In this document: positions 1 through 64,000 of the stretch, one piece after another | Position numbering within the stretch: position 1 is the stretch's first letter | How the letters are laid out: every line of letters starts with the position of its first letter | Assembly: GCA_903872345.1 (NCBI GenBank) | Contig: CAIQKM010000157.1 | Span: 10,755 to 74,754, forward strand | DNA: 64,000 bases | Source of the DNA: an uncultured Verrucomicrobia subdivision 3 bacterium | GTDB lineage: Bacteria > Verrucomicrobiota > Verrucomicrobiia > Limisphaerales > UBA11358 | Direction of reading: 5' to 3' | The notes under the pieces: generated by a model | The model's database searches: none | What the model saw: only the letters and a program-made list of their open reading frames with translations | What the model was told of the DNA's origin: nothing | Translations under genes and position numbers: made by a program

Positions 1-324
1 CCGCTGACTTCGGAGGTGCGCCATCATCTGTACCTGGCGGTGCGGGAGGCGTTGAACAACATTGCCAAGCATTCGCAGGCCACGGAAGTGTGGCTGCGAA
101 TCCGAACTCAACCGCCCGGGGTGCTATGCGTGCTGATCGAGGACAACGGGCGCGGGTTTGATCCGGCGGCGGGGGCGGGGGCGGGCGAGGGGCTGGCAAA
201 TATGCGGGGGCGGCTGGAGAAAATTGGCGGGCGGTTTGAATATGAGACGCGGCCCGGGGCGGGGGTGGTCTGCCGACTGATGCTGCCGGTGGAGGAAAAA
301 CGGCCCGGCCAACGGGAGACTTGA
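1..324 (+). CDS. Sensor histidine kinase, C-terminal HATPase_c fragment (5' part lies outside the window)
   Basis: The frame of ORF 16..324 stays open back to nt 1. VRHHLYLAVREALNNIAKH, IEDNGRGF and GLANMRGRLEKIGG are the N, G1 and G2 boxes of a HisKA_3/NarX-class kinase. It is a clear paralog of the C-termini of the kinases at 16126..19164 and 34035..37184. Confidence 0.85.
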   Translation, partial: PLTSEVRHHLYLAVREALNNIAKHSQATEVWLRIRTQPPGVLCVLIEDNGRGFDPAAGAGAGEGLANMRGRLEKIGGRFEYETRPGAGVVCRLMLPVEEKRPGQRET

Positions 325-396
325 AATGTGACGGCGCCTGGCGCAGGTTGTCGGGACATGGAAACGGCGGCGCGGTGACGCAAAGAGTTTAACATC

Positions 397-1020
397 ATGA
401 TGACATCGGTTGCGATAGTGGAAGACAACAACGACTTTCGGGCCACGCTGGCGCGTTATCTGAACGAGGCGCCGGGGTACAAATGCGTCTTTGCGTGCAG
501 CACCTCGGAGGAGGCGCTGCAGAAGATTCCGCGCCTGCTGCCGGACGTGGTGCTGATGGATGTACACCTGCCGAACATGTCGGGCGTGGACTGCACGCGG
601 CGGCTGAAAGAGCTTTGTCCGACGGTTCAGATCCTGATCCTGACGGTGTACGAGGATAACGAAAAAATATTTGGCGCGCTCAAGGCGGGGGCGGGCGGGT
701 ATTTGTTGAAACGGGCGGATCCGGCGGACATTTTGCGGGCGATTCAGGATGTGAAGCAGGGCGGGGCGCCGATGAGCAACCAGATTGCGCGGCGGGTGGT
801 GCAGTCGTTCCGGGAAAATTCCGGCGCGGCGGCGAAGGTGGAGGGGCTGTCGCAGCGGGAGGAGGAGATTTTGCAGAATCTGTCCAAGGGCTATTCCACG
901 AAGGAAATCGCGGAGCGGCTGTCGGTGAGCGTGAACACGGTGCGCACCCATTTGCAGCACATCTACGACAAGCTGCATGTGCGGTCGCGGACGGAGGCGG
1001 TTGCAAAATTTCTTCAGTAG
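397..1020 (+). CDS. NarL/FixJ-family response regulator (receiver + LuxR-type HTH)
   Basis: Receiver motifs VAIVEDN, PDVVLMDVHLPNMSG, ILTVY and GYLLK. C-terminal LuxR/GerE HTH: LSQREEEILQNLSKGYSTKEIAERLSVSVNTVRTHLQHIYDKLHV. Confidence 0.92.
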   Translation: MMTSVAIVEDNNDFRATLARYLNEAPGYKCVFACSTSEEALQKIPRLLPDVVLMDVHLPNMSGVDCTRRLKELCPTVQILILTVYEDNEKIFGALKAGAGGYLLKRADPADILRAIQDVKQGGAPMSNQIARRVVQSFRENSGAAAKVEGLSQREEEILQNLSKGYSTKEIAERLSVSVNTVRTHLQHIYDKLHVRSRTEAVAKFLQ

Positions 1021-1383
1021 CAGGCCGGCGACATCATCCGTTCGGGCGATGGACGATGCCGGGTGGCGCCATTAATTTGCAGCGGTGAAAATTCCGGCCG
1101 GCCGCCACCGCGATTGCCGCCGCCGCGGCGCCGGCAATGATCCGAAAAATAACGGAGGCGCCGGGCCGGCGATCTTAACCAGGCAAAGGGGCGGCGGCGG
1201 GCTTATGGTCAAAATCATTCATTTGGATGATGCGCGCCCGGGGCTGGTTTCGGCTAGAGTTGCCAATATCAGCACCCCGACAACACAAAATAGAAGCGAC
1301 CAACAACCGAAACAGTCTTTCCACAGCCTGGTTTTTTGCAACCCAACCATCAACCCCCAACCCCGAACAAACCCCTGGCCCCT

Positions 1384-4300
1384 ATGAAACCAATCATCGC
1401 CCTAGGCATCGCCCTGGCATCCGCCCTGGCGGCGGAGGCGCAATACACGCCCGTCTCGCTCACTGCCGGCAGTTATAACAAGGACATCGTGGTCGAACAG
1501 AGCGCGCCGCATATTCCGGCGCAGCCGACGACAGCCTCGATGGATAACGGATCCGGAAACACGGGCTACGGCTGGTATGAGCGCGGCTTTGACCCCTCCG
1601 CGACTTCGACCGGGGTGCCGGCGGCGGGATCGACCTTTACGAGCGAATCATTTTCGGATCATTCGTACAAGATGGCGCCAAGTTACACGGCGAATAACGC
1701 AGTGTTGATTGATGCCACGGTGACGAGCGACACGGTGACGGTGAGTTCGCCGAGTTCGTTTTCGGCGTTGTCATTCCTGGTGTCTTCCGGCAACGGGTCG
1801 GTGACGGTCAATTACACGGTGCACCATGCCGATGCCACGACGGACACGGGCAGTTTCAACACGCAGGACTGGTTTTCCGGCGGCGGGCAGGCGGTGACGG
1901 CGAACGGGCGGCTGGATGTGCGGAGCCTGAGTCTGGCGAATGTGAACAGCGGGTTCCCCAAGATATACTCGGCGGACATCACGCTGACGCATACGGGCAG
2001 CCCGGTGACGGGCATTGACTTGAATTACAGCGGCGGGGGCGGGCACGCCTGCATTTTTGCGGTGAGCGGCTCGACCGGTTCGGGTTTTACGCCCATCACC
2101 ATCACGGGCTACAACGAGGACATGGTGGTGGAAAAAACACCGGCGTTGAACGGTTCCTACACCTCCGTCTCCATGGACGGCGGCACGGGGAACAACGGCA
2201 ACAGTTGGTATGAGGCGGGCTTTGACGGCCAGGCGCCGACTACCGGGCTGCCGGCGGCCGGTTCCACAATTGTGGATGCGTCCGCCTCGGATCATTCCTT
2301 CACCATGGCACCGACCTACGCGGCGAACAATGTGGCGTATCTGGACTCCACCCACGGCACGACGCTGGTGCTAAACTCGCCGGATTTCTTTTCGGGAATC
2401 TCCTTCCTCGGCAGCGCCGGGCACGGGCCGATCACGGTGGATTACTCGGTGAACCATGCGGACGGGACTTCGGAGACGGGCACTATCAGCGTGCCGGACT
2501 GGTTCAGCGGCGGGCTGGTGGCGTATGTTGCCAACGGCCGGGTGGATGTGGGCAGCGGCCAGTTTGCGAACGTGAACAGCGGGTATCCGCGACTGTTTGC
2601 AATGGACATTCCGGTGAACAATTCGGGCAGTCAGGTGACGAGCATCCAGTTGAGCTATGACAGCGGCAATACGAGCGGCGGCATTGCGGCGATTTTCGCG
2701 GTGAGCGGGGTGAGCGTGCCGACGGCGCCGACCGCGCCGTTCAATCTGGCGGTTTCCCCGGCGGCGCAGACGCAGTACTTGGGCGGGCAGGCTTACTTTC
2801 AAGTGGCGGCCAGCGGAACGTTGCCGTTGAGCTATCAGTGGAACAAGGGTGGCACGCCGATTGCCGGGGCTACGAACGCCACGCTGGCGCTGGCCGGGTT
2901 GGCGGCGGGGGACGCGGCGACTTATACGTGTACGGTGACCAATCTGGGCGGCGCGGTGACGAGCGGTAACGGGGTGCTGACGGTGTCAGCCCTGCCATCG
3001 GGAGCGCCGGGTCTGGTGCTGGGCGATCATCCGCTGGCTTACTACCGCTTGAATGAAGGGGCGGTGGTGCCGGAAACGGCGACGAACCTGGGCAGCCTGG
3101 GCACGAATGGCAATGGTTTTTATTATCCGGGCGGCATGCATCAGGTGCCCGGGGCGCTGGCGGGCGATCCCGACACGGCGGCGGGCTACACGGGCATTGA
3201 TGTGAGCTCTGAAGACGGGGCGGTGCCGACGATTGTGCCGTACACGCCGGCGATCAACCCGAATGGTTCGTTCACGGTGGAGGCGTGGCTGAATCCGGAG
3301 TTGCAGGGGAACCTGGGAAATGCGCAGGCACCGTTCAATAACCAGTTCAATGATGTGAACGGCAACCGGGTTGGCTGGGATTTCTTCCAGCGCGCGGCGG
3401 CCACCCAGACGCCGGATTCGCACGGTCCGGGATTCAGTTTCCGCATGTTTAACGGAACTTCGGGCAGTGAGGATCAGACCACGGTATTCAATCTGACGGG
3501 CGGCAATTACCAGCCGGGGCAATGGTGCCATCTGGTGGCGGTTTATGATGCCGCGGTGCCGTCGGCGACGCTATATTTGAACGGCGTGCAGGTGGCGCAG
3601 TCCACCAGTCCAAACGGCACCTATGTGGCCAACACCAATTCGCCTTTCGCCATCGGCGGCTATCCGGATGGTTCGCAGAATCCGTTCATCGGCGCGATTG
3701 ACGAGGTGGCGCTTTACAACGGCCCGCTTTCGGCCGACCAGGTGCTGGCCCACTATATGAACGGGACAAATGCGTCACGCGCTTCGTCCTATTCCTCCGT
3801 GGTGCTCGGGGATGGGGCGGTGGAATATCTGCGGCTGGATGAGCCGGAAAAGAATCCGGCGCCGAACCAGGGTGTGCTCGGCCCGGTGCTCAACGGAGCT
3901 TACTTTGGCACGCAAAACGGGGTGGCCGGTCCGCAGTCGCCCGCCTATCTGGGCTTTGCGGCCACCAATACGGCGGCGGCGTTCAATACAACGAACAGCT
4001 ATATTGAGCTGGAAAATCCGGCGGGCTTGAACTTCACCGGACCGATCACGCTGGAAGCCTGGGTGCAGCCGGCGGCGGTGCAGGGGGGCGAATCGTATGT
4101 GCTGGCGCATGGCGGCAATGACACGTGGTCCGGGGAAACGGTGTTGCGTTTGCAGGGCGGCTATTATCAGATCGGATCGGAATACGGCAATGCGAGTGCG
4201 GCCATACCGGCCGGAGATTTGGGCGGCGGCCAGTGGATTTACCTGGTCGGCACGTGGGACGGGGCGAACTGGAAACTGTACCGCAACTCGGTGCTGCTGG

Positions 4301-5622
4301 CGACCTCGGCGGACGCGACGGGGCCGGTGACGATTGCCAACGCGAACTGGGCGATCGGGGCGCGCGGCCGCTGGAAGCGCGAAACCGGTCTGGTGGATCC
4401 CGGCCAGGACACGCGTATTTTCAACGGCGCGATTGACGAGGTGGCGATTTACAATCAGGCGCTCTCCCAGGCCAGCATTCAGGCGCATTATTTCATGGGC
4501 AAATATGGCACCACCAACGCGCCCGCCACGGTGCTGGTGCAGCCGGTGCCGCAGACACGATACATCGGCGCCACGGCCACTTTTAGCGTGGTGGCCGGCG
4601 GAGCCACGCCGCTCTCGTACCAGTGGGTTAAAAACACCACCCCGATCACCGGGGCGACGAATTCGTCGCTGACGCTGACGAATGTGCATCCGGCGGACGC
4701 GGCCAATTACAGCGTGACGGTCAGCAATGTGATCGGTTCGACCAACAGCGCGGCGGCGGCGCTGACGGTCGTCTCCGGCTACGGCGCGGTGGTGTCCGGC
4801 GACCAGCCGGTGGCGTTTTATCCGCTGAACGAAACCAGCGGCACGGTGGCGTATGACGCCTTCTCCGGCACCTACAACGGCACTTATGAAAACGGCCCGA
4901 CGCTGGGAGTGGCCGGGGCCACGGTGAACACGGGCACGGCGGTGGCATTCAACGGTTCCAACCAGTCGGTGCTGCTGGGCAGTCCGGCGGGCTTGAACCT
5001 GACGGGCCAAATCACCTTCGAGGCCTGGATTTATCCGACGGCCACGAGCGGCGACCGCGATATTTTCGGCCGCGGTTACACGTTCAGCCCGTCCTGGGGC
5101 GAAATGGTGCTGCGGATTGAAAACGGCGTTTATGAGGTCGGCGTCTGGAATGGCAATAATTATCAGGCCACGGCCACGATGCCGACGGGCGATTTGAACA
5201 ACTGGGTTTACCTGGCGGGCACTTATGATGGCAGCCAGTGGAACCTGTACCGGAATGGTACACTTGTGGGCACCGGCGGGGCCGGAGTTGGACCGTTTAC
5301 GATCGGGGCGGATCTGGCGATTGGCGACGGCACGGCCAATGGCAACGGCCGCGCGTTCCAAGGCTCGATCCAGGATGCGGCGATCTACGGTTATGCGCTG
5401 CCGGCGAGCCGGATCAAGTCGCACTATCAGGCCGGGCTGTACTTCTCCACCAGCGTGCTGGCGATTGGCACGAGTGGCGGCAAACCGGCGCTCACGTGGC
5501 AGGCGGGCACGCTTCAGTCTTCCACCAATGTGATGGGACCGTATGTGGATCTGCCGAGCGCCACTTCGCCGTATGTGCCGGCGACCGGGGCGGCGCAACA
5601 GTTCTATCGCATTAAATATTGA
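1384..5622 (+). CDS. Giant secreted multi-domain protein: 2 unknown N-terminal repeats + 2 Ig-like + 3 LamG/ConA-like lectin domains + FYR-type C-terminal module
   Basis: Within ORF 1336..5622, the ATG at 1384 gives the signal peptide [20 protein letters not shown]. There are two tandem ~210 aa repeats (about 1444..2070 and 2086..2710). Two Ig-like modules carry LSYQW..G.P..GATN..L...Y. Three LamG-like modules each end in IDEVA[LI]YN..L....[IV].AHY or [20 protein letters not shown]. The tail is [10 protein letters not shown]. Confidence 0.85.
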
Positions 5623-5652
5623 GGGCGATGTCCCGATACAGTTCAGCCAAAC

Positions 5653-5678
5653 GGAGGCCGGGTTTTGGCCCGGCCTCC
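5653..5678 (+). other. Intergenic GC stem-loop between the giant gene and the pseudopilin-like gene (no U-tract)
   Basis: ggaggccggg (5653..5662) is the perfect reverse complement of cccggcctcc (5669..5678), with the loop ttttgg. It is followed by ggcaaataaaaATG, so it is not a canonical intrinsic terminator. Confidence 0.4.
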
Positions 5679-5689
5679 GGCAAATAAAA

Positions 5690-6553
5690 ATGAGCACCAG
5701 ACCGGTAACAATTTCAGGCCAAACCAGCGGAAGGGCGTTTACGCTCATCGAATTGCTGGTGGTGATTGCCATCATTGCGATTCTGGCGGCGCTGCTGCTG
5801 CCGGTGCTGGGCAAGGCCAAGGCGCGGGCGCAGGCGATTCAATGCATGGGCAATACGAAGCAGCTATTGCTGGCGTGGAAGATGTACATTGATGACAATA
5901 ACAGCGTGCTGCCGCCGAACGAGGAATCACCCATTACGCCCGCCGAAACGTGGGTGGTGGGGAACATGGATTATTCCGGCAGCGCCAATCCGGACAATAC
6001 CAACACGGCCTATTTGACCAATCCGAATTATGCGAAGCTGGCGATCTATGCCCGGTCGGCCGCCATGTACAAATGCCCGGCGGATCAGAGCGCCTGGCTG
6101 GGGCACGCGGGTCTGCCGCGGGTGCGGAGCGTTTCCATGAACCAGGCGGTCGGGCCGAATGTTTACGGCAATGACGGGGCGCAGCAGTCCACGGGAAATC
6201 TTCGCGGTCATTACCTGCCCAATCCGACCTACCTCGTCTATGTGAAGGAAAACCAGATGAACAACCCGGGGGCGGCCAATCTGTGGGTGATGATTGACGA
6301 GCATCCGGATTTCATCAACGACGCGGCGTTTGCGGTGACGATGGTATCCCAAGGGTGGATTGATTATCCGGCGACTTATCATAACGGAGCCTCGGGCATC
6401 TCATTCGCCGACGGGCATTCGGAAATTCACAAATGGCTCCAGCCCGGGAAAATCGCGCCCGTCCTGTACCAGACACAAAACGGCTTCGCCGGCAACACGG
6501 CTCCCAATGCGGACGTGGTGTGGTTGCAACAACGGACCTCGGCCCTGAGATAA
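5690..6553 (+). CDS. Prepilin-type N-terminal cleavage/methylation domain protein, H-X9-DG (DUF1559-like) family
   Basis: The ATG at 5690 lies inside ORF 5543..6553. The N-terminus [27 protein letters not shown] is the class III signal / N-methylation motif. Near the C-terminus, [14 protein letters not shown] is an exact H-X9-DG. Confidence 0.9.
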
Positions 6554-6639
6554 GGAGCGGACCGTCACATGGTTTTTGGCATCTGGCCGGACCGGTTCCC
6601 GCAGGGAATGGTCCGGTGCAGGGAGAAAATTTTTACCTC

Positions 6640-8055
6640 ATGAACCGCAGAGATTTTATACGCAGTGCAACCGTCGCTGCCGCCGGCGTCCTCCTTGGAA
6701 ACCCGGGCCGGGCGGCGGGTGCGGGGTTTTCCGTTGTCCGTCGGCCGGCCGGGCAACGGAAATTCAGCAGCGCCGCGGTGGAAAAAACAATTCGGCGTGT
6801 GCAGGGCTCGCTGGACAACCGCGAGCTGGGCTGGATGTTTGAGAACTGCTTTCCGAACACGCTGGATACGACGGTGAATTTCGCGCTGTTGAACGGGCAG
6901 CCGGATACGTATGTCATCACCGGGGACATTGATGCCATGTGGCTGCGGGACAGTTCGGCGCAAGTCTGGCCGTACCTGCCCTTGATGGCCGAGGATCCGG
7001 CGTTGCAACAGCTCATTGCCGGGGTGATCAATCGCCAGACCCGCTGCATCCTGAAGGATTCGTACGCGAATGCGTTTTATCGAGACGAGCATCAAATAAG
7101 CCAGTGGCAGGGCGACCGGACGGAGATGAAACCGGGGGTGCATGAGCGCAAATGGGAGATTGATTCCCTGTGCTTTCCGGTCCGACTGGCTTACGGGTAC
7201 TGGAAAACGACGGGTGACAGCACGCCTTTCAATCCGGCCTGGCAGCAGGCGGTGCGGCGGATATTGGAGACTTTTCGCGAGCAGCAGCGCAAGCACGGTC
7301 CGGGGCCGTACCGGTTTCAACGCAACACGGAAGTTGCCACGGACACTCTGGCGGGCGGCGGCTATGGCCGGCCGGCCCGACCGGTGGGGCTGATATGCTC
7401 GATGTTCCGGCCGAGCGATGATGCGACGGTTTTTCCGTATCTGGTGCCGTCCAATTTTTTTGCGGTGGCCAGCCTGCGGCAGGCGGCGGAGATGGTGGAG
7501 CAGATTCAGCGGGACACCGATTTGGCGGCCCAATGCCGGGGCCTGGCCGACGAGGTGGAGCGGGCGCTCCAGCGGTATGCGGTGGTGACGCATGAAAAAT
7601 TCGGTCGCATCTATGCCTATGAAGTGGATGCCTTCGGCAACGCCTATTGCATTGATGACGGGAATGTGCCCAGTCTGCTTTCGCTGCCGTATCTTTCGGC
7701 GGTGAAGCCGGATGACGAAATCTATCTGAATACGCGGCGGTTTGTGCTGTCGGACAACGACCCGTATTACTGCCAGGGGCGGGCGGCCAGCGGGCCGGGC
7801 GGGCCACATGCCGGGATCGGCATGATTTGGCCGCTGGGGTTGACGGTGCAGGGACTGACGAGCAACGACGACGATGAAATCCGGCGTTGTCTCGACACCT
7901 TGCGGCGGACACATGCGGGCACGGGCTTTATGCATGAGGCCTTTGACCAGGATGATCCCAACCGGTTTACCCGGCCCTGGTTTGCCTGGGCGAACACGAT
8001 GTTTGGCGAATTTATTCTCAAAGTATTGGCGGAACGTCCCCGGCTTTTAACCTAG
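6640..8055 (+). CDS. GH125-like exo-alpha-1,6-mannosidase (DUF1237 family)
   Basis: The ATG at 6640 gives a twin-arginine signal, MNRRDFIRSATVAAAGVLLG. VITGDIDAMWLRDSSAQVWPYL, WEIDSLCFPVRLAY, GMIWPLGL, MHEAFD and WFAWANTMFGE match my recollection of GH125 conserved blocks. Confidence 0.82.
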   Translation: MNRRDFIRSATVAAAGVLLGNPGRAAGAGFSVVRRPAGQRKFSSAAVEKTIRRVQGSLDNRELGWMFENCFPNTLDTTVNFALLNGQPDTYVITGDIDAMWLRDSSAQVWPYLPLMAEDPALQQLIAGVINRQTRCILKDSYANAFYRDEHQISQWQGDRTEMKPGVHERKWEIDSLCFPVRLAYGYWKTTGDSTPFNPAWQQAVRRILETFREQQRKHGPGPYRFQRNTEVATDTLAGGGYGRPARPVGLICSMFRPSDDATVFPYLVPSNFFAVASLRQAAEMVEQIQRDTDLAAQCRGLADEVERALQRYAVVTHEKFGRIYAYEVDAFGNAYCIDDGNVPSLLSLPYLSAVKPDDEIYLNTRRFVLSDNDPYYCQGRAASGPGGPHAGIGMIWPLGLTVQGLTSNDDDEIRRCLDTLRRTHAGTGFMHEAFDQDDPNRFTRPWFAWANTMFGEFILKVLAERPRLLT

Positions 8056-8122
8056 CCGTCTCAAGTTATTTATTTAAACAAACCTCAAACGCTGAACTGC
8101 AAGCTTATCACCTGATATTAAA

Positions 8123-9931
8123 ATGAAACATCTGATCATCACCTTGCTGACACTGGCAGCTTGTCTGGGACCGCAAGCCCGGGCGGCCGATACCGTCGGC
8201 GATAACCCTTACCTGAATGAAACCCCGGCGCAGCATGACGCCCGGATGAAATGGTTCCGCGAGGCGCGGTTTGGCATGTTTATCCATTGGGGACTGTATT
8301 CGCAGGCGGCGGGCAAATGGGATGGCAAAGCGACGAGCGGCGCGGGCGAATGGATGATGAATGATATGCAGATTCCGGATTCGCAATACGCGAAGCTGGT
8401 GCCGCAGTTCAATCCGGTGAAATTCGACGCGCGCGCCTGGGTGCAACTGGCCAAAAGCGCGGGGATGAAGTACATCGTGATCACGACGAAGCACCATGAA
8501 GGGTTTGCCATGTATCCCTCCGCGCTTACGGATTGGTGCCTGAAGTCCACGCCCTTCCAGCGCGATCCGCTGAAGGAGCTGTCGGTGGCCTGCCAGGAGG
8601 CGGGGATCAAGCTGTGTTTTTACCATTCGATCATGGACTGGCATCATCCGGACTATCTGCCGCACAAGCCGTGGAACGACCAGGCGAATGCGAATCCCGA
8701 TTTCGAGCGGTATGTAACATTCATGAAAGGCCAGCTCAAGGAGTTGCTGACCAATTACGGTCCGATCGGGCTGCTGTGGTTCGACGGCAACTGGGAGAAC
8801 TCATGGAACTATGAGCGCGGGGCGGACCTGTATAAGTACATTCGCGGCATCCAGCCGGATTTGATTGTGAACAATCGCGTGGGACAGGACCGCAACGGCA
8901 TCGCGGGCACGACGTCCGGCCAGGAACGGGTGGGCGATTACGGGACGCCGGAGCAGACCATTCCGGCGAACGGTTTCGGTCCGGGAGTGGATTGGGAAAC
9001 ATGCATGACGATGAATGACACGTGGGGGTTCAAGACCGATGACCAGAATTGGAAGTCCACGCAGACACTGATTCACAACTTGGTGGACATTGCGTCCAAG
9101 GGCGGCAATTACCTGCTGAACGTGGGACCGACGGGCGAGGGTTTGATTCCCGATGCGTCCATCGAACGGCTCAAGGAAATCGGCCGCTGGATGGAAGTGA
9201 ATGGCGAGGCGATTCACGCGACGACGGCGAGCCCGTTTGACCGGCAACTGCCGTGGGGCCGTTGCACGAGAAAAGTTGAGGGCGACAGCACCACGCTCTA
9301 TTTGCATGTGTTTGACTGGCCGGCGGACGGAAAACTGTTTGTGCCCGGGCTGATGAGCGCGGCGCAATCGGCCGGTCTGCTGGCCGACGCCAATGCGACG
9401 TTGAAGACGGAGACCGGCGAGCGCGGGACGACCGTATATCTCCCGCCGACCGCGCCGGACGGCATTTCCTCCACGGTGGTGCTGAAGTTCGCGGGCACGC
9501 CGGAAATTGTGGCGGTGCCGATTTTCCAGCAGGACGACGGTTCGGTGGTGTTGCCCGCCCGCGAAGCCCGCCTGCATGGCGCCACGATTCAATATGAAAC
9601 CACCGGCGGGCGCGACAACATTGGTTACTGGCTCAATCCGGCGGACTGGGCGGACTGGGACCTGGCGGTGAAGCAGCCGGGCAAATTCACCGTCACGGCG
9701 CAAATCGCCGCGCCGGCACTCACCTCCTTTGAACTGTCGGTGGCGGGGCAGACGTTGCGTTGCGGCGCACCGGTGACGGCGAATTATGATGCGTTCGAAA
9801 CGGTCGCGCTGGGAAACGTGGAGATTTCGGCGGCGGGCAAGGTAACGTTGTCATTGCATGCGCTAAAGGGCGGCTGGCAGCCGATGAATGTAAAGTCGGT
9901 GGGGTTAAAACCCGTCACGGCGAATCCCTGA
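8123..9931 (+). CDS. GH29 alpha-L-fucosidase with C-terminal beta-sandwich extension
   Basis: Signal peptide MKHLIITLLTLAACLGPQARA. MKWFREARFGMFIHWGLYS, YIVITTKHHEGFAMYPS and LLWFDGNWE are GH29 catalytic-domain hallmarks. Confidence 0.9.
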   Translation: MKHLIITLLTLAACLGPQARAADTVGDNPYLNETPAQHDARMKWFREARFGMFIHWGLYSQAAGKWDGKATSGAGEWMMNDMQIPDSQYAKLVPQFNPVKFDARAWVQLAKSAGMKYIVITTKHHEGFAMYPSALTDWCLKSTPFQRDPLKELSVACQEAGIKLCFYHSIMDWHHPDYLPHKPWNDQANANPDFERYVTFMKGQLKELLTNYGPIGLLWFDGNWENSWNYERGADLYKYIRGIQPDLIVNNRVGQDRNGIAGTTSGQERVGDYGTPEQTIPANGFGPGVDWETCMTMNDTWGFKTDDQNWKSTQTLIHNLVDIASKGGNYLLNVGPTGEGLIPDASIERLKEIGRWMEVNGEAIHATTASPFDRQLPWGRCTRKVEGDSTTLYLHVFDWPADGKLFVPGLMSAAQSAGLLADANATLKTETGERGTTVYLPPTAPDGISSTVVLKFAGTPEIVAVPIFQQDDGSVVLPAREARLHGATIQYETTGGRDNIGYWLNPADWADWDLAVKQPGKFTVTAQIAAPALTSFELSVAGQTLRCGAPVTANYDAFETVALGNVEISAAGKVTLSLHALKGGWQPMNVKSVGLKPVTANP

Positions 9932-9937
9932 TCTCGC

Positions 9938-11914
9938 ATGCGTTCTCATAACTGGCCGGCGGTCGGAGCGGTCATCTTGATGTTGCTGATCCCGGTCGGT
10001 CGGGCGGATGTTGTGTTGCCCGGCGTCATTGGCGACCACATGGTTTTGCAACAGGGGCGCAAAGCGGTCATCTGGGGCAAGGCGTCGCCGGGTGAAGCCA
10101 TCCGGGTGCGCGGCGACTGGCAGACCAAGGCGGTGGCCACTGTGGCGGGCGCCGATGGCCGGTGGCAGGTGAAACTGCCGGTGCCGGCCCCCGGCGGACC
10201 GCATACGATCAGCATCGCCGGGCGGAATGAAAGGGTGCTGCACGATGTGCTGGTGGGGGAGGTGTGGATTTGTTCCGGCCAATCGAACATGCAGATGCCG
10301 GTCGGCGATTATGGCGGCGGGTATAGCGGTGTGGATCACTGGCAACAGGAGTTGCAAAACGCGGATTTCCCCAACGTCCGTCTGTTTAACGTGCCAACCA
10401 GCTATGCCCGCACGCCTCAATTTGACGTCAACGCCAGTTGGAGCCCGTGCAACGCGGATACGGTCAAGGGATTTAGCGCGGCCGGATTTTTCTTCGGACG
10501 CGAGTTGCATAAACGACTGAATGTGCCCATTGGCCTGATTTGCGCCGCCGTGGGCGGCACGCCGGCGGAGGCGTGGACCAGCAAGGACACCTTGGCGACC
10601 CTGCCGGATTTTGCGCCGGACCTGAAATACCTGGCCGCTGACGCCGACCAGATCAAGGCGCTGGCCGAAGAGCGGGCGATGATCCTGTCCCGCTGGGCCG
10701 CCGAGGCGGAGACGGCGGATGGCGGTCCGGCCGGAGCCGCGCCGGGACGGGAGGATGCGGATTGGGGCAGCCTGCCAAATCCGGGAGATTGGACGGGGGA
10801 ACTCAACAACTATGCCGGCTATGTCTGGTTGCGAAAAGCCTTTGATTTGCCGCCGAACTGGACGGGCCGGGATCTGACGCTGGAATTGCGTTCGGTGGAT
10901 GACATGGATTTCACCTATGTAAACGGCGTCAAGGTGGGGCAAACCGTGGGCGACAACACTTGGAATCTGCCGCGTGTTTACAAAGTTTCGAAGACATTGC
11001 TGCGACCCGGAAAGAATGTGATTGCGGTACGCGTGCTGAACACGGGCGGGGCCGGGGGTGTTGGCAGTCCGGCACAGATTCATCCGGAGGGTTCGACGGA
11101 GGCGATTTCGCTGGATCATGACTGGCAGTACCGGCGGGGGGCAAAATATGCCGAGTTGCCGCCGCTGCTGCTGCCACATGAGTTTAATGTGGATTCCCCC
11201 ACGGGCCTGTTTAATGCCATGCTGGCCCCGCTGATTCCGTTCGGCATTCGGGGCGCCCTTTGGTATCAGGGCGAGGCGAATGTGGGACGCGGCGAGCAGT
11301 ACACCCGCCTGTTTCCGGCCATGATCACGGACTGGCGGCGGCACTGGCAGGAGGGTGATTTTCCGTTTTATTACACCCAGATCGCGCCTTTCCATTATGG
11401 CGATCCCAATCAGGCGGGCCAGGCGGCGGCACTTCGCGAGGCGCAGCGACTCTCACTGAAAACGCCCGGCACGGGCATGGCGGTGATTATGGACAGCGAC
11501 AGCAATAATTTGCATCCCAAGGATAAACAGAAGGTCGGACACCGGCTGGCGCTGTGGGCGCGGGCGAAGACTTATGGCGAAAAGGGGCTGGTTTATACCG
11601 GCCCGATTTACAAAAAGATGAAAATCCAGGGTCGCTCGGTGCGGCTGTATTTCGACGGCGTTGGCAGCGGGCTGACGGACGGTGGCCAACCGCTGGAGCA
11701 TTTTGAAATCGCGGGGGCGGACCGGCAGTTTGTGCCGGCGCAGGCGGTGATTGAGGGGAATACCATCTTGGTTGCCAGTGCGGCGGTGAGCCGGCCGGTG
11801 GCGGTGCGTTACGCCTGGGGGGATGCGGATGAATCCTCGTTTGGCAACCGGGAAGGATTGCCGGCCTCGTCGTTTCGCACGGATGCGGCGGAATTTTTAA
11901 CTCAAAGCAGATGA
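9938..11914 (+). CDS. Sialate O-acetylesterase family protein (SASA/DUF303, SGNH-like)
   Basis: It has a signal peptide. VWICSGQSNMQMP (GQSNM block), GALWYQGEAN and FYYTQIAPF are present. The length and the central inserted beta-sandwich are typical of bacterial 9-O-acetylesterases. Confidence 0.85.
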   Translation: MRSHNWPAVGAVILMLLIPVGRADVVLPGVIGDHMVLQQGRKAVIWGKASPGEAIRVRGDWQTKAVATVAGADGRWQVKLPVPAPGGPHTISIAGRNERVLHDVLVGEVWICSGQSNMQMPVGDYGGGYSGVDHWQQELQNADFPNVRLFNVPTSYARTPQFDVNASWSPCNADTVKGFSAAGFFFGRELHKRLNVPIGLICAAVGGTPAEAWTSKDTLATLPDFAPDLKYLAADADQIKALAEERAMILSRWAAEAETADGGPAGAAPGREDADWGSLPNPGDWTGELNNYAGYVWLRKAFDLPPNWTGRDLTLELRSVDDMDFTYVNGVKVGQTVGDNTWNLPRVYKVSKTLLRPGKNVIAVRVLNTGGAGGVGSPAQIHPEGSTEAISLDHDWQYRRGAKYAELPPLLLPHEFNVDSPTGLFNAMLAPLIPFGIRGALWYQGEANVGRGEQYTRLFPAMITDWRRHWQEGDFPFYYTQIAPFHYGDPNQAGQAAALREAQRLSLKTPGTGMAVIMDSDSNNLHPKDKQKVGHRLALWARAKTYGEKGLVYTGPIYKKMKIQGRSVRLYFDGVGSGLTDGGQPLEHFEIAGADRQFVPAQAVIEGNTILVASAAVSRPVAVRYAWGDADESSFGNREGLPASSFRTDAAEFLTQSR

Positions 11915-11918
11915 TTGT

Positions 11919-14204
11919 ATGAATCCATTGTTGAATGACACAGGCAGGGCATTTTTTAAATTGCTTCGACCGCAAGTCTTCGGACTGGCCGCCGGACTGG
12001 TCAGCATGGCGGCCATGGCCGCTCTGGAGCCGGTGGATGAGGCTTTGCCGCTGGTGGGAACCGGCGGACACGGGCATACGTACCCCGGGGCAACGGTGCC
12101 GTTCGGCATGGTGCAATTGAGTCCCGACACGCGGACGGACGGGTGGGATGCCTGCTCGGGGTATCATTATTCGGATGCGACCATCATGGGATTCAGTCAC
12201 ACGCATCTTTCGGGCACGGGCTGCGCGGATCTGGCGGACATTCTGGTGATGCCGGTCACGGGCAAGCTGGCGGAGGGCGGGGATGCGCCGTTGAATTGCG
12301 AGGCGTACAAGTCCGGCTTCTCGCATGACAACGAACGGGCGGAACCGGGATTTTACCGGGTGCGGCTGGACAAATACGGGGTGCTGGCGGAACTGACGGC
12401 GACGGCCCGTGCGGGGATGCATCGCTACACGTTTCCAACCGCCGATGACAGCCATGTGCTGGTGGATCTCGTGCACGGGGTGGGCAACCAGCCGGTGACG
12501 GCGGCGCTGAACATTGAGAGTAGCACGATGATTAGCGGACACCGCTGCGGCATCGGCTGGGCATGGAACCGGGAGGTATATTTTGTGATTGAAGCATCCC
12601 AGCCGTTTACGGGTTCGGGGCTGGAATTGAACGGCAAAATGCTGCCGGCCAGCCAGACTGCGGCGGAGGGCAAAAGCGTCCGGGCGCATCTGGATTTCAA
12701 AACCCGGGCGGAGCAGCCGGTCATCCTGCGGGCCGGGCTTTCGCCGACGAGTGTCGCGGAGGCGAAGAAAAACCTGGCGGCGGAAATTTCGGGCTGGGAC
12801 TTTGACGCGGTCCGCGCGGCGGCGCGCAACGACTGGAACGGCCAGCTCGGGCGCATCCGCATCGAATCTTCGAATCCGGCGACTCGCCAGACGTTTTACT
12901 CGGCGCTGTATCACGTGATGACGGCGCCGACACTGTACAGTGATGCGGACGGTTCGTATCGCGGGCCGGACCGGAAGGATTATCCGGGCGCGGGATTTCA
13001 AAACTATTCCACGATGTCGCTCTGGGACACGTTCCGGGCGGAGCATCCGCTGCTGACGGTGATCGAGCCGGAGCGCGTGAATGATTTCGTCCAAAGCATG
13101 CTGGCTTTTTACCAGCATTCACCCGATCACGCGCTGCCAATGTGGCCGCTGGCGAACACGGAGACCTGGTGCATGATCGGCTATCATGCCGTGCCGGTGA
13201 TCTGGGATGCGTATGCGAAGGGGTTTCGCGGGTTTGATGCCGCCTTGGCGTTGCAGGCGATGCGGGACACGGCGATGTCCGGCCGGACGCACCAGGACGA
13301 ATACCAGCGGCTGGGCTACGTTCCCTTCAAGGAACCGGGCAAGGGGAATGAAGCGGCCTCCCGTACCCTGGAATTTTCCTTTGACGACTGGTGCATCGGG
13401 CAAATGGCGGCGGCGCTGGGCCGCACGAACGACGCGGCTCTCTTTGCGAGCCGGGCGCAAAACTTCCGGAACGTCTTTGATCCGCAGGCGGGGTTCTTCC
13501 GGGGCCGGAGCGAGGCGGGCACGTTCAATCCGGCGTTCAATCCCAAGGCGATTTCGTTTGATGATTTTACGGAAGCCAATGCGTGGCAATATGCGTTCGC
13601 CGTGTTTCATGATGTTCCAGGCATGATTGAACTTTATGGCGGACGGGAGCGTTTTGTCGCCAAGCTGGACGAGCTGTTTAACCAGGACTCGGACATGGCG
13701 AATCCGATCAGTGATGTGACGGGGATTGTGGGCCAGTACGCGCATGGCAACGAGCCGTGCCATCACGTGGCGTACCTGTACGCCCTGGCGGGGGCGCAAT
13801 ACAAGACCGCGCGGCGGGTGCGGGACATCATGCTCACGCAATATGACAACACGCCGGAAGGGATATGCGGCAATGACGATTGCGGCCAGATGTCGGCGTG
13901 GTATGTGTGGAGCGCGGTCGGGCTGTATCCGCTGAATCCGGCCAATGGGATTTATGTGATCGGCAGTCCGCTGGTGGAAAAGGCGACGGTGAAACTCGAT
14001 TCCAAGTTTTATCCGGGCGGCACGTTTACCGTTATTGCGCATAACGCCTCGAAACAGAATACCTACGTGCAGTCGGCGAAGTTGAACGGCCAGCCGTTGA
14101 ACCGGCCGTGGATCACGCACGATGAAATGGTGCATGGCGGCACGTTGGAATTGGAGATGGATCTCCGCCCGAACCTGAACTGGGGAACGGGAGGTAATCC
14201 GTGA
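11919..14204 (+). CDS. GH92 alpha-mannosidase
   Basis: GTGGHGHTYPGATVPFGMVQLSPDT, GFSHTHLSGTG, GMHRYTF, YAHGNEPCHHVAYLY and GNDDCGQMSAWYVWSAVGLYP are GH92 signature blocks. Confidence 0.9.
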   Translation: MNPLLNDTGRAFFKLLRPQVFGLAAGLVSMAAMAALEPVDEALPLVGTGGHGHTYPGATVPFGMVQLSPDTRTDGWDACSGYHYSDATIMGFSHTHLSGTGCADLADILVMPVTGKLAEGGDAPLNCEAYKSGFSHDNERAEPGFYRVRLDKYGVLAELTATARAGMHRYTFPTADDSHVLVDLVHGVGNQPVTAALNIESSTMISGHRCGIGWAWNREVYFVIEASQPFTGSGLELNGKMLPASQTAAEGKSVRAHLDFKTRAEQPVILRAGLSPTSVAEAKKNLAAEISGWDFDAVRAAARNDWNGQLGRIRIESSNPATRQTFYSALYHVMTAPTLYSDADGSYRGPDRKDYPGAGFQNYSTMSLWDTFRAEHPLLTVIEPERVNDFVQSMLAFYQHSPDHALPMWPLANTETWCMIGYHAVPVIWDAYAKGFRGFDAALALQAMRDTAMSGRTHQDEYQRLGYVPFKEPGKGNEAASRTLEFSFDDWCIGQMAAALGRTNDAALFASRAQNFRNVFDPQAGFFRGRSEAGTFNPAFNPKAISFDDFTEANAWQYAFAVFHDVPGMIELYGGRERFVAKLDELFNQDSDMANPISDVTGIVGQYAHGNEPCHHVAYLYALAGAQYKTARRVRDIMLTQYDNTPEGICGNDDCGQMSAWYVWSAVGLYPLNPANGIYVIGSPLVEKATVKLDSKFYPGGTFTVIAHNASKQNTYVQSAKLNGQPLNRPWITHDEMVHGGTLELEMDLRPNLNWGTGGNP

Positions 14205-15412
14205 AGCCGGCGAATGGAGACGGCCAGCCGGTGGGTCCGGTGATTAACCGGCGCGATTTTCTTGCGCTGGGCGGAGCGGCGTTATCGTTGGCGGCCGCCG
14301 GCGGGTTGCCAGCGAAGGCCGAAGAAACGAAGCCGGTTTCGCCGGGGCAACCGGGCTGGAAGGAGCTGCCGGTGCGGGCGTTTTTGCTGTCGGCGCCGGA
14401 GACGAAGGATGTGGCGCTGGCGTGCCAATTTATCCGGGAGGCATTGCCCAAGGAAGGGGTGAACACACTGGTGCTGCGGATCGAGTACCGGTACCAGTTC
14501 AAGAGTCATCCGGAATTGGCGGACTTTGATGCGCTGTCCCGCGACGATCTCCGGCAGATCAGCGAAGCGTGCAAGGCGGGCGGCATCAAACTCATCCCAT
14601 GCACGAATCTGTTTGCGCATCAGTCGGAGCAGGAGAAAATCCTGCCGCTGCTGGCGAAGTATCCGCAGTTTGACGAATCGCCCGAATACAATCCGCCGCA
14701 TCCGTGGGTGAATGGCGGGGCGTTTGATTTTTACACCAAGAGCGTCTGTCCGCAGCATCCCGATCTTTACAAAGTGATACTGCCGCTGGTGGACGAGCTG
14801 ATGGAAGCCTGCGAGGCGGATGCGTTTCACGCGGGCTTTGACGAGGTGTGGGTCATTGGCCATCCGCAATGTCCGCGTTGCGGCGGGAAGGATCCGGCGG
14901 AACTGTTTGCCCGGCACGCGACGCGGTTGCGGGATCATCTGGCCGAAAAGAACGGCCGGCTGTGGATCTGGAGCGACCGGCTGCTGGATGGCAAAACGAG
15001 CAACCTGCTGGCGTGGCAGGCCAGCATGAACAACACGTGGCGCGCGATTGATTTGATTCCGCAGGACATCCTCATTTGCGACTGGAAGTACGAGGACGCG
15101 CCGCCGACGCCGGCGTATTTTGCCATCAAGGGTTTTGACGTGCTGGCCTCGCCCTGCGACAAGGCGGACGTGGCTTTGGCCCAGCTCGAAATGGTTTACC
15201 TGATCCGGCAAAACGGCGGCCGGGCGGACTTTTCCAAAACCCTGGCGGCGCGCATGCAGGGCATGTTTGCCACCTCGTGGCTGGATGCGGGCAAATTCAT
15301 CCGGGCGTATTACGGGACAGAGGAGAACGAAGGGACGAAGAACGCCGGCGCTTTCAAGGCGTTGTTTGCGGAAATCCGGCGGAATCGTCCGGGGAAAAGC
15401 GCCGGAGCCTGA
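14201..15412 (+). CDS. TAT-signal TIM-barrel-type glycoside hydrolase, GH20-like (family assignment tentative)
   Basis: The GTG start overlaps the GH92 stop (GTGA at 14201..14204). The twin-arginine signal is INRRDFLALGGAALSLAAAGG. DAFHAGFDEVW resembles the H-x-G-G-D-E catalytic block of GH20 hexosaminidases. The CDS is confident but the family is not. Confidence 0.7.
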   Translation: MKPANGDGQPVGPVINRRDFLALGGAALSLAAAGGLPAKAEETKPVSPGQPGWKELPVRAFLLSAPETKDVALACQFIREALPKEGVNTLVLRIEYRYQFKSHPELADFDALSRDDLRQISEACKAGGIKLIPCTNLFAHQSEQEKILPLLAKYPQFDESPEYNPPHPWVNGGAFDFYTKSVCPQHPDLYKVILPLVDELMEACEADAFHAGFDEVWVIGHPQCPRCGGKDPAELFARHATRLRDHLAEKNGRLWIWSDRLLDGKTSNLLAWQASMNNTWRAIDLIPQDILICDWKYEDAPPTPAYFAIKGFDVLASPCDKADVALAQLEMVYLIRQNGGRADFSKTLAARMQGMFATSWLDAGKFIRAYYGTEENEGTKNAGAFKALFAEIRRNRPGKSAGA

Positions 15413-15430
15413 GCGGTCCCGGTGCGCCGG

Positions 15431-16129
15431 TCATTTGCGGCCGAGGTATTTCAACGTGGCCTCGGTGCGGGACTGGACGTGGAGTTTTTCGTAGATGATG
15501 CGCTGGTGATGTTTCACCGTGTTGAGGGCGATGCCGAGCTGATCGGCGATTTCCTTGTAGAGATAGCCGCGGGCGAGCAGGGCGAGAATCTCCTGTTCGC
15601 GCTGGGTGAGCATGGCGGTTTCGGACCGGGGCTCCTTGATTTCGTGAAAATAGGCGACGACCTTGCGGGCGATTTGCATGGACATGGGCGCGCCGCCGGA
15701 ATGGACTTCGTGAATCGCCTGGATCAGTTCTTCCGCCGGCATTTCTTTGAGCAAATAGCCGTTGGCGCCGGCGCGCAGGCAGTTGAAGATGAGGTCGGAT
15801 TCCTGGTAGGTGGTGAGAATCAGGACGCGCAGTTCGGGAATGACGGCCTTGAGTTTGGCGACACATTCAAAACCGCTCATGCCGGGGAGTTTGATGTCCA
15901 CGACGACGACGTCGGGCGACTGGCCGGGAACAATTCCCTGCACGGCCGCCTCGCCGGAGGCGTAGGCGTGGAGCAGGCGCAGGCGCGGTTCGCTGTTCAG
16001 CAGGGCGACGAGGCTTTGGCGCGTGCCGAGATTGTCTTCGACGATGGAGACGGAGATGGGCATCGGCCTAATGCTGTCCGCCGGCAAAATGGCAGGCAAG
16101 CAAATTGCGGGCGGAGCGGGCGGATTCAT
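15431..16129 (-). CDS. NarL/FixJ-family response regulator
   Basis: VSIVEDN, PDVVVVDIKLPGMSG, ILTTY and GYLLK, plus the LuxR HTH LTQREQEILALLARGYLYKEIADQLGIALNTVKHHQRIIYEKLHV. The start ATG overlaps the stop of the upstream kinase (ATGA at 16126..16129). An alternative start is MPISV at 16063. Confidence 0.9.
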   Translation of the reverse strand: MNPPAPPAICLPAILPADSIRPMPISVSIVEDNLGTRQSLVALLNSEPRLRLLHAYASGEAAVQGIVPGQSPDVVVVDIKLPGMSGFECVAKLKAVIPELRVLILTTYQESDLIFNCLRAGANGYLLKEMPAEELIQAIHEVHSGGAPMSMQIARKVVAYFHEIKEPRSETAMLTQREQEILALLARGYLYKEIADQLGIALNTVKHHQRIIYEKLHVQSRTEATLKYLGRK

Positions 16130-19100
16130 GAATTTCCGGGTTTGGCGAGGATCAAGGTCACACGGGTGCCGGCGCCGGCCCGGCTTTCAATGGCGGACTG
16201 GCCGCCGATTTCAGCGAGGCGCTGTTTCATGTTGGGCAGGCCGTCGGCAAATTCGCGGTCGGGCGGGGAGTCAAAGCCGTGGCCGTTGTCTTCGATGACA
16301 ATGGTCAGGAGCCGGTCGGTGGCGGTGATGCGCAGCCAGACTTCGTTGGCCTCCGCATGGACGATGACGTTGTTCAGCGCCTCTTTCACGGCGAGAAACA
16401 GGTTGTGCCGCACTTCGGGGGAGACCGCCCAGGCGACCGGGTGGTCCGGCAGATCCACGCGGCAGCGGATGTCGGCCCGGGCCAGAAATTCGATGGCGAA
16501 CTGGCCGAGGTAATCAATCAGGTGCGGGAGCGTGTCGTTGCGCGGGTTGACGGCCCAGACGATTTCATCCAGCGACTTGATGATCTGCCGGGTGGCGGCG
16601 AGACCTTCCTGGCCCAAGCGGGTCACGGCGTCGGGTTGCGTACGCTGGCGCTGGGCCAGCTCAAAGAGCAGTTTGATCTGGGTGAGGCTGCCGCCGAGGT
16701 CATCGTGAATGTCCTTGGCGATGCGCGCGCGCTCTTTGTCCAACGCCGCCTGCTGCTCAAGCGTGTGCAACCGGGAATGGAGACGACGGAAGGAAACGTA
16801 TCGCACGATGGCAATGACACCGCCGGTGAAGAGGATGAGCATGGCGGTTCGGAACCACCACGACTGCCAAAAGAACGGGGCGACGGCCAGTTCGAGGGCA
16901 TGGGCTTCGCTCCATGGTCCGTCCCCGGTCCGGGCCCTGGCCTGGAAGGAGTAGATTCCGGGGGGAAGCCGCGAATAATTGGCCGTGCGTTGCGGCGCGG
17001 CGTCCACCCAGTTGTCATCAAAGCCGGCGAGCCGGTATTGGCAATGGATGTTTCCGGGCGTGCCGAAACTGAGCGTGGCAAATTCAAATTGGATCCGGTG
17101 ATGGCCGGGGGGCAAGGCCAGGGTGGCCGGCGGGCGGGAGAGGTCAACGGATTCCGGCACGGGGACAATGCCGCCATAGGAGCCGAGGATTTGGTCATCC
17201 ACCATGACCTGTTTCAACAGCACGGGGGGCGGTTGCAGGGATTCGCGCAGGTTGCGGAGGTTGACGACGACGAGAGCGGTGCGGGTGGGAAACCAGAGCC
17301 GGTCATCATGACTGCGCAGCACATTGGGCGATACGCCGAAGTTGGCCTGCAAACTGGGCAGGGCGTCGCCTTCGCCATACTTGATGGAAAGGACCCGTCC
17401 GGCGCGGCCATCGGCGACGTCATCCAATTCCTCCTGCCGCACCTTGAAGAGGCCGCGATCCGAGCCGAACCAGAGCCAGCCGTAGTGGTCAGGAATAATT
17501 TCGGACAGGTAGCCGTTATACAAACCCTGCGCGGTGGTGAGGCGGGAGAAGTGTCCGTTTTTGAGCCGGCCGAGACCCCAACTTGCGTAGCCGATCCAGA
17601 GGCTGCCATCGGGGGTGGCGGCGAGGCAGCGGATGGAGGCGTTCAGGTGGGTGAGGCTGGCGGTTTCATCGGTGAGGCCGCCGTTATGAATCCGGAATAG
17701 CAGGCCTTTGGAGGTGCCGATCCAGATGTCGTTCGCGGCGTCCGCCGTGAAGGCCCGGGCGACGCCGGCTCCGGGCGGCAGGGGATAATTTTGGAATTGG
17801 CCGCCGTGAAGGCATTGCACCAGGTTGGGGTCTTCTTCGGCGATCCATAAATCGTTGCTGGCATCGGTCAGCAGACCGAGAACGACATGGCCGGGGAAGC
17901 CGTTGGTGCCGCGCCAGGTCGAATAGTTTCCGTCGCGCAGGCGGTGGAGCGCATGGCTTTGGGTGCCGATCCAGACGGTGCCATCGGCGCCGGCGGTCAC
18001 GCAGCCGGCCCGCCCGCCCGGCCAGTTGGTTGCGGTTGATACCGGGTGCCAGCCATCGGCGGTCAGACAGGCCAGGACGCCATTCTGGGTCACGGCCCAA
18101 ATGGCATGGGCGGCATCTTCACAGACGGATTGCACGGTGCCAAACGCCAGGCCGGTGGAATCATTTTCCAAGGTGAAGGCGCGGGGTTGGATGCGGTCCA
18201 CGCCGCCTCCGCCGGTGCCGATCCACAGGCCGCCTTCGCGGTCCGACAGCAGGCTGGAGATGTAAGAATGTGACGTGTGGACGCTGGCAAAACCGGTGCC
18301 ATTGAAGCGGTACAGGCCGCTGGCGGCCGTGCCTATCCAGACGGCACCGGCCTGGTCTTCGAGCATGGTTGTGGGGGATTCAAGCTGGCAGGTGCCGGCG
18401 GATTGCAGCCGGCCGGAGTCATCGCATTTGAGCAATTCCTGGCCGGTGCAAACCCAGACGCCGCCGCTGGCGGCTCCGGTCAGACGGGGGCTGTGGACGA
18501 GGGACTTGGCGAGGGTGAGGAAGTGGCCGTCTTGGAAGCGGCCGATTTGACCGTCCTTGGCAAACCAGATGCGGCCCTGGCGGTCCCGGGCGAGGGTGCC
18601 GTCAAACCGGACGGGCAGGCCATCCGCTTCGCGGAACCGGGTCACCTGACCTTGCCGGATGCGGCAGACCGCGCCGCCATGATACGCGAGCCAGATGGCG
18701 CCTTCGCCGTCCTCGACCATTTCCTGCACGATGTAATCCGGCAGCCCGTTGGTGAAAATTTCCGCCGGGCCGGTGGTGAGTCGGACGACGGGGCCGTGCA
18801 CCATCGCCAGCCAGAGGCCGCCCCGGGAATCCTCCAGCAAAGTGCTGATCCGGGCGGTATAGCCGGAGTAATTGGGCAGCACGCTTTTGGAGGTGAACTC
18901 CTGGAAGTGGCTGCCGTCAAAACGCGCAACATGGCCGGCCGTGGCCACCCAAAGGTAGCCGTCGGCGGACTGGGCGATACTGGTGACGTTGTTATTGGGC
19001 AGGCCGTCATCAGACTGCCAGGAACGGACCAGCCAGTCGGAAGTGTCCAAGGCCGCCTGACCGCTGCCGGCCAGGAACAGGTACACGCCGGCCCAAAGCC

Positions 19101-19164
19101 AGGGGCGGAGCAACCTGATTGCCCGGCCCCGGGGGAGCCGCCTTGTTTGTTGCAGGTTGGCCAT
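16126..19164 (-). CDS. Sensor histidine kinase with periplasmic beta-propeller repeats + Y_Y_Y domain, HisKA_3 + HATPase_c
   Basis: It has an N-terminal TM helix and many DG.LW[IV][GA]T blade repeats. The Y_Y_Y block is HCQYRLAGFDDNWVDAAPQRTANYSRLPPGIYSFQARA, followed by the TM helix WWFRTAMLILFTGGVIAIV. The H-box is RARIAKDIHDDLGGSL, and the ATPase boxes are EALNNVIVH and IEDNGHGF. I chose ATG 19164 (MANLQQ) because the ORF start at 19242 would overlap the GH2 gene by 74 nt. Confidence 0.88.
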   Translation of the reverse strand: MANLQQTRRLPRGRAIRLLRPWLWAGVYLFLAGSGQAALDTSDWLVRSWQSDDGLPNNNVTSIAQSADGYLWVATAGHVARFDGSHFQEFTSKSVLPNYSGYTARISTLLEDSRGGLWLAMVHGPVVRLTTGPAEIFTNGLPDYIVQEMVEDGEGAIWLAYHGGAVCRIRQGQVTRFREADGLPVRFDGTLARDRQGRIWFAKDGQIGRFQDGHFLTLAKSLVHSPRLTGAASGGVWVCTGQELLKCDDSGRLQSAGTCQLESPTTMLEDQAGAVWIGTAASGLYRFNGTGFASVHTSHSYISSLLSDREGGLWIGTGGGGVDRIQPRAFTLENDSTGLAFGTVQSVCEDAAHAIWAVTQNGVLACLTADGWHPVSTATNWPGGRAGCVTAGADGTVWIGTQSHALHRLRDGNYSTWRGTNGFPGHVVLGLLTDASNDLWIAEEDPNLVQCLHGGQFQNYPLPPGAGVARAFTADAANDIWIGTSKGLLFRIHNGGLTDETASLTHLNASIRCLAATPDGSLWIGYASWGLGRLKNGHFSRLTTAQGLYNGYLSEIIPDHYGWLWFGSDRGLFKVRQEELDDVADGRAGRVLSIKYGEGDALPSLQANFGVSPNVLRSHDDRLWFPTRTALVVVNLRNLRESLQPPPVLLKQVMVDDQILGSYGGIVPVPESVDLSRPPATLALPPGHHRIQFEFATLSFGTPGNIHCQYRLAGFDDNWVDAAPQRTANYSRLPPGIYSFQARARTGDGPWSEAHALELAVAPFFWQSWWFRTAMLILFTGGVIAIVRYVSFRRLHSRLHTLEQQAALDKERARIAKDIHDDLGGSLTQIKLLFELAQRQRTQPDAVTRLGQEGLAATRQIIKSLDEIVWAVNPRNDTLPHLIDYLGQFAIEFLARADIRCRVDLPDHPVAWAVSPEVRHNLFLAVKEALNNVIVHAEANEVWLRITATDRLLTIVIEDNGHGFDSPPDREFADGLPNMKQRLAEIGGQSAIESRAGAGTRVTLILAKPGNS

Positions 19165-19168
19165 GGCT

Positions 19169-22060
19169 TCAGGGCACGGACGGACGCGGGGTGCTCGGCT
19201 GCGTAATGATATTGACGATGGCGGTCGCCAATCCATCCGCACTAGCCGTCAGGCTGACGGTTCCCGCCTGCTTATCCGCTTGTACAATCACCTGCGCCAG
19301 ACCGTTGAACGCGCTGCGTTTCCAGCCGGCCGAGGCCGGGGTCGCCGGAAATTCCACGCTGACACCGCCGCAGAGGCCGCCGGAATCCGCCTTGCCGTTT
19401 ACCAGCACGGCCACGGTGTTGACGCCCGCGTGAACAAAGGGCCGCACATTAAATGCGGGTGACGCGGCGGGATCGTGCGACTCCCCGGCGAGTTTGCCAT
19501 TCACATATACCGAGCCGTCATCCTTGATGGCGCCGAAGCGGACGGTGATATTGGTGGCGGCCAGATCGGCGGCGGGAACGAACAGGTGGGCGCGAAAAAT
19601 GCCCGATTCGCCGGCGGCAAGCATGCCGGAACCGCCCTGGACATCCACCTTGTCGAGCCGGGTTTCATTGAATTTTTCGGCCAGTTCCGGGTGGTCCGCC
19701 CGGGCGGAAACCGTTTTCATCCACCATTCGTTCATGGTCCCGCAGCGGAGCGCCGGTTGGGGGAAATAGACATCGGGTTCATGGCAGCTCGGGTCGCCGT
19801 TGCCAACGCCGATGATTTTTCCGGGGCCGCTCAAGGCGAAATGAACCAGATTGCCGGCGGTTGGCACGGTCCGGCCCTGGGCATCGGCGATGGCGACGGT
19901 GATGATGCTCAAGTCCTCGCCATCGGCATGAATGGTGGAGCGGTCGGGCAGGAGCCGGACGGTGGCGGGGGTGCCGGTGGTTTCGACCCGGGTTTCGGCC
20001 GTCAGCTTGCCATCAGTATAACCTTTGGCGCTCAAAACACCGGGCGCATATTTGACCGGCCACTGGAGATGCGAATTTCGCTTCATCGTCTGCCGGCCCA
20101 GGCTTTGGCCGTTGAGGAACAGTTCGACCTCCTGACAGTTGCTGTCGCACCACACATCAATGTTCCGGCCTTCCTGGCCGGGCCAGTTCCAGTGCGGCAG
20201 CAGGTGCAGCACGGGCCGGGCGGTCCACCAGGCCTGGTAGTAATAGAAATTATCCTTGGGAAAACCGCAAGTGTCCACGATGCCGAAATGGGAGTTGATG
20301 CAGGGCCAGGAATAGGGGGTGGGTTCGCCGCGATAGTCAAAACCGGTCCAGACAAAGCCGCCGCTCAGCCAGGGGCGTTCGGCAAAAAAGGTCCACCAGC
20401 CCTCGGCCTTCTGGGTGGCGCCGGGATTGTCATCGTAGGCGCTGACATAACCGTGTTCGGGGTCTTTGGCATAGATGCCGCGCGTGCCAACGGTGCTGGC
20501 CTGTTCGGTGCCGACACTCGGTTGCGCCGGGTGTTTGCGGTGGTAATCGTCGGTGCCGGGACCCAAGTGATAATTCCAGCCGCGCACATCCACGACGCCG
20601 TCAATGCCGGTGAAGACATCGCCCAGGGAGACGGCACTGGTCACGGTGCGCGTCGGGTCGAGCCGATGAATCTCGCGCTGCATGGTTTCGGCGATGCGGC
20701 CGGAGGCGGGCGAGGCTTGAACATGTTCCTCATTGGCGATGGACCACATGAAGACGCAGGCATGGTTGCGGTCCCGCCGGATCTGGCCGGCGAGCAGCGC
20801 CAGGTTTTCCTCGTCGCTCCCGAGGATGCGGTTTTCATCCATCACCAACATGCCCAGGCGGTCGCAGGCTTCAAGCAGTTCGGGGGTGGGGGCGTTGTGG
20901 GAGGTGCGGTAGGCGTTGCAGCCAAATTCCTTCAGCCGGGCGATGCGAAAATACTGCAAGGCGTCGGGCAGGGCCGCGCCAACGCCGGCATGATCCTGAT
21001 GGTTGCAGGTGCCGTAGATGGGGTAGGGCTGGCCATTGAGGAAAAAACCTTTGTCGGCATCAAAGGCAAACGTGCGGATGCCGAATTCGGTTTCCTGACG
21101 GTCCACGACCCGGCCATCGGCCGTCACCGTGGTGACGAGTTTGTAGAGCTGGGGGGATTCCGGCGACCAGAGGACGGGGCGGGTGATGGCCGTGCTGGAC
21201 TTGGCTTCTTCCTTGGAGAAAGGTTTGATGGTCACGTTTTGGCCGAAGCGGGCGACCGATTCGCCGGCGGGGTTGAAGATTTCCTGGGCGACGGTGGTGA
21301 CCGTGTCGTTGGTCTGCCAATTGGCCACCTGGGTTTTGACCTCGACACTTGCCCGGTCACCGGGAACGTTGTTGGCAAACCTGGCCATGACAAAAATGCC
21401 GTCCGGAGCGATGGCGACGGGGGCGGTTTTTTCCAGCCAGGCATGGCGGTAGATGCCGGCGCCTTCGTAAAACCAGCCTTCAAATTTGGCGGCGTCCACG
21501 CGGACGGCGACGACGTTTTCGCCGCCGCAGTTGGCCACGTCGGTGATGTCGTAGCGGAAGCTGTCGTAGCCGCTTTCGTGGCGGCCAAGGCGGAAGCCGT
21601 TGACGAAGACGAGGCAGTCCCGGTACACGCCGTCAAACTCCAGCCAGAGGCGCCGGTCGGCGTCGGTTGGGGCGAGGGTAAAGGTGCGGCGATACCAGCC
21701 AATGCTGTTTTCCGGATAGTTTTTGCCCACGGGCTTGAAACCGTGGCTGCGGTCGGACTTGGCGTCGAAAGGCAGTTCCACCACCCAGTCGTGGGGCAGA
21801 TTTACCGGGCGCAGGGCGGCGTCGCAGAAGGTGGCATCGGCCGGCCCGGTGCTGATCCCGGCTTTCATGAGGTTTTCGGCGGTGCCCCAATCATCCCCCA
21901 AATAGAATTTCCAGCCTTGATCGAGGAGCAGCTTTTCGCGGGGCGGTTCCGCCGCCGCCATGGTCAGGGTCGTGGCGAGGATGACACTGGCGGCGAGCAC
22001 CAGGGATTTGCGCCCCCAAAAGGCGGACAGGACGGTGGAGGAATGCCGGCAGGTAAACAT
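19169..22060 (-). CDS. GH2 glycoside hydrolase (beta-galactosidase-type) with C-terminal accessory domains
   Basis: [72 protein letters not shown] and WSIANEE follow the GH2 sugar-binding / Ig / TIM-barrel order. Confidence 0.9.
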
Positions 22061-22134
22061 ATAAGTGGATTTGCGTCAGTTTAGAAAGTTGGCGGTTGCT
22101 GGCCAGTATAATCAAACGCGGAGAAAGCGCGCCT

Positions 22135-22152
22135 GCCCGAACGGGCGATTGT
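22135..22152 (+). promoter_or_regulatory. 18-nt box gcccgaacgggcgattgt, copy 1 (candidate operator/promoter element)
   Basis: An exact 18-mer also occurs at 23360..23377. This copy lies in the divergent intergenic region between the GH2-kinase-regulator operon and the pseudopilin-like gene at 22270. Confidence 0.35.
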
Positions 22153-22269
22153 CAGTCCGGGTGCGGGATATATGATGAGTTCAAATCTCCACCCCAACCG
22201 GTCAGCGCGCAAAAGCCATTGGCTGCAATGATCCGGCGCCGGGTGGAACTGTCGCATACGAATGTTTCT

Positions 22270-23193
22270 ATGAATATCCGCCGCCATAATAATACCAAGG
22301 TTTCCGGGTTCACCCTCATCGAATTGCTGGTGGTGATCGCCATCATCGCGATCCTGGCCGCCATGCTGCTGCCCGCCCTGGCCTCGGCCAAGCGCAAGGC
22401 GACCATTACGACCTGCCTGAACAATCAGAAACAGCTCAGCCTGTCCTGGCGAATGTATGCGGACGACAATAACGACGGCCTCGTGGGGGCCAACTGCGAG
22501 GCGGGCACGGACTGGCGCATTTCCCCGGCGGGCAACGGTTTTTTGATGCCGACGATTCCGGCGGGAATACCCACGCCGTCGTCGTCCCGGCTCAATCAAT
22601 ATCTGGATGAGCAGGGTTTTCGCCAGGGCGGCTTATTCCGGTATTGCAACAATCCGGATCTGTTGCATTGCCCGGCGGACAACCGTTACCAGACCGGCAA
22701 CTTTGCCTTCGACAGCTATTCGATGGTCAACGGCCTGAATGGATCGGCGACGGCGAATACTTTTCCGCAGCCAACCCTGACCAAGGAGACGGCGATTCGC
22801 AGCCCGAGCGGCAAATTCATCTGGGTGGAAGAGAATGATCCGCGCCAGCAATCCGCCGGCTCCTATACGGTGTACGAAAACCAGAATTCCTGGACGCTGG
22901 GGATCACCGGCAGCACGTATCCGGGTAACTGGTCGAGCCTGACCTGGTATGACGGGCCGGCGGCGTATCATCAGACCAGCGCGACCTTCAGCTTTGTGGA
23001 CGGGCACGCGGAAAACCACCGGTGGCTGGACGCGGGCACCATCAAACTGGGCAACTCCATCAACAAACCGTCGGATTGCCAGAATACGGGGGTGACGAGC
23101 GGCTCGTTTGCGACGAGTCCGCATGATTTGCCCTGGGTGGCGGACGGCTATGCTTTCCCGGCTTTTGGCAACAATCCCGGAAACAATAATTAA
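22270..23193 (+). CDS. Prepilin-type N-terminal cleavage/methylation domain protein, H-X9-DG family
   Basis: The ATG at 22270 lies inside ORF 22096..23193. The N-terminus is [40 protein letters not shown] is an exact H-X9-DG. Confidence 0.9.
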
Positions 23194-23217
23194 CCGGAAA
23201 GCGGGAAAAATTATGAC

Positions 23218-23250
23218 CGGCCGCAGCCACCCGCTGCGGCCGTTTCTTTT
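23218..23250 (+). terminator. Rho-independent terminator after the pseudopilin-like gene
   Basis: A perfect 10 bp GC stem pairs cggccgcagc (23218..23227) with gctgcggccg (23233..23242). The loop is caccc, followed directly by tttctttt. Confidence 0.7.
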
Positions 23251-23359
23251 GCGGGCGGTGATATTAAACCGGAACCGCCCGGGGCAACCACCGATGGAGG
23301 AAGCGCCCCCAATCTTGTTTCGCTTGTACGGAATTAAGGTGGCGGCGATGCGGGTTGCC

Positions 23360-23377
23360 GCCCGAACGGGCGATTGT
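23360..23377 (+). promoter_or_regulatory. 18-nt box gcccgaacgggcgattgt, copy 2
   Basis: This is an exact repeat of 22135..22152. It lies downstream of the terminator at 23218..23250 and ~175 nt upstream of the giant PATR gene start (23551). Confidence 0.35.
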
Positions 23378-23550
23378 TGGAAACCGTCAAACCAGTCAGG
23401 ATGGGTTATCCCAAAGAATATGACTGTCCCCATATTGCCAGCGTCATTGGCGTGGAAGCAGACGCTTTTCATGAGTGATGACGGTGTGTCAGGCGGCGGG
23501 CGGGCAATCGATCTTTGCACAAATCCCCAACAACCCAACGTCGAGATCCT

Positions 23551-26500
23551 ATGAGTAATGTCATGATAAAATCCCCAACCTGGGCGGTGCTGGCCGCCGG
23601 TCTGCTGGCTGCCCACCTGGCTTCGGCCCAGACGGAGAGCTGGAATGGCAGCGTCAATCAAAACTGGTCCACGGCCGGCAACTGGTCGGCGGTCGCGGTG
23701 CCCGGTTCGGCCACGAACGTGCTGTTCACCAACAGCGTGGGCTCGGCGGCGGCGGCCGGCGCCATTGACAACATCGTCAACAGCGGCTTTGGCGGCACCA
23801 TCGGGGCTTTGCAATATGCGAACACCAATACGAGCAACGGCGCCGGCTTCTATCACACCACGCAAATCGGCGCCGGCCAGACGCTGACGCTGACGGGCGG
23901 GCTGATAGCCGGCTCCCTGACGGACCTGGGCGGGAATGCGGTGGTCAACGCGGCCATTACCGGGGCCGGGGGCAAGCTGGTGATGAGCAACACCAGCAGC
24001 AATCTGGTGGCGAACCAGGGCAGTGGCACCAGCGGCGCCCATACCGGGATATTAAATCTGACGAATCTGGACGTATTCACCGCCACCATTGGCCGGATCA
24101 TCGTTGGCAACGCCTCCCTCGGGGTGGCGCGCGCCGAAGGGGCACTGTATCTGGCGAAGACGAACTTCATCACGCTGTCCGGCTCCGCCCCGCAAATCTA
24201 TGCGGGTTACAACAACGGCAATAACAATGGCAACAATACGTTCAGCTATATTTTTCTGGGCCAGTCAAATGTCCTTGCGGTCAACTCCATCACGATTGGC
24301 GCGGACAAGAACGCGGCGGTGATGGCGTTTAATCCGGCGATTACCAACGGCAACCCGGTGGCCGTGTTCCGCGGCGGCGGCGGCGGCACGAGCCGGGTGT
24401 CGTCCTGGACTCTGGGCAACAACTCGGCGCAGACCAGCACCGGCAGCACGAGCGTGGGGACGAATGATTTTTCGAACGGCTACCTGGATGCCATGGTGGA
24501 TTCGATGATTCTCGGGGAAAGCGAATCCGGCGCGAGCTCCGGTTCCGGGAGCGGCACGGGCATCTTCACCTTCACGGCCGGGACCAATAATGTGAACACC
24601 CTTTACGTGGGCTATCGGGTCGCCACCGGCGGCAACTGCGCGGGCATCGGCGCCATGAATGTGAACGGCACGGGCACGCTGATTGCGAACAATGCCATCT
24701 GCCTTTCATATTGGAATGGCGGCTCGGCCAACGCCTATGCCACCGGCAACTTGAACATCAATGGCGGCACGGTGCTGGCCAATACGATTACGAACGGGGT
24801 CACGGTGAGCGGAGCCAACAACACGGCCAACATCACCATCAATGGCGGCACGCTGGGCCTCACGAGCATTCTGGGCACGGCGGGCACGCTGGCGTCGCCC
24901 CTGTTGAATTTCAGCGCGGCCAATGCGGCCCTGCAATTGCAGGTGTCCGGAATCCAGACGAACATCGAGGCGGTGACGTTTAGTCCGTCCGGCCTGACCA
25001 ATCTAATCAATATCAGCTATCTGCCGCCCATCACCAGTTATCCGGTCACTTATCCGCTGATCGGCTTTCAAAACCTGGGGGGGACGCTCAATGTGGGGGT
25101 CAGCAACCTGCCGGCGGCGACGCCGGCGTATCAGGGGTATGTAACAAATGACGCCAACACGGTTTACCTGGTGCTGACCAGCGGGCCGACGCTCGGTTCG
25201 CAGGTGGACAAATGGACCGGCGCGGCGGGCGGCAACTGGGATGCGGTGACGGTCAACTGGAGCGCCTCCGGTTCGCCGGTGACCTATGCGAACGGCGCGC
25301 CGGTGCAGTTTGACGACACCGCCACGGGCGCCACGAACATCAATCTCACCACCACCCTGCTGCCGGCCAGCATCACGGCCAGCAACAGCGTGCTGCCTTA
25401 TATCCTGACCGGCACCGGCAAGATTTCCGGCGGCGCGGGCCTGACGAAGTATGGCAGTGGCACGCTGACGGTGGCGAACGCCGGGAACAATGATTTTGTC
25501 GGGAACATCACCATCAATGCCGGCGCAATCCAGTTTGGCAATGGCAGCACCAACGGGAATTTGCCGGTGACGGGAACGATCACCGACAACGGGAACCTGA
25601 TTTTCAACCACAGTAATAATACGCTCGTGCCTAACACTGTTACCGGCGGCGGCACGCTGACGCAAAATGGCAATGACGTGGTGACGCTCACGGCCTCCAA
25701 CAGTTTTAACGGCCTGGCGGTGGTGAACACGGGGATGCTGCTGGTGAACGGGGTGCTGTCGGGCGCGCTGACGAATGCGGCGGGCGCAACGGTCGGCGGC
25801 AATGGCACCAACGCGGGGGCGGCCAGCATCAGTGGCGTCATCCAGCCAAGCGCCGCCAGCGGCATGCCGGCGACATTCACGCTGGGCGGACTCGATCTGC
25901 TGGCCGGGGCGACCCCCCGGTTCATCCTGAATGGCACGGATAGCACGATGGGCAACGGAGTTAATGACCTGCTGCAGGTCAATGGGGATCTGGCGGCCAA
26001 CAATAACGCGGTGGCGCTCAACTTCATCGGCACCCCGCAGACAGGCGTGCCTTACACGCTAATCAATTACACCGGCAACCTGACCGGCAGTTTCGCAACG
26101 GCGGCGACGGGCACGCATTTCACAACGGCGGTGGACCAATCAACGCCCAATGAGATCAATGTGACCCTGAGCGGTTCGGGCGCAAACTTGAAATGGGATT
26201 CCAGCGTCAGCGCCACCTGGGATACCGGCATCAGCAGCAACTGGCTGAACGGCAGTTCGCCCGATGTGTTTTATGCCGGGGACAACGTGCTGTTGGACGA
26301 CACCGCCGGGGTGGTGACGAATATTACCATTGGGTCCGGCGTGGTGGTTTATCCAAATGTCATTACCGTGAGTTCGGCGGTCAATGATTTCAGCATAGGC
26401 GGCGGCCAGATCGGCGGGGCGGCCAGCATTCAGAAGAGCGGGGCCAGCGTCCTGGCACTGAACTCGGCGAACACGTTTACCGGGGGCGCCAATGTCACGG

Positions 26501-27972
26501 GAGGCACAGTGAGACTCGGCGCAAATGGCGCTTTGGGTACGGGACTGAGCTACTTTACCAACGGAGCGACGCTGGATTTGAACCTGCATTCCGCCAGCGG
26601 TTCCGTGGTGGTTTCCGGCGCGGGCGTGGGCGGTCAGGGCGTGATTATTAACAGCGCGGCGAGCGCCAATGGCGACCAGAATGCCTTCGGCAGCGGGGTG
26701 ACGGTTTATTTGCAGGCGGATGCAAAATTTGGTTCGGTGAACCGCTGGGACATCCGCAACGGCAGTCTGGCAAGCAATGACGGCAATCCCTGGAACCTGA
26801 CGGTGGCGGGGACAAACATGATCGCGCTGGTGAATGCCACGGTGGATGATCGCTTGGGGAATATTGACATTCAGAGCGGCACTTTTGCCATCCAGACGTC
26901 AACCCTGACGGATAGCTCATCCTGGGCGGGCAATGCCAACCACGTCATTACCGTGGAAACCAACGCCACGTTGGAGGTGGATTTCACCGGGTTTGTGGCC
27001 TTGGGGCAGACGCTGGTGTTCAATGACGGCTCGACCTTGCAAAATGACGGTTCCGCGTGCGTGCTGAACGGGCCGGTGACGTTGGCGGGCGGGAATGTGA
27101 ATGTTTTCAACACGGCGGCCACGACGGTCGAGCTGGATGGCGTGATCAGCGGTCCGGGTGGTTTCACCAAGAACAGCGCGGCTTCCATGACCTTGACGGC
27201 GGCGGACACGTACACGGGCGGCACTGCGGTCAATGCGGGCACGCTGTTTCTGACGGGTTCCGGGGCGATCACAGGCAGCACCAACATCACCATTGCCGCC
27301 GGGGCGACGGTGGATGTTTCGGCGCTGGCCACCCCGGCGATGACGCTGGGCGCGGGCCAGACTTTGCGCGGCAACGGGCTGTTGAACGGCAGCCTGGTCG
27401 TGGGGACGGGAGCAACGGTTGCGCCCGGCACCAATGCCGGTTCCATCGGTCTGCTCACGGTCACAAACAGTGTGACGCTGGGCGGCACAACCGTGATGAA
27501 GCTCAGTCATTTGCCCCTGACCAATGACGTGATCAGCGCGGCCAGCGTCACTTTCGGTGGCACGTTGAATCTGGTGGGCCTGACCGCCTTGCAGGCGGGT
27601 GACAGCTTCCAACTGTTCCCGGCGGGCGCCAGTTATTCGGGCGCGTTTGCCGCGATCGTTCCGGCCACGCCCGGTGCCGGCCTGCTCTGGAACACGAACA
27701 GTCTGGCCACCGGGATGTTGAGCGTGGTCAGCGGCGTGGTGCCGCAGCCGCACATCACCGGCATCAGCCTGACGGGCACCAGCCTGGTCATTAATGGCAC
27801 CAACGGGCTGGCGGGTGAATCCTACAATGTATTGACGACCACCAACCTGGCGCTGCCACTGGCAAACTGGACGGTGCTGCCGACCAACACGTTTACCGCC
27901 GGGAACTTCAGTCTTACCAACACGGTGAATCCCGGCGCGGCGCAAAGTTTCTACATTCTGCGCGTACCGTAA
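23551..27972 (+). CDS. Giant secreted autotransporter-associated beta-strand repeat (PATR) protein, no beta-barrel translocator, FYR-type C-terminal module
   Basis: The ATG at 23551 gives MSNVMIKSPTWAVLAAGLLAAHLASAQ. PATR units recur, for example LTKYGSGTLTVANAGNNDFVGNITINAGAIQFG, IQKSGASVLALNSANTFTGGANVTGGTVRLG and FTKNSAASMTLTAADTYTGGTAVNAGTLFLTG. The composition is G/T/N/A-rich and beta-helix-like. The tail is NPGAAQSFYILRVP. Confidence 0.9.
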   Translation: MSNVMIKSPTWAVLAAGLLAAHLASAQTESWNGSVNQNWSTAGNWSAVAVPGSATNVLFTNSVGSAAAAGAIDNIVNSGFGGTIGALQYANTNTSNGAGFYHTTQIGAGQTLTLTGGLIAGSLTDLGGNAVVNAAITGAGGKLVMSNTSSNLVANQGSGTSGAHTGILNLTNLDVFTATIGRIIVGNASLGVARAEGALYLAKTNFITLSGSAPQIYAGYNNGNNNGNNTFSYIFLGQSNVLAVNSITIGADKNAAVMAFNPAITNGNPVAVFRGGGGGTSRVSSWTLGNNSAQTSTGSTSVGTNDFSNGYLDAMVDSMILGESESGASSGSGSGTGIFTFTAGTNNVNTLYVGYRVATGGNCAGIGAMNVNGTGTLIANNAICLSYWNGGSANAYATGNLNINGGTVLANTITNGVTVSGANNTANITINGGTLGLTSILGTAGTLASPLLNFSAANAALQLQVSGIQTNIEAVTFSPSGLTNLINISYLPPITSYPVTYPLIGFQNLGGTLNVGVSNLPAATPAYQGYVTNDANTVYLVLTSGPTLGSQVDKWTGAAGGNWDAVTVNWSASGSPVTYANGAPVQFDDTATGATNINLTTTLLPASITASNSVLPYILTGTGKISGGAGLTKYGSGTLTVANAGNNDFVGNITINAGAIQFGNGSTNGNLPVTGTITDNGNLIFNHSNNTLVPNTVTGGGTLTQNGNDVVTLTASNSFNGLAVVNTGMLLVNGVLSGALTNAAGATVGGNGTNAGAASISGVIQPSAASGMPATFTLGGLDLLAGATPRFILNGTDSTMGNGVNDLLQVNGDLAANNNAVALNFIGTPQTGVPYTLINYTGNLTGSFATAATGTHFTTAVDQSTPNEINVTLSGSGANLKWDSSVSATWDTGISSNWLNGSSPDVFYAGDNVLLDDTAGVVTNITIGSGVVVYPNVITVSSAVNDFSIGGGQIGGAASIQKSGASVLALNSANTFTGGANVTGGTVRLGANGALGTGLSYFTNGATLDLNLHSASGSVVVSGAGVGGQGVIINSAASANGDQNAFGSGVTVYLQADAKFGSVNRWDIRNGSLASNDGNPWNLTVAGTNMIALVNATVDDRLGNIDIQSGTFAIQTSTLTDSSSWAGNANHVITVETNATLEVDFTGFVALGQTLVFNDGSTLQNDGSACVLNGPVTLAGGNVNVFNTAATTVELDGVISGPGGFTKNSAASMTLTAADTYTGGTAVNAGTLFLTGSGAITGSTNITIAAGATVDVSALATPAMTLGAGQTLRGNGLLNGSLVVGTGATVAPGTNAGSIGLLTVTNSVTLGGTTVMKLSHLPLTNDVISAASVTFGGTLNLVGLTALQAGDSFQLFPAGASYSGAFAAIVPATPGAGLLWNTNSLATGMLSVVSGVVPQPHITGISLTGTSLVINGTNGLAGESYNVLTTTNLALPLANWTVLPTNTFTAGNFSLTNTVNPGAAQSFYILRVP

Positions 27973-27985
27973 GCGAAGTTCGCGT

Positions 27986-28015
27986 GGCCGGTCATGGATG
28001 CAGTCCATGGCCGGC
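27986..28015 (+). terminator. Possible weak terminator hairpin after the giant PATR gene
   Basis: A 12 bp stem pairs gccggtcatgga with tccatggccggc, including one G-U pair, with the loop tgcag. The T-run (ctttttgttt) begins only ~16 nt downstream, so this is non-canonical. Confidence 0.3.
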
Positions 28016-28146
28016 GGTCTTGCCTGTCTGCTTTTTGTTTAAATACCGGTCGCGGTTCCCTGCTCCCAACGGGCGGGGAACCCGGCGGGGGAGCCGCACT
28101 TTGCCGTACCAACCAAAACCAACCATAACCCCATAGAAATCAAGCC

Positions 28147-30849
28147 ATGAAAAAATTATTCATCAAAACGGGTATCACGGCCATGCTGGCGCTGTTCGCC
28201 GGCCTGGGCCTCAATGTCTGTCAGGCAACGATGACGGTGCAAAGTCTGAATGGCGCCGTAACGGCCACGGAAATCAGTTCGTTCGAGAGTTTCATGGCCG
28301 GCGAGGCGCCGCCGACCACCAACACCTACGACAACTCGCTGGCGGATGGCACCGCCGGGATGGAGGTGGAGTCATTGGGCATGATGTACGAGGTCACCAA
28401 TGACCCGGTGCTGCTGAACCAGATGATCCAGTATGCCGACCAGTTTCTGGCTTTGCGCAACGATACGAACACGGGGCGCGTGATGTGGACGGGCAACCGC
28501 GAGCCGGTCTGGCTGACCAAGCCAGCGGGAACGGAGGCGGGTTATGCGGGGTGTGAAAACAACGACATTGTCGGTCACATCGCCTATTGCGCCAAACTCA
28601 TTTTGGAAACGCCGGCGGTCTGGAATACCACGGTTCCGGACGGTAATCCGTTTGGCTATGGGACGACCTATTATGACCGCGCGGAAACCTATCTCACGCA
28701 GATGGAGGTGACGGAAAACAATTACATGCTGAAATGGTTCATCAATCCGACGAACAGCCAGATCATTGCGCCCACCAATGCCGCCTGGACCGCCTTTGGC
28801 GAGAGTGTCAACGCCTGGAACCGGCAGATGATGTTCATGAACGGCTTCCAGCGGATTTCGGAATGTCATCAACTGCTGGGCGACAACCCGGCCAAGGTGG
28901 CGCAATACGATGCGATTGTGCAGGCGGCGATGAACTGGTTTGTGAGCGGACTGACGCCCTATACGACGAACGGGTATCCGGTGTATAACTGGGATTATGC
29001 GCCCGGGAGCGGCGGCAGCGAGGATCTGAGCCTGCATGCGGATTATGACATGTGGGGCGTGAACCGCGCCTATCTGAGCGGCCGTTATACGAACTTGCCG
29101 GCGTCCACCATGATTCCGTTTGCGAACACGCTCCAGTATGTGATTTATCAGGGCAACAACACCTTTGCCGACTGGGTCTCGGGCGATGCCTCCAGCACCC
29201 GCAACTATATTTATCCGGCGTGGACCCTGGTCGGGAATTTCAATCCCAAGACCTATTACACCACTTCGAGCGCCAACATTGCGCACGGATCGCAGGGCAA
29301 CACGGCCATATATGACGCGTTCATTCTCTGGGTCAAAAATGCCCGCTACCTGGGCTCGTTTGCGAACAACACGAATTCGGCGGACTACACGGTGCTCGCG
29401 CCGTGGCAGCAGGTTCTTTATGCCGGGAGCAGCACCAATTGCAAAGTAACGGTGAGTCCTTTGGATGGGTTCAGCAGCAGCGTGACGTTGGGGACGGGCG
29501 GGCTGCCTTCAGGCGTGACGGCGAGCTTCAGCCCGGCGTCCGTTAGCGGCGGTTCGGGCACTTCCACGCTGACCCTGTCCGCATCCGGTTCGACGGCGAG
29601 CGGCATTTATTCGCTCGGTTCCGTGACCATCACCGGCAGCGGCGGTTCGATAGCGCGCACGTCGCCGCTGACGCTGATCGTGCCGGCGACGCCCGGTTTC
29701 TCGATTTCGGCCGCGCCCGCCTCGCAAAACATCACGATTGGCGGCAGCACCAGTTATACGGTGACGGTGGGCAGCCTCAATGGATTTGGCGGCACGGTGG
29801 CGTTGAGCGTGAGCGGATTGCCCGCACATGCCGGCGGCAGTTTTAGTCCCGCCTCCATCACGGGCGGTGCCGGTTCCTCCACCCTGAATATCACCACGGC
29901 CACGAATACGCCGAACGGCACTTCCACCCTGACCATTACCGGCGTCAGCGGCACCCTGACCAACACGGCCACGGTGAGCCTGGTGCTCAATGATTTCACC
30001 ATCTCCGCCGCGCCCGCCGCGCAGACGGTCACCGCCGGCGGCGGCACGAATTTCACCGTGACGGTGGGCAACATCAATGGCTTCGCCGGCACGGTCAATC
30101 TGAGCGCGGGCGGATTGCCGGCCGGGGCGACGGCCAGTTTTAATCCGACTTCGATCACGAGTTTGGGCAACTCGACCCTGACGATCACGACCACCAATAC
30201 GATGGCCGCCAGCACCAATGCGCTCACCATCACCGGGATCAGCGGCACGCTCCAGCATAGTGCCGGGGTGAGTTTGGTCATCAATGCGGCGGTTCCCAGC
30301 CTGCCGTCCGGGTGGTCGGATTCGGATATTGGTGCGGTCGGGTTGGCGGGCGGCGCTTCATACAGCAGCGGCGTGTTTACCGTTCAGGGGAGCGGGGCGG
30401 ATATTTATGGAACGAACGATGAATTCAACTTCTGCCGGGAACTGGCGACGAATAATTTCACCGTCACCGCCCGGGTGGCCAGCCAGAGCAGCGCGAATGC
30501 GTGGTCCAAATCCGGCGTGATGATTCGCGGGGTGAACACCACCAATTCAGCTTACATCGGGGTCTATATCACGCCCGGCAACGGCGTGGACATGCAATGC
30601 CGCACAGTCAACGGGGCGGCGGCCGTGGACATGGCCCGGGTGGGCGGCGTAGCGGCACCGTATTGGGTGCGGCTGGTGCGTTCCGGGAGCACGTTCACCG
30701 GGTATTGCTCGCCGGACGGGAGCACGTGGACGACGGTCAGTTCCACGAACATCTCCATGGCCGCGAGCGTGCGCGTGGGACTGCCGGTGTGTTCCCATGA
30801 CAATACGCAGCTCAACACCTCCACCTTTGACAATGTGACGGTTCAATAG
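28147..30849 (+). CDS. Secreted protein: unknown ~420 aa N-terminal domain + 3 Ig-like repeats + C-terminal ConA-like (DUF1349-like) domain
   Basis: Signal peptide MKKLFIKTGITAMLALFAGLGLNVCQA. The N-terminal domain is paralogous to 30933..32726. Three ~95 aa repeats (29419..30284) follow the pattern V.V..LNGF.G.V.L...GLP.G....F.P.S.T. The C-terminal 150 aa (SGWSDSDIGAVGLAGGASYSSGVFTVQGSGADIYG...WSKSGVMIR...YWVRLVRSGSTFTGYCSPDGSTW) resembles the ConA-like domain common at the ends of bacterial glycosidases. Confidence 0.85.
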   Translation: MKKLFIKTGITAMLALFAGLGLNVCQATMTVQSLNGAVTATEISSFESFMAGEAPPTTNTYDNSLADGTAGMEVESLGMMYEVTNDPVLLNQMIQYADQFLALRNDTNTGRVMWTGNREPVWLTKPAGTEAGYAGCENNDIVGHIAYCAKLILETPAVWNTTVPDGNPFGYGTTYYDRAETYLTQMEVTENNYMLKWFINPTNSQIIAPTNAAWTAFGESVNAWNRQMMFMNGFQRISECHQLLGDNPAKVAQYDAIVQAAMNWFVSGLTPYTTNGYPVYNWDYAPGSGGSEDLSLHADYDMWGVNRAYLSGRYTNLPASTMIPFANTLQYVIYQGNNTFADWVSGDASSTRNYIYPAWTLVGNFNPKTYYTTSSANIAHGSQGNTAIYDAFILWVKNARYLGSFANNTNSADYTVLAPWQQVLYAGSSTNCKVTVSPLDGFSSSVTLGTGGLPSGVTASFSPASVSGGSGTSTLTLSASGSTASGIYSLGSVTITGSGGSIARTSPLTLIVPATPGFSISAAPASQNITIGGSTSYTVTVGSLNGFGGTVALSVSGLPAHAGGSFSPASITGGAGSSTLNITTATNTPNGTSTLTITGVSGTLTNTATVSLVLNDFTISAAPAAQTVTAGGGTNFTVTVGNINGFAGTVNLSAGGLPAGATASFNPTSITSLGNSTLTITTTNTMAASTNALTITGISGTLQHSAGVSLVINAAVPSLPSGWSDSDIGAVGLAGGASYSSGVFTVQGSGADIYGTNDEFNFCRELATNNFTVTARVASQSSANAWSKSGVMIRGVNTTNSAYIGVYITPGNGVDMQCRTVNGAAAVDMARVGGVAAPYWVRLVRSGSTFTGYCSPDGSTWTTVSSTNISMAASVRVGLPVCSHDNTQLNTSTFDNVTVQ

Positions 30850-30875
30850 CATTAACCATGCGGGTGTTTACCAAC

Positions 30876-30903
30876 AGCCGGGGCGCGGTCACGCGCCCCG
30901 GCT
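30876..30903 (+). other. Perfect 12 bp GC hairpin between the two paralogs (attenuator/terminator candidate)
   Basis: agccggggcgcg (30876..30887) pairs with cgcgccccggct (30892..30903), with the loop gtca. A third segment, gcgccccggcc (30914..30924), could pair with the left arm instead. Confidence 0.35.
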
Positions 30904-30932
30904 TGATGTTGAAGCGCCCCGGCCAGTTGAAC

Positions 30933-32726
30933 ATGCCTGTAATGAGAATTTTTTTGCGTTTAACCGGTGGCTGCCTGCTATTTGGGTTGCTGCTGGCAAC
31001 CGGGCGGGCGGGCATGACCTTGCAAAGCCTTTACGGCGCGGTGACGGCTACGGAAACGGCTTCCTTTAAAACTTTCATGGCCGGGGAAACGCCGCCGGCG
31101 GGCCAGACCTATGACAACACCATCGCCGATGGCACCGCCGGGATGGAGGCGGAGGCGCTGGGGCTGATGTACGAGGTCACAAATGATTCCGCCGGTCTGA
31201 GCCAGATGATCCAGTATGCCGACCGCTTTTTGGCTTTGCGCAATGACACCAACACGGGCACGGTCATGTGGGACGGCAAGCGCGAGCCGGTCTGGCTCAC
31301 CAAGCCGCCGACCAACAGCGACGGCAGCGTGAACAGTCAGGCCGGCTATGCCGGGTGCGAGAATAATGGCATTGTCGGGCACATCGCCTATTGTGCGAAA
31401 CTGATTTTGGAAAGTCCCTGGCTTTGGAATGCCACCGTTCCCGGCGGCGATCCTTACACCAACGGGCCGACGTATATTCAACGGGCGGAGACGTACATCA
31501 CCCAGATGGACCGGGTGCAGGATGCCTACATGCTGAAATGGTTTATCAATACGAATAACTATCAGATTACTGCGCCGACCAATGCGGCGTGGACGGCGGA
31601 GGGGCAAAGTGTGACGGCTTACAACCGGCAGATGATGTTTCTCAACGGATTCCAGCGGCTGTCCGAGTGTCATCAACTGCTGGGGGACAGTCCGACGCGG
31701 GTGGCCGAATATGATGCCATTGTAATAGCCGTGATGAACGGTTTTATCGCCTCGCTGCAGCCGTACGCGACGAACGGCGTTTCGGTTTACAACTGGACGT
31801 ACGCGCCGGGCAGCGGCGGGAGCGAGGATAATACGCTGCATTCCACGTATGACCTGTGGGGCGTTACGCGGGCCTGGGCCAGCGGACGTTATGGCCTGGG
31901 CCATGCCGCGCTGGTTCCGTTTGCGAATACGCTCCAGTACGTGATGAATGTCGCGACCAACCACATCTCCTACTACGTCAACGGCACCAGCAGTCCGAAC
32001 AGCGCGCGCAATTTCATCTATCCGGGCTGGCTGCCGGTGGCGAATTTCGGAGCGTCCACCTATGCCATCATGGCAAATATGAACATTGCGCAAGGTTCGC
32101 CGGCCAGCACGGCCATTTTTGACGCCTTAAATCTCTGGGTGAAAAACGCCCGGTTCACGGGCGTTTACCCGACCAATAATACGTCGCCGGACTTCACGGT
32201 TTCAACGCCGTGGGGGCAGACGGTTTATGCGGGCGGAAGCGTTACCGGCATGGTGACCTTGAATGGGTTGAACGGCTTTGCGGGAACGGTCACGCTGGGA
32301 GCGGGTCATTTGCCGGCGGGTGTGACGGCCGGTTTTAATCCGGCGGTCATCACCAACGGGACGGGCGCATCCGTGCTTACGCTCACGGCGGCCACATCGG
32401 CGGCGGGCGGGATTTTTGCACTGACCAACGGCGTGACAATTTTGGGAACCAATGGCGTGGGCGTCCGCAGCGCGCCCGTTGCCCTGGCGGTCATCCCGCC
32501 GCCGGCCATCCGCAAGGCGCTGCGGAACGGAACGAATTACACCTTCACCGGCACCAACGGGATTCCGGGGCGGACTTGCGTGGTGCTGATGTCCACGAAT
32601 CCGGCGCTGCCCCGGACCGGCTGGACGCCGCTCGCGACGAACACCTTTGACGTCACCGGCAAATTTCTGTTCACCAACTCCGCCGGGTCGGGTTTGCGCC
32701 AGTTTTACCGGCTGCAAGCGCCGTGA
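30933..32726 (+). CDS. Secreted protein: paralog of the unknown N-terminal domain of 28147..30849 + 1 Ig-like repeat + FYR-type C-terminal module
   Basis: ATG 30933 (or 30942) gives MPVMRIFLRLTGGCLLFGLLLATGRAG. Long collinear identity with 28147..30849 includes GAVTATE..SF..FMAGE.PP...TYDN..ADGTAGME.E.LG.MYEVTND, MIQYAD.FLALRNDTNTG.VMW.G.REPVWLTKP, AGYAGCENN.IVGHIAYCAKLILE and RQMMF.NGFQR.SECHQLLGD. The tail is GLRQFYRLQAP. Confidence 0.85.
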   Translation: MPVMRIFLRLTGGCLLFGLLLATGRAGMTLQSLYGAVTATETASFKTFMAGETPPAGQTYDNTIADGTAGMEAEALGLMYEVTNDSAGLSQMIQYADRFLALRNDTNTGTVMWDGKREPVWLTKPPTNSDGSVNSQAGYAGCENNGIVGHIAYCAKLILESPWLWNATVPGGDPYTNGPTYIQRAETYITQMDRVQDAYMLKWFINTNNYQITAPTNAAWTAEGQSVTAYNRQMMFLNGFQRLSECHQLLGDSPTRVAEYDAIVIAVMNGFIASLQPYATNGVSVYNWTYAPGSGGSEDNTLHSTYDLWGVTRAWASGRYGLGHAALVPFANTLQYVMNVATNHISYYVNGTSSPNSARNFIYPGWLPVANFGASTYAIMANMNIAQGSPASTAIFDALNLWVKNARFTGVYPTNNTSPDFTVSTPWGQTVYAGGSVTGMVTLNGLNGFAGTVTLGAGHLPAGVTAGFNPAVITNGTGASVLTLTAATSAAGGIFALTNGVTILGTNGVGVRSAPVALAVIPPPAIRKALRNGTNYTFTGTNGIPGRTCVVLMSTNPALPRTGWTPLATNTFDVTGKFLFTNSAGSGLRQFYRLQAP

Positions 32727-33893
32727 CTATTTTTCCGCCAACTGCTGTTCCAGCCAGGGGCCGACGGCAGCGGCCCATAACTGGCCGTGACGTTGCAATC
32801 CCCGGGCGTTGAAATGAATGCCCCGGCCGTTGTTCTGGCGGAATTCGGGGCCGAGCTGGTCGGTGGCGGGGCCGGCCAGGGCCAGACCATCCGTGACGAG
32901 CGATTTTTGGGCGGCGCAGAGTTCGGGGGTGCTTTGGTCATCCGGCGTATGATAGCTCACCTGGGCGACGAACCACGGGACGCGCCAACCGGCGGCGGTG
33001 CGCGAGGATTCGATGACACGTTGGAGATACCGGCGGTATTGGGCAGGCGTGATTTCGCGGTCCGGCGGCTGGCGGGAATCGGATTCGCCCTGATGCCAGA
33101 GCAGGGCGCGGAAGCCGCCGGGGCCGAAGAATTTTTCGGCGGTGACAATTTTATCGAACAAGGTGCCGGTGCAGACCCACTGGTTGGAGCCGGTGGTGAC
33201 GGTGTTCATGCCCGTGGTGGGCGGAGCGGCCATGGCGTCGCCGGCGGGCAGCCATTCGCGCACGCTGGTGGAACCGACCCCCAAGGCGACGAGCCCGACG
33301 GGCACCTGAAAGCGGGCGGCCATGGCATCCCCAAAAGCGGGCATAAAACTGCCGCCTTTGCCGCTGGCGCCAGGCTCGGGATCACGGGCGGGCTGCCAGT
33401 GGCCATCCAGAATGCTGTAAGCGACGACGAGCGGACTTTGGGCCGACTGTTTTTCTTCGCCGTGATTGGCGGAATTGGACTGGCCGGCGACCAGAAAAAT
33501 TTCACCAATGCCGACATGTTCCACGGTGTCGGTCCAAGCCACGAGACCCGGGCCGGCGAGGCGGATTTCGAGCCGGTACCAGCCGCCGGCCGGGGTGGGC
33601 AGTTCACCGCGAAAGCGCCGGACCCGGTTATCAAAGGGCAGGGGAACCCAGTTGTTAGTGGCGGTATCACTGATGAGCCGCGCTTCGAGCCGGTCGAGAT
33701 TGGTCAAGGCGGCGTGGCCTTGCACCTCGAGTTGGCCGGCGATAAGGATGGCGCCGGCGGCCTTGGTCTGCCGTTGAAACACCTGGTAATCGAGCGGGGA
33801 GGACAGGGTGATCTTGAGCGCGTCAGCGGAATCGGACTGCGCGCCGGCAGTGACCAGCAAGGAGCCAAGGAACAGGATCAACAGGGCTTTCAT
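32727..33893 (-). CDS. SGNH/sialate-O-acetylesterase-like carbohydrate esterase (DUF303-like)
   Basis: This is the 3' 388 codons of the 985-aa ORF track entry. ATG 33893 gives the signal peptide MKALLILFLGSLLVTAGAQS. EIFLVAGQSNSANHGE (GQSN block) and ALLWHQGESD match the SASA/DUF303 pattern. Confidence 0.85.
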   Translation of the reverse strand: MKALLILFLGSLLVTAGAQSDSADALKITLSSPLDYQVFQRQTKAAGAILIAGQLEVQGHAALTNLDRLEARLISDTATNNWVPLPFDNRVRRFRGELPTPAGGWYRLEIRLAGPGLVAWTDTVEHVGIGEIFLVAGQSNSANHGEEKQSAQSPLVVAYSILDGHWQPARDPEPGASGKGGSFMPAFGDAMAARFQVPVGLVALGVGSTSVREWLPAGDAMAAPPTTGMNTVTTGSNQWVCTGTLFDKIVTAEKFFGPGGFRALLWHQGESDSRQPPDREITPAQYRRYLQRVIESSRTAAGWRVPWFVAQVSYHTPDDQSTPELCAAQKSLVTDGLALAGPATDQLGPEFRQNNGRGIHFNARGLQRHGQLWAAAVGPWLEQQLAEK

Positions 33894-34034
33894 GGACGGA
33901 AGTCTAGCGGCGGGCGGCCAAGATTGCCATCGCCCGATTTCGCGTTTGACATTAATTCCAAAAATTTCCGGAAAACGTGCGCCGGTTTTTTTCCGTGGTT
34001 GAATGGGGGGATGAGCTGTGGCACTAATGAAGGA

Positions 34035-37000
34035 ATGCCATTTTTGCCGTCCCTCATCCGCCGGGTTTGCCTCTGGGCCCGGGTGCTGCTGCTGCTGGCG
34101 GCAGCCGGCGGGCGGCTGGCGGCGGACACTGCTCAGGATTACATGGTCAAGATCTGGAGCGTGGATGACGGCCTGCCGGAAAGCAGCATCAGCGACGTGA
34201 TCCAATCCCGGGACGGTTACCTCTGGGTGAGCACTCTGAACAGCGGACTGGCGCGTTTTGACGGGGTGCGGTTTGTGAATTTTGATGTGCCGTTTGCCTC
34301 GCAGTTTACGAGCGGCGGGGTGCGTCGTTTGTTTGCGGCGGAGGACGGGACGCTCTGGATCAATGGCTTTGGCAATTACGTGGCCAGCCTCCGGGGCGGA
34401 TCGTTTCAACTGGAAAACACGCAGCCGTCGGTTTTCAACTGGCTGGTCTGGCAAAAGGCCGGGCAGGTGGTGTTTGCCACGAAGGAGGGGCAGTTGCTCG
34501 CCGGCACGCCGACGGCCGGGACGAATTACACCTGGCACACCATGCTGGCGCCCGGCGCGGGTGAAAACGCCCGTTTTTTTGCGGATGCTGGGGGCGGTTT
34601 TTGGTATCGCCGGGCGGATGGACAGTTGGCGCGGATAACGGGGACCGAAGCCGGTGTGATGCCGCTGCCCGCCGGGGGTGCCGGCATTATGGCGCTGACC
34701 GGCGACAATCAGCAACGGATCGCGGTGGCCAGTGCCAACGGCCTGTTCGTCTGGTCGGGCGACAAATTTCAAGAGGCGACGCCGATCAATGGTGAACCAG
34801 GTTTCACGGCCCATGGGATCGTATCCGACGGCCGGGGCGGCTGGTGGGTGGAAGTGAACAATCGGCTGCGGCGCTGCCATGACCGTCAGTGGATTGCGGA
34901 GGCAACCGACTGGCGCAAACAGCGGCGCACGTGGTCCAAAGTCCGCTGGGAGCAGCCGGACGCCAATGGCGGGCTGTGGCGGGCTTATACGGATGGCGGG
35001 GTGGTTCACGTGGACCCGGCGGGCAAACTTTCGGCGCTGACCGCCGATGACGGGCTGCCCAGCAACCGGGTGCGGACGTTGACCCAGGATCGGGATGGCA
35101 ATGTCTGGGCGAGTTTTGAACGGGGCGGGGTGGTGCGCATCCGGCCGCGGTTGTTCCAGTCGGTTGGACGGGCGGAAGGGCTGGCGGATTCGGTGACCAC
35201 TTCGGTTTGCGAGGATGCGCGGGGGGCGGTGTGGATTGGCACGTTGAGCGGGGCGGTCAGTTGCTGGAATCAGGGCGTGTGCCGCAATTTCACGCTGCCG
35301 CTGGAGGGCACGCATTGCGAAATGTCCACGGTGTTTCCCGATTCCGGGGGCCGGATCTGGGTTGGCACGCATGGCAACGGCTTGCTGGTCTATGAGGATG
35401 GCCAGTTCCGGCATGTGCTCTCGCTTGGCCAGGTGGGGGTGAACATCCGGGGGATTTTTGTGAGTCGTGACGGCCGGGTCTGGATTGCGAGCCAGGACGG
35501 ATTGTATTGTCTGGCGAACGGCGAAGTGCGGCGGGTGCAGACCCCGCGATCGGAGGCGGATTACCCCGTGGCGCTGGCGGAAGGCGCGGACGGAGTGATC
35601 TGGGTGGCGCTGAACACGGGAGTGCTGATGAAATATGCCGGCGGGCAGATCACCGCCTATCAGCCGGAGGAGGCCGCCCTGCACAGCCGGTTTTCCGCCG
35701 TGTGTGTGGATTCACCGGGCACGGTTTGGGTGGGGACGCTGGGGGCGGGGCTGCTGCGGTTTCAAGCCGGTCATTTTACGGCCATCACCAAACGGGACGG
35801 GTTGCCAACCGACAACATTTCCCAGGTGATCGACGATGCGGCGGGCGGATTATGGCTGGGATCGCCCGCCGGGATCATTGCCGTGCGCAAAGAATTTTTA
35901 AATGGCCGGGATGGAAATGCGGTGGGTCGTGTTTTTGGGCGGGATGACGGTTTGCCCACGGTGGGGTGCGCCACGGCATCACAACCAACCGTCTGGCGGG
36001 GCCGGGAGGGAAGGCTGTGGTTTGCAACCGCCAACGGCCTGACCAGTGTGCAGCCGGGAAATACCCAAACGAGACAGAGTCCCCCGGCGGTGTTGCTGGA
36101 GGAAGTGCGGATCGACGGGCAGCCGGCCGGGGCGGTCGCCGAGGGGAAACCGCTGCCGGCCGGGGCAACGCTCCGGTTGAGCCCGGGCCGCCACCAGCTT
36201 GAATTCCGTTACACCGGATTAAGTTTCACCGCCCCCGAGCGAATCCGGTTCAAGTATATGCTGGAGGGGTTGGATGGCGTCTGGGTGGATAACCAGTCTG
36301 ACCGGACCGTGAGTTATCATGACGTGCCGCCGGGCGAATACCGTTTCCGGGTGAATGCCTGCAACAGTGATGGCCACTGGTCGGCGGCGGAGGCCACCGT
36401 GGCGTTGGTGCTGCCGCCCCATGTCTGGGAAACGGCTTGGTTCCGGCTGACGGCCCTGGCGGCGAGCCTGCTGCTGGTGGCGGGTTCGGTGTTCTGGATC
36501 TCGCAGTTGCGCCACCGCCGGCAACTGCTGGTCTTGCGGCAGCAGCAGGCGCTGGAACGCGAGCGCACGCGGATTGCCCAGGATATTCATGATGATCTCG
36601 GGGCGAGCCTGACGCGCATCACGATGCTGAGCCAGTCGGCGTTGAACAAACCGGAGTCCGCCGCGCCGGCCGGCGAAGTGAAACGCATTTATGCGACGGC
36701 CCGGGCCATGACCAACGCGATGGATGAGATCGTCTGGGCGATCAATCCGCGGCATGATTCGATTGAAAGCGTGGCGGCCTATTTTGCCGATTTCACGGAG
36801 GAGTTTCTGAGTCCTGCGGGATTGCGGTTCCGGATTGATATTCCGCTGCAGTTGCCGGCGTGGTCCATCAATGCGGAAGTGCGGCACAACCTCTTCCTCG
36901 CCTTCAAGGAAGCCATGAACAATGTGGTCAAACATGCGCAGGCCAGCGAGGTGGCCGTGGTTTTGGAAGTGCGGCCGAACGGGTTTGTGCTGTCGGTGAG

Positions 37001-37184
37001 CGACAATGGCCGGGGTTTTGCAGCGCCGGCGCCGGCGCCACCGGGGTCGGCGGCGGTCGCGGCCCGGGGCAACGGGTTGAACAACATGCGCCGCCGGCTG
37101 GAAGAGCTCGGCGGTCGCTGTGTCATTGCCAGCGTTCCCGGCCAGGGCACGCAGGTGCGGTTTGAAATGGATGTGCGCGCATGA
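34035..37184 (+). CDS. Sensor histidine kinase with periplasmic beta-propeller repeats + Y_Y_Y domain, HisKA_3 + HATPase_c
   Basis: The real gene is the 3' part of ORF 32787..37184. ATG 34035 (MPFLPSLIRRVCLWARVLLLLAAAGG) or 34011 is the start. It has propeller blades (DGYLWVST, DGTLWING, GAVWIGT, GRIWVGT, ...). The Y_Y_Y block is FKYMLEGLDGVWVDNQSDRTVSYHDVPPGEYRFRVNA, followed by the TM helix WFRLTALAASLLLVAGSVFWI. The H-box is RTRIAQDIHDDLGASL, then the ATPase boxes. Confidence 0.88.
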   Translation: MPFLPSLIRRVCLWARVLLLLAAAGGRLAADTAQDYMVKIWSVDDGLPESSISDVIQSRDGYLWVSTLNSGLARFDGVRFVNFDVPFASQFTSGGVRRLFAAEDGTLWINGFGNYVASLRGGSFQLENTQPSVFNWLVWQKAGQVVFATKEGQLLAGTPTAGTNYTWHTMLAPGAGENARFFADAGGGFWYRRADGQLARITGTEAGVMPLPAGGAGIMALTGDNQQRIAVASANGLFVWSGDKFQEATPINGEPGFTAHGIVSDGRGGWWVEVNNRLRRCHDRQWIAEATDWRKQRRTWSKVRWEQPDANGGLWRAYTDGGVVHVDPAGKLSALTADDGLPSNRVRTLTQDRDGNVWASFERGGVVRIRPRLFQSVGRAEGLADSVTTSVCEDARGAVWIGTLSGAVSCWNQGVCRNFTLPLEGTHCEMSTVFPDSGGRIWVGTHGNGLLVYEDGQFRHVLSLGQVGVNIRGIFVSRDGRVWIASQDGLYCLANGEVRRVQTPRSEADYPVALAEGADGVIWVALNTGVLMKYAGGQITAYQPEEAALHSRFSAVCVDSPGTVWVGTLGAGLLRFQAGHFTAITKRDGLPTDNISQVIDDAAGGLWLGSPAGIIAVRKEFLNGRDGNAVGRVFGRDDGLPTVGCATASQPTVWRGREGRLWFATANGLTSVQPGNTQTRQSPPAVLLEEVRIDGQPAGAVAEGKPLPAGATLRLSPGRHQLEFRYTGLSFTAPERIRFKYMLEGLDGVWVDNQSDRTVSYHDVPPGEYRFRVNACNSDGHWSAAEATVALVLPPHVWETAWFRLTALAASLLLVAGSVFWISQLRHRRQLLVLRQQQALERERTRIAQDIHDDLGASLTRITMLSQSALNKPESAAPAGEVKRIYATARAMTNAMDEIVWAINPRHDSIESVAAYFADFTEEFLSPAGLRFRIDIPLQLPAWSINAEVRHNLFLAFKEAMNNVVKHAQASEVAVVLEVRPNGFVLSVSDNGRGFAAPAPAPPGSAAVAARGNGLNNMRRRLEELGGRCVIASVPGQGTQVRFEMDVRA

Positions 37185-37903
37185 AAAAAACACCGTCAAA
37201 ATCGTCGGCCGTGTCCCCTGAAGGGGGGACAGGCCAGCCGGCCGCCGCTTCAACTACAGTAACGCCGATGGGAATCAATGTTTCCGTGGTTGAAGACGAT
37301 GCCGAAGCGCAGGAGATGCTGGCGGAGTGGCTGAATTCCACCCCGGGTTTTCGGTGTGTGAGCCGGCATGGCGACGGCATTGCGGCCGTGGCGGAACTGC
37401 CGGGCGTGCAGCCGGAGGTGGTGTTGATGGACATCAATCTGCCCGGATTGAAAGGGATTGAATGCGTGCGCCAGCTCAAGCCGAAGATGCCGCAGACACA
37501 ATTCCTGATGCTGACGGTTTACAGCGACACCAACTCCATTTTTCAGGCGCTGGAGGCCGGGGCGGTCGGTTATCTGCTCAAGCGCACGTCGCGGGATGAA
37601 CTGTTTGCCGCGCTGCGATTGGTGCAGGCGGGCGGTTCGCCGATCAGCAGCGGCATCGCCCGGTTGGTGGCCCAGGCCTTTCAGACGCCTCAGCCGGCGG
37701 CGGCCGAAAACGAGGCCCTGTCCGAACGCGAACGGCAGGTGCTGGACCTGCTCTCCCATGGCCATCCGGAAAAGCAGATTGCGGACCGTCTAAAAATCAG
37801 TCCGCATACGGTGCATACCTACATCCGGCGCATCTACGAGAAACTGCACGTTCATTCCCACGCGCAAGCCGTGGCGAAATACGCCGGGCAGACGCAATCC
37901 TGA
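37181..37903 (+). CDS. NarL/FixJ-family response regulator
   Basis: The start overlaps the kinase stop (ATGA at 37181..37184). VSVVEDD, PEVVLMDINLPGLKG, MLTVY and GYLLK are present, plus the HTH LSERERQVLDLLSHGHPEKQIADRLKISPHTVHTYIRRIYEKLHV. There is a ~30 aa N-terminal extension; an alternative start is MGINV. Confidence 0.9.
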   Translation: MKKTPSKSSAVSPEGGTGQPAAASTTVTPMGINVSVVEDDAEAQEMLAEWLNSTPGFRCVSRHGDGIAAVAELPGVQPEVVLMDINLPGLKGIECVRQLKPKMPQTQFLMLTVYSDTNSIFQALEAGAVGYLLKRTSRDELFAALRLVQAGGSPISSGIARLVAQAFQTPQPAAAENEALSERERQVLDLLSHGHPEKQIADRLKISPHTVHTYIRRIYEKLHVHSHAQAVAKYAGQTQS

Positions 37904-38020
37904 GGCCGGTGACGGCGCGGTTGTCGGGGGTAACCTCCCTGTCGCCTTATCAGGTGACAAGACGGATTGTCCGCTCTGGGATAGGTTGTCATCATCAACC
38001 ACATTCCACATAACCGACTC

Positions 38021-38773
38021 ATGTTTTATCCGGTGAAGCCCATGCGTGTTTCTGCAACCTCGGCCCGGCGGGCGGCCTTTACCCTGATCGAATTGCTGGT
38101 GGTCATCGCTATCATTGCCATTCTGGCGGCGATGCTGCTGCCGGCCCTGGCCCGGGCCAAACGCGCGGCCAACCGCAGCGCCTGCGTTTCCAATCTGCGC
38201 CAGGATGGCCTGGCCATCAAAATGTTCGCGGATGACAACGATGACTTGCTGCCGCCCGGCCCCGATGGCGCCAACGCCAATCCGCCGTTTGGCCTCAGCG
38301 GCGGACCGAATCCGATCTACACTTCGGTCGCCAGCCAGAACAAGCAGTTGGGCACCTATATCGGCCGTTACCTGGGGCTGGCGGATCCGCTGCCGGGAAT
38401 GACCAACCAGGTAAAAACGTTGATCTGTCCCGGCGCGCAGTTTCCCTCGGCCATCAACATCCTGACCAATGTCTATTACGTGGTCTCGCAGGGCGGCGTC
38501 AATGCCGGCAACGGCCAGTTGCCCAAGAGCGGCTGGTGGCCGTTTGGCGACTCCGCCGGCGGCGTTGGCTATGGCCCGCATAAAATTGGCGACATTGCCA
38601 ACGAGGCCCAGTTGCCGGTTTCGGAAGTATGGATGTTGGGGGATGCCGATCAGGTGGCCAATCCCTCCGACCTGTTGCTGGCCCGCATCCCGGCGCATCA
38701 AACCCTCCGTAATTTTGTGTATTTTGACAACCACGTCGGCACCCGGAAAGTCGGTGTGGCCGGCACCTGGTGA
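38021..38773 (+). CDS. Prepilin-type N-terminal cleavage/methylation domain protein, H-X9-DG-family variant (H-X9-DN)
   Basis: The N-terminus is [28 protein letters not shown]. The C-terminal [14 protein letters not shown] has the H-X9 spacing but DN in place of DG. Confidence 0.88.
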
Positions 38774-38826
38774 TGATTTTTTCAACATTTCCTCAGTTCA
38801 ATCCGCAATTCAACCCACAACCCATT

Positions 38827-40785
38827 ATGAAATTACTACTCGCAAACTGGCCGCTGCAACCCCGTCGCGCCGCCACCCTCCTGATCCTTGGCGCGGCCCT
38901 GTGGCACCCGGCGTCCGCTTGGGCGAACACCGCCGAAACCCAAATGGTCGGCGATGCCACCGGCACGTCGTCGCTGATTGGCACCACGAACTGGACGCCG
39001 GCAACCACCGTGGCTCCCACGAACCTCCTGGCCGCCACGTATGATTATGCGACCACCACGACATTGCGCACGCCGGCAGCCACCAACAGCTACACGCTTT
39101 ATGCCAATTCGCTGACGCTCAACACCGGCGGCGCTCTGGGATTCAAGGGCAGCAATGTGGTGACGATTCCCAATCTTATTCTCAATGGCGGGAGCATTCA
39201 GCAATCCGGCACCGCCGGGATTCCGGACATTGCGCGGCTGGCCGGGAGCATCAATCTCACGGCCAGTTCCACGATCAAACTGGGGGCCGGGGCCGGCACC
39301 AATGCCTTGGACATCATGGCGGTGATCACGAATTCGTCCGCTGTCAGCGCCAATCTGACGGTGAATACCGCCGGCATGCTGATCCTGTCCGCGCCAAACA
39401 CCTTCAACGGCAATATCAGCGTGGCCAATAACACCACCACCAATGTCGTGTTGCAATTGGGCATCAACAACGCCCTGCCGGCCACGGCCGGGTTGACGCT
39501 GAACGGCGGCTCCTCCGGCTATGGCCCGATGCTGGATTTGAACGGCTACAGCACCACCATCAGCAATCTGACGTTTTCGTCCGGGGCCGTTCCCGGCATC
39601 GTGACCAATACCGCACCGGGCACCACGTCCACGTTGGCCCTGGGCTACAACAATGCGAACGAAACGCTGACGACCGGGGTCATCGCGGATAATCCGGCAA
39701 CGGCCGGAACCATTTCGCTGACGAAAGTGGGCAATGGGACGTTGACCCTGGGCTTTGCCTATCCGTACAGCGGCGATACCACGGTCAGTGCAGGCACGCT
39801 CAAAATGGGGGCGAGCAGTGTATTGCCCAATGGCGCGGGCAAAGGCAACCTGACCGTCAACGGCACGCTGGACATGGCCGGCCGCGGCGAGACCGTCAAC
39901 GGATTCTCGGGCACCGGCACGGTGGATAATTCCGGCGGCCTGGTGGGCACGGATTATACTTTGAATGTGGGCAACAATGATGCCTCCAGCACGTTTGGCG
40001 GCGTGATTCAAAACACGCTGGGCGCCGGCAACACCGCCCTGGGTAAACGGGGTCTTGGCACCCTGACGTTGACGGGGAACAGCACCTATACCGGCGCCAC
40101 CACCATTCTGGGCGGGACGCTGGCGGTGAATGGCACGCTGGCGGAGAGCGCCGTGACGGTCTCGGTGAACGGCACGCTGGCCGGCAGCGGCATTCTGGGC
40201 AGCAATGTCACCGTCAATGGCACCATCGCCCCGGGCTCAACCAATCTGATTGGCGGATTGACCTGCTCCAACGGTGTCACCCTGGCCGGCACAACCTGGT
40301 TAAAACTGAACCGCACCGGTTCGCCGGCCAAGGCGGATTCCATTGCCGCCGCCACCCTGACGCTGGGGGGCACGCTGACGGTGACCAACATCGGCGGCAC
40401 CTTGCAGGCCGGCGACACGTTTACCGTCTTCAATTCGCCGGGCTTGAGCGGCATGTTCAGTGTCACCAATCTGCCGCCGCTGGCGAGCGGGCTGGCCTGG
40501 GATGACACCACGACCGTGGATGGCAAATTGACCGTAGTTTCCACGGGCCCTCTGCCGCAGCCGGTCATCAACAGCGTGAGTCTGTCCGGTTCAAGTTTGA
40601 TTTTCAGCGGTACCAATGGAACCGCCGGGCAGTCTTACACCGTGCTGAGTAGCACCAATCTGACGGTGGCGTTGACCAACTGGATTCCGGTGGTGACCAA
40701 TACGTTTGGGGCCGGGAGCTTCAGCATTACCAACACGGTGGTTCCGGGAGCGCCGCAGAAATTTTATATTATGCGCATTCCTTGA
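38827..40785 (+). CDS. Secreted PATR beta-strand repeat protein with FYR-type C-terminal module
   Basis: The ATG at 38827 gives MKLLLANWPLQPRRAATLLILGAALWHPASAWA. PATR units include LTKVGNGTLTLGFAYPYSGDTTVSAGTLKMG and LGKRGLGTLTLTGNSTYTGATTILGGTLAVNG. The tail is VPGAPQKFYIMRIP. Confidence 0.88.
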   Translation: MKLLLANWPLQPRRAATLLILGAALWHPASAWANTAETQMVGDATGTSSLIGTTNWTPATTVAPTNLLAATYDYATTTTLRTPAATNSYTLYANSLTLNTGGALGFKGSNVVTIPNLILNGGSIQQSGTAGIPDIARLAGSINLTASSTIKLGAGAGTNALDIMAVITNSSAVSANLTVNTAGMLILSAPNTFNGNISVANNTTTNVVLQLGINNALPATAGLTLNGGSSGYGPMLDLNGYSTTISNLTFSSGAVPGIVTNTAPGTTSTLALGYNNANETLTTGVIADNPATAGTISLTKVGNGTLTLGFAYPYSGDTTVSAGTLKMGASSVLPNGAGKGNLTVNGTLDMAGRGETVNGFSGTGTVDNSGGLVGTDYTLNVGNNDASSTFGGVIQNTLGAGNTALGKRGLGTLTLTGNSTYTGATTILGGTLAVNGTLAESAVTVSVNGTLAGSGILGSNVTVNGTIAPGSTNLIGGLTCSNGVTLAGTTWLKLNRTGSPAKADSIAAATLTLGGTLTVTNIGGTLQAGDTFTVFNSPGLSGMFSVTNLPPLASGLAWDDTTTVDGKLTVVSTGPLPQPVINSVSLSGSSLIFSGTNGTAGQSYTVLSSTNLTVALTNWIPVVTNTFGAGSFSITNTVVPGAPQKFYIMRIP

Positions 40786-40896
40786 AACCGAAACCCTGAG
40801 GTTTGATATGAGTTTGAAAAGCTGCTGACAATGTCCACCGGCAAGATCGGGCAAACGCCCGGCCAGGACGCCGGTGGACTATTTGACACCATATTG

Positions 40897-43800
40897 ATGA
40901 ATTATTCGGCCCAGCGAGCCCTGCGCCAGTGGCGGTTGAATGTCCTGGTGCTGGCGCTCGGGGCCGGCCTGCCGGGCGGATCCGTGCGGGCGGACGACTT
41001 TAATTCGCGGGCGGCGGCATTTTTGAATTACTACGACACCGCCACCCCCAATCTGCCCCAGACCGGCAGCGGCCCGCATCGGATTGGGCGCACCGGTTTC
41101 TGGGCGGCGGAAGGCCGGTTTTTGAACAACGATATTTCCAACGGTTCCAATTTTCTGGCACAGGCCCTCGGCGATGCCGATTCCGAGGGTTCCGACGCCG
41201 GTTTTTCCATGTGGCCCGCGATGGACTGTTATTTGCGGTGGAGCAGTCTCGCGACCGTATTTACGCCGGCGGTGAGCAATCTGTTTCAGACCCAGCTCGT
41301 CGCCAACGGCACGAACTACGGCAGCGGGGCGACTTCGAACCAGCGGATGATGCTGGCGACCGCGCATTATTTGGCCGGGATGGTTTGGGGAACCAATGCA
41401 TTTCCCGCCGGCGCGCCATTTTCGGCGGATTATGGCACGGGAGATCCGAGCGGGCTGGCCTATGTGTCCAATACCATTGTGAACATTCCGTTTTACGGCC
41501 TGCCGGAGCATGATTCGCTGATCTATGAGCAGTTTACACTGGGTCCGATGTACACCCTGGAACAGTTTGCCCCGGACACGGTGCTGCGCCAACAGGCGCG
41601 CGTGGCGTTTGACTGGGCCGTGGCGGAAATGGCCGGATATTATTTTTACGACAACTGGGCAATTGCCTCGGATCGGACGGAACCCTTCTGGGTGCCCAAC
41701 CAGCCGACCCCGACGACAATGATGACCTACCTGTTCTTCGGCGGTCCGGTTCCCGGCACGCTGCTGGAAGCCTATCCCTCGGCACTTTACTGCCTGCCCA
41801 ATTTTCCCGGGGTGCCGCCGGAGGTGGTCATGGCCGCCACCAACCGGACGCAGCCCTACACGCATTACAGCACCGCCATGCGCAACACGGGCGGTTACAA
41901 CAACGCCTATTTCAAAACCGCCTATGTCACGCCCGGTTACGCGGTTTACAGCCAGGCCGAGTGCGGAGTGCAGACGAATGGTGATGGCAGTTATTCCATC
42001 ACCAATTACGGCACGGTCAGCTTGAGCGATCCGCATCAGATGCAGCGCTGGGGCGTGGTTTGGAATGCGCCGGGGGACCAGACCAAGTTCTGGATCACCA
42101 ATCCCTACAACCCGGTATATTCCGGCTCCGCACCCAATACTTACATCGGCACCACCATTGCGGAGCAGACCGTGCAATTGGGCGGCACGGTGGCGGCGGT
42201 TTATAACATTCCGACCAACGCGACCAAGCCGGACTGGAATCATAACGGCGTGGCGATGACGAACTATCAGGTGCTCGAAGGCCAGATCCCGACGAATTAC
42301 TCCGCTGTGATTGACAACGCCGCCGCCGGCGGGCGCGTCTATCTGCATTACACGAATGTCCTGATCGCCTTGTATGTGAGTACGAACTTTACCTGGCAGG
42401 CGGACACCAACGGGACGAATTATTTTCTGATTCCCGCCAACGTTGCCGGGTTGGCGGTGGAGACGGCTGCGCCGGCGGAATATCCGCAGACCACCGCCGC
42501 CTTGCGGTTGGCGGCCTTCCGTAACGATGTGCTGACGCTGGGCGGCGTGAACACCAATTACCTGGCCGGCCCCAACCCGGCGATGATTTACACGGACCGG
42601 CATGGGAATACGCTCCAGATAACCTTCGGGCAGGGCGGCCGGACCAACGGTCGAAGCATTGATTACCAGCAATGGCCGGCCATTGGCAATCCATGGATGA
42701 GCCAGGCGCAATTGGGGAATCTATTTATTTTTGGCACCAACCGGACCCTGATTTATAATTTCAACACTTGGACGGAAGCCACCAACAACCAGCCGGTTTT
42801 GTTGACGAATGCTTCCGTGGCGCTGGCGCAAAACAATGCCGGGACCATTGACCTGGCGGCGCGGGTCAGCGATGCGGAAACCCCGGCCGGCAATCTGCTG
42901 TTCGGGGTCAGCAATCCGTTCAACGGTTCGGTTGCATTGATGGCGGACGGGCATACGGCAAGCTTCACGCCGGCGACGAATTATTCCGGCGCGGCCGGAT
43001 TCAGTTTTACCGCCACCGATGAGGGCACCGATCCTCGCCTGGTGCTCTGCTATAATTTTGCCCCGCCAGGCACACTAACGAGCAACGTGGTCGCCGATGT
43101 TTCCGGCAATGCCCGGTCCGCCCGTCTGGTGACCGTGGGCACGGGCACAGCCGCCTATTCGCCGTCCGTTCCGGCGGCCCTGGCGCCATTCAGCACGCAG
43201 TCGCTGCGGCTCACCCAGTCGGCGAATGGGGCCAATGCCGTGGCGCTGAGTCGGACGATTACCACGGGAAACCTGAGCCTGACGAATGGCAGTTGGACGC
43301 TGGCCGCCTGGTTCCAACGCGCCACGCTGACGAATGATCAGTTCCTTTTTTATGCCGGCAGCGGCGACGGTTTTGGCGGCGCTGGCGATGAATTGCAATT
43401 GTATTGTCCGGCGAACACGAATTCCGTTGCGCTGTCGCATTGGAACACCGGCAACGTCCAGGACCTGGCCCTGGTTTCCGCCGGCACGGCGGGCACGAAC
43501 CAATGGCACCACGTCGCGCTGGTCTGCCAGCACGGGACCAATGGGGCAAACAATGTGAGCCTTTATCTGGATGGATCACCGGCCGGCACGGCCGGCAATA
43601 TTATGTGGTCGCTCAAGCAGAATTATCCGCTGGTCTTTGGCGGACATGCTTCGACCGCGTCCAAGACGTACCGCTGGTTCAATGGTTCGCTTGCTGATCT
43701 GGCGCTGTTCCGCGGCGCCTTGAGCGCGACGGAAATCGCGCAACTGGCCACACGGACGGTGAGCCATTTCGGCGGCTGGACGATCACCAATGCGGTGACG

Positions 43801-44310
43801 GTCAACGTCAGCGCGCCCCCGGTATTGGCCATGATTTCCAACCGCACTGTTGGCGCCGGGGTGACCATGGTCATCACCAATGCGGCCACGGTTTCACCGC
43901 CGCAAACCCTTGCCTTCGGATTGGCGACGGCGCCCGCCAATGCGGTCGTGGACGCCAACACGGGGGTGCTGATGTGGCGGCCGGCGGTGGCGCAGGCGGG
44001 GTCGACCAACCCCTTCAGCGTCACCGTCACCGGCGGAGGTTCGCCCAGTCTGAGCGCGACCCAGAATTTCACGGTGACAGTCGCCAAACTTAATCCGGCC
44101 CGATTGTCCGGGTCGGTGCTGGCCAACCAGCGGCTCAGTTTTCAGGTGAGCGGTGATTCCGGACCTGATTATACGGTCCAAGCTTCCACGAATCTGGCGG
44201 CCTGGAACAATCTTTTCACTACCAATTCACCCGCGCTGCCGTTTAACTGGACGAATGCCGCCGTGCCGGGTGTTTCGCAGCGGTTTTATCGTCTGTTGCT
44301 TGGGCCCTGA
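40897..44310 (+). CDS. Large secreted protein: unknown ~640 aa N-terminal domain + cadherin/Ig-like + LamG + Ig-like + FYR-type C-terminal module
   Basis: The ATG at 40897 gives MNYSAQRALRQWRLNVLVLALGAGLPGGSVRA. The Ig/cadherin-like block is VSDAETPAGNLLFGVSNPFNGSVALMADGHTASFTPATNYSGAAGFSFTATDEG. The LamG block is WHHVALV...LYLDGSPAG...FNGSLADLALFRGALSATEIAQL. A putative Ig domain follows (PPQTLAFGLATAPANAVVDANTGVLMWRP). The tail is GVSQRFYRLLLGP. Confidence 0.85.
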   Translation: MNYSAQRALRQWRLNVLVLALGAGLPGGSVRADDFNSRAAAFLNYYDTATPNLPQTGSGPHRIGRTGFWAAEGRFLNNDISNGSNFLAQALGDADSEGSDAGFSMWPAMDCYLRWSSLATVFTPAVSNLFQTQLVANGTNYGSGATSNQRMMLATAHYLAGMVWGTNAFPAGAPFSADYGTGDPSGLAYVSNTIVNIPFYGLPEHDSLIYEQFTLGPMYTLEQFAPDTVLRQQARVAFDWAVAEMAGYYFYDNWAIASDRTEPFWVPNQPTPTTMMTYLFFGGPVPGTLLEAYPSALYCLPNFPGVPPEVVMAATNRTQPYTHYSTAMRNTGGYNNAYFKTAYVTPGYAVYSQAECGVQTNGDGSYSITNYGTVSLSDPHQMQRWGVVWNAPGDQTKFWITNPYNPVYSGSAPNTYIGTTIAEQTVQLGGTVAAVYNIPTNATKPDWNHNGVAMTNYQVLEGQIPTNYSAVIDNAAAGGRVYLHYTNVLIALYVSTNFTWQADTNGTNYFLIPANVAGLAVETAAPAEYPQTTAALRLAAFRNDVLTLGGVNTNYLAGPNPAMIYTDRHGNTLQITFGQGGRTNGRSIDYQQWPAIGNPWMSQAQLGNLFIFGTNRTLIYNFNTWTEATNNQPVLLTNASVALAQNNAGTIDLAARVSDAETPAGNLLFGVSNPFNGSVALMADGHTASFTPATNYSGAAGFSFTATDEGTDPRLVLCYNFAPPGTLTSNVVADVSGNARSARLVTVGTGTAAYSPSVPAALAPFSTQSLRLTQSANGANAVALSRTITTGNLSLTNGSWTLAAWFQRATLTNDQFLFYAGSGDGFGGAGDELQLYCPANTNSVALSHWNTGNVQDLALVSAGTAGTNQWHHVALVCQHGTNGANNVSLYLDGSPAGTAGNIMWSLKQNYPLVFGGHASTASKTYRWFNGSLADLALFRGALSATEIAQLATRTVSHFGGWTITNAVTVNVSAPPVLAMISNRTVGAGVTMVITNAATVSPPQTLAFGLATAPANAVVDANTGVLMWRPAVAQAGSTNPFSVTVTGGGSPSLSATQNFTVTVAKLNPARLSGSVLANQRLSFQVSGDSGPDYTVQASTNLAAWNNLFTTNSPALPFNWTNAAVPGVSQRFYRLLLGP

Positions 44311-44338
44311 AGGGTGCGGGAACCGGCCATTTGAATTT

Positions 44339-46057
44339 ATGAAGAAATTGTTTTATGCGGGAATGACGGGCTTGCTGCTCGCGGCCGGGACGCTGACGGA
44401 GGCGGGGCCGGCCATGGAACTGCGGGTTGGCAGCGGCGAGACCGTGCTCGAACATTACAAGGATTACGGCTACAACGTCATCATCCTGGGGGATGTGACC
44501 CAACTGGCCGGCTATGATTCGATTTATCCGCATCTCCTGGCCCCCGGGTCCGCGCTGCAAAAACGGATTGAGCAGCACCGGCGGAAATTCAAGACCATGT
44601 CGGAACAGGCGGATTCGCTGGGGCTGGCGGTGTGTCTCATGTCCGATGAAATTTCCCTGCCCACGGTGGTGCTGGAACAGTTGCGCCAGGCCGGCATGGC
44701 CGGGAGCGGACGGCTGGGGATTGATTTTGACAGCGAGATTTTCTGGACGGCGTACCGCGCCAAATATCGCGAGGTGCTGCGCGCCTGGCCGCGCGCGGCG
44801 TATGTGATGATCCGCACGGGCGAAAATTATTCCCACCCGGAGGAGGGGTTCTCCGGGCGGACGGTGGTGGACAAGACCATCGACGACGCCTATTTCAAAA
44901 ACATGCGGCGGCTCATTGAGGAAACCCGCAAGGTGGTGGTGGATGAATTCGGACGCACGCTCATCTGGCGTACGTGGGATTTGGGGAATGACGGTTTTCA
45001 CGCCAATCCGGCGGTCTATGACCGGATTCTGCAAGGGTTGCCCAGCCGCAAGGGCTTGATATTCGCGGTGAAATTCACGCAGACGGATTTCTGGCGCTAC
45101 AACGATTTCAATCCCATGATCGGCCGGGGCGGGGTGGACCAGATCATCGAATTTGAATGCGCGCGCGAGTATGAGGGCAAGGGGGCGTTTCCGGATTACA
45201 TCGGACCCGAACATGCGGAGGCGATGCGCCGCTGCGAGGCCATCGGCGTCAAAGGGGTTTGGGTTTGGGATTCCGGCGGCGGCTGGGGCGGTCCGTTTTT
45301 AAAGTCGGATATGTGGGATCGCCTGAATGTCGAGGCGACGACCCGGCTGGCGCAGAATCCCGATCTGTCCGCGCGGACGCTGGCGGAAGCCTGGGCGGCA
45401 CGCGAGTTCGGTCCGGCGTCGGCAGCCAAGGTGGCGGATATGCTGATGCTCTCGGGGGAGTGCGTGAACAAGTTCATGTATATCGCCCCCTATGCCCGCG
45501 AGCATCACGGCTGGAAGCCCAGTTTGAACCTGATGCGGGATGACATCATTCGCGGCGAGCCGCTGAAGGCGCTGTATGAAGGTTCCAAAAAGGCGCTGCC
45601 GGAGGCGCTCCAGGAAAAGGCGGAGGCCGTGGCCTTGGCCAAACGCATGCGGACCCTCTTTGAAAGCGCCCATGACAGCATTGTTGCGGAACGCGGCCAG
45701 GCGGTTTACGATGATGCCCATGGCAGTCTGGTTTACTTGGAATCCATGACCGAGGTGGTATCGCATTATGTGCGGGGCATGTTCCTGTATTATCACTGGC
45801 AGGAAACCGGAGACGCGACTGAAGCGGGGAAGGCCCGGGTGGAACTGCTGGCTTGGCGGGAGGCGTGGCACGCCTACCAAACCGGCATACCAAAGCTGCC
45901 CGGCGCGGCGTCGCCGTATCGTTCGCAAAATACGCAGGAGGCGGCCTCGGCCAAAGGCGCCATGGCGGATCTGTGCGAGAATGCCTTGAAATCACTGCCA
46001 GCGACGGCGGGCAACCGGGTATTGTCGGCCACCGGCACTGCGGTCAGCCGGCAATGA
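44339..46057 (+). CDS. Secreted hypothetical protein, possibly a TIM-barrel glycoside hydrolase (family unknown)
   Basis: The ATG at 44339 gives the signal MKKLFYAGMTGLLLAAGTLTEAG. The composition is ordinary for a coding region. Its stop overlaps the start of the following GH92 (ATGA at 46054..46057). I recognise no firm family motif. IIEFECAREYEGKG only loosely recalls GH67-type blocks. Confidence 0.72.
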   Translation: MKKLFYAGMTGLLLAAGTLTEAGPAMELRVGSGETVLEHYKDYGYNVIILGDVTQLAGYDSIYPHLLAPGSALQKRIEQHRRKFKTMSEQADSLGLAVCLMSDEISLPTVVLEQLRQAGMAGSGRLGIDFDSEIFWTAYRAKYREVLRAWPRAAYVMIRTGENYSHPEEGFSGRTVVDKTIDDAYFKNMRRLIEETRKVVVDEFGRTLIWRTWDLGNDGFHANPAVYDRILQGLPSRKGLIFAVKFTQTDFWRYNDFNPMIGRGGVDQIIEFECAREYEGKGAFPDYIGPEHAEAMRRCEAIGVKGVWVWDSGGGWGGPFLKSDMWDRLNVEATTRLAQNPDLSARTLAEAWAAREFGPASAAKVADMLMLSGECVNKFMYIAPYAREHHGWKPSLNLMRDDIIRGEPLKALYEGSKKALPEALQEKAEAVALAKRMRTLFESAHDSIVAERGQAVYDDAHGSLVYLESMTEVVSHYVRGMFLYYHWQETGDATEAGKARVELLAWREAWHAYQTGIPKLPGAASPYRSQNTQEAASAKGAMADLCENALKSLPATAGNRVLSATGTAVSRQ

Positions 46058-48417
46058 ATATGGGCAACCACATGAATCATCATTGGCGAAGCTTGTCGGT
46101 CCTTATGCTGCTTGTCTGGGGCCAGGTGTTTGCCCGGGCCGAAGTTGCCCGGACGCCGGCGGACTATGTGAATCCGCTGATCGATACGCACAAGTCGCGC
46201 TGGTTCTTTTTTTCCTCCGCCTGCCGTCCGTTTGGCATGGTCAATCTGAGCCCCGACACCCGCGTGGGCGGCGATTGGCTTTATGGCTATCTCTACGGCG
46301 ACGACCAGATCCAATGCTTCAGCCATGTCCACGGTTGGCAATTGTACGGCGTGCCGGTGATGCCGATGACCGGCGAAATGCATGCCCAGGCAGGGCTGGC
46401 GGCGGCGGCATCCGGCTTTTCGCATGCGGATGAAATCGTTTATCCCGGTTACCACCAGGTGGTGCTCAAGCGTTACGGCATCACGGCCGAGTTGACCGCC
46501 ACCACCCGCGTGGGGTTTCATCGTTACACGTTTCCGGCGGCCCGGGCGGCGCGGATCGCCTTTGATACGAGCGCGACCCTGATGGCGGACATGCAGGCGG
46601 GCGCGGTGCGCCAGACCGGTCCCCAAGAAATTGCCGGATATTCGGTCATGGCGGCCACGCAGCGGCGGCCGAAACCGTTTACGGTCTATTTTGTGGCTCA
46701 ATTCAGCCAGCCGGTAACCTTTGGCGCGTGGCGGGATAAGCGGCTGTTGCCGGCGACCGTGAAGGAGGTTGCCGGCAAAAGTGTCGGCGGGTATGTCAGT
46801 TTTCCCACCACCAACGGCGAACAGATGCTGGTGAAGGTCGCCATCTCGTATGTCAGTGAGGCGAACGCACGGATGAATCTCGCGGCCGAACTGCCCCATT
46901 GGGATTTTGACCGGGTGGTGCGCGAATCGCAGGCGGACTGGAATCAATGGCTTGGACGCCTTGCCGTCGAGGGCGGGACCGAGCCGCAGAAAATCAAGTT
47001 TTACACCGATCTTTGGCATGCGCTGCTGGGCCGGCGGATCGTAAGCGATGTGGATGGCAGTTATTGCGACCTGACCGGGCCGCAGCCGGTGACGCGGCAC
47101 GTTCGGCGGGACGCCCAGGGGCATCCGCTGTTCCCGCATTATAATTTTGATGCGCTGTGGGGCAGCCATTGGTCGCTGAACCTTCTCTGGTCGCTCGCCT
47201 ATCCGGAGGTTATGGACGGCTTTTGCAACACGATGGTGGACATGTATCACGATGGCGGTTTGATTCCGCGGGGGCCTTCCGGCGGAAATTATACGTACGT
47301 GATGATCGGCGATCCGGCCGTGCCGTTTTTTGCGGCGGCTTACAATCAGGGCATCCGCCATTACGATGTCGGCGAAGCTTACGCCGGCTTGCGCAAGAAC
47401 GCGCTGCCCGGCGGTATTCGCGACCATGCCGGCTATGAGTTTGGCACGCCGGCCAGCGGCGGCGGCATGAAATATTATGTGGATCGCGGTTACGTGCCGG
47501 AAGATATCGACGGCAAGGGCATGCACAAGGATGGCGCCGCCATGACGCTGGAATATGCCTATGAAGACTGGTGTCTGGCCCAGCTGGCCAAGCCGCTGGG
47601 CCGGGCGGATGATTATCAATGGCTCCTGCGCCGGGCCGGGAATTATACGAATCTTTGGGATGCGGGCATCAAATCCATGCGGCCGCGCAACGTGGACGGC
47701 TCCTGGCTCGCGGACTTTGCCCCGGTGGGCAAGGCCGGATCGTTTGCCGGCAAGGGATTCTGCGAGGCGGATGCCGCCATTTACACGCATTTCGTGCCGC
47801 AGGATGTGCCGGGCCTGATCCGGCTGTTCGGCGGGAACGAAGCTTACGTTACCGCGCTTAATCACCAGTTTGAGCAGGCCGCGCCGTTGCGCTTTGTGGT
47901 GCAGCACGGTCAGCACGGCGGCGCCTGGGTGGATTACGACAATGAGCCTTCCATGGCCATGGCGCATATGTTCAATTTTGCGGGTGCCCCGTGGCTGACT
48001 CAGAAATGGGTGCGGGAAGTGAAGGCGCAGGCTTACGGCGACATTACGCCGTCCGGCGGTTACAATGGCGACGAGGATCAGGGCCAGTTGGGCGCGTTGG
48101 GAGTGTTGATGGCCATCGGCCTGTTTGATGTGGAAGGCGGCGCGGCCATTCAGCCGACTTACCAAATCACCAGTCCGCTGTTTGACCGCATCACCATACA
48201 ACTGGATGCAAACTACTTTCCGGGAAAACAGTTTGTCATCACCACGCGGAATAATTCCGCAACCAACGTTTACATCCAATCGGCCCGGCTAGATGGTCAG
48301 CCGCTGAACCGTTGGTGGTTTCCGCATGCCGATCTGGTCAACGGCGGTTCGCTGGAAATCGAATTGGGACCGCAACCCAGCCGCTGGGCGGCGGATTCGC
48401 CGCTCCGCCAAGAGTGA
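46054..48417 (+). CDS. GH92 alpha-mannosidase (second copy)
   Basis: The ATG at 46054 gives MNMGNHMNHHWRSLSVLMLLVWGQVFARA. FGMVNLSPDT, CFSHVHGWQ, GFHRYTF, YDNEPSMAMAHMFNFAG and GDEDQGQLGALGVLMAIGLF are collinear with the GH92 at 11919..14204. Confidence 0.88.
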   Translation: MNMGNHMNHHWRSLSVLMLLVWGQVFARAEVARTPADYVNPLIDTHKSRWFFFSSACRPFGMVNLSPDTRVGGDWLYGYLYGDDQIQCFSHVHGWQLYGVPVMPMTGEMHAQAGLAAAASGFSHADEIVYPGYHQVVLKRYGITAELTATTRVGFHRYTFPAARAARIAFDTSATLMADMQAGAVRQTGPQEIAGYSVMAATQRRPKPFTVYFVAQFSQPVTFGAWRDKRLLPATVKEVAGKSVGGYVSFPTTNGEQMLVKVAISYVSEANARMNLAAELPHWDFDRVVRESQADWNQWLGRLAVEGGTEPQKIKFYTDLWHALLGRRIVSDVDGSYCDLTGPQPVTRHVRRDAQGHPLFPHYNFDALWGSHWSLNLLWSLAYPEVMDGFCNTMVDMYHDGGLIPRGPSGGNYTYVMIGDPAVPFFAAAYNQGIRHYDVGEAYAGLRKNALPGGIRDHAGYEFGTPASGGGMKYYVDRGYVPEDIDGKGMHKDGAAMTLEYAYEDWCLAQLAKPLGRADDYQWLLRRAGNYTNLWDAGIKSMRPRNVDGSWLADFAPVGKAGSFAGKGFCEADAAIYTHFVPQDVPGLIRLFGGNEAYVTALNHQFEQAAPLRFVVQHGQHGGAWVDYDNEPSMAMAHMFNFAGAPWLTQKWVREVKAQAYGDITPSGGYNGDEDQGQLGALGVLMAIGLFDVEGGAAIQPTYQITSPLFDRITIQLDANYFPGKQFVITTRNNSATNVYIQSARLDGQPLNRWWFPHADLVNGGSLEIELGPQPSRWAADSPLRQE

Positions 48418-48603
48418 GGCCGAAAAGGCATCGACGTTCGGCGTGACCAATTGCATGCCGAGGCTTTGCGGCGGGGCCTGGGGCCGGCCGCCGGGGTGTT
48501 GGTCATTGGGGGGCGGTGAGGATTTGGAAACTTGCTGGCGCAACGACCGCTGGCACCGCTTCTTCCCTCACCATCGCCGATCAGACCTGTCTAAAAACTG
48601 ACA

Positions 48604-48619
48604 TGCGCCCCTTCCCATA
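48604..48619. repeat. 16-nt direct repeat tgcgccccttcccata, left copy
   Basis: An exact copy occurs at 48951..48966. The two copies bracket 331 bp holding the REP-like hairpin and the 180 bp palindrome. Confidence 0.8.
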
Positions 48620-48691
48620 AGGTGCATCCTGACACTGCCCCCAATCCATAACCGTGATATGGCAGCCAACCGGTCGCGCAACGGCCTATCT

Positions 48692-48740
48692 CCCTCTCCG
48701 CCATTGATAAATGGGGGAGAGGGCCGGGGTGAGGTGGTGC
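48692..48740. repeat. REP-like GC hairpin (ccctctcc.../...ggagaggg followed by ccggggtgagg)
   Basis: ccctctccgcca (48692..48703) pairs with tgggggagaggg (48712..48723) with one mismatch and the loop ttgataaa. Sequences of the type ggagagggccggggtgagg are a recurrent intergenic repeat class in many bacterial genomes. Confidence 0.4.
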
Positions 48741-48749
48741 TGAACTATT

Positions 48750-48929
48750 TAGAGCATTTCAAGAAATAGTGTAGCCGTTCGGAGCGAGGATTTTTGCTGG
48801 CTGGCAAGGCTTTGGCGAAGGAGCATGTCCACTTGGACCTGTGACTGAGCCGAAACGAAGCCAGCCAGCAAAAAGACCGCTGCTATTTCTACCTGACCGA
48901 ATGGCTACAGTATTTCTTGATATGCTCTA
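48750..48929. mobile_element. 180 bp imperfect palindrome with ~32 bp terminal inverted repeats (MITE-like element or structured sRNA)
   Basis: The left end agagcatttcaagaaatagtgtagccgttcgg matches the reverse complement of the right end ccgaatggctacagtatttcttgatatgctct at 29 of 32 positions. An inner perfect 15 bp pair joins tttttgctggctggc and gccagccagcaaaaa. An asymmetric internal loop separates the two stems. The apical mini-hairpin is gtcca-ct-tggac. The element is visibly less GC-rich than its surroundings. Confidence 0.45.
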
Positions 48930-48950
48930 GCCTCCGGGGCGGTGTCAAGC

Positions 48951-48966
48951 TGCGCCCCTTCCCATA
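48951..48966. repeat. 16-nt direct repeat tgcgccccttcccata, right copy
   Basis: This is an exact copy of 48604..48619. Confidence 0.8.
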
Positions 48967-49032
48967 TTATGGCATAGTCTGCGCTCGACTTGGGCGGGAC
49001 GCCGCCTTTAACCTGTGCCGCAACGTTTGATC

Positions 49033-50013
49033 ATGGCCGATACACAACCAGCGCGCAGTTCCATCTGTCTCGTGCGAATTTGGATGGGGAAATACCCCGC
49101 CTACTTCGACTGCGTCCTCCGTTCGTGCGGCGGCAATCCGGACATTAACTGGCTGATTATCACGGACAGTCCCGCCCCCAAAAATGCGCCGCCGAATGTG
49201 CGGTTTTACCAGACCACCCTGCCGGAACTGGCCGCCCGGTTTTCCCAAAAGCTGGGCCGCGATTTCAGCGGGTTGCAGATGAACGGCAGTTCCATCCAGC
49301 TTAAAATCACCTTCGGGCTGGTGTTTGACGACCTCCTCGCGGGCTTCGATTTTTGGGGGCATTGCGACATTGATGTCATCTTTGGAAACCTGCGGAAATT
49401 TCTGACCGAGGACATTCTGACGAACCACGACAAAATCCTTTGTCGTGGCCATCTGACGCTGTATCGCAACACGGAAAAGGTGAACCTGGCGTTCCTGCTG
49501 TCCTGTCCGGGCGTGCCCGATCTGTGGGAGGTGTTGCGGACCAATCGGCAAGTGCAGTTTGACGAGTGGGGCGGCATTTACCTGATTTTCCGGTACAACG
49601 ATTTCCGGCAGTATCACGCGGAATTTATCGCGGACATCCGGCCCCCGACCAAGTGGAAGATCACCCGGTTCGACACGGTGGCCCCAACGAATTATCTCGA
49701 GCAGGTGTTTTACTGGTACAAGGGCGGCATCTATCGCGCGCATTACAACAGCGACCGCGCGGTGGTGGATGAAGAATACGCCTACCTCCATTTTCAGCAG
49801 CGTTCCATGCCCGGACCGGCCTTCAATCCCTTTGAGCAGGACGGGTTCTTTATCAACTCCGAAGGTTTCTTTCCCTACCGGCGTGAACCCATCACGGCGG
49901 CGGATTTTGCCCGCTACAATCCCGAGCGGTGGCGTCCCTATCCCGAACTCGTGAAACACGTGAAACAAGCCCTGCGCCGTCGGCTGGGGCTGGCCCCGGC
50001 GGTTTCCCGCTGA
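49033..50013 (+). CDS. Hypothetical protein, pattern reminiscent of the capsule/EPS-locus family annotated DUF6625 (putative glycosyltransferase-like)
   Basis: The ATG at 49033 lies inside ORF 49015..50013. The N-terminus ICLVRIWMGKYPAYFDCVLRSCGGNPDINWLIITD follows the pattern (I/V)..G K.P.YF...L.SC..N....WLI.TD that I recall for that family. It has no signal peptide. Confidence 0.65.
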   Translation: MADTQPARSSICLVRIWMGKYPAYFDCVLRSCGGNPDINWLIITDSPAPKNAPPNVRFYQTTLPELAARFSQKLGRDFSGLQMNGSSIQLKITFGLVFDDLLAGFDFWGHCDIDVIFGNLRKFLTEDILTNHDKILCRGHLTLYRNTEKVNLAFLLSCPGVPDLWEVLRTNRQVQFDEWGGIYLIFRYNDFRQYHAEFIADIRPPTKWKITRFDTVAPTNYLEQVFYWYKGGIYRAHYNSDRAVVDEEYAYLHFQQRSMPGPAFNPFEQDGFFINSEGFFPYRREPITAADFARYNPERWRPYPELVKHVKQALRRRLGLAPAVSR

Positions 50014-50321
50014 CATGACGTTCCCGGTCAGACACCCCTGATTTCTTCCTGCCGATCCGGCAATTATCCCACGGTTTTCCCCTCCCCGTTTCCGGGCATT
50101 TATTGCAATTCCTGCACTCGGAAATCCTGCAACCATGGCGGGTTTCCTGATCAGCCTGCCCATCACTCATCTGGGTAACACCCGTGTGGGTAATAGATTG
50201 CCGCAAAACTTATGATAGGCTTTTTGACCAAGGAGTCAGTCGCCCAATCACGGAGACTGACCTGCCCATGACTCAATCACCCGGAATCAAAACCATTATT
50301 GCTGGAGACTCAACTGTCATT

Positions 50322-53300
50322 ATGAAGCTGCTGCCCAAAAACAAACATCTATTCACCTTTGCCGCCTTGGTGCTGCCTTTGGCCATGCAAGGCGCCAATA
50401 TTTCCCTGACCGCCAATGATGCCGTCGGCACCACCTCCTTCAATGCCGCCGGCCATTGGAGCAACGCCCTGGCTCCCGTTGCCACCAACAACTATTTTAC
50501 GGCGGCGTACGGCATGCGGACCCCCCCGACTACCAGCAGTTATACGTTTGGTGGAGCCTCCCTGACCTTGGGTCCTTTGGTGGCGGCCACTTCCGCCTAT
50601 GGACTTATCGTCAAAAGTTCGGTTGCGGCGGGGGGCAGTTGGACCATGACCATCAATAACTTTACCAACGCTGGCACCCTCTTGCGTAGCGGCGGGTCCA
50701 CCGGGTCCACCACCATTCTGGGCGGGAATGTGTTTGCGGTCACGGGGAATTCGACCATCGCCGCCGATCAAACCTATTGGACCATTAATTCGCCGCTGGC
50801 AGGCGCCGGCATCATTACCAACACCTTTGCCAACAATCAGACCATCACTTATGCCGGCACCAACACGGCGTTTTTAGGCGGCTTTAACGTGGCTGCCGGC
50901 ACCGTCATTTTGACCTCGGCAAGCGGTGGGTTTGCCAATCCCGCCGCGCTTTTTACGAACCAGATTACCCTGCAAAATGGGGCCGTATTCCAGGATAACG
51001 GCGGGGTCTCATTTGGTTCCAATAGCGGCTTCCTGCTGGCGGGCAACGCCACGATTTATACCCCAAACGCGACCACCACGGTGCTGGCCGGGCCGGTTTC
51101 CGACAGTGGCAGCGGCTATAAACTCACCAAATCCGGGGTTGGGGGTTTGAGCCTGTCGGCTAGCAACACCATTGCCGGCGGTATCACGCTAAACGCCGGT
51201 CTCCTGGGGTTTTCCACTTATGGCCTGGGCGGCGGACCGCTCACCTATTCCGCTGGCAGCCTGCAATGGCTGCCGGGCAGCACGGCGGACATTTCCCTGC
51301 TGTCACCCACCATTACCGCGAACGCGACTTTGGATGTCGGCACCAATTACGTTGGTTTTGCGAACGGCCTGACTGTTCCCGGCAGTTTGACCAAGCTGGG
51401 TATCGGCACGCTGGCTTTGAGCAATAACTGTTCGATTGGCGGCGCGACCACCGTTAGCAACGGTGTGCTGGCGCTCGTCGGTTCCGGTTCCATCGGTTCC
51501 AGCACCAATATTAATCTGACGGCGGCGGCCACGCTGGATGTCACCGGTTTAAGCGGCGGTTATACGTTGGGTTCCGCCCAGACGCTGGGCGGCAGCGGCA
51601 CGGTGAATGGTGCCCTGACGGATTATTATAACTCGGTGATCGCCCCGGGCGGCAACCGGGTGGCGGGCACGTTGACCGTGAATGGCAACCTGACGTTGGG
51701 CGGCTACGGCGGCAGCGATGCGTTGAACCTCGATATCACCAACACCCCGGGAATCGGTGGCGGCAGCAACGACCTGGTGGTGGTCAATGGCAACCTGAAC
51801 CTGAACGGCGGTACGGTGGTGAACCTTAACTTCCTGTCCGGCGCTCCCGGCGCGGGCGTCTATACCATCCTGAAGTACACGGGCACGCTGACCGGTGATC
51901 CAGCCGCCATGCTCACCCCCCCCCAGTCTCGGCACCAGCTATAACGTCACCTTTGCCGTCTCCAATTCCAGCGTGGTGCTCGTCATAGCCGGCGCCCCGC
52001 AGGCCCAGCTTTGGACGGGCATTAACAGTTCGGAATGGGACTTTGCCACGGCGAACTGGACCAATAAAAACACCCTGCTGGCGGATGATTTTTCGCAGGG
52101 CGACAGCGTCACCTTTGATGATTCCGGCAACAGCGCCTCGCCCGTTGATTTGACCGCCGCGTTGCTGGCCACGGCCATAACGGTCAGCAACAATACGGCG
52201 GCTTACACCTTTTCCTCCGCTTCCGGCCAGGGTTCTTTGACTGGCCCGGCGTTGCTGACCAAGAGCGGTACGGGCACCCTGATCCTTGACACCGCCAACA
52301 CCTACACCGGCGGTACGCTGATTAAGTCCGGCACCGTGCAGGTGGGCAATTATGACGCCGCCGGTGCTTCCCTGGGCAGCGGCGCGGTGACCAACAACGC
52401 CAGCCTCGTGTTTGCGCATAGTGATACCGTGGTGATGCCGTCTGTCTCCGGCGCCGGCACCGTGAGCTGCATCTCCGGGACCACGGCGGCGCCGAACGCC
52501 AGCACCTACACGGGCAACACCTACGTCACCAGTGCGTATGCCCTGTTGCAAAACAGTGCGGCGTTTGGTGCCACCAATGGCAGTCTGATCATTAATGGCG
52601 GCCAGCTGTATGTCGTGGCGAACGTGGACATCGGGGCCAATCCGCTCGTGCTCTCCGGCAGCGGTCCGGATGGCAATGGTGCCATTCGCAAAGGCTATGC
52701 CGGACCGTCCACGTTTTTTGGCACGGTCACCCTGGTGGGTGACACCGCGTTGAGCATCGATGGCGGCGCCACTCTCACGCTGACGAACGCCGCGGGTGTG
52801 ATCGGCACCAACGTCAATCTGACTCTTGGCGGCGGCGGCACGGGCAACCTGCCTGCGCCCATCCAGCTGGGCGCCGGCGGTATCACCGTCAATGGCAGCA
52901 CCTGGAACGTGGGGGCCAGCAACAACTACTCCGGAACCACCATGTTGAACGGCGGGGCTTATCGCATCACGGCCCCGGGTTCCTTGGGCTTGGCTCCGGC
53001 TTCCTTCAACTCCGCTCAAATCATCTTCAACGGCGGTGCCCTGGAAACCGCCACCAATGTGATCCTCAATGATGGCCTGCGCGGTTTGCAAGACAATGTC
53101 ACCGGCACCATCACGACGGATACCAATACCACCCTCACCATTTATAACGACATTACCGGTACCGGCAACCTGACCAAGACGGGCCCCGGCAAACTTGTCC
53201 TGGCGGGCACGAATGATTTTACCGGCAATCTCTACGTGGATAGCGGCCAGTTCTATGTCAACACGCTGGACGGCCTGACTGTGATCGCCAACACGGCGGC

Positions 53301-54408
53301 GCTGGCCAACGTGCCCGTCATACCCGGTTCGCCGTATATCTGGCAGCGCGACAATACCGCCGGCAGTTCCACCCTCGGTTTGGATGGCACCACCGGCAGT
53401 GTCACCATCGCTCCCGACCTGTACATTCGTGGTCGCTCTCCCGTGGTGGCGAACATTGAAAACCTCGCGGGCAGCAACACCATCTCCGGCAACATCACCG
53501 TGGATACCGGTGGTGCCCTGTATATTCAATCCGATGCGGGCATCTTGAATCTGACCGCTCCGTTTCCGTATGCTGCTTCCACCCCCGCAACGACCCGCAG
53601 CCTCACCTTCATGGGCGCCGGTACCACCTTGGTTTCCGCTGGCATCCAGAACATCAACTCCGGCGGCACGGCGGTCAATGTCACGCAATCCGGTCCGGGT
53701 ACGCTGGTCCTGGCCGGTGCCAGCACCGGCGCCGGCACGACGACGGTGGGTGGCGGCGTCCTCTCAGTGGCGGGCACGCTCGGTTCAGGCAACGTGACCG
53801 TTTCCGGCGGCTTGCTCACCGGCAGCGGTATCATCCCGGCCCCGGTCTCCGTGGCCGCCGGCGGCAGCATCGAAGCCGGCAGCACCAATGTGATCGGCAC
53901 TCTGACCGTGACGAACCTGTCGCTGGCGGGTAACACCATCGTGAAAATCAGCAAGACCGGTGGCACCGGCGATCTGTTCACCGGTCTGACCAATGTGGTT
54001 TACGGTGGCTCGCTCACCGTCACCAACCTGGCGGGTACTCTGGCGTTGGGCGATCATTTCACCCTGTTCAGCACGCTCGCCTCCTCCGGCGGGTTTACGA
54101 ACATCGTGGGTGCGCCCGGCGCCGGCCTGGCATACGGCTTCACCAACGGCGTGTTGAGCGTCGTTGCGGGCGTGGCCGGCAACCCCACCAATATCACTTA
54201 CAGCGTCAGCGGCGGTTCACTGAACCTGGCCTGGCCGGCCGATCACCTCGGCTGGATTTTGCAGGCGCAAACCAACGCGCTGACGGTGGGTGTCGTCGGT
54301 TCGAGCAATGCCTGGTACGACGTCACCGGCAGCGCGGCGGTGACCGCCACGAGCATTGTGATTGATCCCGCCAAGCCGACGGTATTCTACCGTTTGCGTC
54401 ATCCCTGA
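50322..54408 (+). pseudogene. Giant PATR beta-strand repeat protein gene interrupted by a +1 frameshift in a C9 tract (pseudogene, phase-variable gene or sequencing error)
   Basis: ORF 50184..51944 and ORF 51895..54408 are in adjacent frames and overlap across ccccccccc (51916..51924). Removing one C gives ...YTGTLTGDPAAMLTPPSLGTSYNVTFAV..., collinear with ...YTGNLTGSFATAATGTHFTTAV... of the paralog at 23551..27972. ATG 50322 gives MKLLPKNKHLFTFAALVLPLAMQGA. PATR units lie on both sides of the break, and the tail is PTVFYRLRHP. Confidence 0.8.
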
Positions 54409-54449
54409 GCAGCGGGCAATTGCCGGACGGCAACGTTCCAAAGTAAACC

Positions 54450-54480
54450 GGGAGCTGCCCACGGGCGGCTCCCTTTTTTT
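54450..54480 (+). terminator. Rho-independent terminator after the giant PATR gene
   Basis: gggagctgccc / gggcggctccc form a GC stem (one G-U pair, small apical loop), followed by ttttttt (54474..54480). Confidence 0.75.
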
Positions 54481-54500
54481 ATCAAAAAAATCGAACCAAT

Positions 54501-55304
54501 ATGAATCCGGAAAACACCAGAAAAACTGTCCTCGCTAAGGGATTCACCCTGATCGAACTCCTCGTCGTCATCGCGATCATCGCCATTCTCGCCGCCATGC
54601 TGCTGCCCGCCCTGGCCTCGGCCAAGGAAAAAGCCAAGCGCATCCAGGACGTCAATAACATGCGGCAGGTGGCCTTGGGCACCTCGGTTTACGCCGGGGA
54701 TAATCAGGATGTGGTCATGCAGGCGCGCGCCGTGGGCACGGCCTTTTGTCAGATCGCCCTGAATCCGCCGGACGCGACTGCGGCGGCGGCGGTGGGGCTG
54801 ACGGTTCAGACCAATACCCCGACCATCTGGTCTTGTCCCAACCGTCCCGGGTTGCCGATTTATCAGCCCAATCCGGTTGGCCAGCCGCCGCAATGGGTGC
54901 TGGGCTACCAATACTTCGGCGGCATTGCCACGTGGTATAACCCGCAATATTCCGGTGGTGTGCCGTCGCACAGTCCCGTCAAACTGGGGCAGGCCAAACC
55001 CTTCTGGACGCTCGCGGCCGACGCAGTCATCAAGGTCAATGGCGTGTGGGGCGGCACTGACCCCGGCAATCCGGATGCCTATATGCATCTGCCGCCGCAT
55101 CGGAACGGCAACGTTCCGGCTGGCGGCAGTGAGGCACGGTGTGATGGCTCGGCCCTGTGGAGCAAGTTCAACGAAATGTATTTCTTTACCAGCTGGGATG
55201 CCTCCGGTACCACCCGCGCCTGTTTCTACAGCCAGGATACGAGTGATCTGGATGCGGCGTTTGTGGCCAGCCTGACGTCCCTGAAAGCGACGCTCTGGCA
55301 GTAA
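54501..55304 (+). CDS. Prepilin-type N-terminal cleavage/methylation domain protein, divergent H-X9-DG-family member
   Basis: The N-terminus is [27 protein letters not shown]. The C-terminal region [25 protein letters not shown] has His and DG, but with 14 rather than 9 intervening residues. Confidence 0.88.
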
Positions 55305-55307
55305 ACG

Positions 55308-56870
55308 TCAATGCCCGGCCGCCGGCGGCGGCTTGGCGGCGGGGTTGACCCGCTTGAAGAGGAAGATCAACGGCGCGGCCAGAATGGACATCACCCCGAA
55401 AATGAAAAAATTATCCATGAACGCCCACAGGTGCGCCTGTTGGTCCAGCAGGGAATAAACGGCGGCGTAAGCCTGATGCGTGGCGGTCACCGGATCAGTA
55501 TGCAGCGACAGCGCCTTTCTCGCGGCCTGAAAACGTTGCAGGTAGGCCGGGTTGGTCGGGGTGAGATGCTCCACCATCAGCGCCTGATGCGCCTGCGCGC
55601 CGCGCGCCAGCATGGTGGTGACAAAGGCGATGCCAATGCTCCCGCCCAGATTGCGCATGAGATTGTAGAGCCCGCTCGCGTTGCCCAGTTCCTGCTGGCT
55701 GAGCTGGCTCATGGTGGTGGTGGTCAGCGGCACGAAAATGAAACTGATGGCAATGCCGTTCACAATGCTCGGCCAGATGATGTTGATGCGCGCGACGTCC
55801 AGGTTGATCCGGCTCAACATGAAGGAGGACACGGTCAGCATCACGAACCCGAAGCAGAGCATCCAGCGCGTCCGGATTTTGCCGAGTATTCTTCCCACGA
55901 AGAAAGTGGTCACGAACGCCGCGATGCCGCGCGGGCTCATCGCGTAGCCGCTTTGCAGGGCAGGGTAGCCCATGAGCGTTTGCATCATCAGCGGCAATTG
56001 CGCGGTGGTGCCATACAGGATGGCACCCAAGGTGGTCATCAGGGTAAGCCCAAGGGTGAAGTTGCGGTATTTGAACACGCGCAGATTGACCAGCGGATGG
56101 TCGGTCTTGAATTCCCACCAGACAAAACCAATCAGGGCGGTAATGGAACTGACCGTGAACCACCGCACCCATTCGGCGTTGAACCAATCGGCTTCCTGCC
56201 CCTTGTCCAGCACCACCTGCAAGGTGGCCAGCCAGACCGCCAGCAGGCCGAACCCGAGGAAATCAATCGTGGCGGACTTGTTGCGCTTGATGTACGGCGG
56301 ATCCTCCACCAGCCATTCGGCCATGAACATCGCAAAGAGGCCGACCGGCAGGTTGATGTAAAAAATCCAGCGCCAGGAATAATTGTCCGTGATCCACCCG
56401 CCCACGGTCGGTCCCAGAATCGGGGCCACCACCACGCCTTGGGCAAAGATCGCCATGGCGGCACCGCGCTTTTGCCGGGGAAAACTTTCCAGCATGATGG
56501 ATTGCGCGATCGGCACCATCGCCCCGCCGCCGATGCCTTGCAGAATGCGCGCCACGATCAGGCTGGGCAGATCCCACGCCAGGCCACACAGGGCCGAGGC
56601 CAGCGTGAACATGAAAATACAGGCGATGAACAGGCGCTTGCGGCCAAAATAATTCGCCAGCCAGCCGGTCATGGGCAGCACAATGGCGTTGGAAACGAGG
56701 TAGCTCGTCAGCACCCACGTGGTTTCCTCCGGCGTGGCCGACAGGCTGCCGGCAATGTGCGGCAGTGCGATGTTCGCAATGGAGGTGTCCAGCACCTCCA
56801 TGAAGGTGGCCAGCATCACGCCCACGGCGATTAGCCAGGGGCTGTGGCGGGGTTGCCATTCCGCTTGCAT
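55308..56870 (-). CDS. MFS drug:H+ antiporter, DHA2 (EmrB/QacA-like, 14-TMS class)
   Basis: The protein is 520 aa. The N-terminal FMEVLDTSIANIALPHIAGSL block is typical of EmrB-type pumps. Hydrophobic segments run throughout. Confidence 0.9.
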   Translation of the reverse strand: MQAEWQPRHSPWLIAVGVMLATFMEVLDTSIANIALPHIAGSLSATPEETTWVLTSYLVSNAIVLPMTGWLANYFGRKRLFIACIFMFTLASALCGLAWDLPSLIVARILQGIGGGAMVPIAQSIMLESFPRQKRGAAMAIFAQGVVVAPILGPTVGGWITDNYSWRWIFYINLPVGLFAMFMAEWLVEDPPYIKRNKSATIDFLGFGLLAVWLATLQVVLDKGQEADWFNAEWVRWFTVSSITALIGFVWWEFKTDHPLVNLRVFKYRNFTLGLTLMTTLGAILYGTTAQLPLMMQTLMGYPALQSGYAMSPRGIAAFVTTFFVGRILGKIRTRWMLCFGFVMLTVSSFMLSRINLDVARINIIWPSIVNGIAISFIFVPLTTTTMSQLSQQELGNASGLYNLMRNLGGSIGIAFVTTMLARGAQAHQALMVEHLTPTNPAYLQRFQAARKALSLHTDPVTATHQAYAAVYSLLDQQAHLWAFMDNFFIFGVMSILAAPLIFLFKRVNPAAKPPPAAGH

Positions 56871-56876
56871 GCAACC

Positions 56877-58082
56877 TTACTTCGCGGCCGTTTTGCGGTT
56901 GCCTAGGAGCAGGAAGCCCAAGGCTGTTGGACCCGCAATGATCCCGGCGATCAGCGCTAGCGCCCACGCAGGCATCACAAACTTGCTGGTCTGCACATCG
57001 GGCGTCACCGACAGGCCGGGGCCGATCACCTTGTCGGCGGGCAGCGGTTCATCAAACACGATTTTCACCGGCACGCGCTGGATGACTTTCACAAAGTTGC
57101 CGGTGGCATTTTCCGGGGGCAGCAGACTGAATTGTGCGCCGCTGCCGGCTTGGATACTATCCACGTGCGCGGCAAAAATGCGTCCGCCCAAGGCATCAAT
57201 GGCCACGCTGACCGGCTGCCCGGGCTGCATGTTTTTCAACTGCGATTCCTTGAAGTTGGCCACCACCCAGACCTCCATGGGCACGATGGACAGCAACTGC
57301 TGGCCAGTCTGCACATAATCGCCAGTTTCCACGGCCTTGCGGGTGATGCGGCCGGCCGCCGGGGCCACGATTTTGGTGTAGGTCAGGTTTAGCCGGGCTT
57401 CGGCGGTGTTGGTTTGCGCCTCGCGCCACTGCGCCTGCACGGTGGCGGTCTGCGCCAGGGCGGCCGCGAGCGCCTGATTGGCTTCATCCACCTTGGCAAC
57501 GGACTCCGCCGAGCTTTCCAAGGCGGACTTCCAGTCGGCCTCCGCCTGGGTGCTGGCGGCCTTGGCCGCGTCAAATTCGGACTGGGAAATGGTGTTCTGA
57601 TGCCGCAGTTCCGTGGCGCGGACAAAATCCGCCTTGGCCCGGACGGCCGCGGCCTCCGCCGCCGCCTCGTCCGCCTTGGCTTTGCGCACCGCCGCGCCGG
57701 CGGTGGTAACCTTCAGCCGCATCAGTTCACCGGCGGCGATCATCGTCCGGTAGCTGGCCTCCTGGGCATCCGCCGTTGCCTGCTTCTGTGCCAGCGCAAT
57801 GTCATAATCCGCCGGATCAATCGCCACCAGCAGTTCGTTGGAATTCACCAACTGGTTGTCCAGCACCTTCACGTCGGTCACCTGGCCGGCCACGCGCGGG
57901 GCCAGCGAAATGACATGGCCCGCAATGAAGGCATCATCCGTGGATTCGTGCGTGAACACTTCCACCAGATAAACGAGGCCGAAATAGATGCCGACCCCCG
58001 CCACGATGGCGATGGACCAAAGGACGAGGGGCGATTGCAATTTTTTTGGGGCCGGGGTTTCCGGCGTGGGCGTATCACTCAT
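56877..58082 (-). CDS. HlyD/EmrA-like membrane fusion protein
   Basis: It has a single N-terminal TM helix (LVLWSIAIVAGVGIYFGLVYLV) and a long A/E/Q-rich coiled coil. The beta-barrel block is IVAPAAGRITRKAVETGDYVQTGQQLLSIVP. The start overlaps the stop of the upstream RND gene (ATGA at 58079..58082). Confidence 0.88.
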   Translation of the reverse strand: MSDTPTPETPAPKKLQSPLVLWSIAIVAGVGIYFGLVYLVEVFTHESTDDAFIAGHVISLAPRVAGQVTDVKVLDNQLVNSNELLVAIDPADYDIALAQKQATADAQEASYRTMIAAGELMRLKVTTAGAAVRKAKADEAAAEAAAVRAKADFVRATELRHQNTISQSEFDAAKAASTQAEADWKSALESSAESVAKVDEANQALAAALAQTATVQAQWREAQTNTAEARLNLTYTKIVAPAAGRITRKAVETGDYVQTGQQLLSIVPMEVWVVANFKESQLKNMQPGQPVSVAIDALGGRIFAAHVDSIQAGSGAQFSLLPPENATGNFVKVIQRVPVKIVFDEPLPADKVIGPGLSVTPDVQTSKFVMPAWALALIAGIIAGPTALGFLLLGNRKTAAK

Positions 58083-61000
58083 ATGTCAGTTCCATCCGCG
58101 TTCATCGGCACCGCTTTTTCGTTGGCGTGATCCTTGGCGATCAGGACATAGATGGCCGGGATCACCAGCAGCGTGAAGATCGTGCCCAAGGCCATGCCCG
58201 AGACGATCACGAGACCAATTGAATTACGGGCCGCCGCGCCGGCACCCGTCACCATGGTGAGCGGAAAATGCCCGGCCACCGTGGCCACACTGGTCATCAG
58301 CACCGGGCGCAACCGCAGCAGCGAGGCTTCGCGGATGGCAACTATTTTAGTCCGGCCCGCACGCTGGAGCTCATTGGCAAATTGCACGATCAGAATGCCG
58401 TTCTTGGACACCAGGCCGATCAGCGTTACCAGCCCGACCTGCGAATAAATATTCAGCGTGGTCGTCCAGCCATTCGTCCAGAACGGAATGTTGGGATTCG
58501 GCATTTTCAGGAAGCAGAAGATCAGCGCGCCGAACATCGCCAGCGGCACCGAGCCGAGCAGGATGATGAGCGGATCGCGGAAGCTGTTGAACTGCGCCGC
58601 CAGCACCAGGAAGATGAGTGTGACGGACAAAATCAGCGCCGGAATGAACTTGTTGCCTTCCGTGCGCAACTGGCGGGATTCACCGGTATAATCCACACGG
58701 CTGCCGGCCGGCAGAATTTTGCGGCTCTCCGTTTCCAAAAAGGTCAGCGCCGTGCCCAGCGGCACAATGGCCACGCCGCTCAGCTTGATGGAGTTCAACT
58801 GCTGGAAACGGTTGAGCGAGCGCGGGGTGGTCTTCTTCTCGAAATGCGCAAAGGTGCTCACCTGAATGAGTTCCTTGCCGGGACCCTTCACGTAGGCGCT
58901 TTCCAGCTGGTCCGCGTTCAGGCGCGAGCCGCGGCGGAGCTGGGGAATCACCTTATAACTGCGGCCCGCCAGGTTGAAGCGGTTCACATAATTGCCGCCG
59001 ACGAGCGCGGAAAGATCGGAGCCCACCGTTTGCAGGTCCAGACCCAGCGCCGCCACCTTGTCGCGGTCAATCACGAGTTCCACCTCGGGCTGGTCAATCT
59101 TGGTATCGATGATCGGCGGAAAGGCAAACATGCCGTTGGTGGCCGCCATCTGGGCAATCTGCTGGGCATAGGGCAGCAGCTGCTCAGGTTCCGAGGTCGA
59201 GGATATCACAAATTCCACCGGGAACTGGCCGCCGCCGGGCAGGGCAGGGGGCGTGACCATCAGCAGCCGGATGCCCGGCACCTGGTTCACCATCATCTGC
59301 ACTTCCGGCTGAATCTTGAACACCGTGCGTTTCCGCTCGCCCCAGGGTTTCAGCACCATGCCGCTAAAACCGCTGTCCGGCATGGTCAATTGGAACGACT
59401 GCTCCATTTCCGGCACGGTTTGGAACAGGTTGTTGACCGCGTCCGCATAGAAGGAGGCCTGTTCAATGGTCGAATTGGCCGGGCCTTCCACAATGCCGAA
59501 TACCACCCCCTGATCTTCCGTGGGCGCCAGTTCGTTTGCGGACATCATATACATTGGAATTGCCAGCAGGCTGAGGCAGATCCAGATGATGTAAATGGTC
59601 GGGCGCATTGTCAGGGTTTTGTCCAGTACCCGGCCGTAAAAGACTTTCAGCCGGTCAAAATCGCGGTTCACACGACCCACAAATCCGCGATCTTCGCGGT
59701 CATGGCTCAGCAGTCGCGATGCCATGACGGGCGAGAGAGTCAGCGCCACGACGCCGGAGATGAATACCGCGCCTGCCAGCGTAAGGGCGAATTCGCGGAA
59801 CAACGAGCCGGTCAGCCCGCCTTGAAATGCAATCGGCGCATACACCGCCGCCAGCGTGATGGTCATTGCAATGATGGGGCCGACCAGTTCGCGTGCGCCA
59901 ACCAGCGCGGCGTTGATGGGTGTTTTGCCTTCGCGGATATGCCGCTCCACGTTTTCCACCACCACGATCGCATCGTCTACCACCAGACCGACCGAGAGCA
60001 CGATCGCCAGCAGTGTCAGCAGGTTCAGCGAGAAGCCCAGTGACTGCATCAGGAAAATGCCGCCGATGAGGGACAGCGGAATCGCCACCAGCGGAATCAT
60101 CACCGAGCGGATGGAACCGAGGAACAGGAAGATGACCACCGAGACAATTAACAGCGTCTCCGTGAGGGTCTTCATTACTTCATGGATGGCATCGTCAATG
60201 TACTTGGTGGCGTCATAGGCCACGCGACCCTTCAGGCCGGTGGGCAGTTCCTTTTCAATGGCCGCCATTTCCGTGCGGACGCGTTTGATGACATCCAGCG
60301 AATTGGCGTTGGGCAGCACCCACACGCCCATGAACACGGCGCGTTCGCCCGTGAAGCGCACTTCGCTGTCGTAATCTTCCGCGCCGAGTGACACATCCGC
60401 GATGTCCTGCAACCGCACCAACTGGTCGCCGTTCTGGCGCACCACCAGATTTTTGAATTCATCCACCGACCGCAGATCCGTATTCGCCGTGAGGTTCACT
60501 TCGATGAGCGAGCCTTTGGTATGACCGACGGCGGAAAGGAAGTTATTCGCCGAGAGCGCCACGCGGACCTGGTTTGGGCTGATGTTGAACGCCGCCAGCC
60601 GATCCGGCTTCAACCAGATGCGCATGGCAAACGTACGGCCGCCCAAAATGTCTGCGCGCTGCACGCCTTCCAGCGCGGCCAGGCGCGGCTGCACAATGCG
60701 GGTCAGGTAATCCGTGATTTGGTTGGCTTCCAGGATGCCGGAGGAAAAGCTCAGGTATGCCGAGGCGAATTGCGAGTCCGCCGTCTCGATGTTGATCGTG
60801 GGGATTTCCGCCTCCGGCGGCAGGTCGTTGCGCACCTGGCTGACCTTGGAATTGATTTCCGTGAGCGCCTTCTTGGCGTCGTAATTCAATTTCAGCCGCG
60901 CCGTAATCGTGGAGAGACCGAGCTTGCTGGCGGATTCGATGTAATCAATGCCGTCCGCCGCCGCGATGGCGCGTTCGATGGGCTGCGTCACGAAGCCGCG

Positions 61001-61180
61001 CACGAGGTCCGCGCTGGCGCCCACGTACACGGTGGTGACGGTGACGGTGGCGTTTTCATTGCGCGGATACTGCCGCACGTTCAGTGAGCTGATGGCCTGC
61101 AAACCCGCGATCAAAATGATCAGGTTCACGACCACCGAGAGCACCGGCCGGCGGATGAAAAGGTCGGTAATGGATTTCAT
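58079..61180 (-). CDS. RND efflux transporter permease (AcrB/MdtB-like, HAE1 type)
   Basis: The protein is 1033 aa. The N-terminus is MKSITDLFIRRPVLSVVVNLIILIAGL. LVVDDAIVVVENVERH is present, and the organisation (two large periplasmic loops, 12 TMS) is typical. Confidence 0.92.
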   Translation of the reverse strand: MKSITDLFIRRPVLSVVVNLIILIAGLQAISSLNVRQYPRNENATVTVTTVYVGASADLVRGFVTQPIERAIAAADGIDYIESASKLGLSTITARLKLNYDAKKALTEINSKVSQVRNDLPPEAEIPTINIETADSQFASAYLSFSSGILEANQITDYLTRIVQPRLAALEGVQRADILGGRTFAMRIWLKPDRLAAFNISPNQVRVALSANNFLSAVGHTKGSLIEVNLTANTDLRSVDEFKNLVVRQNGDQLVRLQDIADVSLGAEDYDSEVRFTGERAVFMGVWVLPNANSLDVIKRVRTEMAAIEKELPTGLKGRVAYDATKYIDDAIHEVMKTLTETLLIVSVVIFLFLGSIRSVMIPLVAIPLSLIGGIFLMQSLGFSLNLLTLLAIVLSVGLVVDDAIVVVENVERHIREGKTPINAALVGARELVGPIIAMTITLAAVYAPIAFQGGLTGSLFREFALTLAGAVFISGVVALTLSPVMASRLLSHDREDRGFVGRVNRDFDRLKVFYGRVLDKTLTMRPTIYIIWICLSLLAIPMYMMSANELAPTEDQGVVFGIVEGPANSTIEQASFYADAVNNLFQTVPEMEQSFQLTMPDSGFSGMVLKPWGERKRTVFKIQPEVQMMVNQVPGIRLLMVTPPALPGGGQFPVEFVISSTSEPEQLLPYAQQIAQMAATNGMFAFPPIIDTKIDQPEVELVIDRDKVAALGLDLQTVGSDLSALVGGNYVNRFNLAGRSYKVIPQLRRGSRLNADQLESAYVKGPGKELIQVSTFAHFEKKTTPRSLNRFQQLNSIKLSGVAIVPLGTALTFLETESRKILPAGSRVDYTGESRQLRTEGNKFIPALILSVTLIFLVLAAQFNSFRDPLIILLGSVPLAMFGALIFCFLKMPNPNIPFWTNGWTTTLNIYSQVGLVTLIGLVSKNGILIVQFANELQRAGRTKIVAIREASLLRLRPVLMTSVATVAGHFPLTMVTGAGAAARNSIGLVIVSGMALGTIFTLLVIPAIYVLIAKDHANEKAVPMNADGTDI

Positions 61181-61254
61181 GGCATCGCGCGTTCAGATTC
61201 CGAAAGGACGCTGGAGATTTGCATGAGATAAATAGTGGTGAGGTTGCCGCCGGC

Positions 61255-62370
61255 TCAACTGTTCGGCGGGGTGGGGGTGGTGGAGGTTTGGGGAACCACG
61301 TTGGTATTGTTATTTTCCGTCACGCTCGTGCCGTTGCGCAGTTTGAACACGCCGGCCGTCACCACCTTGTCGCCCGCCTTCAGGCCGCTCTCCACGCTCA
61401 CAAAATCGCCCCGGTTGCGGCCGGTGCGGATGAATTTCTGTTCCACCACCTGATTGGTGGCCCCGTTGATCACAAACACGGAATCGCCATACGGCGCGCC
61501 CAGCACGGCGGTGGACGGAATGACCAGCACCGGCTTGGCGCCCGGCAGTTCCACGGTGGTGCGCACAAACATGCCCGGACGCAGCAGCGAATCCGCATTG
61601 TCAAACGTGGCCCGCACCCGGATGGTGCGCGTGGTGGTGTCCAGATCGGGATTGATGGCAGTTACCGTGCCGGTAAAGGATTTGTCGGCATAACTGTCCG
61701 AAGTGACGCGGACGGGCAGGCCGGTCTGGATGCGGGCGAGTTCCTGCTGCGCCAGCGAAAAATCCACATACACCGGCGCCAGCGCCTGCAAGGAGACGAT
61801 CCCCGCGCCCGCGTTGAGCGATTCGCCCAAGTTTACCAGCCGGAGCCCCAGCTTGCCGCTGAACGGCGCGCGAATGGTCTTCTTGGCGATGATGGCGCGG
61901 ACATTGTCCGCATTGGCTTCCGCCTGTTCCAGCGCCGCTTCCGAGGCGTCCACCTCGGATTGGGAGACCGTCTTGTCCGTGTGCAACTGGCGGTTGCGTT
62001 CCGCGTTCAGCTTGGCCAGCTTGGCCTGGGCTTCCAGGGCGCGCAACTGGGCCTCCTCGGTGGAGGTGTCCAGCTTCACCAGCAGGTCGCCCTTCCGGAC
62101 CGTCGCGCCGGATTCAAAATCAATTTCGCTCACCGTGCCCGCGATTTCCGGGGACACCGTCACGCCCTGCGCGGCGTTCACGGTGCCCACGGCGGAGAGC
62201 GTTTCCGGCCATTGTTCTTCCGTGGCCAGACTCGAGGAGACGGCTTCCGGCGGCGGGGCGAACAGGGCCGCCGCGCCGATCATGGTTTTGATTTGCAGGG
62301 CCTTCACCCCCACCAGCGCACCGGCGATCACGACCACCAGGGCAATTCCCAAGAGCAGTTTCTTATTCAT
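61255..62370 (-). CDS. RND-type periplasmic adaptor (membrane fusion protein)
   Basis: It has an N-terminal anchor and the lipoyl-like block VSPEIAGTVSEIDFESGATVRKGDLLVKLD. A coiled-coil hairpin and IRAPFSGKLGLRLVNLGE follow. It sits directly upstream of the RND pump. Confidence 0.88.
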   Translation of the reverse strand: MNKKLLLGIALVVVIAGALVGVKALQIKTMIGAAALFAPPPEAVSSSLATEEQWPETLSAVGTVNAAQGVTVSPEIAGTVSEIDFESGATVRKGDLLVKLDTSTEEAQLRALEAQAKLAKLNAERNRQLHTDKTVSQSEVDASEAALEQAEANADNVRAIIAKKTIRAPFSGKLGLRLVNLGESLNAGAGIVSLQALAPVYVDFSLAQQELARIQTGLPVRVTSDSYADKSFTGTVTAINPDLDTTTRTIRVRATFDNADSLLRPGMFVRTTVELPGAKPVLVIPSTAVLGAPYGDSVFVINGATNQVVEQKFIRTGRNRGDFVSVESGLKAGDKVVTAGVFKLRNGTSVTENNNTNVVPQTSTTPTPPNS

Positions 62371-63022
62371 GCGATTTCGTTTTAAATTTCGGTTTAACTT
62401 TGCGTTTTAAAGTTTTGGCTCCCTTTGCCTTTGTGCCACCCGCTCCGGCCAGAAACAGCTTCACAATCCGCTGCGCCGTCAGCCGGTCCGGCTTGAAATC
62501 CGGCGCAATCAGGTGCGACACCAGATAAAAATTCACATGGCCGTAAATGCCGTAGGCCAGCTCCCGGCTGTCAAAGTCCCGGCTCAGTTCGCCCTTTTTC
62601 TGGGCCGCTTGGATCAGCTCATGGACAAATTCAAAGTTCCGCTCGCACTTTTCCGTGCAGGCCAGATTATCCGGCAGCTCGCCGGCGGAGGTAAACATGG
62701 TGCCGAACGACAGCCGCATCAAATTCCGGTTCCGGCAGCAATAATCAAACAGCGTTTCCAATATGGCCTCCAACTGCGCCTGAATGCCCGTGTTCTGCGC
62801 CGCCGCCTCCCGCAGGATGCGATACCGCTCATCATGCGCCTCATGCACCAGCGCCCGGAACAAATCCGCCTTGTCCTGAAAATAATAATACAGCGCCGGC
62901 TTGGACACCCGCGCATCGCCCACGATCTGCTGCACCGAAGTCGTGGCATACCCCGCGTCGGCAAAGCGCTTCAGCGCCGCCGAGAGAATCTGCCGCCGCG
63001 TTTCGGGGCCGCTCTGCAACAT
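62363..63022 (-). CDS. TetR/AcrR-family transcriptional regulator
   Basis: The N-terminal HTH is RRQILSAALKRFADAGYATTSVQQIVGDARVSKPALYYYFQDKADLF. It is the first gene of the efflux operon, and its 3' end overlaps the adaptor gene by 8 nt. Confidence 0.88.
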   Translation of the reverse strand: MLQSGPETRRQILSAALKRFADAGYATTSVQQIVGDARVSKPALYYYFQDKADLFRALVHEAHDERYRILREAAAQNTGIQAQLEAILETLFDYCCRNRNLMRLSFGTMFTSAGELPDNLACTEKCERNFEFVHELIQAAQKKGELSRDFDSRELAYGIYGHVNFYLVSHLIAPDFKPDRLTAQRIVKLFLAGAGGTKAKGAKTLKRKVKPKFKTKSHE

Positions 63023-63026
63023 AACT

Positions 63027-63038
63027 TACCGTACGGTA
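63027..63038. promoter_or_regulatory. Perfect 12-nt palindrome taccgtacggta, candidate TetR operator
   Basis: It lies 5 to 16 nt upstream of the TetR start codon (63022). On the coding strand it is preceded by taaatt (-10-like). A second inverted repeat, tcaaaca-ct-tgtttga, lies at 63058..63073. Confidence 0.45.
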
Positions 63039-63116
63039 GGTAATTTATGCCCGTTTGTCAAACACTTGTTTGAATTTAGGCGCAGCGGGGGGGGAATAAA
63101 AGGGCGGGAGAGCCGA

Positions 63117-63539
63117 CTAAGCGCGCAACAGCCAATACGCCATAGTGGCCAGGGCAATGGCAATTAGCAGCCCACCTGCCAATATCGCTGGCCGCCGCCG
63201 GTCGGCGCGCAGCATTAAAATCACGAACCCGGCGGGATAGGCGAGGGAGCACACCGCCATAGCCGTCCAATTGAACCAGCCCGCCCAATGCCCGCGGTCC
63301 ACTGCCTGGAACCACATGCTGGTAGTGAAGCCATACATCAGCGGGCAAATTAGGACCGCTTGCCTGCCGGATACCCCGTTTTTCAGCAGTTGGGGCAGCA
63401 GGAACAACGCCGGCCCAAACCACGCCAGCAGGGTAATGGCGACAATGGCCTTGCGCGACCGGTTGTGGAGCACGTTCATGGCAGACTGATTAACCATCAA
63501 TGCGCCAGATTTACCCGGGCGAGTCAATCGCCAAACCAA
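63117..63539 (-). CDS. Small hydrophobic membrane protein, unknown function
   Basis: The ORF has about four hydrophobic segments (AIVAITLLAWFGPALFLL, AVLICPLMYGF, AMAVCSLAYPAGFVILML, LAGGLLIAIALATMAYWLL). The start is uncertain; ATG 63479 (MNVLHN) is an alternative. Confidence 0.5.
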   Translation of the reverse strand: MVWRLTRPGKSGALMVNQSAMNVLHNRSRKAIVAITLLAWFGPALFLLPQLLKNGVSGRQAVLICPLMYGFTTSMWFQAVDRGHWAGWFNWTAMAVCSLAYPAGFVILMLRADRRRPAILAGGLLIAIALATMAYWLLRA

Positions 63540-63699
63540 ACCGGGCGCATCCGCGTACCGCCCGGAGCGCCGGTCTGTGACCGGCTTATCAATTCACGAT
63601 GGTCGGCCAGCGTGGCTCTATTCCATAGTTTTGTGAAAACGAACGGCTCCGCTCGGCGGACGTTTCTCGGGCAGTTTCAGGATGGCCTCGCCGCCACCC

Positions 63700-63891
63700 T
63701 CATTCCGCGCCAATTTTAAACTTGGCCACCGTTTTAGCCACCACCCTGGTCCCTTGCTTCACTGTGACCGTGCAGATGGCAAAGTCGGCCGCACCTTTTT
63801 TCGGACAGAACACATCCACCGCAACCGTTTCCATTTTGGAATCACTCGAACCCACAAAGCACGACGCCTTCTGCCCCAGCGTCGCCAGCAC
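63700..63891 (-). CDS. Small hypothetical ORF (63 aa)
   Basis: Its Lys-rich, non-antisense-like composition is unusual for a chance ORF in GC-rich DNA. I recognise no motif. Confidence 0.3.
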   Translation of the reverse strand: MLATLGQKASCFVGSSDSKMETVAVDVFCPKKGAADFAICTVTVKQGTRVVAKTVAKFKIGAE

Positions 63892-64000
63892 CCGGGGCGT
63901 GGAAAAGTTCTCTTTCCCCGCTTCTCGATTCGTGTCCCTTCGTGTTTATTCGTGGTTGCCTTGTCTTGGAAATCGTCAAGCTTCCGCCGCCGGCAAATTA

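Follow-up and report, generated by a model that had tools for sequence, protein, structure and literature searches.

Four pilin-like genes in the window

The window, that is, the whole stretch of 64,000 nucleotides of Verrucomicrobia DNA analysed here, carries four pilin-like genes, all on the forward strand and named below after their first nucleotide. The 5690 gene (5690..6553) codes for a protein of 287 residues, with FTLIEL after a leader of 16 residues and an H-X9-DG motif at nucleotides 6380-6415. The 22270 gene (22270..23193; 307 residues) places FTLIEL after a leader of 13 residues and has its own H-X9-DG at 22969-23004. The 38021 gene (38021..38773; 250 residues) displays H-X9-DN at 38696-38731, and the 54501 gene (54501..55304; 267 residues), of a DUF1559-like subfamily, displays H-X14-DG at 55098-55148. 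An earlier note on this DNA had described the genes, their translations and their C-terminal motifs in the same terms, and all were recovered as quoted. It had also insisted on four copies, not five: degenerate back-translation matches only at 5738, 22309, 38078 and 54543 (all on the forward strand; 0 matches expected by chance), and a looser six-frame scan of the window found no fifth copy.

The proteins are pseudopilin-like, as had been proposed. All of them have the hallmarks of a class III signal: a short basic leader of 13-19 residues, phenylalanine at +1, glutamate at +5 and about 20 hydrophobic residues, with FTLIEL in every case and A, G, A and G, respectively, at position -1. They score 27.2, 33.9, 31.5 and 31.0 bits with PF07963 (N_methyl; cut-off 21.2) and 27.8, 28.8, 27.3 and 32.6 bits with TIGR02532 (cut-off 16.3). 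The genome further codes for a prepilin peptidase (Peptidase_A24, in a frame of 422 residues, stop to stop, on contig C75; 38.3 and 28.8 bits, cut-off 26.5), nine T2SSE ATPases and four secretins. A genome-wide scan found 89 paralogues on 54 contigs. Residue -1 is G in 47 of them and A in 38, and a stretch of 18 residues is identical in 74. These copies are dispersed; the genes of the T2SS/T4P machinery do not adjoin them, and none of the four genes lies near a T2SSE or secretin gene.

Membership of a large PVC family

None of the four proteins reaches the TIGR04294 cut-off (19 bits). In a search of the whole genome the 5690 protein obtains 12.3 bits and the other three are unlisted at E <= 10; hmmscan of the C-terminal pieces against the same model returned nothing, even at E <= 10. 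The PF07596 cut-off (23.3 bits) is missed by all, three of them scoring 16.2, 11.8 and 13.7 bits and the 22270 protein having no match. TIGR04294 has 15 matches above its cut-off in this genome, and the 5690 and 22270 genes fall within a 24-member clade (99% SH-aLRT) that contains TIGR04294-positive paralogues on contigs C121, C159, C136 and C68. PF07596 is carried by some orthologues of 38021 and 54501, and homologues of all three genes queried (22270, 38021 and 54501) bear the JGI H-X9-DG name. Assignment to the Verru_Chthon cassette proteins C and D failed, with 21-24 bits against 70 for TIGR02599 and 15-17 against 256.5 for TIGR02596, the matches being restricted to the N-terminal helix. 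Taken from sequence comparison, the four genes appear to be ordinary members of a large, catalogued pilin-like family of Verrucomicrobia and Planctomycetes, the "prepilin-type / H-X9-DG / DUF1559" family of the PVC superphylum, despite scores that in all four cases stay below the TIGR04294 and PF07596 cut-offs.

The TIGR04294/TIGR02532 and PF07596 (DUF1559/SBP_bac_10) proteins of Planctomycetes, Verrucomicrobia and Lentisphaerae have the same class III signal and helix, the same size class (250-330 residues) and the same H-X9-DG(H/S) island near the C-terminus, and many homologues are so named by JGI. They also display the same expansion of paralogues: R. baltica has 74 copies, P. limnophila 68 and Verruconatronum 67 (PMC2754498, PMC10632474, PMC13274419), as compared with 89 here. 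Large DUF1559 paralogue families have been reported (PMC2754498, PMC10632474, PMC4807772), and the family ranks among the largest paralogue families in PVC bacteria. The window copies differ in their sub-cut-off scores, in the DN of 38021 and the H-X14 spacing of 54501, and in mature domains that can barely be aligned between subfamilies: hhalign gave probabilities of 48%, 8% and 6%, with only the H-X9-DG or YADDN..CP island aligned. Because this profile comparison is weak, the four need not all have the same function.

The 75-nt block and the C-terminal motif

Near their start the four genes have in common a block of 25 codons, or 75 nt (22309..22383, with counterparts at 5738-5812, 38078-38152 and 54543-54617, all on the forward strand), which the earlier note took for a near-identical, dispersed DNA repeat in which recombination tracts were worth looking for. 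Near-identity overstates the case. Pairs of blocks agree at 55-65 of 75 nucleotides (73-87%), third codon positions hold 7-16 of the differences per pair, and almost all differences are synonymous. For a repeat at the DNA level, whether spread by gene conversion or recombination or acting as a mobile element, regulatory DNA or antisense RNA, one may invoke an exact run of 36 nt common to 22357 and 54591, which ranks at the 99.7th percentile among 3916 pairs from the genome, together with the frequency of runs of at least 36 nt, found in 2 of 55 same-contig pairs against 11 of 3861 other pairs. This single run is compatible with chance, and codon sharing is not elevated: window pairs have 4-12 of 18 codons in common, the genome-wide mean being 9.2 +/- 2.2 and the expectation from family codon usage 9.3, as befits synonymous sites that have been randomised. 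The nucleotide identities fall inside the genome-wide 5th-95th percentile range (42-66), the mature domains share only 37-45% identity with their nearest in-genome paralogues, and each of the four copies belongs to a different clade. The antisense reading frame noticed on the strand complementary to 22270 does exist, and the other three genes have close variants of it; it is the trivial mirror image of the sense peptide and brings no independent support. The repeat is largely refuted as an explanation, and its chance of being right is very slim.

What looked like a repeat appears instead to be the trace left by a single unvarying peptide that serves as signal and anchor. The block encodes a predicted class III cleavage site (a cut between [G/A] and F, with Glu at +5) followed by the hydrophobic alpha-1N helix; a near-identical alpha-1N helix was found, by sequence profile search of the PDB, in the solved Thermus PilA 6xxd. 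This peptide would be frozen at the protein level, with drifting synonymous sites, because it must fit one prepilin peptidase and the assembly platform of type IV filaments, and a constrained peptide combined with synonymous drift is what makes the block resemble a dispersed DNA repeat.

The variants of the C-terminal motif had likewise been read as a graded decay, which would make the H-X9-DN and H-X14-DG copies duplicates of a canonical H-X9-DG gene that are decaying or turning into pseudogenes. To be sure, the literal motif of 38021 and 54501 departs from H-X9-DG. Orthologues contradict the idea of decay, however. Both frames are intact, and for each query (22270, 38021, 54501) over 100 homologues match along the full length, many of them 55-66% identical; the cultivable relative Limisphaera ngatamarikiensis has one of 54501 at 57%. 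Of 119 homologues of 22270, 105 have H-X9-DG. Close orthologues of 38021 switch between DG and DN, and those of 54501 conserve an H-X13-16-DG spacing with GGN....DGS, in the pattern PxHR-X(4-7)-PxGGN....DGS, so that the variant itself is conserved or polymorphic inside its orthologue group. Synteny is kept for 38021, and the predicted structure of the 54501 protein is a confident one. Decay, to which we attach practically no credence, is refuted by this conservation, and the DG/DN and H-X9/H-X14 variants behave as stable traits of orthologue groups or subfamilies. The finding is to that extent mostly ordinary, since the family is catalogued and neither the DNA "repeat" nor the "decay" survived testing.

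Gene neighbourhoods

Judging from its neighbours, each of the four genes seems to be wired into a gene cluster for the degradation of sugar polymers. The 22270 gene faces a divergent unit on the reverse strand (15431..22060) made of a GH2 gene (19169-22060), a Y_Y_Y sensor histidine kinase (16126-19242) and a LuxR-type response regulator (15431-16129). The gene had been described as monocistronic with its own strong terminator, and a terminator-like hairpin with a T-run indeed lies 3' of it (23218..23252, forward strand), the hairpin (23218-23242; a stem of 10 bp with nine G-C pairs) being placed 25 nt past the stop codon. Beyond it, on the same strand, lies a gene for a giant PATR-repeat exoprotein of about 1470-1485 residues (23515..27972), with a C-terminal ...QSFYILRVP module. 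Upstream of the 22270 gene, the conserved element GCCCGAACGGGCGATTGT (22135..22152, forward strand) abuts a sigma-70-like -35/-10 pair (22149-22176), and its only other genomic copy (23360..23377, forward strand) precedes the giant gene. The 6.5-Mb genome thus has just two copies of this element of 17-18 nt, CCCGAACGGG[C/T]GATTGT, one ahead of the pilin-like gene and one ahead of the giant; the element is kept at the same positions in loci L003/L004 and L100, which makes three organisms in all.

At 38021, a Y_Y_Y sensor kinase (32787-37184) and a LuxR-type regulator (37181-37903) lie directly upstream on the same strand (32787..37903), and a PATR protein gene with a C-terminal FY module (38770..40785, forward strand) starts in overlap with the stop of the pilin-like gene. 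The 5690 gene follows by 68 nt a Laminin_G_3 giant (1336..5622, forward strand; end ...QQFYRIKY) and precedes GH125, GH29, SASA, GH92 and GH20 genes; in a search for relatives of its product the best match was 53% identical, and the flanks of the returned loci were too short for synteny. As for 54501, a PATR protein gene (51895..54408, forward strand; end ...VFYRLRHP) and a terminator-like hairpin with a T-run (54450..54481, forward strand; hairpin 54450-54473) come before it, and its ATG stands about 20 nt past the T-run, the expression context that had been described.

A Y_Y_Y kinase, a LuxR regulator and a PATR giant accompany the 22270 orthologues in six of six loci, with the giant at 23515..27972 as the conserved neighbour of the group, and the 38021 orthologues in two of two. 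In seven of the eight loci, the flanking sequence retrieved also includes a gene called as a glycosidase or esterase (GH29, GH28, SASA or GH92). The neighbours of 54501 orthologues are variable. Specialisation per cassette, as the earlier note had it, therefore stands for two of the four genes, 22270 and 38021. Such conserved modules, in which a sensor kinase and a regulator accompany a pilin-like gene and its giant, offer, together with the conserved upstream element shared by 22270 and its giant, a testable handle on a role in glycan degradation.

In the genome at large, 30 of the 89 paralogues have a same-strand giant, either PATR or with an FYR tail, no more than 400 nt away, as against 1.5 for random ORFs (maximum 6); this count is conservative because the tail model missed the 1336-5622 giant beside 5690. 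For the other 59, no adjacent giant was flagged. On the in-genome tree, giant-adjacent genes cluster weakly, with 21 changes as compared with 24.9 +/- 2.0 after shuffling, 13 of 300 shuffles being as low. Among distant loci of the family across the PVC superphylum (<= 38% identity), three of 40 have a giant within 5 kb, in a scan keyed on the N-terminal peptide and with giants judged by HMMs trained on the present genome, which may be too narrow. These loci argue against a universal pairing of pilin-like genes with giants.

Predicted structures and possible roles

AlphaFold2 models of the 22270 and 54501 proteins have pLDDT values of 90.6 and 89.2. Searching the PDB with both models, and BFVD with one, gave no match at E <= 0.001, the top matches being pilin helices only, and a sequence profile search of the PDB gave matches confined to the N-terminal helix. 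The two confidently predicted structures hence have no PDB match beyond the pilin helix, and in the lack of a solved structural relative the family is a worthwhile structural target.

Two other roles have to be weighed. The genes might code for canonical T2SS pseudopilins (GspG/H/I/J/K) or major type IV pilins, with the purely structural function of a secretion piston or adhesive pilus. The N-terminal 25-60 residues do align with GspG, GspH, PilA, ComGC and PpdD models and with solved pilins, and the top fold matches, although not significant, are type IV pilins. The window proteins resemble proteins such as Thermus PilA (6xxd) and M. xanthus PilA (8tj2) in a nearly identical alpha-1N helix, which opens with FTLIELL[IV], in Glu at +5 and in a short basic leader whose last residue is G or A. 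Yet every equivalog model failed (27.7-33.9 bits against 88.85 for GspG, 24-34 against 80 for GspH, with the N-terminus alone aligned). The proteins are 250-307 residues long, their globular domains are two to three times larger than those of GspG-K and type IV pilins and unlike any solved pilin, and the 89 dispersed copies lie outside T2SS/T4P operons, all of which leaves this role improbable. Alternatively, the pilin-like proteins might be cargo-specific adaptors for secretion or anchoring. Seated in the membrane, or on the tip or side of a T2SS pseudopilus, they would recognise the FYR-type C-terminal module of the neighbouring giant in order to export or tether it. A module of about 70 residues ends six giants of the window and is found in 72 ORFs genome-wide, always at the extreme C-terminus; adjacency is enriched about 20-fold; the PATR giant keeps its place in the gene order, and the upstream element is common to both genes. 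However, no giant adjoins two thirds of the paralogues or most of the distant members of the family, and while the giants (117) are about as numerous as the pilin-like genes, only 30 are paired. We consider such adaptors rather unlikely.

The explanation that we find probable, taken as a whole, sees the four genes as distinct and ancient paralogues within the PVC-superphylum family, with an invariant helix and locus-specific heads. Each protein would be cleaved and N-methylated, and through the common helix it would either remain anchored in the inner membrane or polymerise onto a type IV filament or pseudopilus. A locus-specific globular domain of about 200-260 residues would thus be displayed, acting outside the cytoplasm in the use of glycans. 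The Y_Y_Y sensor kinase and LuxR regulator of the locus would induce the pilin-like gene, the giant PATR/LamG exoproteins and the glycosidases. As for the biochemical role, we infer glycan binding or exoprotein docking: the protein may be a binding or docking subunit, following, by analogy, the logic of the archaeal bindosome.

Comparison with known systems

In Sulfolobus, the Bas system assembles the bindosome from sugar-binding proteins that carry class III signal peptides (PMC3047682). The likeness, which is one of analogy, lies in nutrient-acquisition proteins that have a pilin-type signal and anchor and depend on an enzyme of the prepilin-peptidase type. The archaeal proteins, by contrast, are binding proteins of ABC transporters, whereas no ABC transporter adjoins the four window genes. 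Closer in lineage, Verruconatronum alginivorum has a PulG-like pseudopilin inside an alginate cluster, with 67 homologues; a pseudopilin among the proteins over-expressed on alginate was listed outside the two clusters, and is therefore a different gene (PMC13274419). There too a pilin-like paralogue, one of dozens, sits inside a polysaccharide-degradation cluster of Verrucomicrobiota. This organism belongs to the Opitutales, the present one probably to the Limisphaerales, with another substrate and other neighbours, and the likeness is one of context.

Polysaccharide utilisation loci of Bacteroidota also place a Y_Y_Y/Reg_prop sensor beside glycosidases, and surface or accessory proteins are the first genes regulated. 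Those loci use hybrid two-component systems and SusC/SusD; here the regulator is a separate LuxR-type protein, and a pilin-like gene with a PATR/LamG giant is present in place of SusC/SusD. One may tentatively suggest, as a possibility that we hold somewhat doubtful, that in Limisphaerales-type Verrucomicrobiota the pilin-like H-X9-DG protein and the FYR-module PATR/LamG giant form a co-regulated pair that replaces SusC/SusD, in the manner of a bacterial 'bindosome'. Both genes would be activated by the LuxR regulator of their locus, acting on one putative operator, CCCGAACGGG[C/T]GATTGT, the response regulator binding the CCCGAACGGGCGATTGT element, and the pilin-like subunit, mounted by its invariant helix on a shared type IV filament machine, would dock the giant enzyme or the glycan. 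If so, this would be a bacterial 'bindosome' with dozens of interchangeable heads, built on a globular fold absent from the PDB.

Further members of a known pilin-like family

A degenerate pattern for the 15-residue N-terminal peptide finds exactly four sites in the window, all on the + strand, at 5738, 22309, 38078 and 54543 (none is expected in shuffled sequence), and a looser six-frame scan of the window for N-termini resembling class III signals found no fifth copy. The four pilin-like genes are real. Named by their starts, 5690, 22270, 38021 and 54501, they lie on the + strand and code for 287, 307, 250 and 267 residues, respectively, and their translations match the peptides and C-terminal strings quoted in an earlier note based on sequence alone. 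Their leaders of 13–19 residues end in A, G, A and G, with FTLIEL immediately after. The antisense peptides listed in the same note do exist as strings, being a mere mirror image of the sense peptide.

All four proteins pass PF07963 and TIGR02532. Models for GspG, GspH, PilA, ComGC and the Verru_Chthon cassette match the N-terminus only, far below their cut-offs. In this genome 15 genes exceed the 19-bit cut-off of TIGR04294; 5690 scores only 12.3 bits, the other three genes are unlisted, and PF07596 stays below threshold for the window copies, so that strict membership of either family fails for them. When whole proteins are compared, however, 5690 and 22270 group among paralogues that do pass TIGR04294. 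Three database searches, with the 22270, 38021 and 54501 proteins, each returned at least about 8000 homologues at E <= 0.001; among the matches listed, many are full-length homologues 55–66% identical, some match PF07596, and JGI often gives them a family name. Where a source is named, it is Verrucomicrobiota, Limisphaerales or Limisphaera ngatamarikiensis, and a scan of species genomes gave matches almost exclusively in Verrucomicrobiota, Planctomycetota and Lentisphaerae. DUF1559 proteins have repeatedly been noted among the largest paralogue families of Planctomycetes; P. limnophila has 68 of them, two being essential (PMC10632474), and the family has been termed PVC-restricted (PMC4807772). 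The four genes thus belong to an already known family, of which they are further members.

Family-wide conserved positions are, in the numbering of the 22270 protein, AK..A....C49..N..Q, Y63..D66, W82, C134-P135, [D/E]187, H234 and D244-G245-H246. AlphaFold2 models of 22270 and 54501 are confident (pLDDT 90.6 and 89.2), both with a long N-terminal helix (residues 16–66 and 17–67) and then a mixed domain of mostly beta structure. In the 22270 model, H234 directly precedes the penultimate strand and D244-G245 forms the hairpin turn leading into the last one. Foldseek gave no significant match in PDB and BFVD, the best being type IV pilins, over the helix only. The genome codes for one Peptidase_A24, nine T2SSE-type ATPases and four secretins; the 89 paralogues, spread over 54 contigs, are almost never near genes of these three types.

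A frozen peptide rather than a DNA repeat

The 75-nt N-terminal blocks of the four genes had been described as near-identical, as in a dispersed DNA repeat. They are in fact 73–87% identical, and their differences follow the reading frame: 7–16 per pair fall at third codon positions, only 0–4 at first or second. Across the genome (204 contigs, 6.54 Mb, 58.5% GC) 89 genes have the same N-terminus, with an identical 18-aa stretch in 74 of them and an identical 25-mer in 40. The 74 copies have, per pair, a mean of 9.2 +/- 2.2 of 18 codons identical, where position-specific codon usage of the family predicts 9.3; the six window pairs have 4–12 in common (mean 9). Synonymous positions have thus been randomised, and the invariant peptide fully explains the similarity of the blocks. 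The solved Thermus PilA (6xxd) starts with a nearly identical helix, so what holds the peptide constant is the constraint that acts universally on the alpha-1N helix of type IV pilins. In favour of exchange between copies stands a 36-nt exact run common to 22270 and 54501 (22357–22392 and 54591–54626), which ranks at the 99.7th percentile among the 3916 genome-wide pairs; it may have arisen by chance or through conversion over a very short tract, and recombination between copies found no further support. The mature domains fall into four different clades of the paralogue tree, their nearest in-genome paralogues being only 37–45% identical. With this divergence and codon sharing at the family level, the DNA-repeat reading is rejected in favour of a frozen peptide.

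Stable variants of the C-terminal motif

The motif is H-X9-DG in 5690 (6380–6415) and 22270 (22969–23004), H-X9-DN in 38021 and H-X14-DG in 54501, a series that had been taken for graded decay. Homologues tell otherwise. H-X9-DG is kept in 105 of 119 homologues of 22270. In 38021 orthologues G and N are about equally frequent after H..RNFVYFD, even above 60% identity. Orthologues of 54501 conserve P.HR-X(4-7)-P.GGN....DGSA.W.KF, so that their wider H-to-DG spacing is an insertion fixed in the subfamily. With intact variants that are conserved or alternate in orthologues, and confident models of 22270 and 54501, decay is rejected as well: H-X9-DN and H-X14-DG are stable variants.

Glycan loci and giant exoproteins

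Pfam scans resolve the window into a series of glycan-degradation loci. A Laminin_G_3 giant (a very large predicted exoprotein) precedes 5690, which is followed by GH125, GH29, SASA, GH92 and GH20. In the second locus the - strand has GH2, a Y_Y_Y kinase and a LuxR regulator, and the + strand, facing these, has 22270 with a PATR giant and a DUF1349 protein. The third locus comprises a Y_Y_Y kinase, a LuxR regulator, 38021, a PATR protein, a LamG giant and GH92; in the fourth, PATR proteins and a terminator precede 54501.

The earlier note had proposed specialisation per cassette, and orthologue loci in other organisms support this for two of the four genes. In the 22270 group, all six loci combine a Y_Y_Y kinase, LuxR regulator, pilin-like gene and PATR-type giant (1420–1515 aa), most with GH29 or SASA genes and one with inverted gene order. 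In the 38021 group, both loci keep the order kinase, regulator, pilin-like gene, PATR protein, with GH92 nearby (downstream in L006; in L005 upstream, and coded on the other strand). Neighbours of 54501 vary among orthologue loci. Genome-wide, 30 of the 89 paralogues have a giant (PATR repeats or a common C-terminal tail, the FYR-type module) on the same strand within 400 nt, against 1.5 for random ORFs (maximum 6), and 51 have such a giant within 5 kb, against 15.5. The adjacency count is conservative because the tail model missed the 1336–5622 giant beside 5690. Farther afield in the PVC group, HMMs trained on this genome detect the pairing only rarely, in 3 of 40 loci.

As for the biochemical role of the four proteins, which we infer, the closest functional precedent is the archaeal bindosome, where nutrient-binding proteins use pilin-type signals (PMC3047682). 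In Verruconatronum alginivorum a pulG-like pseudopilin with 67 homologues in the genome lies inside an alginate cluster, and the proteins over-expressed on alginate include a pseudopilin, one that is not listed in either of the two alginate clusters (PMC13274419).

Six large secreted proteins of the window (LamG, PATR or unannotated) end in the FYR-type module, which spans about 70 aa and has Q.FY[RI][LIM]..P as its last residues (5400–5622, 27750–27972, 32500–32726, 40560–40785, 44090–44310 and 54190–54408). It occurs in 72 ORFs genome-wide, always at the extreme C-terminus, and window scans at E <= 1e-4 reported no Pfam family over it. PATR ORFs 50184–51944 and 51895–54408 lie in different frames and have 50 nt in common; they may be parts of a single gene, split by a frameshift, a sequencing error or a programmed shift. 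ORFs 30858–32726 and 44153–46057 each exceed 600 aa without Pfam match. The former has an FYR-type tail, and is probably paralogous to the DUF1349 gene 28147–30849 because the two have several exact runs of 16–23 nt in common. An 869-aa ORF antisense to the GH2 gene (19475–22084, +) is spurious, a long frame of the kind that G+C-rich DNA typically yields, showing that ORF length alone is unreliable here.

Upstream elements and a predicted operator

Terminator-like hairpins are found where they had been proposed, 3' of 22270 (23218–23242, a 10-bp stem with a T-run) and 5' of 54501 (54450–54473). The element GCCCGAACGGGCGATTGT has exactly two copies with up to two mismatches in the whole 6.5-Mb genome: one at 22135–22152, 118 nt upstream of the 22270 ATG and overlapping a -35/-10-like pair, the other at 23360–23377, upstream of the PATR giant. 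The same element, as (G)CCCGAACGGG[C/T]GATTGT, is conserved in two other organisms: it stands at both equivalent places in the orthologue locus L003/L004 (7911 and 8961 of L003) and at three places in another, L100 (319, 5938 and 6940, ahead of a 567-aa gene, of the pilin-like gene and of the giant), where protein identity is only about 62%. It is absent from the rearranged locus L099. When up to three substitutions are allowed, the genome gives a background of 29 matches in 13 Mb. The element encloses a palindrome, GCCCG-AA-CGGGC, and itself abuts TTGTnn; it probably serves as operator for the LuxR-type regulator of the locus. Pilin-like gene and giant would then be separate transcription units under common control, which would support their functional coupling; the description of 22270 as monocistronic agrees with this.

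A different conserved element, ATCAGGnnACAAGACGGnTT, precedes the 38021-type gene in the window (37948–37973) and in L005 (about 7910–7935), and is absent from the more distant L006. The 16-mer TGCGCCCCTTCCCATA occurs twice, at 48604–48619 and 48951–48966, between GH92 and a DUF6625 gene (49015–50013, +).

Follow-up and report, generated by a model that had tools for sequence, protein, structure and literature searches.

One of the closest described counterparts of the module reported here is the C-terminal domain (CTD) of type IX secretion system (T9SS) cargo proteins, an Ig-like beta-sandwich of about 80 aa forming the very C-terminal end of proteins exported by Sec, which is borne by unrelated enzymes and adhesins and has many paralogous carriers per genome. 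The T9SS is not known outside the Bacteroidota/FCB group. In Verrucomicrobiota many exported proteins bear the PEP-CTERM tag, consisting of a short motif, a TM helix and a basic cluster. SLH modules, cell-wall-binding repeats and dockerins are terminal modules occurring singly or in tandem on unrelated exported proteins, and the PPC domain (PF04151) is likewise a small C-terminal beta-sandwich.

Subdivision-3 Verrucomicrobia are abundant polysaccharide degraders of soil, peat and freshwater, which export and display giant adhesin-like proteins as well as glycoside hydrolases. We analysed a 64-kb stretch of DNA from one of these bacteria (64,000 nucleotides, hereafter the window), a glycan-degradation locus with six genes whose products end in a common module, possibly a tag for surface anchoring or export. 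The module shares with the T9SS CTD a predicted Ig-like beta-sandwich of about 70-100 aa, the terminal position and its occurrence on signal-peptide proteins, and differs from it in its host phylum, Verrucomicrobiota, and in the presence of tandem arrays and rare N-terminal copies.

The terminal module in the window

The six C-terminal tails quoted in the first-pass annotation were all found in the window exactly as given there, and the six corresponding proteins, designated A to F, each showed a signal-peptide-like N-terminus (6/6). The features are located as follows; the E-values refer to an HMM built from non-window sequences only.

5440..5619, + strand: module of protein A, shortened and weakly supported (gene 1384..5622, Ig and LamG body)
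27736..27969, + strand: terminal module of protein B (gene 23551..27972, PATR body; E 6e-27)
28147..30849, + strand: protein G, a paralog of C ending in a ConA-like DUF1349 domain (59% identity with C)
32490..32723, + strand: terminal module of protein C (gene 30933..32726; E 2.5e-22)
40549..40782, + strand: terminal module of protein D (gene 38827..40785, PATR body; E 1.5e-27)
44077..44307, + strand: terminal module of protein E (gene 40897..44310; E 3.8e-16)
50184..51944, + strand: N-terminal part of protein F, with signal peptide and PATR, in a frame differing from that of 51895..54408
54160..54405, + strand: terminal module of protein F (ORF 51895..54408, PATR body; aligned to the main family by hhalign)

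The motif FY[RI][LIM] occurred six times in total among the 95,048 residues of the window six-frame ORFs of at least 40 aa, and all six occurrences fell within the final 8 residues of the named ORFs with none elsewhere, in agreement with the terminal motif originally proposed. Proteins B, C, D and E have in common a domain of about 77 aa. Leave-one-out HMMs recovered B (E 1e-23), D (3e-23), C (2e-12) and E (6e-9), and the HMM from non-window sequences matched the same four tails at 1.5e-27 to 3.8e-16; neither the remaining window tails nor the non-window model recovered A or F. The HMM envelope on the B tail ran to the final residue, the D tail was 57% identical to that of B, and protein E, with a Big_9/cadherin-like and LamG body, showed a tail of the ...RFYRLLLGP subtype, which is present in many database fragments.

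The F tail represents a separate subtype (...WPADHLGWILQAQTN...PTVFYRLRHP) that was aligned with the main family by hhalign with a probability of 91.6% and an E-value of 8e-7, and the BLASTP alignment between D and F extended to the C-terminus of both proteins. Protein A carries FYRI 2 residues before the stop and its tail aligns with the F subtype at the invariant W, LQ, TN and FYR positions; the tail reached 40-51% only in hhalign, gave no BLASTP match to the other five proteins and returned no relatives in a word-index database search. By sequence comparison, the six tails are copies of one domain family in which the membership of A is weakly demonstrable. The first-pass grouping is sound for B, C, D and E, takes in F as a divergent subtype and extends to A as a shortened and weakly supported member.

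The failure of both the leave-one-out and the external HMMs to detect A might speak for a chance or compositional likeness of unrelated C-termini, an explanation that we regard as extremely improbable in view of E-values down to 1e-27 from models devoid of window sequences, of the confinement of the motif to six C-termini in the window and of thousands of database relatives. For B, C, D, E and F it is already refuted.

The six bodies had also been described as otherwise different. The tail was indeed the sole significant BLASTP similarity for the pairs B-C, C-D and D-E, while B, D and F all have PATR bodies, so that the description does not apply to these three. The C body gave no Pfam match and belongs to a protein paralogous to G (59% identity over 526 aa), as had been recognised. 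Residues 765-899 of G correspond to DUF1349 and occupy the place of the module, thus bearing out the proposal that the module is exchangeable between paralogs, C ending in the module and G in DUF1349. The annotation of F as a single ORF at 50322..54408 had to be corrected, since this interval spans 4087 nucleotides, a number not divisible by 3. The gene consists of two ORFs in different frames, and the frameshift at which they meet lies in a C9 run (51917-51925).

Domain family and predicted fold

When 30 diverse tails were searched against Pfam-A and NCBIfam, no match was obtained at E<=1, including the models for T9SS CTDs, PEP-CTERM, fn3 and PPC, as expected for the uncatalogued domain that had been suggested. 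The T9SS CTD models PF18962, TIGR04183 and TIGR04131 gave no match to the six window tails at E<=10 or to the 30 diverse members at E<=1. Similarly, the PPC profile PF04151 did not match the tails, the six window tails showed no PEP-CTERM match in NCBIfam or Pfam, a PDB sequence profile search with the module yielded chance-level matches only, and no description of the module was found in the literature searched. Judged from these profile comparisons, the module is a domain family of about 75-80 residues outside Pfam-A and NCBIfam. SLH, cell-wall-binding, dockerin and PPC modules have no sequence relationship to it, and the dockerin and SLH folds differ; the likeness to these modules is a functional analogy only.

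A profile search with a cutoff of E<=1e-3 returned 28,853 representative clusters; with E<=1e-10 the number was 6,168. These counts are inflated because the 124-position profile takes in about 45 columns upstream of the module. The hosts are mainly Verrucomicrobiota subdivision 3 (Limisphaerales/Pedosphaera), among soil and freshwater Verrucomicrobia, a taxonomic picture that holds for the B-type subtype since B-type tails only were used as query in the genome scan. No curated model exists for the module, although it marks glycoside hydrolases and giant adhesin-like proteins by the thousand. As its carriers are at present annotated solely by their other domains, a model would improve their annotation and define a candidate surface proteome.

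The tails have neither a TM helix nor a basic tail, as noted in the first-pass annotation. They end in ...FYILRVP, ...FYRLLLGP and similar sequences with no Arg/Lys cluster; the module is a soluble folded domain possessing none of the PEP-CTERM elements. The beta-sandwich anticipated there was recovered in a confident all-beta AlphaFold2 model of the B tail with a pLDDT of 91.6. The model of the F tail (pLDDT 79.3) showed the same strand order as B, and its top Foldseek matches were FN3 domains. Foldseek searches of the two models against the PDB returned generic FN3/Ig domains as best matches (E>=0.015, TM 0.4-0.63), the nearest solved folds being the FN3 domains of Tencon, neogenin and DCC (TM 0.5-0.63). 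The module is predicted to fold as a beta-sandwich, probably of an FN3/Ig-like type. In the structural comparison with T9SS CTDs that had been proposed, none occurred among the top 50 matches of the two models.

FN3 (PF00041) is the nearest solved fold and the F/A subtype contains an FN3-like 'L-x-L-x-W-P' B-strand, whereas the fn3 HMM misses the 30 tails and yet matches canonical FN3 domains upstream in the tandem-type proteins. The module is also shorter, about 72-78 aa per repeat, and FN3 follows no terminal rule. By eye alignment with Tencon, FYRL was considered as the FN3 F-strand with the G-strand missing; the idea was dropped because hhalign gave no significant alignment of the module with a small FN3 profile made of four sequences, three named FN3 references and one taken from P0104. 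The conserved residues of the module resemble core residues and form no obvious binding site.

Position in the carriers and possible roles

The extreme C-terminal position was confirmed on a genomic basis. Of the 105 genomic ORFs whose stop was confirmed, from 79 genomic loci, 103 had the final copy within 8 residues of the end, against a chance expectation of about 1% if position were uniform (median ORF 945 aa), and the same position was seen in 147 of 148 database representatives; these figures do not represent independent samples, as the sequences are related and the best-scoring 150 representatives were used. Single-copy representatives had the module at the end in all cases (112/112). 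Tandem arrays of 2-8 copies were present in 36 of the top 148 representatives, with the final copy at the end in 35 of the 36, and two genomic proteins bore an N-terminal module directly after the signal peptide. The last beta-strand (F-Y-R/I/L-x) nearly always stops 3-6 residues ahead of the stop codon. Among 350 tails, 71% had exactly 5 residues past the aromatic pair, and the last residue was P in 69% and Q in 22%. The terminal P/Q preference was not seen in tandem-array proteins and may therefore be a subfamily trait.

The carriers comprised both adhesin-like and glycan-degrading proteins, in line with the very different bodies claimed earlier, and included PATR, LamG, Ig, PKD, He_PIG, cadherin, GH9, PL8, melibiase, RicinB and NPCBM domains. 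More than one module gene was present in 25 of the 79 loci. The carriers are proteins with Sec signal peptides. The restriction to such proteins, which the first-pass annotation proposed to check, was seen as an enrichment of signal-peptide-like N-termini (57/81 module ORFs vs 69/296 control ORFs by a crude heuristic). The absence of an autotransporter barrel was also verified. Of the autotransporter features, the window carriers showed PATR repeats only and no PF03797 domain, the C-terminal beta-barrel translocator of classical (type Va) autotransporters.

On these grounds, we tentatively favour the module as a terminal docking or retention device acting non-covalently at the cell surface, to which we assign somewhat less than an even chance. 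The carrier would be exported by Sec, and the folded module would then keep the protein on the cell surface by non-covalent binding, possibly to an envelope component or to further module copies, with the functional part of the carrier pointing outward. Proteins with tandem copies might serve as scaffolds or high-avidity anchors if the modules bind each other or the envelope. Such a mode would be akin to that of SLH, cell-wall-binding or dockerin modules and unlike that of a cleaved membrane-helix signal. The tandem arrays and the rare N-terminal placement suggest that a binding or anchoring module fits better than a signal read at the free C-terminus; together with the coexisting PEP-CTERM and the generic FN3/Ig matches, they complicate a simple signal model. 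Against the docking reading stand the core-like character of the conserved residues, the lack of a conserved neighbour gene, the PEP-CTERM system already present in these genomes and the fact that extracellular enzymes commonly contain FN3-like domains as passive spacers.

An alternative is an ordinary accessory domain, a divergent FN3/Ig-like or CBM-like sandwich that would stabilise or cap the protein or bind external glycans, its terminal position arising merely from the way such modular genes evolve. We consider this possible but rather unlikely. In its favour, the best structural matches are generic FN3/Ig domains, structural and avidity modules typically occur as tandem repeats, the window encodes glycan degradation, no partner gene was found across the loci, and module copies of tandem proteins contain sub-threshold partial matches to F5/8-type-C and NedA-like galactose-binding domains. 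These matches to PF00754 and PF22633 span 25-40 residues and total about 28-33 bits, no single stretch passing the threshold, and the window tails gave no match to either profile. However, confinement to the final 8 residues in some 98-99% of proteins is not a trait of passive spacers or CBMs, neither the fn3 model nor any CBM model recognises the module although canonical fn3 domains in the same proteins are recognised, and the module is equally frequent on enzymes and on adhesin-like PATR giants.

The same PATR giants bear on the possibility of an export tag, a C-terminal beta-sandwich that would be recognised by an outer-membrane translocation or attachment machine and perhaps removed later, by analogy with the T9SS CTD. 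As these proteins lack an autotransporter barrel, the way in which they cross the outer membrane calls for an explanation. The size, fold class, terminal position, signal peptides and mixed enzyme and adhesin cargo are all CTD-like, the spacing to the stop is tightly constrained, and P or Q is the last residue in 91% of tails. Arrays of up to 8 copies and the N-terminal copies are nevertheless unexpected for a C-terminal signal, no T9SS CTD match was obtained by sequence models or among the top 50 structural matches, and no candidate machine was found nearby, so that we hold an export tag to be unlikely. It is similarly doubtful, in our estimate, that the module tags or anchors the cargo of an undescribed Verrucomicrobiota outer-membrane secretion or surface-attachment system, functionally parallel to the T9SS CTD and evolutionarily apart from it; if true, such a system would account for the arrival and retention at the surface of glycan-degrading enzymes and of PATR giants that lack a barrel. 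The module offers a concrete handle for locating a partner or machine, while, should it prove passive, the benefit would be one of annotation only.

Genomic neighbourhood and coexisting systems

Clustering of neighbour ORFs across the 79 loci revealed no conserved neighbour, most clusters having arisen artefactually from alternative frames of repeat genes, and no partner gene or candidate machine was found near the module in these loci. In the window, prepilin-type (N_methyl) genes flank tail-bearing genes four times; they were considered as a module partner and rejected, being located within 6 kb in just 24 of the 79 outside loci. PEP-CTERM proteins coexist in module-bearing genomes, and their carriers measured about 150-330 aa (stop-to-stop ORF lengths in sampled loci), compared with a median of 945 aa for module carriers.

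Terminal tails of six exported proteins

Six large proteins had been described as ending in a shared tail with a terminal F-Y-[RI]-[LIM] motif, and all six quoted tails were found letter for letter in the window (61% G+C). The proteins are referred to here as A to F:

1384..5622, plus strand, A
23551..27972, plus strand, B (tail of about 77 aa at 27736..27969)
30933..32726, plus strand, C
38827..40785, plus strand, D
40897..44310, plus strand, E
about 50322..54408, plus strand, F

The 95,048 residues of stop-to-stop ORFs of at least 40 aa, taken in six frames, contained the FY[RI][LIM] motif six times, always within the last 8 residues of A to F and nowhere else. Leave-one-out HMMs, each built from five tails, recovered B (E 1e-23), D (3e-23), C (2e-12) and E (6e-9) and missed A and F. 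An HMM built from 224 domain copies, all from proteins outside the window, was then run against the six-frame translation of the window, where it matched the tails of D (E 1.5e-27), B (6e-27), C (2.5e-22) and E (3.8e-16) and nothing further at E <0.1. The bodies had been called otherwise different, which holds in part: BLASTP of the full proteins returned the tail as the sole significant similarity for B-C, C-D and D-E, but PATR bodies are common to B, D and F, and the D-F alignment extends to the C-termini of both proteins.

The F tail belongs to a subtype of its own (...L-x-L-x-WPADHLGWILQAQTN...PTVFYRLRHP), in which at least 15 fragments from the database also fall; profile-profile comparison with the main family of B-, C-, D- and E-type tails gave 91.6% probability and an E value of 8e-7. 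F-type tails also occur, again terminally, in the 79 loci obtained by scanning species-representative genomes with the B-type pattern. The A tail is a shortened version whose invariant W, LQ, TN and FYR positions align with the F subtype, with weak statistics (hhalign 40-51%), and a word search of the database returned no relatives of it. F itself, annotated as a single gene, actually consists of two ORFs in different frames, 50184..51944 and 51895..54408, and the frame switch that splits the PATR protein falls at a run of nine C (51917-51925), which could reflect misassembly, a pseudogene, or sequence prone to slippage within the gene of a surface protein.

Predicted fold and relation to known domains

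The AlphaFold2 model of the B tail, calculated from an 81-sequence alignment, was confidently all-beta (pLDDT 91.6; strands 12-19, 22-28, 35-41, 63-69 and 78-82), in agreement with the beta-sandwich proposed in the first-pass annotation, and the F subtype model showed the same strand order (pLDDT 79.3). Foldseek against the PDB returned generic FN3/Ig domains only (Tencon, neogenin, DCC, EMMPRIN; best E 0.015, TM 0.4-0.63), with no T9SS CTD among the top 50 matches. On the model, the module would have its fold class in common with FN3/Ig domains. The Pfam fn3 model did not recognise the module; in tandem-type proteins it did detect canonical FN3 domains, distinct from the module and located before the arrays. 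Comparison of the module by hhalign with a small FN3 profile, in which three of the four reference sequences were approximate, was not significant.

Pfam-A and NCBIfam, including their T9SS CTD, PEP-CTERM, fn3 and PPC models, gave nothing at E<=10 for the six window tails and nothing at E<=1 for 30 diverse members, which upholds the candidacy of the module as an undescribed domain; a profile search of PDB sequences yielded chance-level matches only, and no description was found in the literature searched. In tandem-type proteins, short module stretches partially matched F5/8-type-C and NedA-like galactose-binding models below threshold, where mapped around the Y-x-V-x-x-S-T-N/D-L-x-x-W hairpin. 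By sequence, the module lies outside the T9SS CTD, PEP-CTERM, autotransporter, fn3, PPC and discoidin families. It has position, size and cargo logic in common with the T9SS CTD.

Extent of the family, terminal position and possible role

When 1.84 billion cluster representatives were searched exhaustively with a profile, 28,853 proteins passed E<=1e-3 and 6,168 passed E<=1e-10; these counts are upper estimates because only about 77 of the 124 profile positions cover the module, the rest being the upstream region of PATR proteins. The best 148 representatives were scored with a module-only HMM: the module ended within 8 residues of the C-terminus in 112/112 single-copy proteins, and the last copy was terminal in 35 of the 36 proteins with tandem arrays of 2-8 copies. 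Within the 79 loci, 25 of which hold more than one carrier, the module lay within 8 residues of the stop in 103 of 105 ORFs with a real stop codon; uniform placement would give about 1%, the median ORF being 945 aa. The proposed restriction to the extreme C-terminus holds almost throughout. The two exceptions in these loci are neighbouring genes of a Verrucomicrobiae MAG (L074:757-5634 and L074:5836-8937), in which the module directly follows the signal peptide and LamG-like or propeller-like domains form the C-terminus. Exactly five residues follow the aromatic pair in 71% of 350 tails. Of these tails, 69% end in P and 22% in Q, a preference that may be a subfamily trait, since tandem-array proteins do not show it and the tails are related to one another.

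Signal-peptide-like N-termini were present in all six window proteins and, by a crude heuristic applied to the 79 loci, in 57/81 module ORFs versus 69/296 control ORFs. The bodies of 42 full-length representatives comprise PATR (26), LamG, Ig, PKD, He_PIG, fn3, cadherin, melibiase, GH9, PL8, RicinB and NPCBM, and the source annotations of carriers derive from these other domains. The tails form a large homologous family of small folded beta-sandwiches, carried by exported proteins in a near-obligate terminal position and lacking a curated Pfam-A or NCBIfam model.

Our tentative reading is that the module may serve in non-covalent surface docking or retention. Terminal position would be a trait common to anchoring, docking and sorting modules that passive spacer domains do not have. 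Tandem arrays and rare N-terminal copies appear easier to reconcile with binding or anchoring than with a signal that depends on a free C-terminus. An ordinary structural or glycan-binding accessory domain is somewhat less likely than docking or retention. We consider a T9SS-CTD-like export tag rather improbable; in its favour are the constant spacing before the stop and the lack of any other outer-membrane route for barrel-less PATR giants. The module offers a practical marker for the candidate surface proteome of abundant soil and freshwater Verrucomicrobia, and makes testable how these bacteria display giant proteins.

Several database proteins (P0103, P0105, P0109, P0128 and others) consist largely of 3-8 tandem copies with a period of about 72-78 aa. 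A canonical FN3, Big_9 or DUF11 domain often stands in front of the copies, and such proteins could be scaffolds or high-avidity binders. Labels of the 79 loci are nearly all Verrucomicrobiia, Verrucomicrobiae, Limisphaerales, Pedosphaera or Verrucomicrobia subdivision 3. Typical module genes were also seen in bins labelled Bifidobacteriaceae, Sulfotelmatobacter, Limnocylindrales, Pseudomonadales and Acidoferrum (L034, L037, L038, L042, L050, L061, L011, L016, L035, L056, L064), which are probably mislabelled or contaminated.

Genomic surroundings and neighbouring proteins

The window is a glycan-degradation locus, with two SASA esterases in all and MFS and HlyD genes, in which four prepilin-type (N_methyl) genes each adjoin a tail-bearing gene:

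6433-22060 and 46048-48417, dense glycan-utilisation locus (GH125, GH29, SASA esterase, GH92, GH20, GH2, second GH92)
16126-19242, minus strand, Reg_prop/Y_Y_Y hybrid sensor kinase
37181-37903, LuxR-type response regulator
5543-6553, prepilin-type N-terminal methylation protein, after A
22096-23193, the same type, before B
38021-38773, the same type, before D/E
54501-55304, the same type, after F

A prepilin-type gene lay within 6 kb of the module gene in only 24/79 outside loci, which leaves the link unproven, and clustering of neighbouring ORFs across the 79 loci gave no conserved neighbour that could stand as the partner gene sought. PEP-CTERM tails (VPEPST..., helix, RRRK) occur on small proteins in genomes that carry the module, and adjoin module genes in several loci (L006:6677-7219; L009:6298-7242, minus strand; L040:6454-7452; L077:6398-7006, minus strand), so that the two types of tail exist side by side in these genomes.

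C and G (28147..30849, plus strand) are paralogs with 59% identity over 526 aa. After the shared region C continues into the module, and G into two further Ig-like repeats followed by a ConA-like domain (DUF1349); the ConA-like ending of G had been noted before. Their common N-terminal region of about 420 aa (28147-29500 and 30933-32300), without a Pfam or NCBIfam match in C, is an uncharacterised and possibly enzymatic domain of the glycan-degradation locus. An internal Ig-like repeat of G (residues 573-614; 29865-29990) weakly matched NF058595, a 'lipo-invert putative C-terminal anchoring domain' of NCBIfam, below the cutoff (E 4e-4, 20.8 bits versus 37).

Follow-up and report, generated by a model that had tools for sequence, protein, structure and literature searches.

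Two adjacent forward-strand genes in the 64,000-nucleotide stretch of DNA analysed here (the window), ORF A (28147..30849, 900 aa) and ORF B (30933..32726, 597 aa), probably each encode a Sec-secreted glycan-cleaving enzyme, the catalytic part of which would be an alpha/alpha toroid of about 385 residues that belongs to a large, undescribed family. The lack of a match to any family, the toroid fold, and the sugar-binding modules fused to the domain in hundreds of relatives together make this a candidate for a new carbohydrate-degrading family. Catalysis by A and B, the roles given to their residues, their mechanism and their substrate are what we infer for the pair.

Organization of ORF A and ORF B

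A and B are tandem paralogues, with 304 of 501 aligned positions identical (61%; BLASTP, 607 bits, E = 0). The alignment spans residues 26-516 of A and 25-524 of B, beyond which the sequences diverge. An earlier note, made from the letters of this DNA, had described a shared N-terminal domain of about 420 aa followed by differing downstream parts. The shared domain was borne out, at 61% identity over about 500 residues, and every conserved block quoted in the note was found in the translations, but the domain proper measures about 385 aa (A 27-411), since the larger figure counts the signal peptide and linker.

The layout of A begins with a signal peptide (residues 1-26, MKKLFIKTGITAMLALFAGLGLNVCQA; 28147..28224), placed by the hydrophobic N-terminus of the translation and by the start of homology to B at residue 26. 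It is followed by the candidate catalytic toroid domain (residues 27-411; 28225..29379), three Ig-like repeats delimited by BLASTP with the repeat of B (about residues 412-514, 515-615 and 616-714; 29380..30288), and a C-terminal segment carrying a ConA-like DUF1349 domain and the stop codon (residues 765-899 for the domain; 30289..30849). B carries a signal peptide (residues 1-25; 30933..31007), a toroid domain that aligns throughout with the family (residues 26-412; 31008..32168), one Ig-like repeat (about residues 413-522; 32169..32498), and a tail of about 75 aa that we call the FYR tail (about residues 523-597; 32499..32726 with the stop codon). All of these features lie on the forward strand, and the downstream parts differ between the two proteins as the note had described.

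The longest form of ORF B opens at 30858, but 30933 is likely the true start, judging from the translation, from the homology to A that begins at residue 25, and from the intergenic sequence. The ATG at 30933 opens the signal peptide MPVMRIFLRLTGGCLLFGLLLATGRA, and a 10-bp GC-rich hairpin (CCGGGGCGCG-GTCA-CGCGCCCCGG; 30878..30901, forward strand) sits between the stop codon of A and this ATG, both of which make the shorter form plausible. The intergenic segment 30850-30935 had a predicted folding energy of -45.6 kcal/mol (RNAfold). We considered the hairpin as an intrinsic terminator between A and B and rejected it; the hairpin is strong, but a T-run is absent and a terminator scan made no call.

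Downstream of the toroid, the single repeat of B matched residues 616-712 of A best (50% identity, E 1e-16, BLASTP); it aligned less closely to A 515-614, and its match to A 412-514 falls inside the main alignment. An AF2 model of B 413-597 (pLDDT 91.8) placed a first beta-sandwich on model residues 8-109, for which the Foldseek matches were Ig-like domains, and a second, small Ig-like beta-sandwich with strands on model residues 113-183 and the end RQFYRLQAP, corresponding to the FYR tail. This tail had no Pfam or NCBIfam match; it is common to six secreted proteins of the window and was found in nearly all B homologues of 560-620 aa. The DUF1349 domain of A (PF07081) scored 34.4 bits against a gathering cutoff of 32.4 (E 2.2e-8) and covered profile positions 44-176 of 179. 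The Ig-like repeats may serve as spacers, the DUF1349 domain could be a glycan-binding or targeting module, and the FYR tail would be suited to sorting or surface retention.

A predicted toroid domain outside described families

As judged by Pfam-A, NCBIfam and PDB sequences, the domain lies outside described families, in agreement with the earlier note, which could place it in none. Residues 1-430 of A and B gave zero matches at E <= 1 in Pfam-A (2025 copy); the models for GH8, GH125, GH76, GH88 and GH105, the lyase models Lyase_8, Hepar_II_III and Alginate_lyase, and GlcNAc_2-epim were all unmatched by the domain. The same residues matched only LanL in NCBIfam release 20 (2026), through its LanC-like part and with 10.9 bits against a cutoff of 650 (E 0.098). 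A single-sequence search with the domain found no match among PDB sequences (to 2026), and PDB profile searches returned only insignificant matches of about 40 residues each (4c1s, E 0.054; 4wu0, E 0.18-0.5), echoing a GH76 hairpin motif, a 'six-hairpin glycosidase' and a YteR-like GH105. The part behind these echoes is the motif G..lEalg.mYe.tgD...Ld of hairpin 1. Comparison of the family profile by hhalign gave probabilities of 0.4% with the GH8 domain found at one other locus (L004) and 0.1% with the GH125 of the window, both weak tests because the targets were single sequences.

The family itself is large, with 967 clusters at 50% identity reaching E <= 1e-3 and 268 reaching E <= 1e-30. 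Its members come chiefly from Verrucomicrobiota, with several other phyla represented, including Actinobacteria (Streptomyces), and cultured carriers include Flaviaesturariibacter flavus and Streptomyces sp. KR80; the genome scan for relatives used an alignment of 18 closer sequences. A second profile search, in a set of 5.8 billion proteins, found no remoter relatives and none with a Pfam toroid domain. All 120 matches listed for each protein search were unnamed or 'hypothetical protein' in RefSeq/GenBank, and the RefSeq PGAP name of the Streptomyces member was also 'hypothetical protein'. Full-text literature held nothing relevant on a matching new family, a kind of search that is blind to sequence identity.

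Forty-eight long members were examined for fused domains. The commonest partner was a CBM32-type F5/8C module (22 members), followed by DUF1349 (10), CHB_HEX_C_1 (9), Fn3_assoc (8) and a T9SS tail (5), with CBM6, CBM35 and ricin-B (CBM13) also observed. All of these partners are of carbohydrate-binding or spacer type. The 25 families with the most matches among the long members include neither one that covers the toroid domain nor a second catalytic domain. Secretion together with several kinds of CBM and no other catalytic domain is the architecture of an extracellular depolymerase.

AF2 returned a confident all-helical model for the domain of ORF A (pLDDT 93.3, pTM 0.92), with 11 long helices in which short turns alternate with long loops and a final helix ending at residue 403. 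Almost all of the best 50 Foldseek matches in the PDB were (alpha/alpha)6 carbohydrate enzymes, namely GH8, GH116, GH76, GH105, GH52, GH125, cellobiose and glucose 2-epimerases and PL35, the exception being an uncharacterised exported protein (7tem). An alpha/alpha-toroid (six-hairpin) fold is confidently predicted at the superfamily level, consistent with the earlier suggestion of a possible toroid. Since 11 rather than 12 helices were predicted, the toroid may fall short of the classical (alpha/alpha)6 form. The best 50 matches had a probability of about 1.0 with TM-scores of only 0.36-0.53 and E-values of about 1e-3 or weaker; all being weak, they indicate that the fold is known and the family is not, and in the predicted model the likeness to every solved enzyme is at the level of fold only. 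The searches turned up neither a confident match to a non-enzymatic fold nor one to a well-characterised family, the two outcomes that the note had named as counting against its proposal.

The closest structural likeness was to GH8 of clan GH-M, a family of inverting endoglucanases, chitosanases and the reducing-end xylose-releasing exo-oligoxylanase, which has the toroid fold in common with the domain and gave the best TM-score (5xd0, 0.50/0.53; also 4q2b, 1wu4 and 2dro). The conserved carboxylates near the N-termini of alternate helices are a further likeness, and the GH8 protein at L004 bears the same accessory set found on family members (CBM32, CHB_HEX_C and DUF1349). However, identity in the structural alignments was 11-13%, in addition to the missing Pfam match and the low hhalign probability noted above. 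The alpha-mannan-active GH76 and GH125 and the unsaturated glycuronyl hydrolases GH88 and GH105 (YteR-like) belong to the same fold class (6shm, 6u4z, 4v1s, 2p0v, 4xuv) and have a first hairpin motif that resembles that of the domain, and a GH125 gene is present in the same window, but there too the Pfam models were unmatched and the profile echoes insignificant.

Conserved residues and candidate activity

Conservation was computed over 141 non-redundant members (<70% identity). Some dozen polar residues were near-invariant in the family alignment, in which mean identity was about 35%. T39, E42, R104, N105, W122, T174, Y175, R178, N225, W282, Y284, E292 and H297 were conserved in at least 95% of the members (E292 in 99%), and D98, D106, W114, E137, Y254 and D301 in 88-91%. 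Most of the conserved residues map to long loops or to the N-terminal end of every other helix, the regions that hold the active site in (alpha/alpha)6 enzymes. By helix order in the model, we infer that they cluster in one pocket.

A candidate active site can be proposed from this arrangement. On one face of the toroid, a funnel would be built from the N-termini of the inner helices and the long loops that run from each outer helix to the next inner one. The aromatic residues W114, W122, W282 and Y284 would line this funnel and stack on sugar rings, R104, N105, N225 and H297 may position the substrate, and two conserved carboxylates among E292, E137, D301 and D106 could serve as the general acid and the general base. 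The majority of (alpha/alpha)6 glycosidases are inverting enzymes, which makes an inverting hydrolase the likeliest mechanism.

Some of the same residues would also suit a polysaccharide lyase, an alternative that we consider unlikely, in which Y284 and H297 would carry out beta-elimination on a uronic-acid glycan while N225, N105, R104 or R178 neutralise the carboxylate. Such Tyr/His beta-elimination is used by the toroid lyases PL5, PL8, PL15, PL17, PL21 and PL35, which have in common with the domain a helical toroid and conserved Tyr, His, Asn and Arg; R104, N105, Y175, R178, N225, Y284 and H297, all conserved in at least 95% of members, are residue types of these enzymes. Foldseek matches included the glycosaminoglycan lyase 8khv (PL35, TM 0.43), 7bjt (PL17, TM 0.28) and BACCELL_00875, and were weaker than those to GH8, GH116 and GH76. 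No lyase sequence model matched, and no C-terminal beta-sheet domain was predicted like the one found beside the toroid in PL8, PL15, PL17 and PL21. The near-complete conservation of E292, with three more carboxylates at about 90%, fits acid/base hydrolysis. A PL7-like Alginate_lyase2 gene lies directly upstream of the B-type orthologue at two loci (L003 and L004), and the CBM35 and CBM32 fusions of the family occur on lyases too; against this, uronate-processing genes were not seen nearby, GH88 and GH105 being absent from the window and from the 25 commonest neighbour families, and the recurrent neighbours GH2, GH29, GH92, GH125 and GH20 act on neutral or amino sugars.

It appears quite improbable that the domain is no depolymerase at all, and instead serves as a scaffold or binds glycans without catalysis, or is an enzyme of other chemistry, such as an AGE-type epimerase or isomerase, a LanC-like protein or another small-molecule enzyme. 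The AGE superfamily (N-acylglucosamine, cellobiose and glucose 2-epimerases) has the (alpha/alpha)6 fold and conserved histidines and was among the better Foldseek matches (E 4e-3 to 2e-2, TM 0.39-0.45; 3wkf, E 3.9e-3, TM 0.45), and the faint NCBIfam match was to a LanC-like region. Subtilases rather than CAZymes adjoin the actinobacterial members, and gene context varies between loci. However, AGE-type epimerases and LanC proteins are cytoplasmic, and AGE enzymes are single-domain, whereas members of the A/B family are exported and carry CBMs; their 25 commonest partner families include no further catalytic domain, and GlcNAc_2-epim gave no match. The cysteines are poorly kept across the 141 members (Ser is commonest at position 136, at 27%, and C148 is conserved in 47%), so the Cys/Cys/His zinc ligands of a LanC-like cyclase are absent and a LanC-type zinc site is ruled out. 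The dozen or so invariant polar residues also exceed the needs of simple binding. A catalytic glycoside hydrolase or polysaccharide lyase rather than a structural protein, as the earlier note had proposed, is favoured by the predicted fold, the CBM fusions and the glycan-degradation genes of the window.

It is decidedly doubtful that the domain simply belongs to a GH or PL family which CAZy has added recently and which has neither a Pfam or NCBIfam model nor a solved structure. CAZy gains several families yearly, some by biochemistry alone, but the Pfam-A, NCBIfam and PDB searches (the last covering sequences and structures to 2026), the PGAP name of the Streptomyces member, the 120 unnamed or 'hypothetical' relatives and the literature search (with the blindness to sequence identity noted above) all speak against it.

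Beyond the reading of A and B as glycan-cleaving enzymes of an undescribed family, a wider claim can be made with rather less assurance, and we place it just short of an even chance: that the domain defines a new GH or PL family of CAZy on the six-hairpin fold with a specificity beyond existing families, widespread in soil and freshwater Verrucomicrobiota and delivered by a lineage-specific FYR sorting domain. Such a specificity may, for example, be endo-action on a galactose-rich, acetylated or fucosylated heteroglycan, and substrates may include microbial EPS, arabinogalactan-type glycans or complex N-glycans. Among the main degraders of complex glycans, in the gut as well as in soil, peat and fresh water, are Verrucomicrobiota, Planctomycetota and Lentisphaerae, whose glycan-utilisation loci contain many secreted proteins without annotation. 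About 1,000 clusters (50% identity) of the present family are invisible to Pfam, NCBIfam and PGAP, and a hidden family with a confident enzyme-type fold and CBM fusions offers a definite target that experiments in search of a new CAZyme family can test. Once an activity is assigned, the annotation of many metagenomes would improve, and glycan analysis or biomass processing could gain a new specificity. Such a gain would be an incremental one and would change no paradigm, since the six-hairpin fold regularly yields newly described GH and PL families.

Gene neighbourhood

The window is a glycan-degradation island, in which Pfam identified GH125, GH29, SASA, GH92, GH20, GH2 and a second GH92 together with two Reg_prop/Y_Y_Y kinases. 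Upstream of A are a GH2 glycosidase of 963 aa (19169..22060, reverse strand), a pseudopilin (N_methyl; 22096..23193, forward) and a PATR protein of 1485 aa with an FYR-type tail at its C-terminus (23515..27972, forward). The position of A directly after the pseudopilin and the PATR giant had been offered in the note as an argument for an enzymatic role; it carries little weight, since the same two genes are found together at several places in the window, whatever their neighbours.

Directly downstream of B is a convergent gene for a secreted SASA-type carbohydrate esterase of 388 aa (32727..33893, reverse strand; gene call with PF03629 on an identical contig), with an internal Met that opens a signal peptide and a GQSN motif. 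It is followed on the forward strand by a Reg_prop/Y_Y_Y/HisKA_3 sensor histidine kinase (34011..37184) and a LuxR-type response regulator (Response_reg, GerE; 37181..37903). The A/B pair would probably belong to a regulon under this adjacent kinase and regulator, and may act alongside exo-glycosidases (GH2, GH29) and SASA esterases on a complex heteroglycan, which would probably be galactose-containing and acetylated.

Across 27 loci with family members we found no dominant conserved partner (pooled Pfam scan of 102 neighbouring genes at 23 loci), so that the substrate is not readable from synteny. GH2 was the commonest recurrent type of neighbour and adjoins family members at three loci (L019, L020 and L022). 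Genes observed at other loci included GH29 (twice), GH106, GH51, GH8 and the PL7-like gene. The GH8 protein at L004, with its CBM32, CHB_HEX_C and DUF1349 modules, is encoded two genes upstream of the B-type orthologue, and the B-type orthologues at L003, L004 and L005 are followed by a LuxR regulator and a Reg_prop kinase.

The kinase of the window lies within an open reading frame of 32787..37184 (forward strand), which we rejected as a single gene because it overlaps the reverse-strand SASA esterase. The kinase begins near 34011 (at about 34011 or 34035), as indicated by a signal or transmembrane segment there and by the SASA gene on the opposite strand.

Tandem paralogues A and B

ORF A (28147..30849, forward strand, 900 aa) and ORF B (30858 or 30933..32726, forward strand, with two possible starts) both carry Sec-type signal peptides at their N-termini. 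The earlier note had described them as tandem paralogues with a long shared N-terminal domain, and BLASTP bears this out, with 304 identities over 501 aligned positions (61%, 607 bits, E = 0; A 26-516, B 25-524), a similarity that we judge far above chance level. Every conserved block that it quoted was found in the translations. The sequences part ways downstream of the shared region, again as described: A has three Ig-like repeats and a C-terminal ConA-like DUF1349 domain (PF07081, 34.4 bits against a Pfam cutoff of 32.4), while B has one Ig-like repeat and ends in a tail of roughly 75 aa (...RQFYRLQAP), here called the FYR tail. The single repeat of B matched three consecutive repeats of A by BLASTP, best at A 616-712 (50% identity, E 1e-16).

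The likely start of B is ATG 30933, since the signal peptide opens there and a GC hairpin fills the A-B spacer. This perfect 10-bp hairpin (30878-30901, CCGGGGCGCG GTCA CGCGCCCCGG) lies after the A stop and before the likely B start, and the folding energy of the whole spacer is -45.6 kcal/mol. Because it has no T-run, a canonical terminator was ruled out; the hairpin could play a part in processing, in stability or in attenuation.

Shared domain: fold, conservation and distribution

The shared domain (A 27-411, B 26-412) had been left without a family assignment, and our searches also gave none: residues 1-430 of A and B had no Pfam-A or NCBIfam match, and a single-sequence search with the domain matched no PDB chain. 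Family profiles gave insignificant PDB matches only (~40 residues, E 0.05-0.5), which sit on the first helical hairpin of GH76 (4c1s), a "six-hairpin glycosidase" (6ex6) and a YteR-like GH105 (4wu0). The AlphaFold2 model, built from a 62-sequence alignment (mean pLDDT 93.3, pTM 0.92), is all-helical, with 11 long helices whose linkers alternate between a short turn and a long loop. Its best 50 Foldseek matches in the PDB were almost exclusively (alpha/alpha)6-toroid carbohydrate enzymes, including GH8 (5xd0, TM 0.50/0.53), GH116, cellobiose and glucose 2-epimerases, GH76, PL35 GAGase II, GH52, GH105 and GH125, so the predicted fold is the toroid that had been guessed from sequence. The scores reached at best E about 1e-3 and TM 0.53, at 8-13% sequence identity, and none of the solved structures is a member of this family. 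Aligned by hhalign to a single GH8 domain sequence from another locus (L004) and to the GH125 of the window, the family profile gave probabilities of 0.4% and 0.1%, respectively, single-sequence targets being a weak test.

Conservation was scored over 141 full-length domains made non-redundant at <70% identity (ORF A numbering). Thirteen residues were conserved at 95% or above (T39, E42, R104, N105, W122, T174, Y175, R178, N225, W282, Y284, E292, H297) and six at 88-91% (D98, D106, W114, E137, Y254, D301). Placed by predicted helix order, with position inferred from topology, R104, N105, D106, W114, W122 and E137, together with N225, W282, Y284, E292, H297 and D301, would fall on long outer-to-inner loops or inner-helix N-termini, the face that forms the active-site funnel in (alpha/alpha)6 enzymes. 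T39, E42, T174, Y175, R178 and Y254 would lie on the short-turn face and are probably a structural network.

When 1.84 billion representative proteins were searched exhaustively with an HMM, 967 members reached E<=1e-3; of these, 508 passed E<=1e-10 and 268 passed E<=1e-30. Verrucomicrobiota were the main source of genome matches, with further carriers in Lentisphaerae, Planctomycetota, Myxococcota, Actinomycetota (Streptomyces sp. KR80) and Bacteroidota (Flaviaesturariibacter flavus). Among the matches listed, relatives had no source name or were called "hypothetical protein", as was the RefSeq relative from Streptomyces sp. KR80. Neither the fold nor this general type of modular, secreted CAZyme is new; the family itself appears undescribed.

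Gene context and proposed function

The window is a glycan-degradation island, with GH125, GH29, SASA esterase, GH92 and GH20 genes at 6433-15412, GH2 at 19169..22060 (reverse strand) and a second GH92 at 45853..48417, a cluster of exo-glycosidases of the type usually seen in the degradation of complex N-glycans or mannan. A secreted SASA-type esterase (388 aa, 32727..33893, reverse strand) lies convergent and directly downstream of B. The 1465-aa forward ORF 32787..37184 was rejected as one gene; its 5' third overlaps this esterase, and its length is an artefact of high GC content. The real start of the Reg_prop/Y_Y_Y histidine kinase there is near 34011 or 34035 (forward), and a second such kinase lies at 16126..19242 (reverse). 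Long ORFs at 44153-46057, 48967-50166 (reverse) and 15422-16513 had no Pfam match, and the low third-position GC (0.57) of 48967-50166 suggests that it is not a real gene. Three of the four scattered pseudopilin-like genes with an N-terminal methylation motif (5543-6553, 22096-23193, 38021-38773, 54501-55304) directly adjoin a large secreted PATR-repeat protein (23515-27972, 38770-40785, 50184-54408), a pairing independent of any single neighbouring enzyme.

In close relatives (L003, L004, L005), a LuxR regulator and a Reg_prop kinase lie downstream of a gene with B's architecture. Directly 5' of this orthologue, two Verrucomicrobiota contigs carry a PL7-like gene (Alginate_lyase2, E about 1e-10, 226-228 aa; L003 2502-3179, L004 9212-9895), and L004 also has an upstream GH8-CBM32-CHB_HEX_C-DUF1349 protein (6167-9199); these neighbours hint at an acidic polysaccharide substrate at those loci. 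SASA and GH106 flank the B-type gene at L002, and distant members adjoin GH2 (L019, L020, L022), two GH29 genes (L020) or GH51 (L024). Both actinobacterial members adjoin a large subtilase S8 gene (1100-1166 aa; L011 11230-14730, L015 6624-9923), not glycosidases. No single partner dominates among 102 pooled neighbours, and the context points to glycan catabolism in general, not to a specific substrate.

Partner modules read by Pfam in 48 long members were CBM32-type F5/8C (22), DUF1349 (10), CHB_HEX_C_1 (9), Fn3_assoc (8), fn3 (6) and a T9SS sorting tail (5), with CBM6, CBM35, ricin-B, CBM_X2 and Big domains also found. The 25 commonest partner families include no second catalytic domain, so the toroid is the only candidate catalytic module in these typical extracellular CAZyme architectures. 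The hedged proposal of an unassigned domain with an alpha/alpha-toroid fold, a candidate new CAZyme family with predicted enzymatic activity, was supported by every check run. We favour, with some confidence, A and B as secreted enzymes that cleave glycans and belong to a six-hairpin family not described before, most likely hydrolases. Two of E292, E137, D301 and D106 would carry out hydrolysis, with aromatic residues stacking on a substrate positioned by R104, N105, N225 and H297; the Ig repeats would act as spacers, DUF1349 (A) or the FYR tail (B) would serve targeting or retention, and the two-component system next to the pair would govern their expression. Lyase chemistry is unlikely but is kept in view because of the conserved Tyr, His, Asn and Arg and the PL7-like neighbour of two orthologues; uronate-processing genes were not found accompanying the family. 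A role other than depolymerization is improbable for secreted proteins, with members fused to CBMs and no conserved cysteines. We likewise give little credence to membership of a recent CAZy family that has no Pfam or PDB representation.

The FYR tail

The tail (~75 aa; consensus GTNG..G..Y.VL.STNL..P...W..L.TNTF..G.F..TN...PG..Q.FYRL..P) closes six secreted proteins in the window (5380-5622, 27730-27972, 32499-32726, 40543-40785, 44068-44310, 54166-54408) and has no model in Pfam or NCBIfam. The AlphaFold2 model of B 413-597 (pLDDT 91.8) has two tandem Ig-like beta-sandwiches, the second of which indicates that the tail is a small sandwich in its own right. Its role may be that of a signal for sorting or for surface anchoring, specific to this lineage. 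Nearly all 560-620-aa B homologues from other Verrucomicrobiota carry it, so the B-type architecture is the common form in this clade, and A looks like a derivative in which the tail was swapped for two extra Ig repeats and DUF1349.

Follow-up and report, generated by a model that had tools for sequence, protein, structure and literature searches.

A probable young pseudogene at a lineage-specific C9 tract in a PATR surface-protein gene of a freshwater Verrucomicrobia subdivision 3 bacterium

A gene for a PATR beta-strand-repeat surface protein, located at positions 50322..54408 (+ strand) of the 64-kb stretch of DNA analyzed here (the window), is interrupted once, by a +1 frame break at a run of nine cytosines. 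The broken allele is fixed at the consensus level in one clonal lineage. The frameshift is real and probably represents a recent, lineage-specific slippage event, which would make the gene a young pseudogene on a mutable tract; one PATR surface protein, out of several paralogues, has most likely been lost as a consequence. From the comparative data described below, we infer both the loss of function and the absence of meaningful switching at this tract. The region is best annotated as a single frameshifted PATR gene, rather than as two genes or an assembly error.

With one C removed, the gene comprises 1361 codons. As it stands, its upstream part, ORF A (50322..51944, + strand), supplies the N-terminal 540 codons and begins with a Sec-type signal peptide, MKLLPKNKHLFTFAALVLPLAMQG. 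Frame A runs through the tract (51916..51924, + strand) as ...ACC CCC CCC CAG TCT CGG CAC CAG CTA TAA, so that the predicted product ends in ...MLTPPQSRHQL* at a premature TAA (51942..51944, + strand) seven codons past the tract. The C-terminal 827 codons (51925..54408, + strand) follow in the +1 frame and encode three PATR repeats and a C-terminal module finishing in FYRLRHP. The listed ORF B (51895..54408), which is in the +1 frame relative to ORF A, starts from GTG 51895; it lacks a signal peptide, and this GTG is not preceded by a Shine-Dalgarno-like motif. Three start codons can be considered for ORF A, namely, the listed GTG at 50184, the ATG at 50268 used by gene callers, and the ATG at 50322 (MKLLPKNKH). 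The last of these is likely the true one, a position supported by orthologues P0002 and P0003, both of which begin at an MK... signal peptide matching 50322. Counted from the GTG, the repaired protein has 1408 aa; counted from MKLLPK, it has 1361 aa.

The preliminary description of this DNA, which was made from the sequence alone, had placed a C9 homopolymer at 51916..51924, at the frameshift of a PATR surface-protein gene of ~1360 aa, and had proposed that the two ORFs would fuse at eight C into a protein collinear with a paralogue encoded in the same window. These structural claims held. A direct check of the sequence confirmed the run and its position; deletion of one C yielded a single open reading frame with the junction ...LTGDPAAMLTPPSLGTSYNVTFAV..., as had been described; and the repaired length is 1361 aa. 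The junction of a C8 or read-through product would contain ...AAMLTPPSLGTSYNV..., as opposed to ...AAMLTPPQSR in the truncated C-terminal region. The fused junction aligns with the window paralogue (23515..27972) at 33% identity (E 3e-12), although it fits the intact orthologues (1348-1386 aa) far better.

Assignment to the PATR family is based on both halves of the gene, each of which scores above the curated gathering thresholds: with PF12951, 27.0 bits for ORF A (cut-off 27) and 55.8 bits for ORF B, and with TIGR02601, 25.8 and 56.0 bits, respectively (cut-off 19.85). Hundreds of homologues are annotated as PATR. Besides PATR, no Pfam family matched either half at E <= 0.01, and a search for a classical (type Va) autotransporter beta-barrel translocator domain found none. 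The last 79 aa had no match in Pfam or NCBIfam at E <= 1.

The C9 run is the longest homopolymer in the 64-kb window, followed by a G8 at 63087..63094 and several 7-mers, including a C7 at 50521..50527 and a G7 at 25077..25083. Its mere existence is no more than expected by chance, as dinucleotide shuffles predict 3.85 C9 runs in the window and only one is seen. The nonrandom element is the exact coincidence of this run with the only frame break in the gene.

Homopolymers are classic places for indel errors, and the preliminary description had offered, as one alternative, an assembly error in a gene whose true tract is C8 and which is therefore intact. This alternative is excluded, and the frameshift is real. 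In Logan contigs from 8 lake or freshwater metagenome runs belonging to 3 studies (2016, 2017, and 2020), the C9 tract is spanned with 0 gaps and 0 mismatches at depths of about 4x to 165x. Further ENA assemblies contributed two MEGAHIT (k141) contigs, L001 and L002, which match the window at 100.000% identity across 7686 and 5937 bases, respectively, the C9 tract among them. The tract is thus reproduced free of gaps by Logan unitig contigs, by MEGAHIT, and by the assembly of the window itself. Within the protein collection, 16 contigs carry the 837-aa ORF B product (P0121) exactly, and 17 carry the exact ORF A product, under two start calls (13 contigs with a 558-aa form and 4 with the 540-aa form). 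In one of the eight runs (X4), a second allele, CCGCCCCC, was assembled separately at 10x beside the C9 allele at 165x, showing that the method can resolve length variants at this tract. An artifact that hides an intact C8 gene behind all of these contigs is extremely improbable.

Among the window genes that were checked, no other was found to be broken, which speaks against a general homopolymer-indel problem in this sequence. Two other pairs of ORFs were considered as split genes and rejected. Of the ORFs at 44153..46057 and 45853..48417, the second begins with a start codon and a signal peptide that belong to it alone, and these are two genes; the overlapping ORFs at 5543..6553 and 6433..8055 likewise represent two different genes, encoding an N_methyl protein and a GH125 enzyme. 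The remainder of the window is an intact neighborhood for polysaccharide degradation, with GH125, GH29, GH92, and GH2 enzymes, a SASA esterase, and hybrid sensor kinases.

Among 5.8 billion protein clusters that were searched, uninterrupted orthologues were found at several distances from the window gene: P0001 and P0122 (1386 aa as called, 90% identical, from ~18 contigs), P0002 (1361 aa, 74% identical), P0003 (1348 aa, 55% identical), and P0004 (1379 aa, 45% identical). Those represented by P0001/P0122, P0002, and P0003 align end to end with the repaired protein. The closer orthologues also share the synteny of the window, with a DUF6625 gene upstream and genes for an MFS transporter and an RND efflux system downstream. 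The sister lineage, with 90% identity at the protein level and about 89% at the DNA level, is the GTDB representative metagenome-assembled genome (MAG) "Verrucomicrobia subdivision 3 bacterium Umea2p1_bin-1422" (L009 = L003). It was found by a protein-based scan; an exact 34-mer from upstream of the tract had 0 matches in the GTDB species-representative genomes, indicating that the window's own lineage is not among these representatives.

At the junction, the closest orthologues have Thr/Val-Ala-Pro-Ser/Ala and lack the C9 tract. The window reads ACC CCC CCC C AGT, whereas the sister lineage has ACC GCC CCC AGT, with the eight nucleotides CCGCCCCC in place of the tract, and the more distant L006 and L007, which show no run here, have ACC GCT CCG GCG and GTC GCG CCC AGC, respectively. 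The tract is absent from all orthologues compared, which indicates that the tract is derived and unique to the window lineage.

This comparison suggests a two-step origin. The ancestral Thr-Ala-Pro-Ser (ACC GCC CCC AGT) would first have undergone a G>C transversion (Ala>Pro), merging the existing C2 and C5 into an in-frame C8 (Thr-Pro-Pro-Ser), and replication slippage on this new C8 would then have added one C, giving C9. The order of the steps, with the substitution first and the slip second, is plausible. Proline at the position of the alanine is present in two distant homologues, P0019 and P0025, making a functional C8 intermediate plausible as well. With the ninth C in place, translation of the 1361-codon gene would halt seven codons past the tract, leaving a 540-aa N-terminal fragment that bears the signal peptide and 827 downstream codons that have neither a signal peptide nor an evident start signal. 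At the consensus level, the C9 allele is fixed in a clonal population of freshwater Verrucomicrobia of subdivision 3. The strand-slippage origin put forward in the preliminary description is thus supported by the nature of the lesion, a +1 indel inside a homopolymer, and by the sister allele, which displays the C2 + C5 precursor.

The part of the gene beyond the break bears no trace of decay. Between the window and the sister lineage, dN/dS (Nei-Gojobori) amounts to 0.110 before the tract and 0.115 after it. When changes were polarized with L006 as the outgroup, the downstream half had accumulated 44.5 synonymous and 15.5 nonsynonymous changes on the window branch, compared to 62 synonymous and 18 nonsynonymous changes on the branch of the intact sister (Fisher p = 0.69). 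For the window branch, the neutral expectation of 73% nonsynonymous changes downstream of the tract is rejected (p = 8e-14), and at most about 12% of this branch, roughly dS <= 0.008, can have evolved neutrally, which also bounds the share of the branch that lies after the break. The 827 downstream codons contain no second stop or indel. Thus, of the features of a frameshift pseudogene, the gene displays an ORF interrupted by one +1 break relative to intact, collinear orthologues of 1348-1386 aa and displays neither relaxed selection nor further lesions past the break. Such a pattern points to a frameshift that is recent or to a gene that is still in use, and the data fit both alike. Recency would explain the intact look of the downstream part but does not prove loss of function, as a phase-variable or recoded gene would look the same.

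The C9 run could, in principle, mediate slipped-strand phase variation, in which C8 cells make the full-length protein (ON), C9 cells do not (OFF), and the change is reversible as selection fluctuates, with phages, grazers, or attachment substrates as possible agents. This possibility was raised in the preliminary description, and the anatomy of the locus is the classic one: the run lies within the reading frame for a repeat protein that is secreted or surface bound, and removal of a single C restores the frame and, with it, a protein collinear with the orthologues. The gene is otherwise preserved (dN/dS about 0.12, no second lesion), and in Akkermansia, another verrucomicrobium, switching through mononucleotide repeats has been speculated (PMC3048395). 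However, no length variation has come to light. Every consensus sequence of the window lineage, in 8 runs from 3 studies as well as in all database products (17 + 16 contigs), has C9, with the qualification that the survey was done at the level of contig consensus and that contigs drop rare variants, such that minority C8 cells are possible within samples. The 5.8 billion clusters contain no fused (C8) protein of the window lineage, the best match being the 90% identical sister, and no C10-type ORF A product with a different tail; the respective 90% cluster holds only two start variants of the exact sequence. The contigs of the lineage are identical, L001 and L002 showing no SNP relative to the window over 7.7 and 5.9 kb, respectively, and the many observations of C9 accordingly amount to sequencing checks of one clone rather than independent evolutionary samples. 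JGI metagenome contigs, scanned twice for 7-11 bases between lineage-tolerant flanks, gave 0 matches; the lineage is absent from that collection, which makes the result uninformative.

Relatives offer no sign of a switch either. Established contingency loci keep their repeat across strains, whereas here the corresponding positions in the orthologues read GCC CCC, GCT CCG, and GCG CCC. Other poly-C and poly-G tracts in PATR genes, which the preliminary description had suggested looking for, were counted in 80 related PATR loci from Verrucomicrobiota MAGs (551 kb). A single run of 8 or more was present, consisting of G (0 of C), whereas base composition predicts about 41 G/C runs of this length, a ~40-fold depletion. 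Long G/C runs are avoided, not used, in this PATR family, leaving no genome- or family-wide contingency signature, and the window's other PATR paralogue also has no run of 8 or more. Reversible ON/OFF switching is thus unsupported by the consensus alleles, by the orthologues, and by the PATR loci at large. Any C9 run can mutate, and phase variation is to that extent trivially possible; the tests that were run gave no support to an evolved switch, which we consider unlikely. The alternative outcome foreseen in the preliminary description, a plain pseudogene with a fixed C9, agrees with the observation of only C9 at the consensus level, although fixation is known at the level of contigs only.

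The broken allele is by no means rare. In run X4, where the two lineages co-occur, the one with the broken allele dominates over its intact sister (165x versus 10x). The abundance of the broken allele shows that the break carries no cost, at the least, and would also be compatible with an adaptive OFF state. A variant of the switching scenario would therefore have the contingency locus caught at its birth, with a point mutation having made C8 and the lineage now toggling between C8 (ON) and C9 (OFF). The OFF state could be favored and dominant in every lake sample, for instance, if the protein were a target of phages or grazers, and minority ON cells could be hidden below contig resolution. 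We regard this variant as a shade less probable than phase variation in general. Should deep reads reveal C8/C9 mixtures, the locus would become a rare case of simple-repeat switching outside host-associated bacteria.

A different way to keep the gene in use would be recoding, by which the C9 allele would still give rise to the full-length protein, either through a +1 shift of tRNA-Pro on CCC-C or through slippage of RNA polymerase. At any point of the run, tRNA-Pro can re-pair in the +1 frame without a mismatch; a +1 shift on CCC-C would yield precisely the C8 protein, and the signature of purifying selection persists downstream of the tract. The sequence CC[C/U]-[C/U] is prone to shifting, with up to about 1% +1 frameshifting at a favorable position in Escherichia coli (PMC4519876), and a frameshifted rpoB gene was rescued at about 5% by a CCC with a rare codon after it (PMC10861913). 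However, the main criterion for programmed frameshifts is conservation of the site (PMC3711429), and here the orthologues are all in frame and have no tract, so that the shift site is conserved in none of them. The 0-frame A-site codons are CCC and CAG, the latter being the common Gln codon (25.9 per 1000), with no "hungry" or stop codon among them, and there is no Shine-Dalgarno-like element at the short spacing typical of prfB. The one candidate for such a stimulator, the heptamer GGTGATC at 51893..51899, lies about 20 nt upstream of the tract, which is too far, and reads GGCGATC in the sister; it was dismissed as a coincidence. A frameshift-stimulating hairpin was likewise considered and rejected. 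The 76 nt downstream of the tract fold to -24.4 kcal/mol (z = -2.8 versus shuffles), but 164 of the 402 equal-sized windows of the gene fold at least as well, making the hairpin average for this gene, and the orthologues fold differently. As for the polymerase, programmed transcriptional slippage depends on a conserved A/T run, typically of 9 or more, whereas the run here consists of C and is not conserved. In a transcriptome-wide study, all homopolymer insertions fell in A/T runs, no proneness to slippage was seen for G/C runs, and deletions seldom occurred at homopolymers (PMC5574713). Slippage of the polymerase is thus unlikely too. Given the missing features of a programmed site, read-through would be expected at about 1% or less. 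Low-level +1 leakiness is therefore plausible, selected recoding is unsupported, and production of the full-length protein by recoding seems improbable. On mechanistic grounds, C9 is expected to revert occasionally and CCC-C to permit a trace of +1 read-through; selection does not appear to favor expression by either route.

It is also conceivable that the two pieces are functional as they are, with the secreted 540-aa N-terminal fragment, and perhaps a separately initiated ORF B, acting independently. ORF A retains its signal peptide and ends near a module boundary, just ahead of a W-x-G...W-D...N-W...F-D-D motif that also opens modules in the window paralogue. However, ORF B has neither a signal peptide nor a recognizable ribosome-binding site in front of GTG 51895, the orthologues are all single polypeptides, and the split is seen in one clonal lineage only. 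A functional split is accordingly very unlikely, less so only than an assembly artifact.

Taken as a probable young pseudogene, the locus provides a clean negative case: a gene for a surface protein that is frameshifted at a homopolymer readily suggests phase variation, and the comparative data show instead a one-off, recent slippage on a run that the ancestor lacked. Its interest is modest and lies in the fact that both mutational steps can be read from a sympatric sister with an intact gene, while the lineage with the broken copy is abundant.

The encoded protein resembles other PATR (PF12951, TIGR02601) proteins of Verrucomicrobiota in having repeats that score above the cut-offs, a long repeat architecture rich in Gly, Thr, and Asn, and a signal peptide. 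No autotransporter beta-barrel domain was detected in it; instead, it carries a C-terminal, unannotated module of ~75 aa that finishes in FYRLRHP. With the contingency loci of Neisseria, Haemophilus, Campylobacter, and Helicobacter (summarized in PMC3711429), the gene shares a G/C run of switch length inside a surface-protein ORF and a frame that is toggled by a change of one unit. It differs from them in that no length polymorphism is seen, the tract is not conserved in orthologues, and neither the family nor the genomic neighborhood shows an enrichment of such tracts; in addition, the organism is a free-living freshwater polysaccharide degrader, not a host-adapted bacterium. Similarity to +1 frameshifting of the prfB type and to adventitious CCC-N suppression (PMC5009743, PMC4519876, PMC10861913) consists in the ability of the P-site tRNA to re-pair in the +1 frame and in the restoration of the protein that a +1 shift would bring about, whereas the prfB-type conserved site, stop or rare A-site codon, and correctly spaced Shine-Dalgarno-like stimulator are all lacking here. 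The closest parallel is with ordinary slippage frameshift pseudogenes, which likewise have a single-base insertion in a homopolymer, a stop a few codons later, intact orthologues in close relatives, and a lesion limited to one lineage. Compared to these, the present example appears very young, as a second lesion is lacking and selection is not detectably relaxed, and both steps of its probable origin, the substitution that made the run and the slip that followed, are legible from the sister allele.

All four of the large secreted proteins encoded in the window share a C-terminal module of ~75 amino acid residues, with a terminus that reads ...FYR[IL]... or FYILRVP. It is found at positions 5380..5622, at the end of a giant protein of the LamG/Ig type (gene 1336..5622); at 27745..27972, in the PATR-type paralogue (23515..27972); at 44090..44310, in a LamG-type protein (40831..44310); and at 54170..54408, at the end of the split PATR gene product. 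A scan against Pfam and NCBIfam, which took in three of these four proteins (the LamG-type one and both of the PATR type), returned no match for the module with an E value of 1 or less. Many Verrucomicrobiota loci match the C-terminal part of the query alone, with 50 to 60% identity. The module is a candidate for an undescribed sorting or anchoring domain at the C terminus.

Two of the giant surface-protein genes are each followed directly by an ~270-aa gene with a prepilin-type N-terminal methylation motif (Pfam ID PF07963), namely, 5705..6553 after 1336..5622 and 54501..55304 after the split PATR gene. This pairing is kept in the sister lineage, the ~90% identical relative with an intact gene; the locus of the 74% identical orthologue P0002 is without it. 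The window also includes an intact glycan-degradation cluster (6433..22060), which encodes a GH125 alpha-mannosidase, a GH29 fucosidase, a SASA-type acetylesterase with a GH2-like domain, and GH92 and GH2 proteins and is adjoined by a Reg_prop/Y_Y_Y hybrid histidine kinase. A second kinase-type open reading frame (ORF) lies within 32787..37184.

A single lake metagenome (run X4, Logan contigs) contains both the window lineage and an ~89% identical sister lineage. Across 51820..52020, coverage is 165x for the window lineage with its C9 tract and 10x for the sister lineage, whose allele CCGCCCCC is intact. The dominant lineage in this run is the one with the broken gene. Two shorter tracts, C7 at 50521..50527 (in ORF A, the upstream part of the split gene) and G7 at 25077..25083 (in the PATR paralogue), are in frame and leave the reading frame undisturbed; both are usable as internal stutter controls in read-level counts. 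The second-longest homopolymer in the window, G8 at 63087..63094, sits in an apparently AT-richer intergenic region.

Verrucomicrobia-type PATR proteins with 45 to 60% identity to the split PATR protein are also encoded in metagenome-assembled genomes (MAGs) named “uncultured Bifidobacteriaceae bacterium” (binchicken_co3_517 and co54_474; loci L010, L013, and L067 [CAZUBG01...] and L052 [CAYPSF01...]). The Bifidobacteriaceae labels of these MAGs look wrong.
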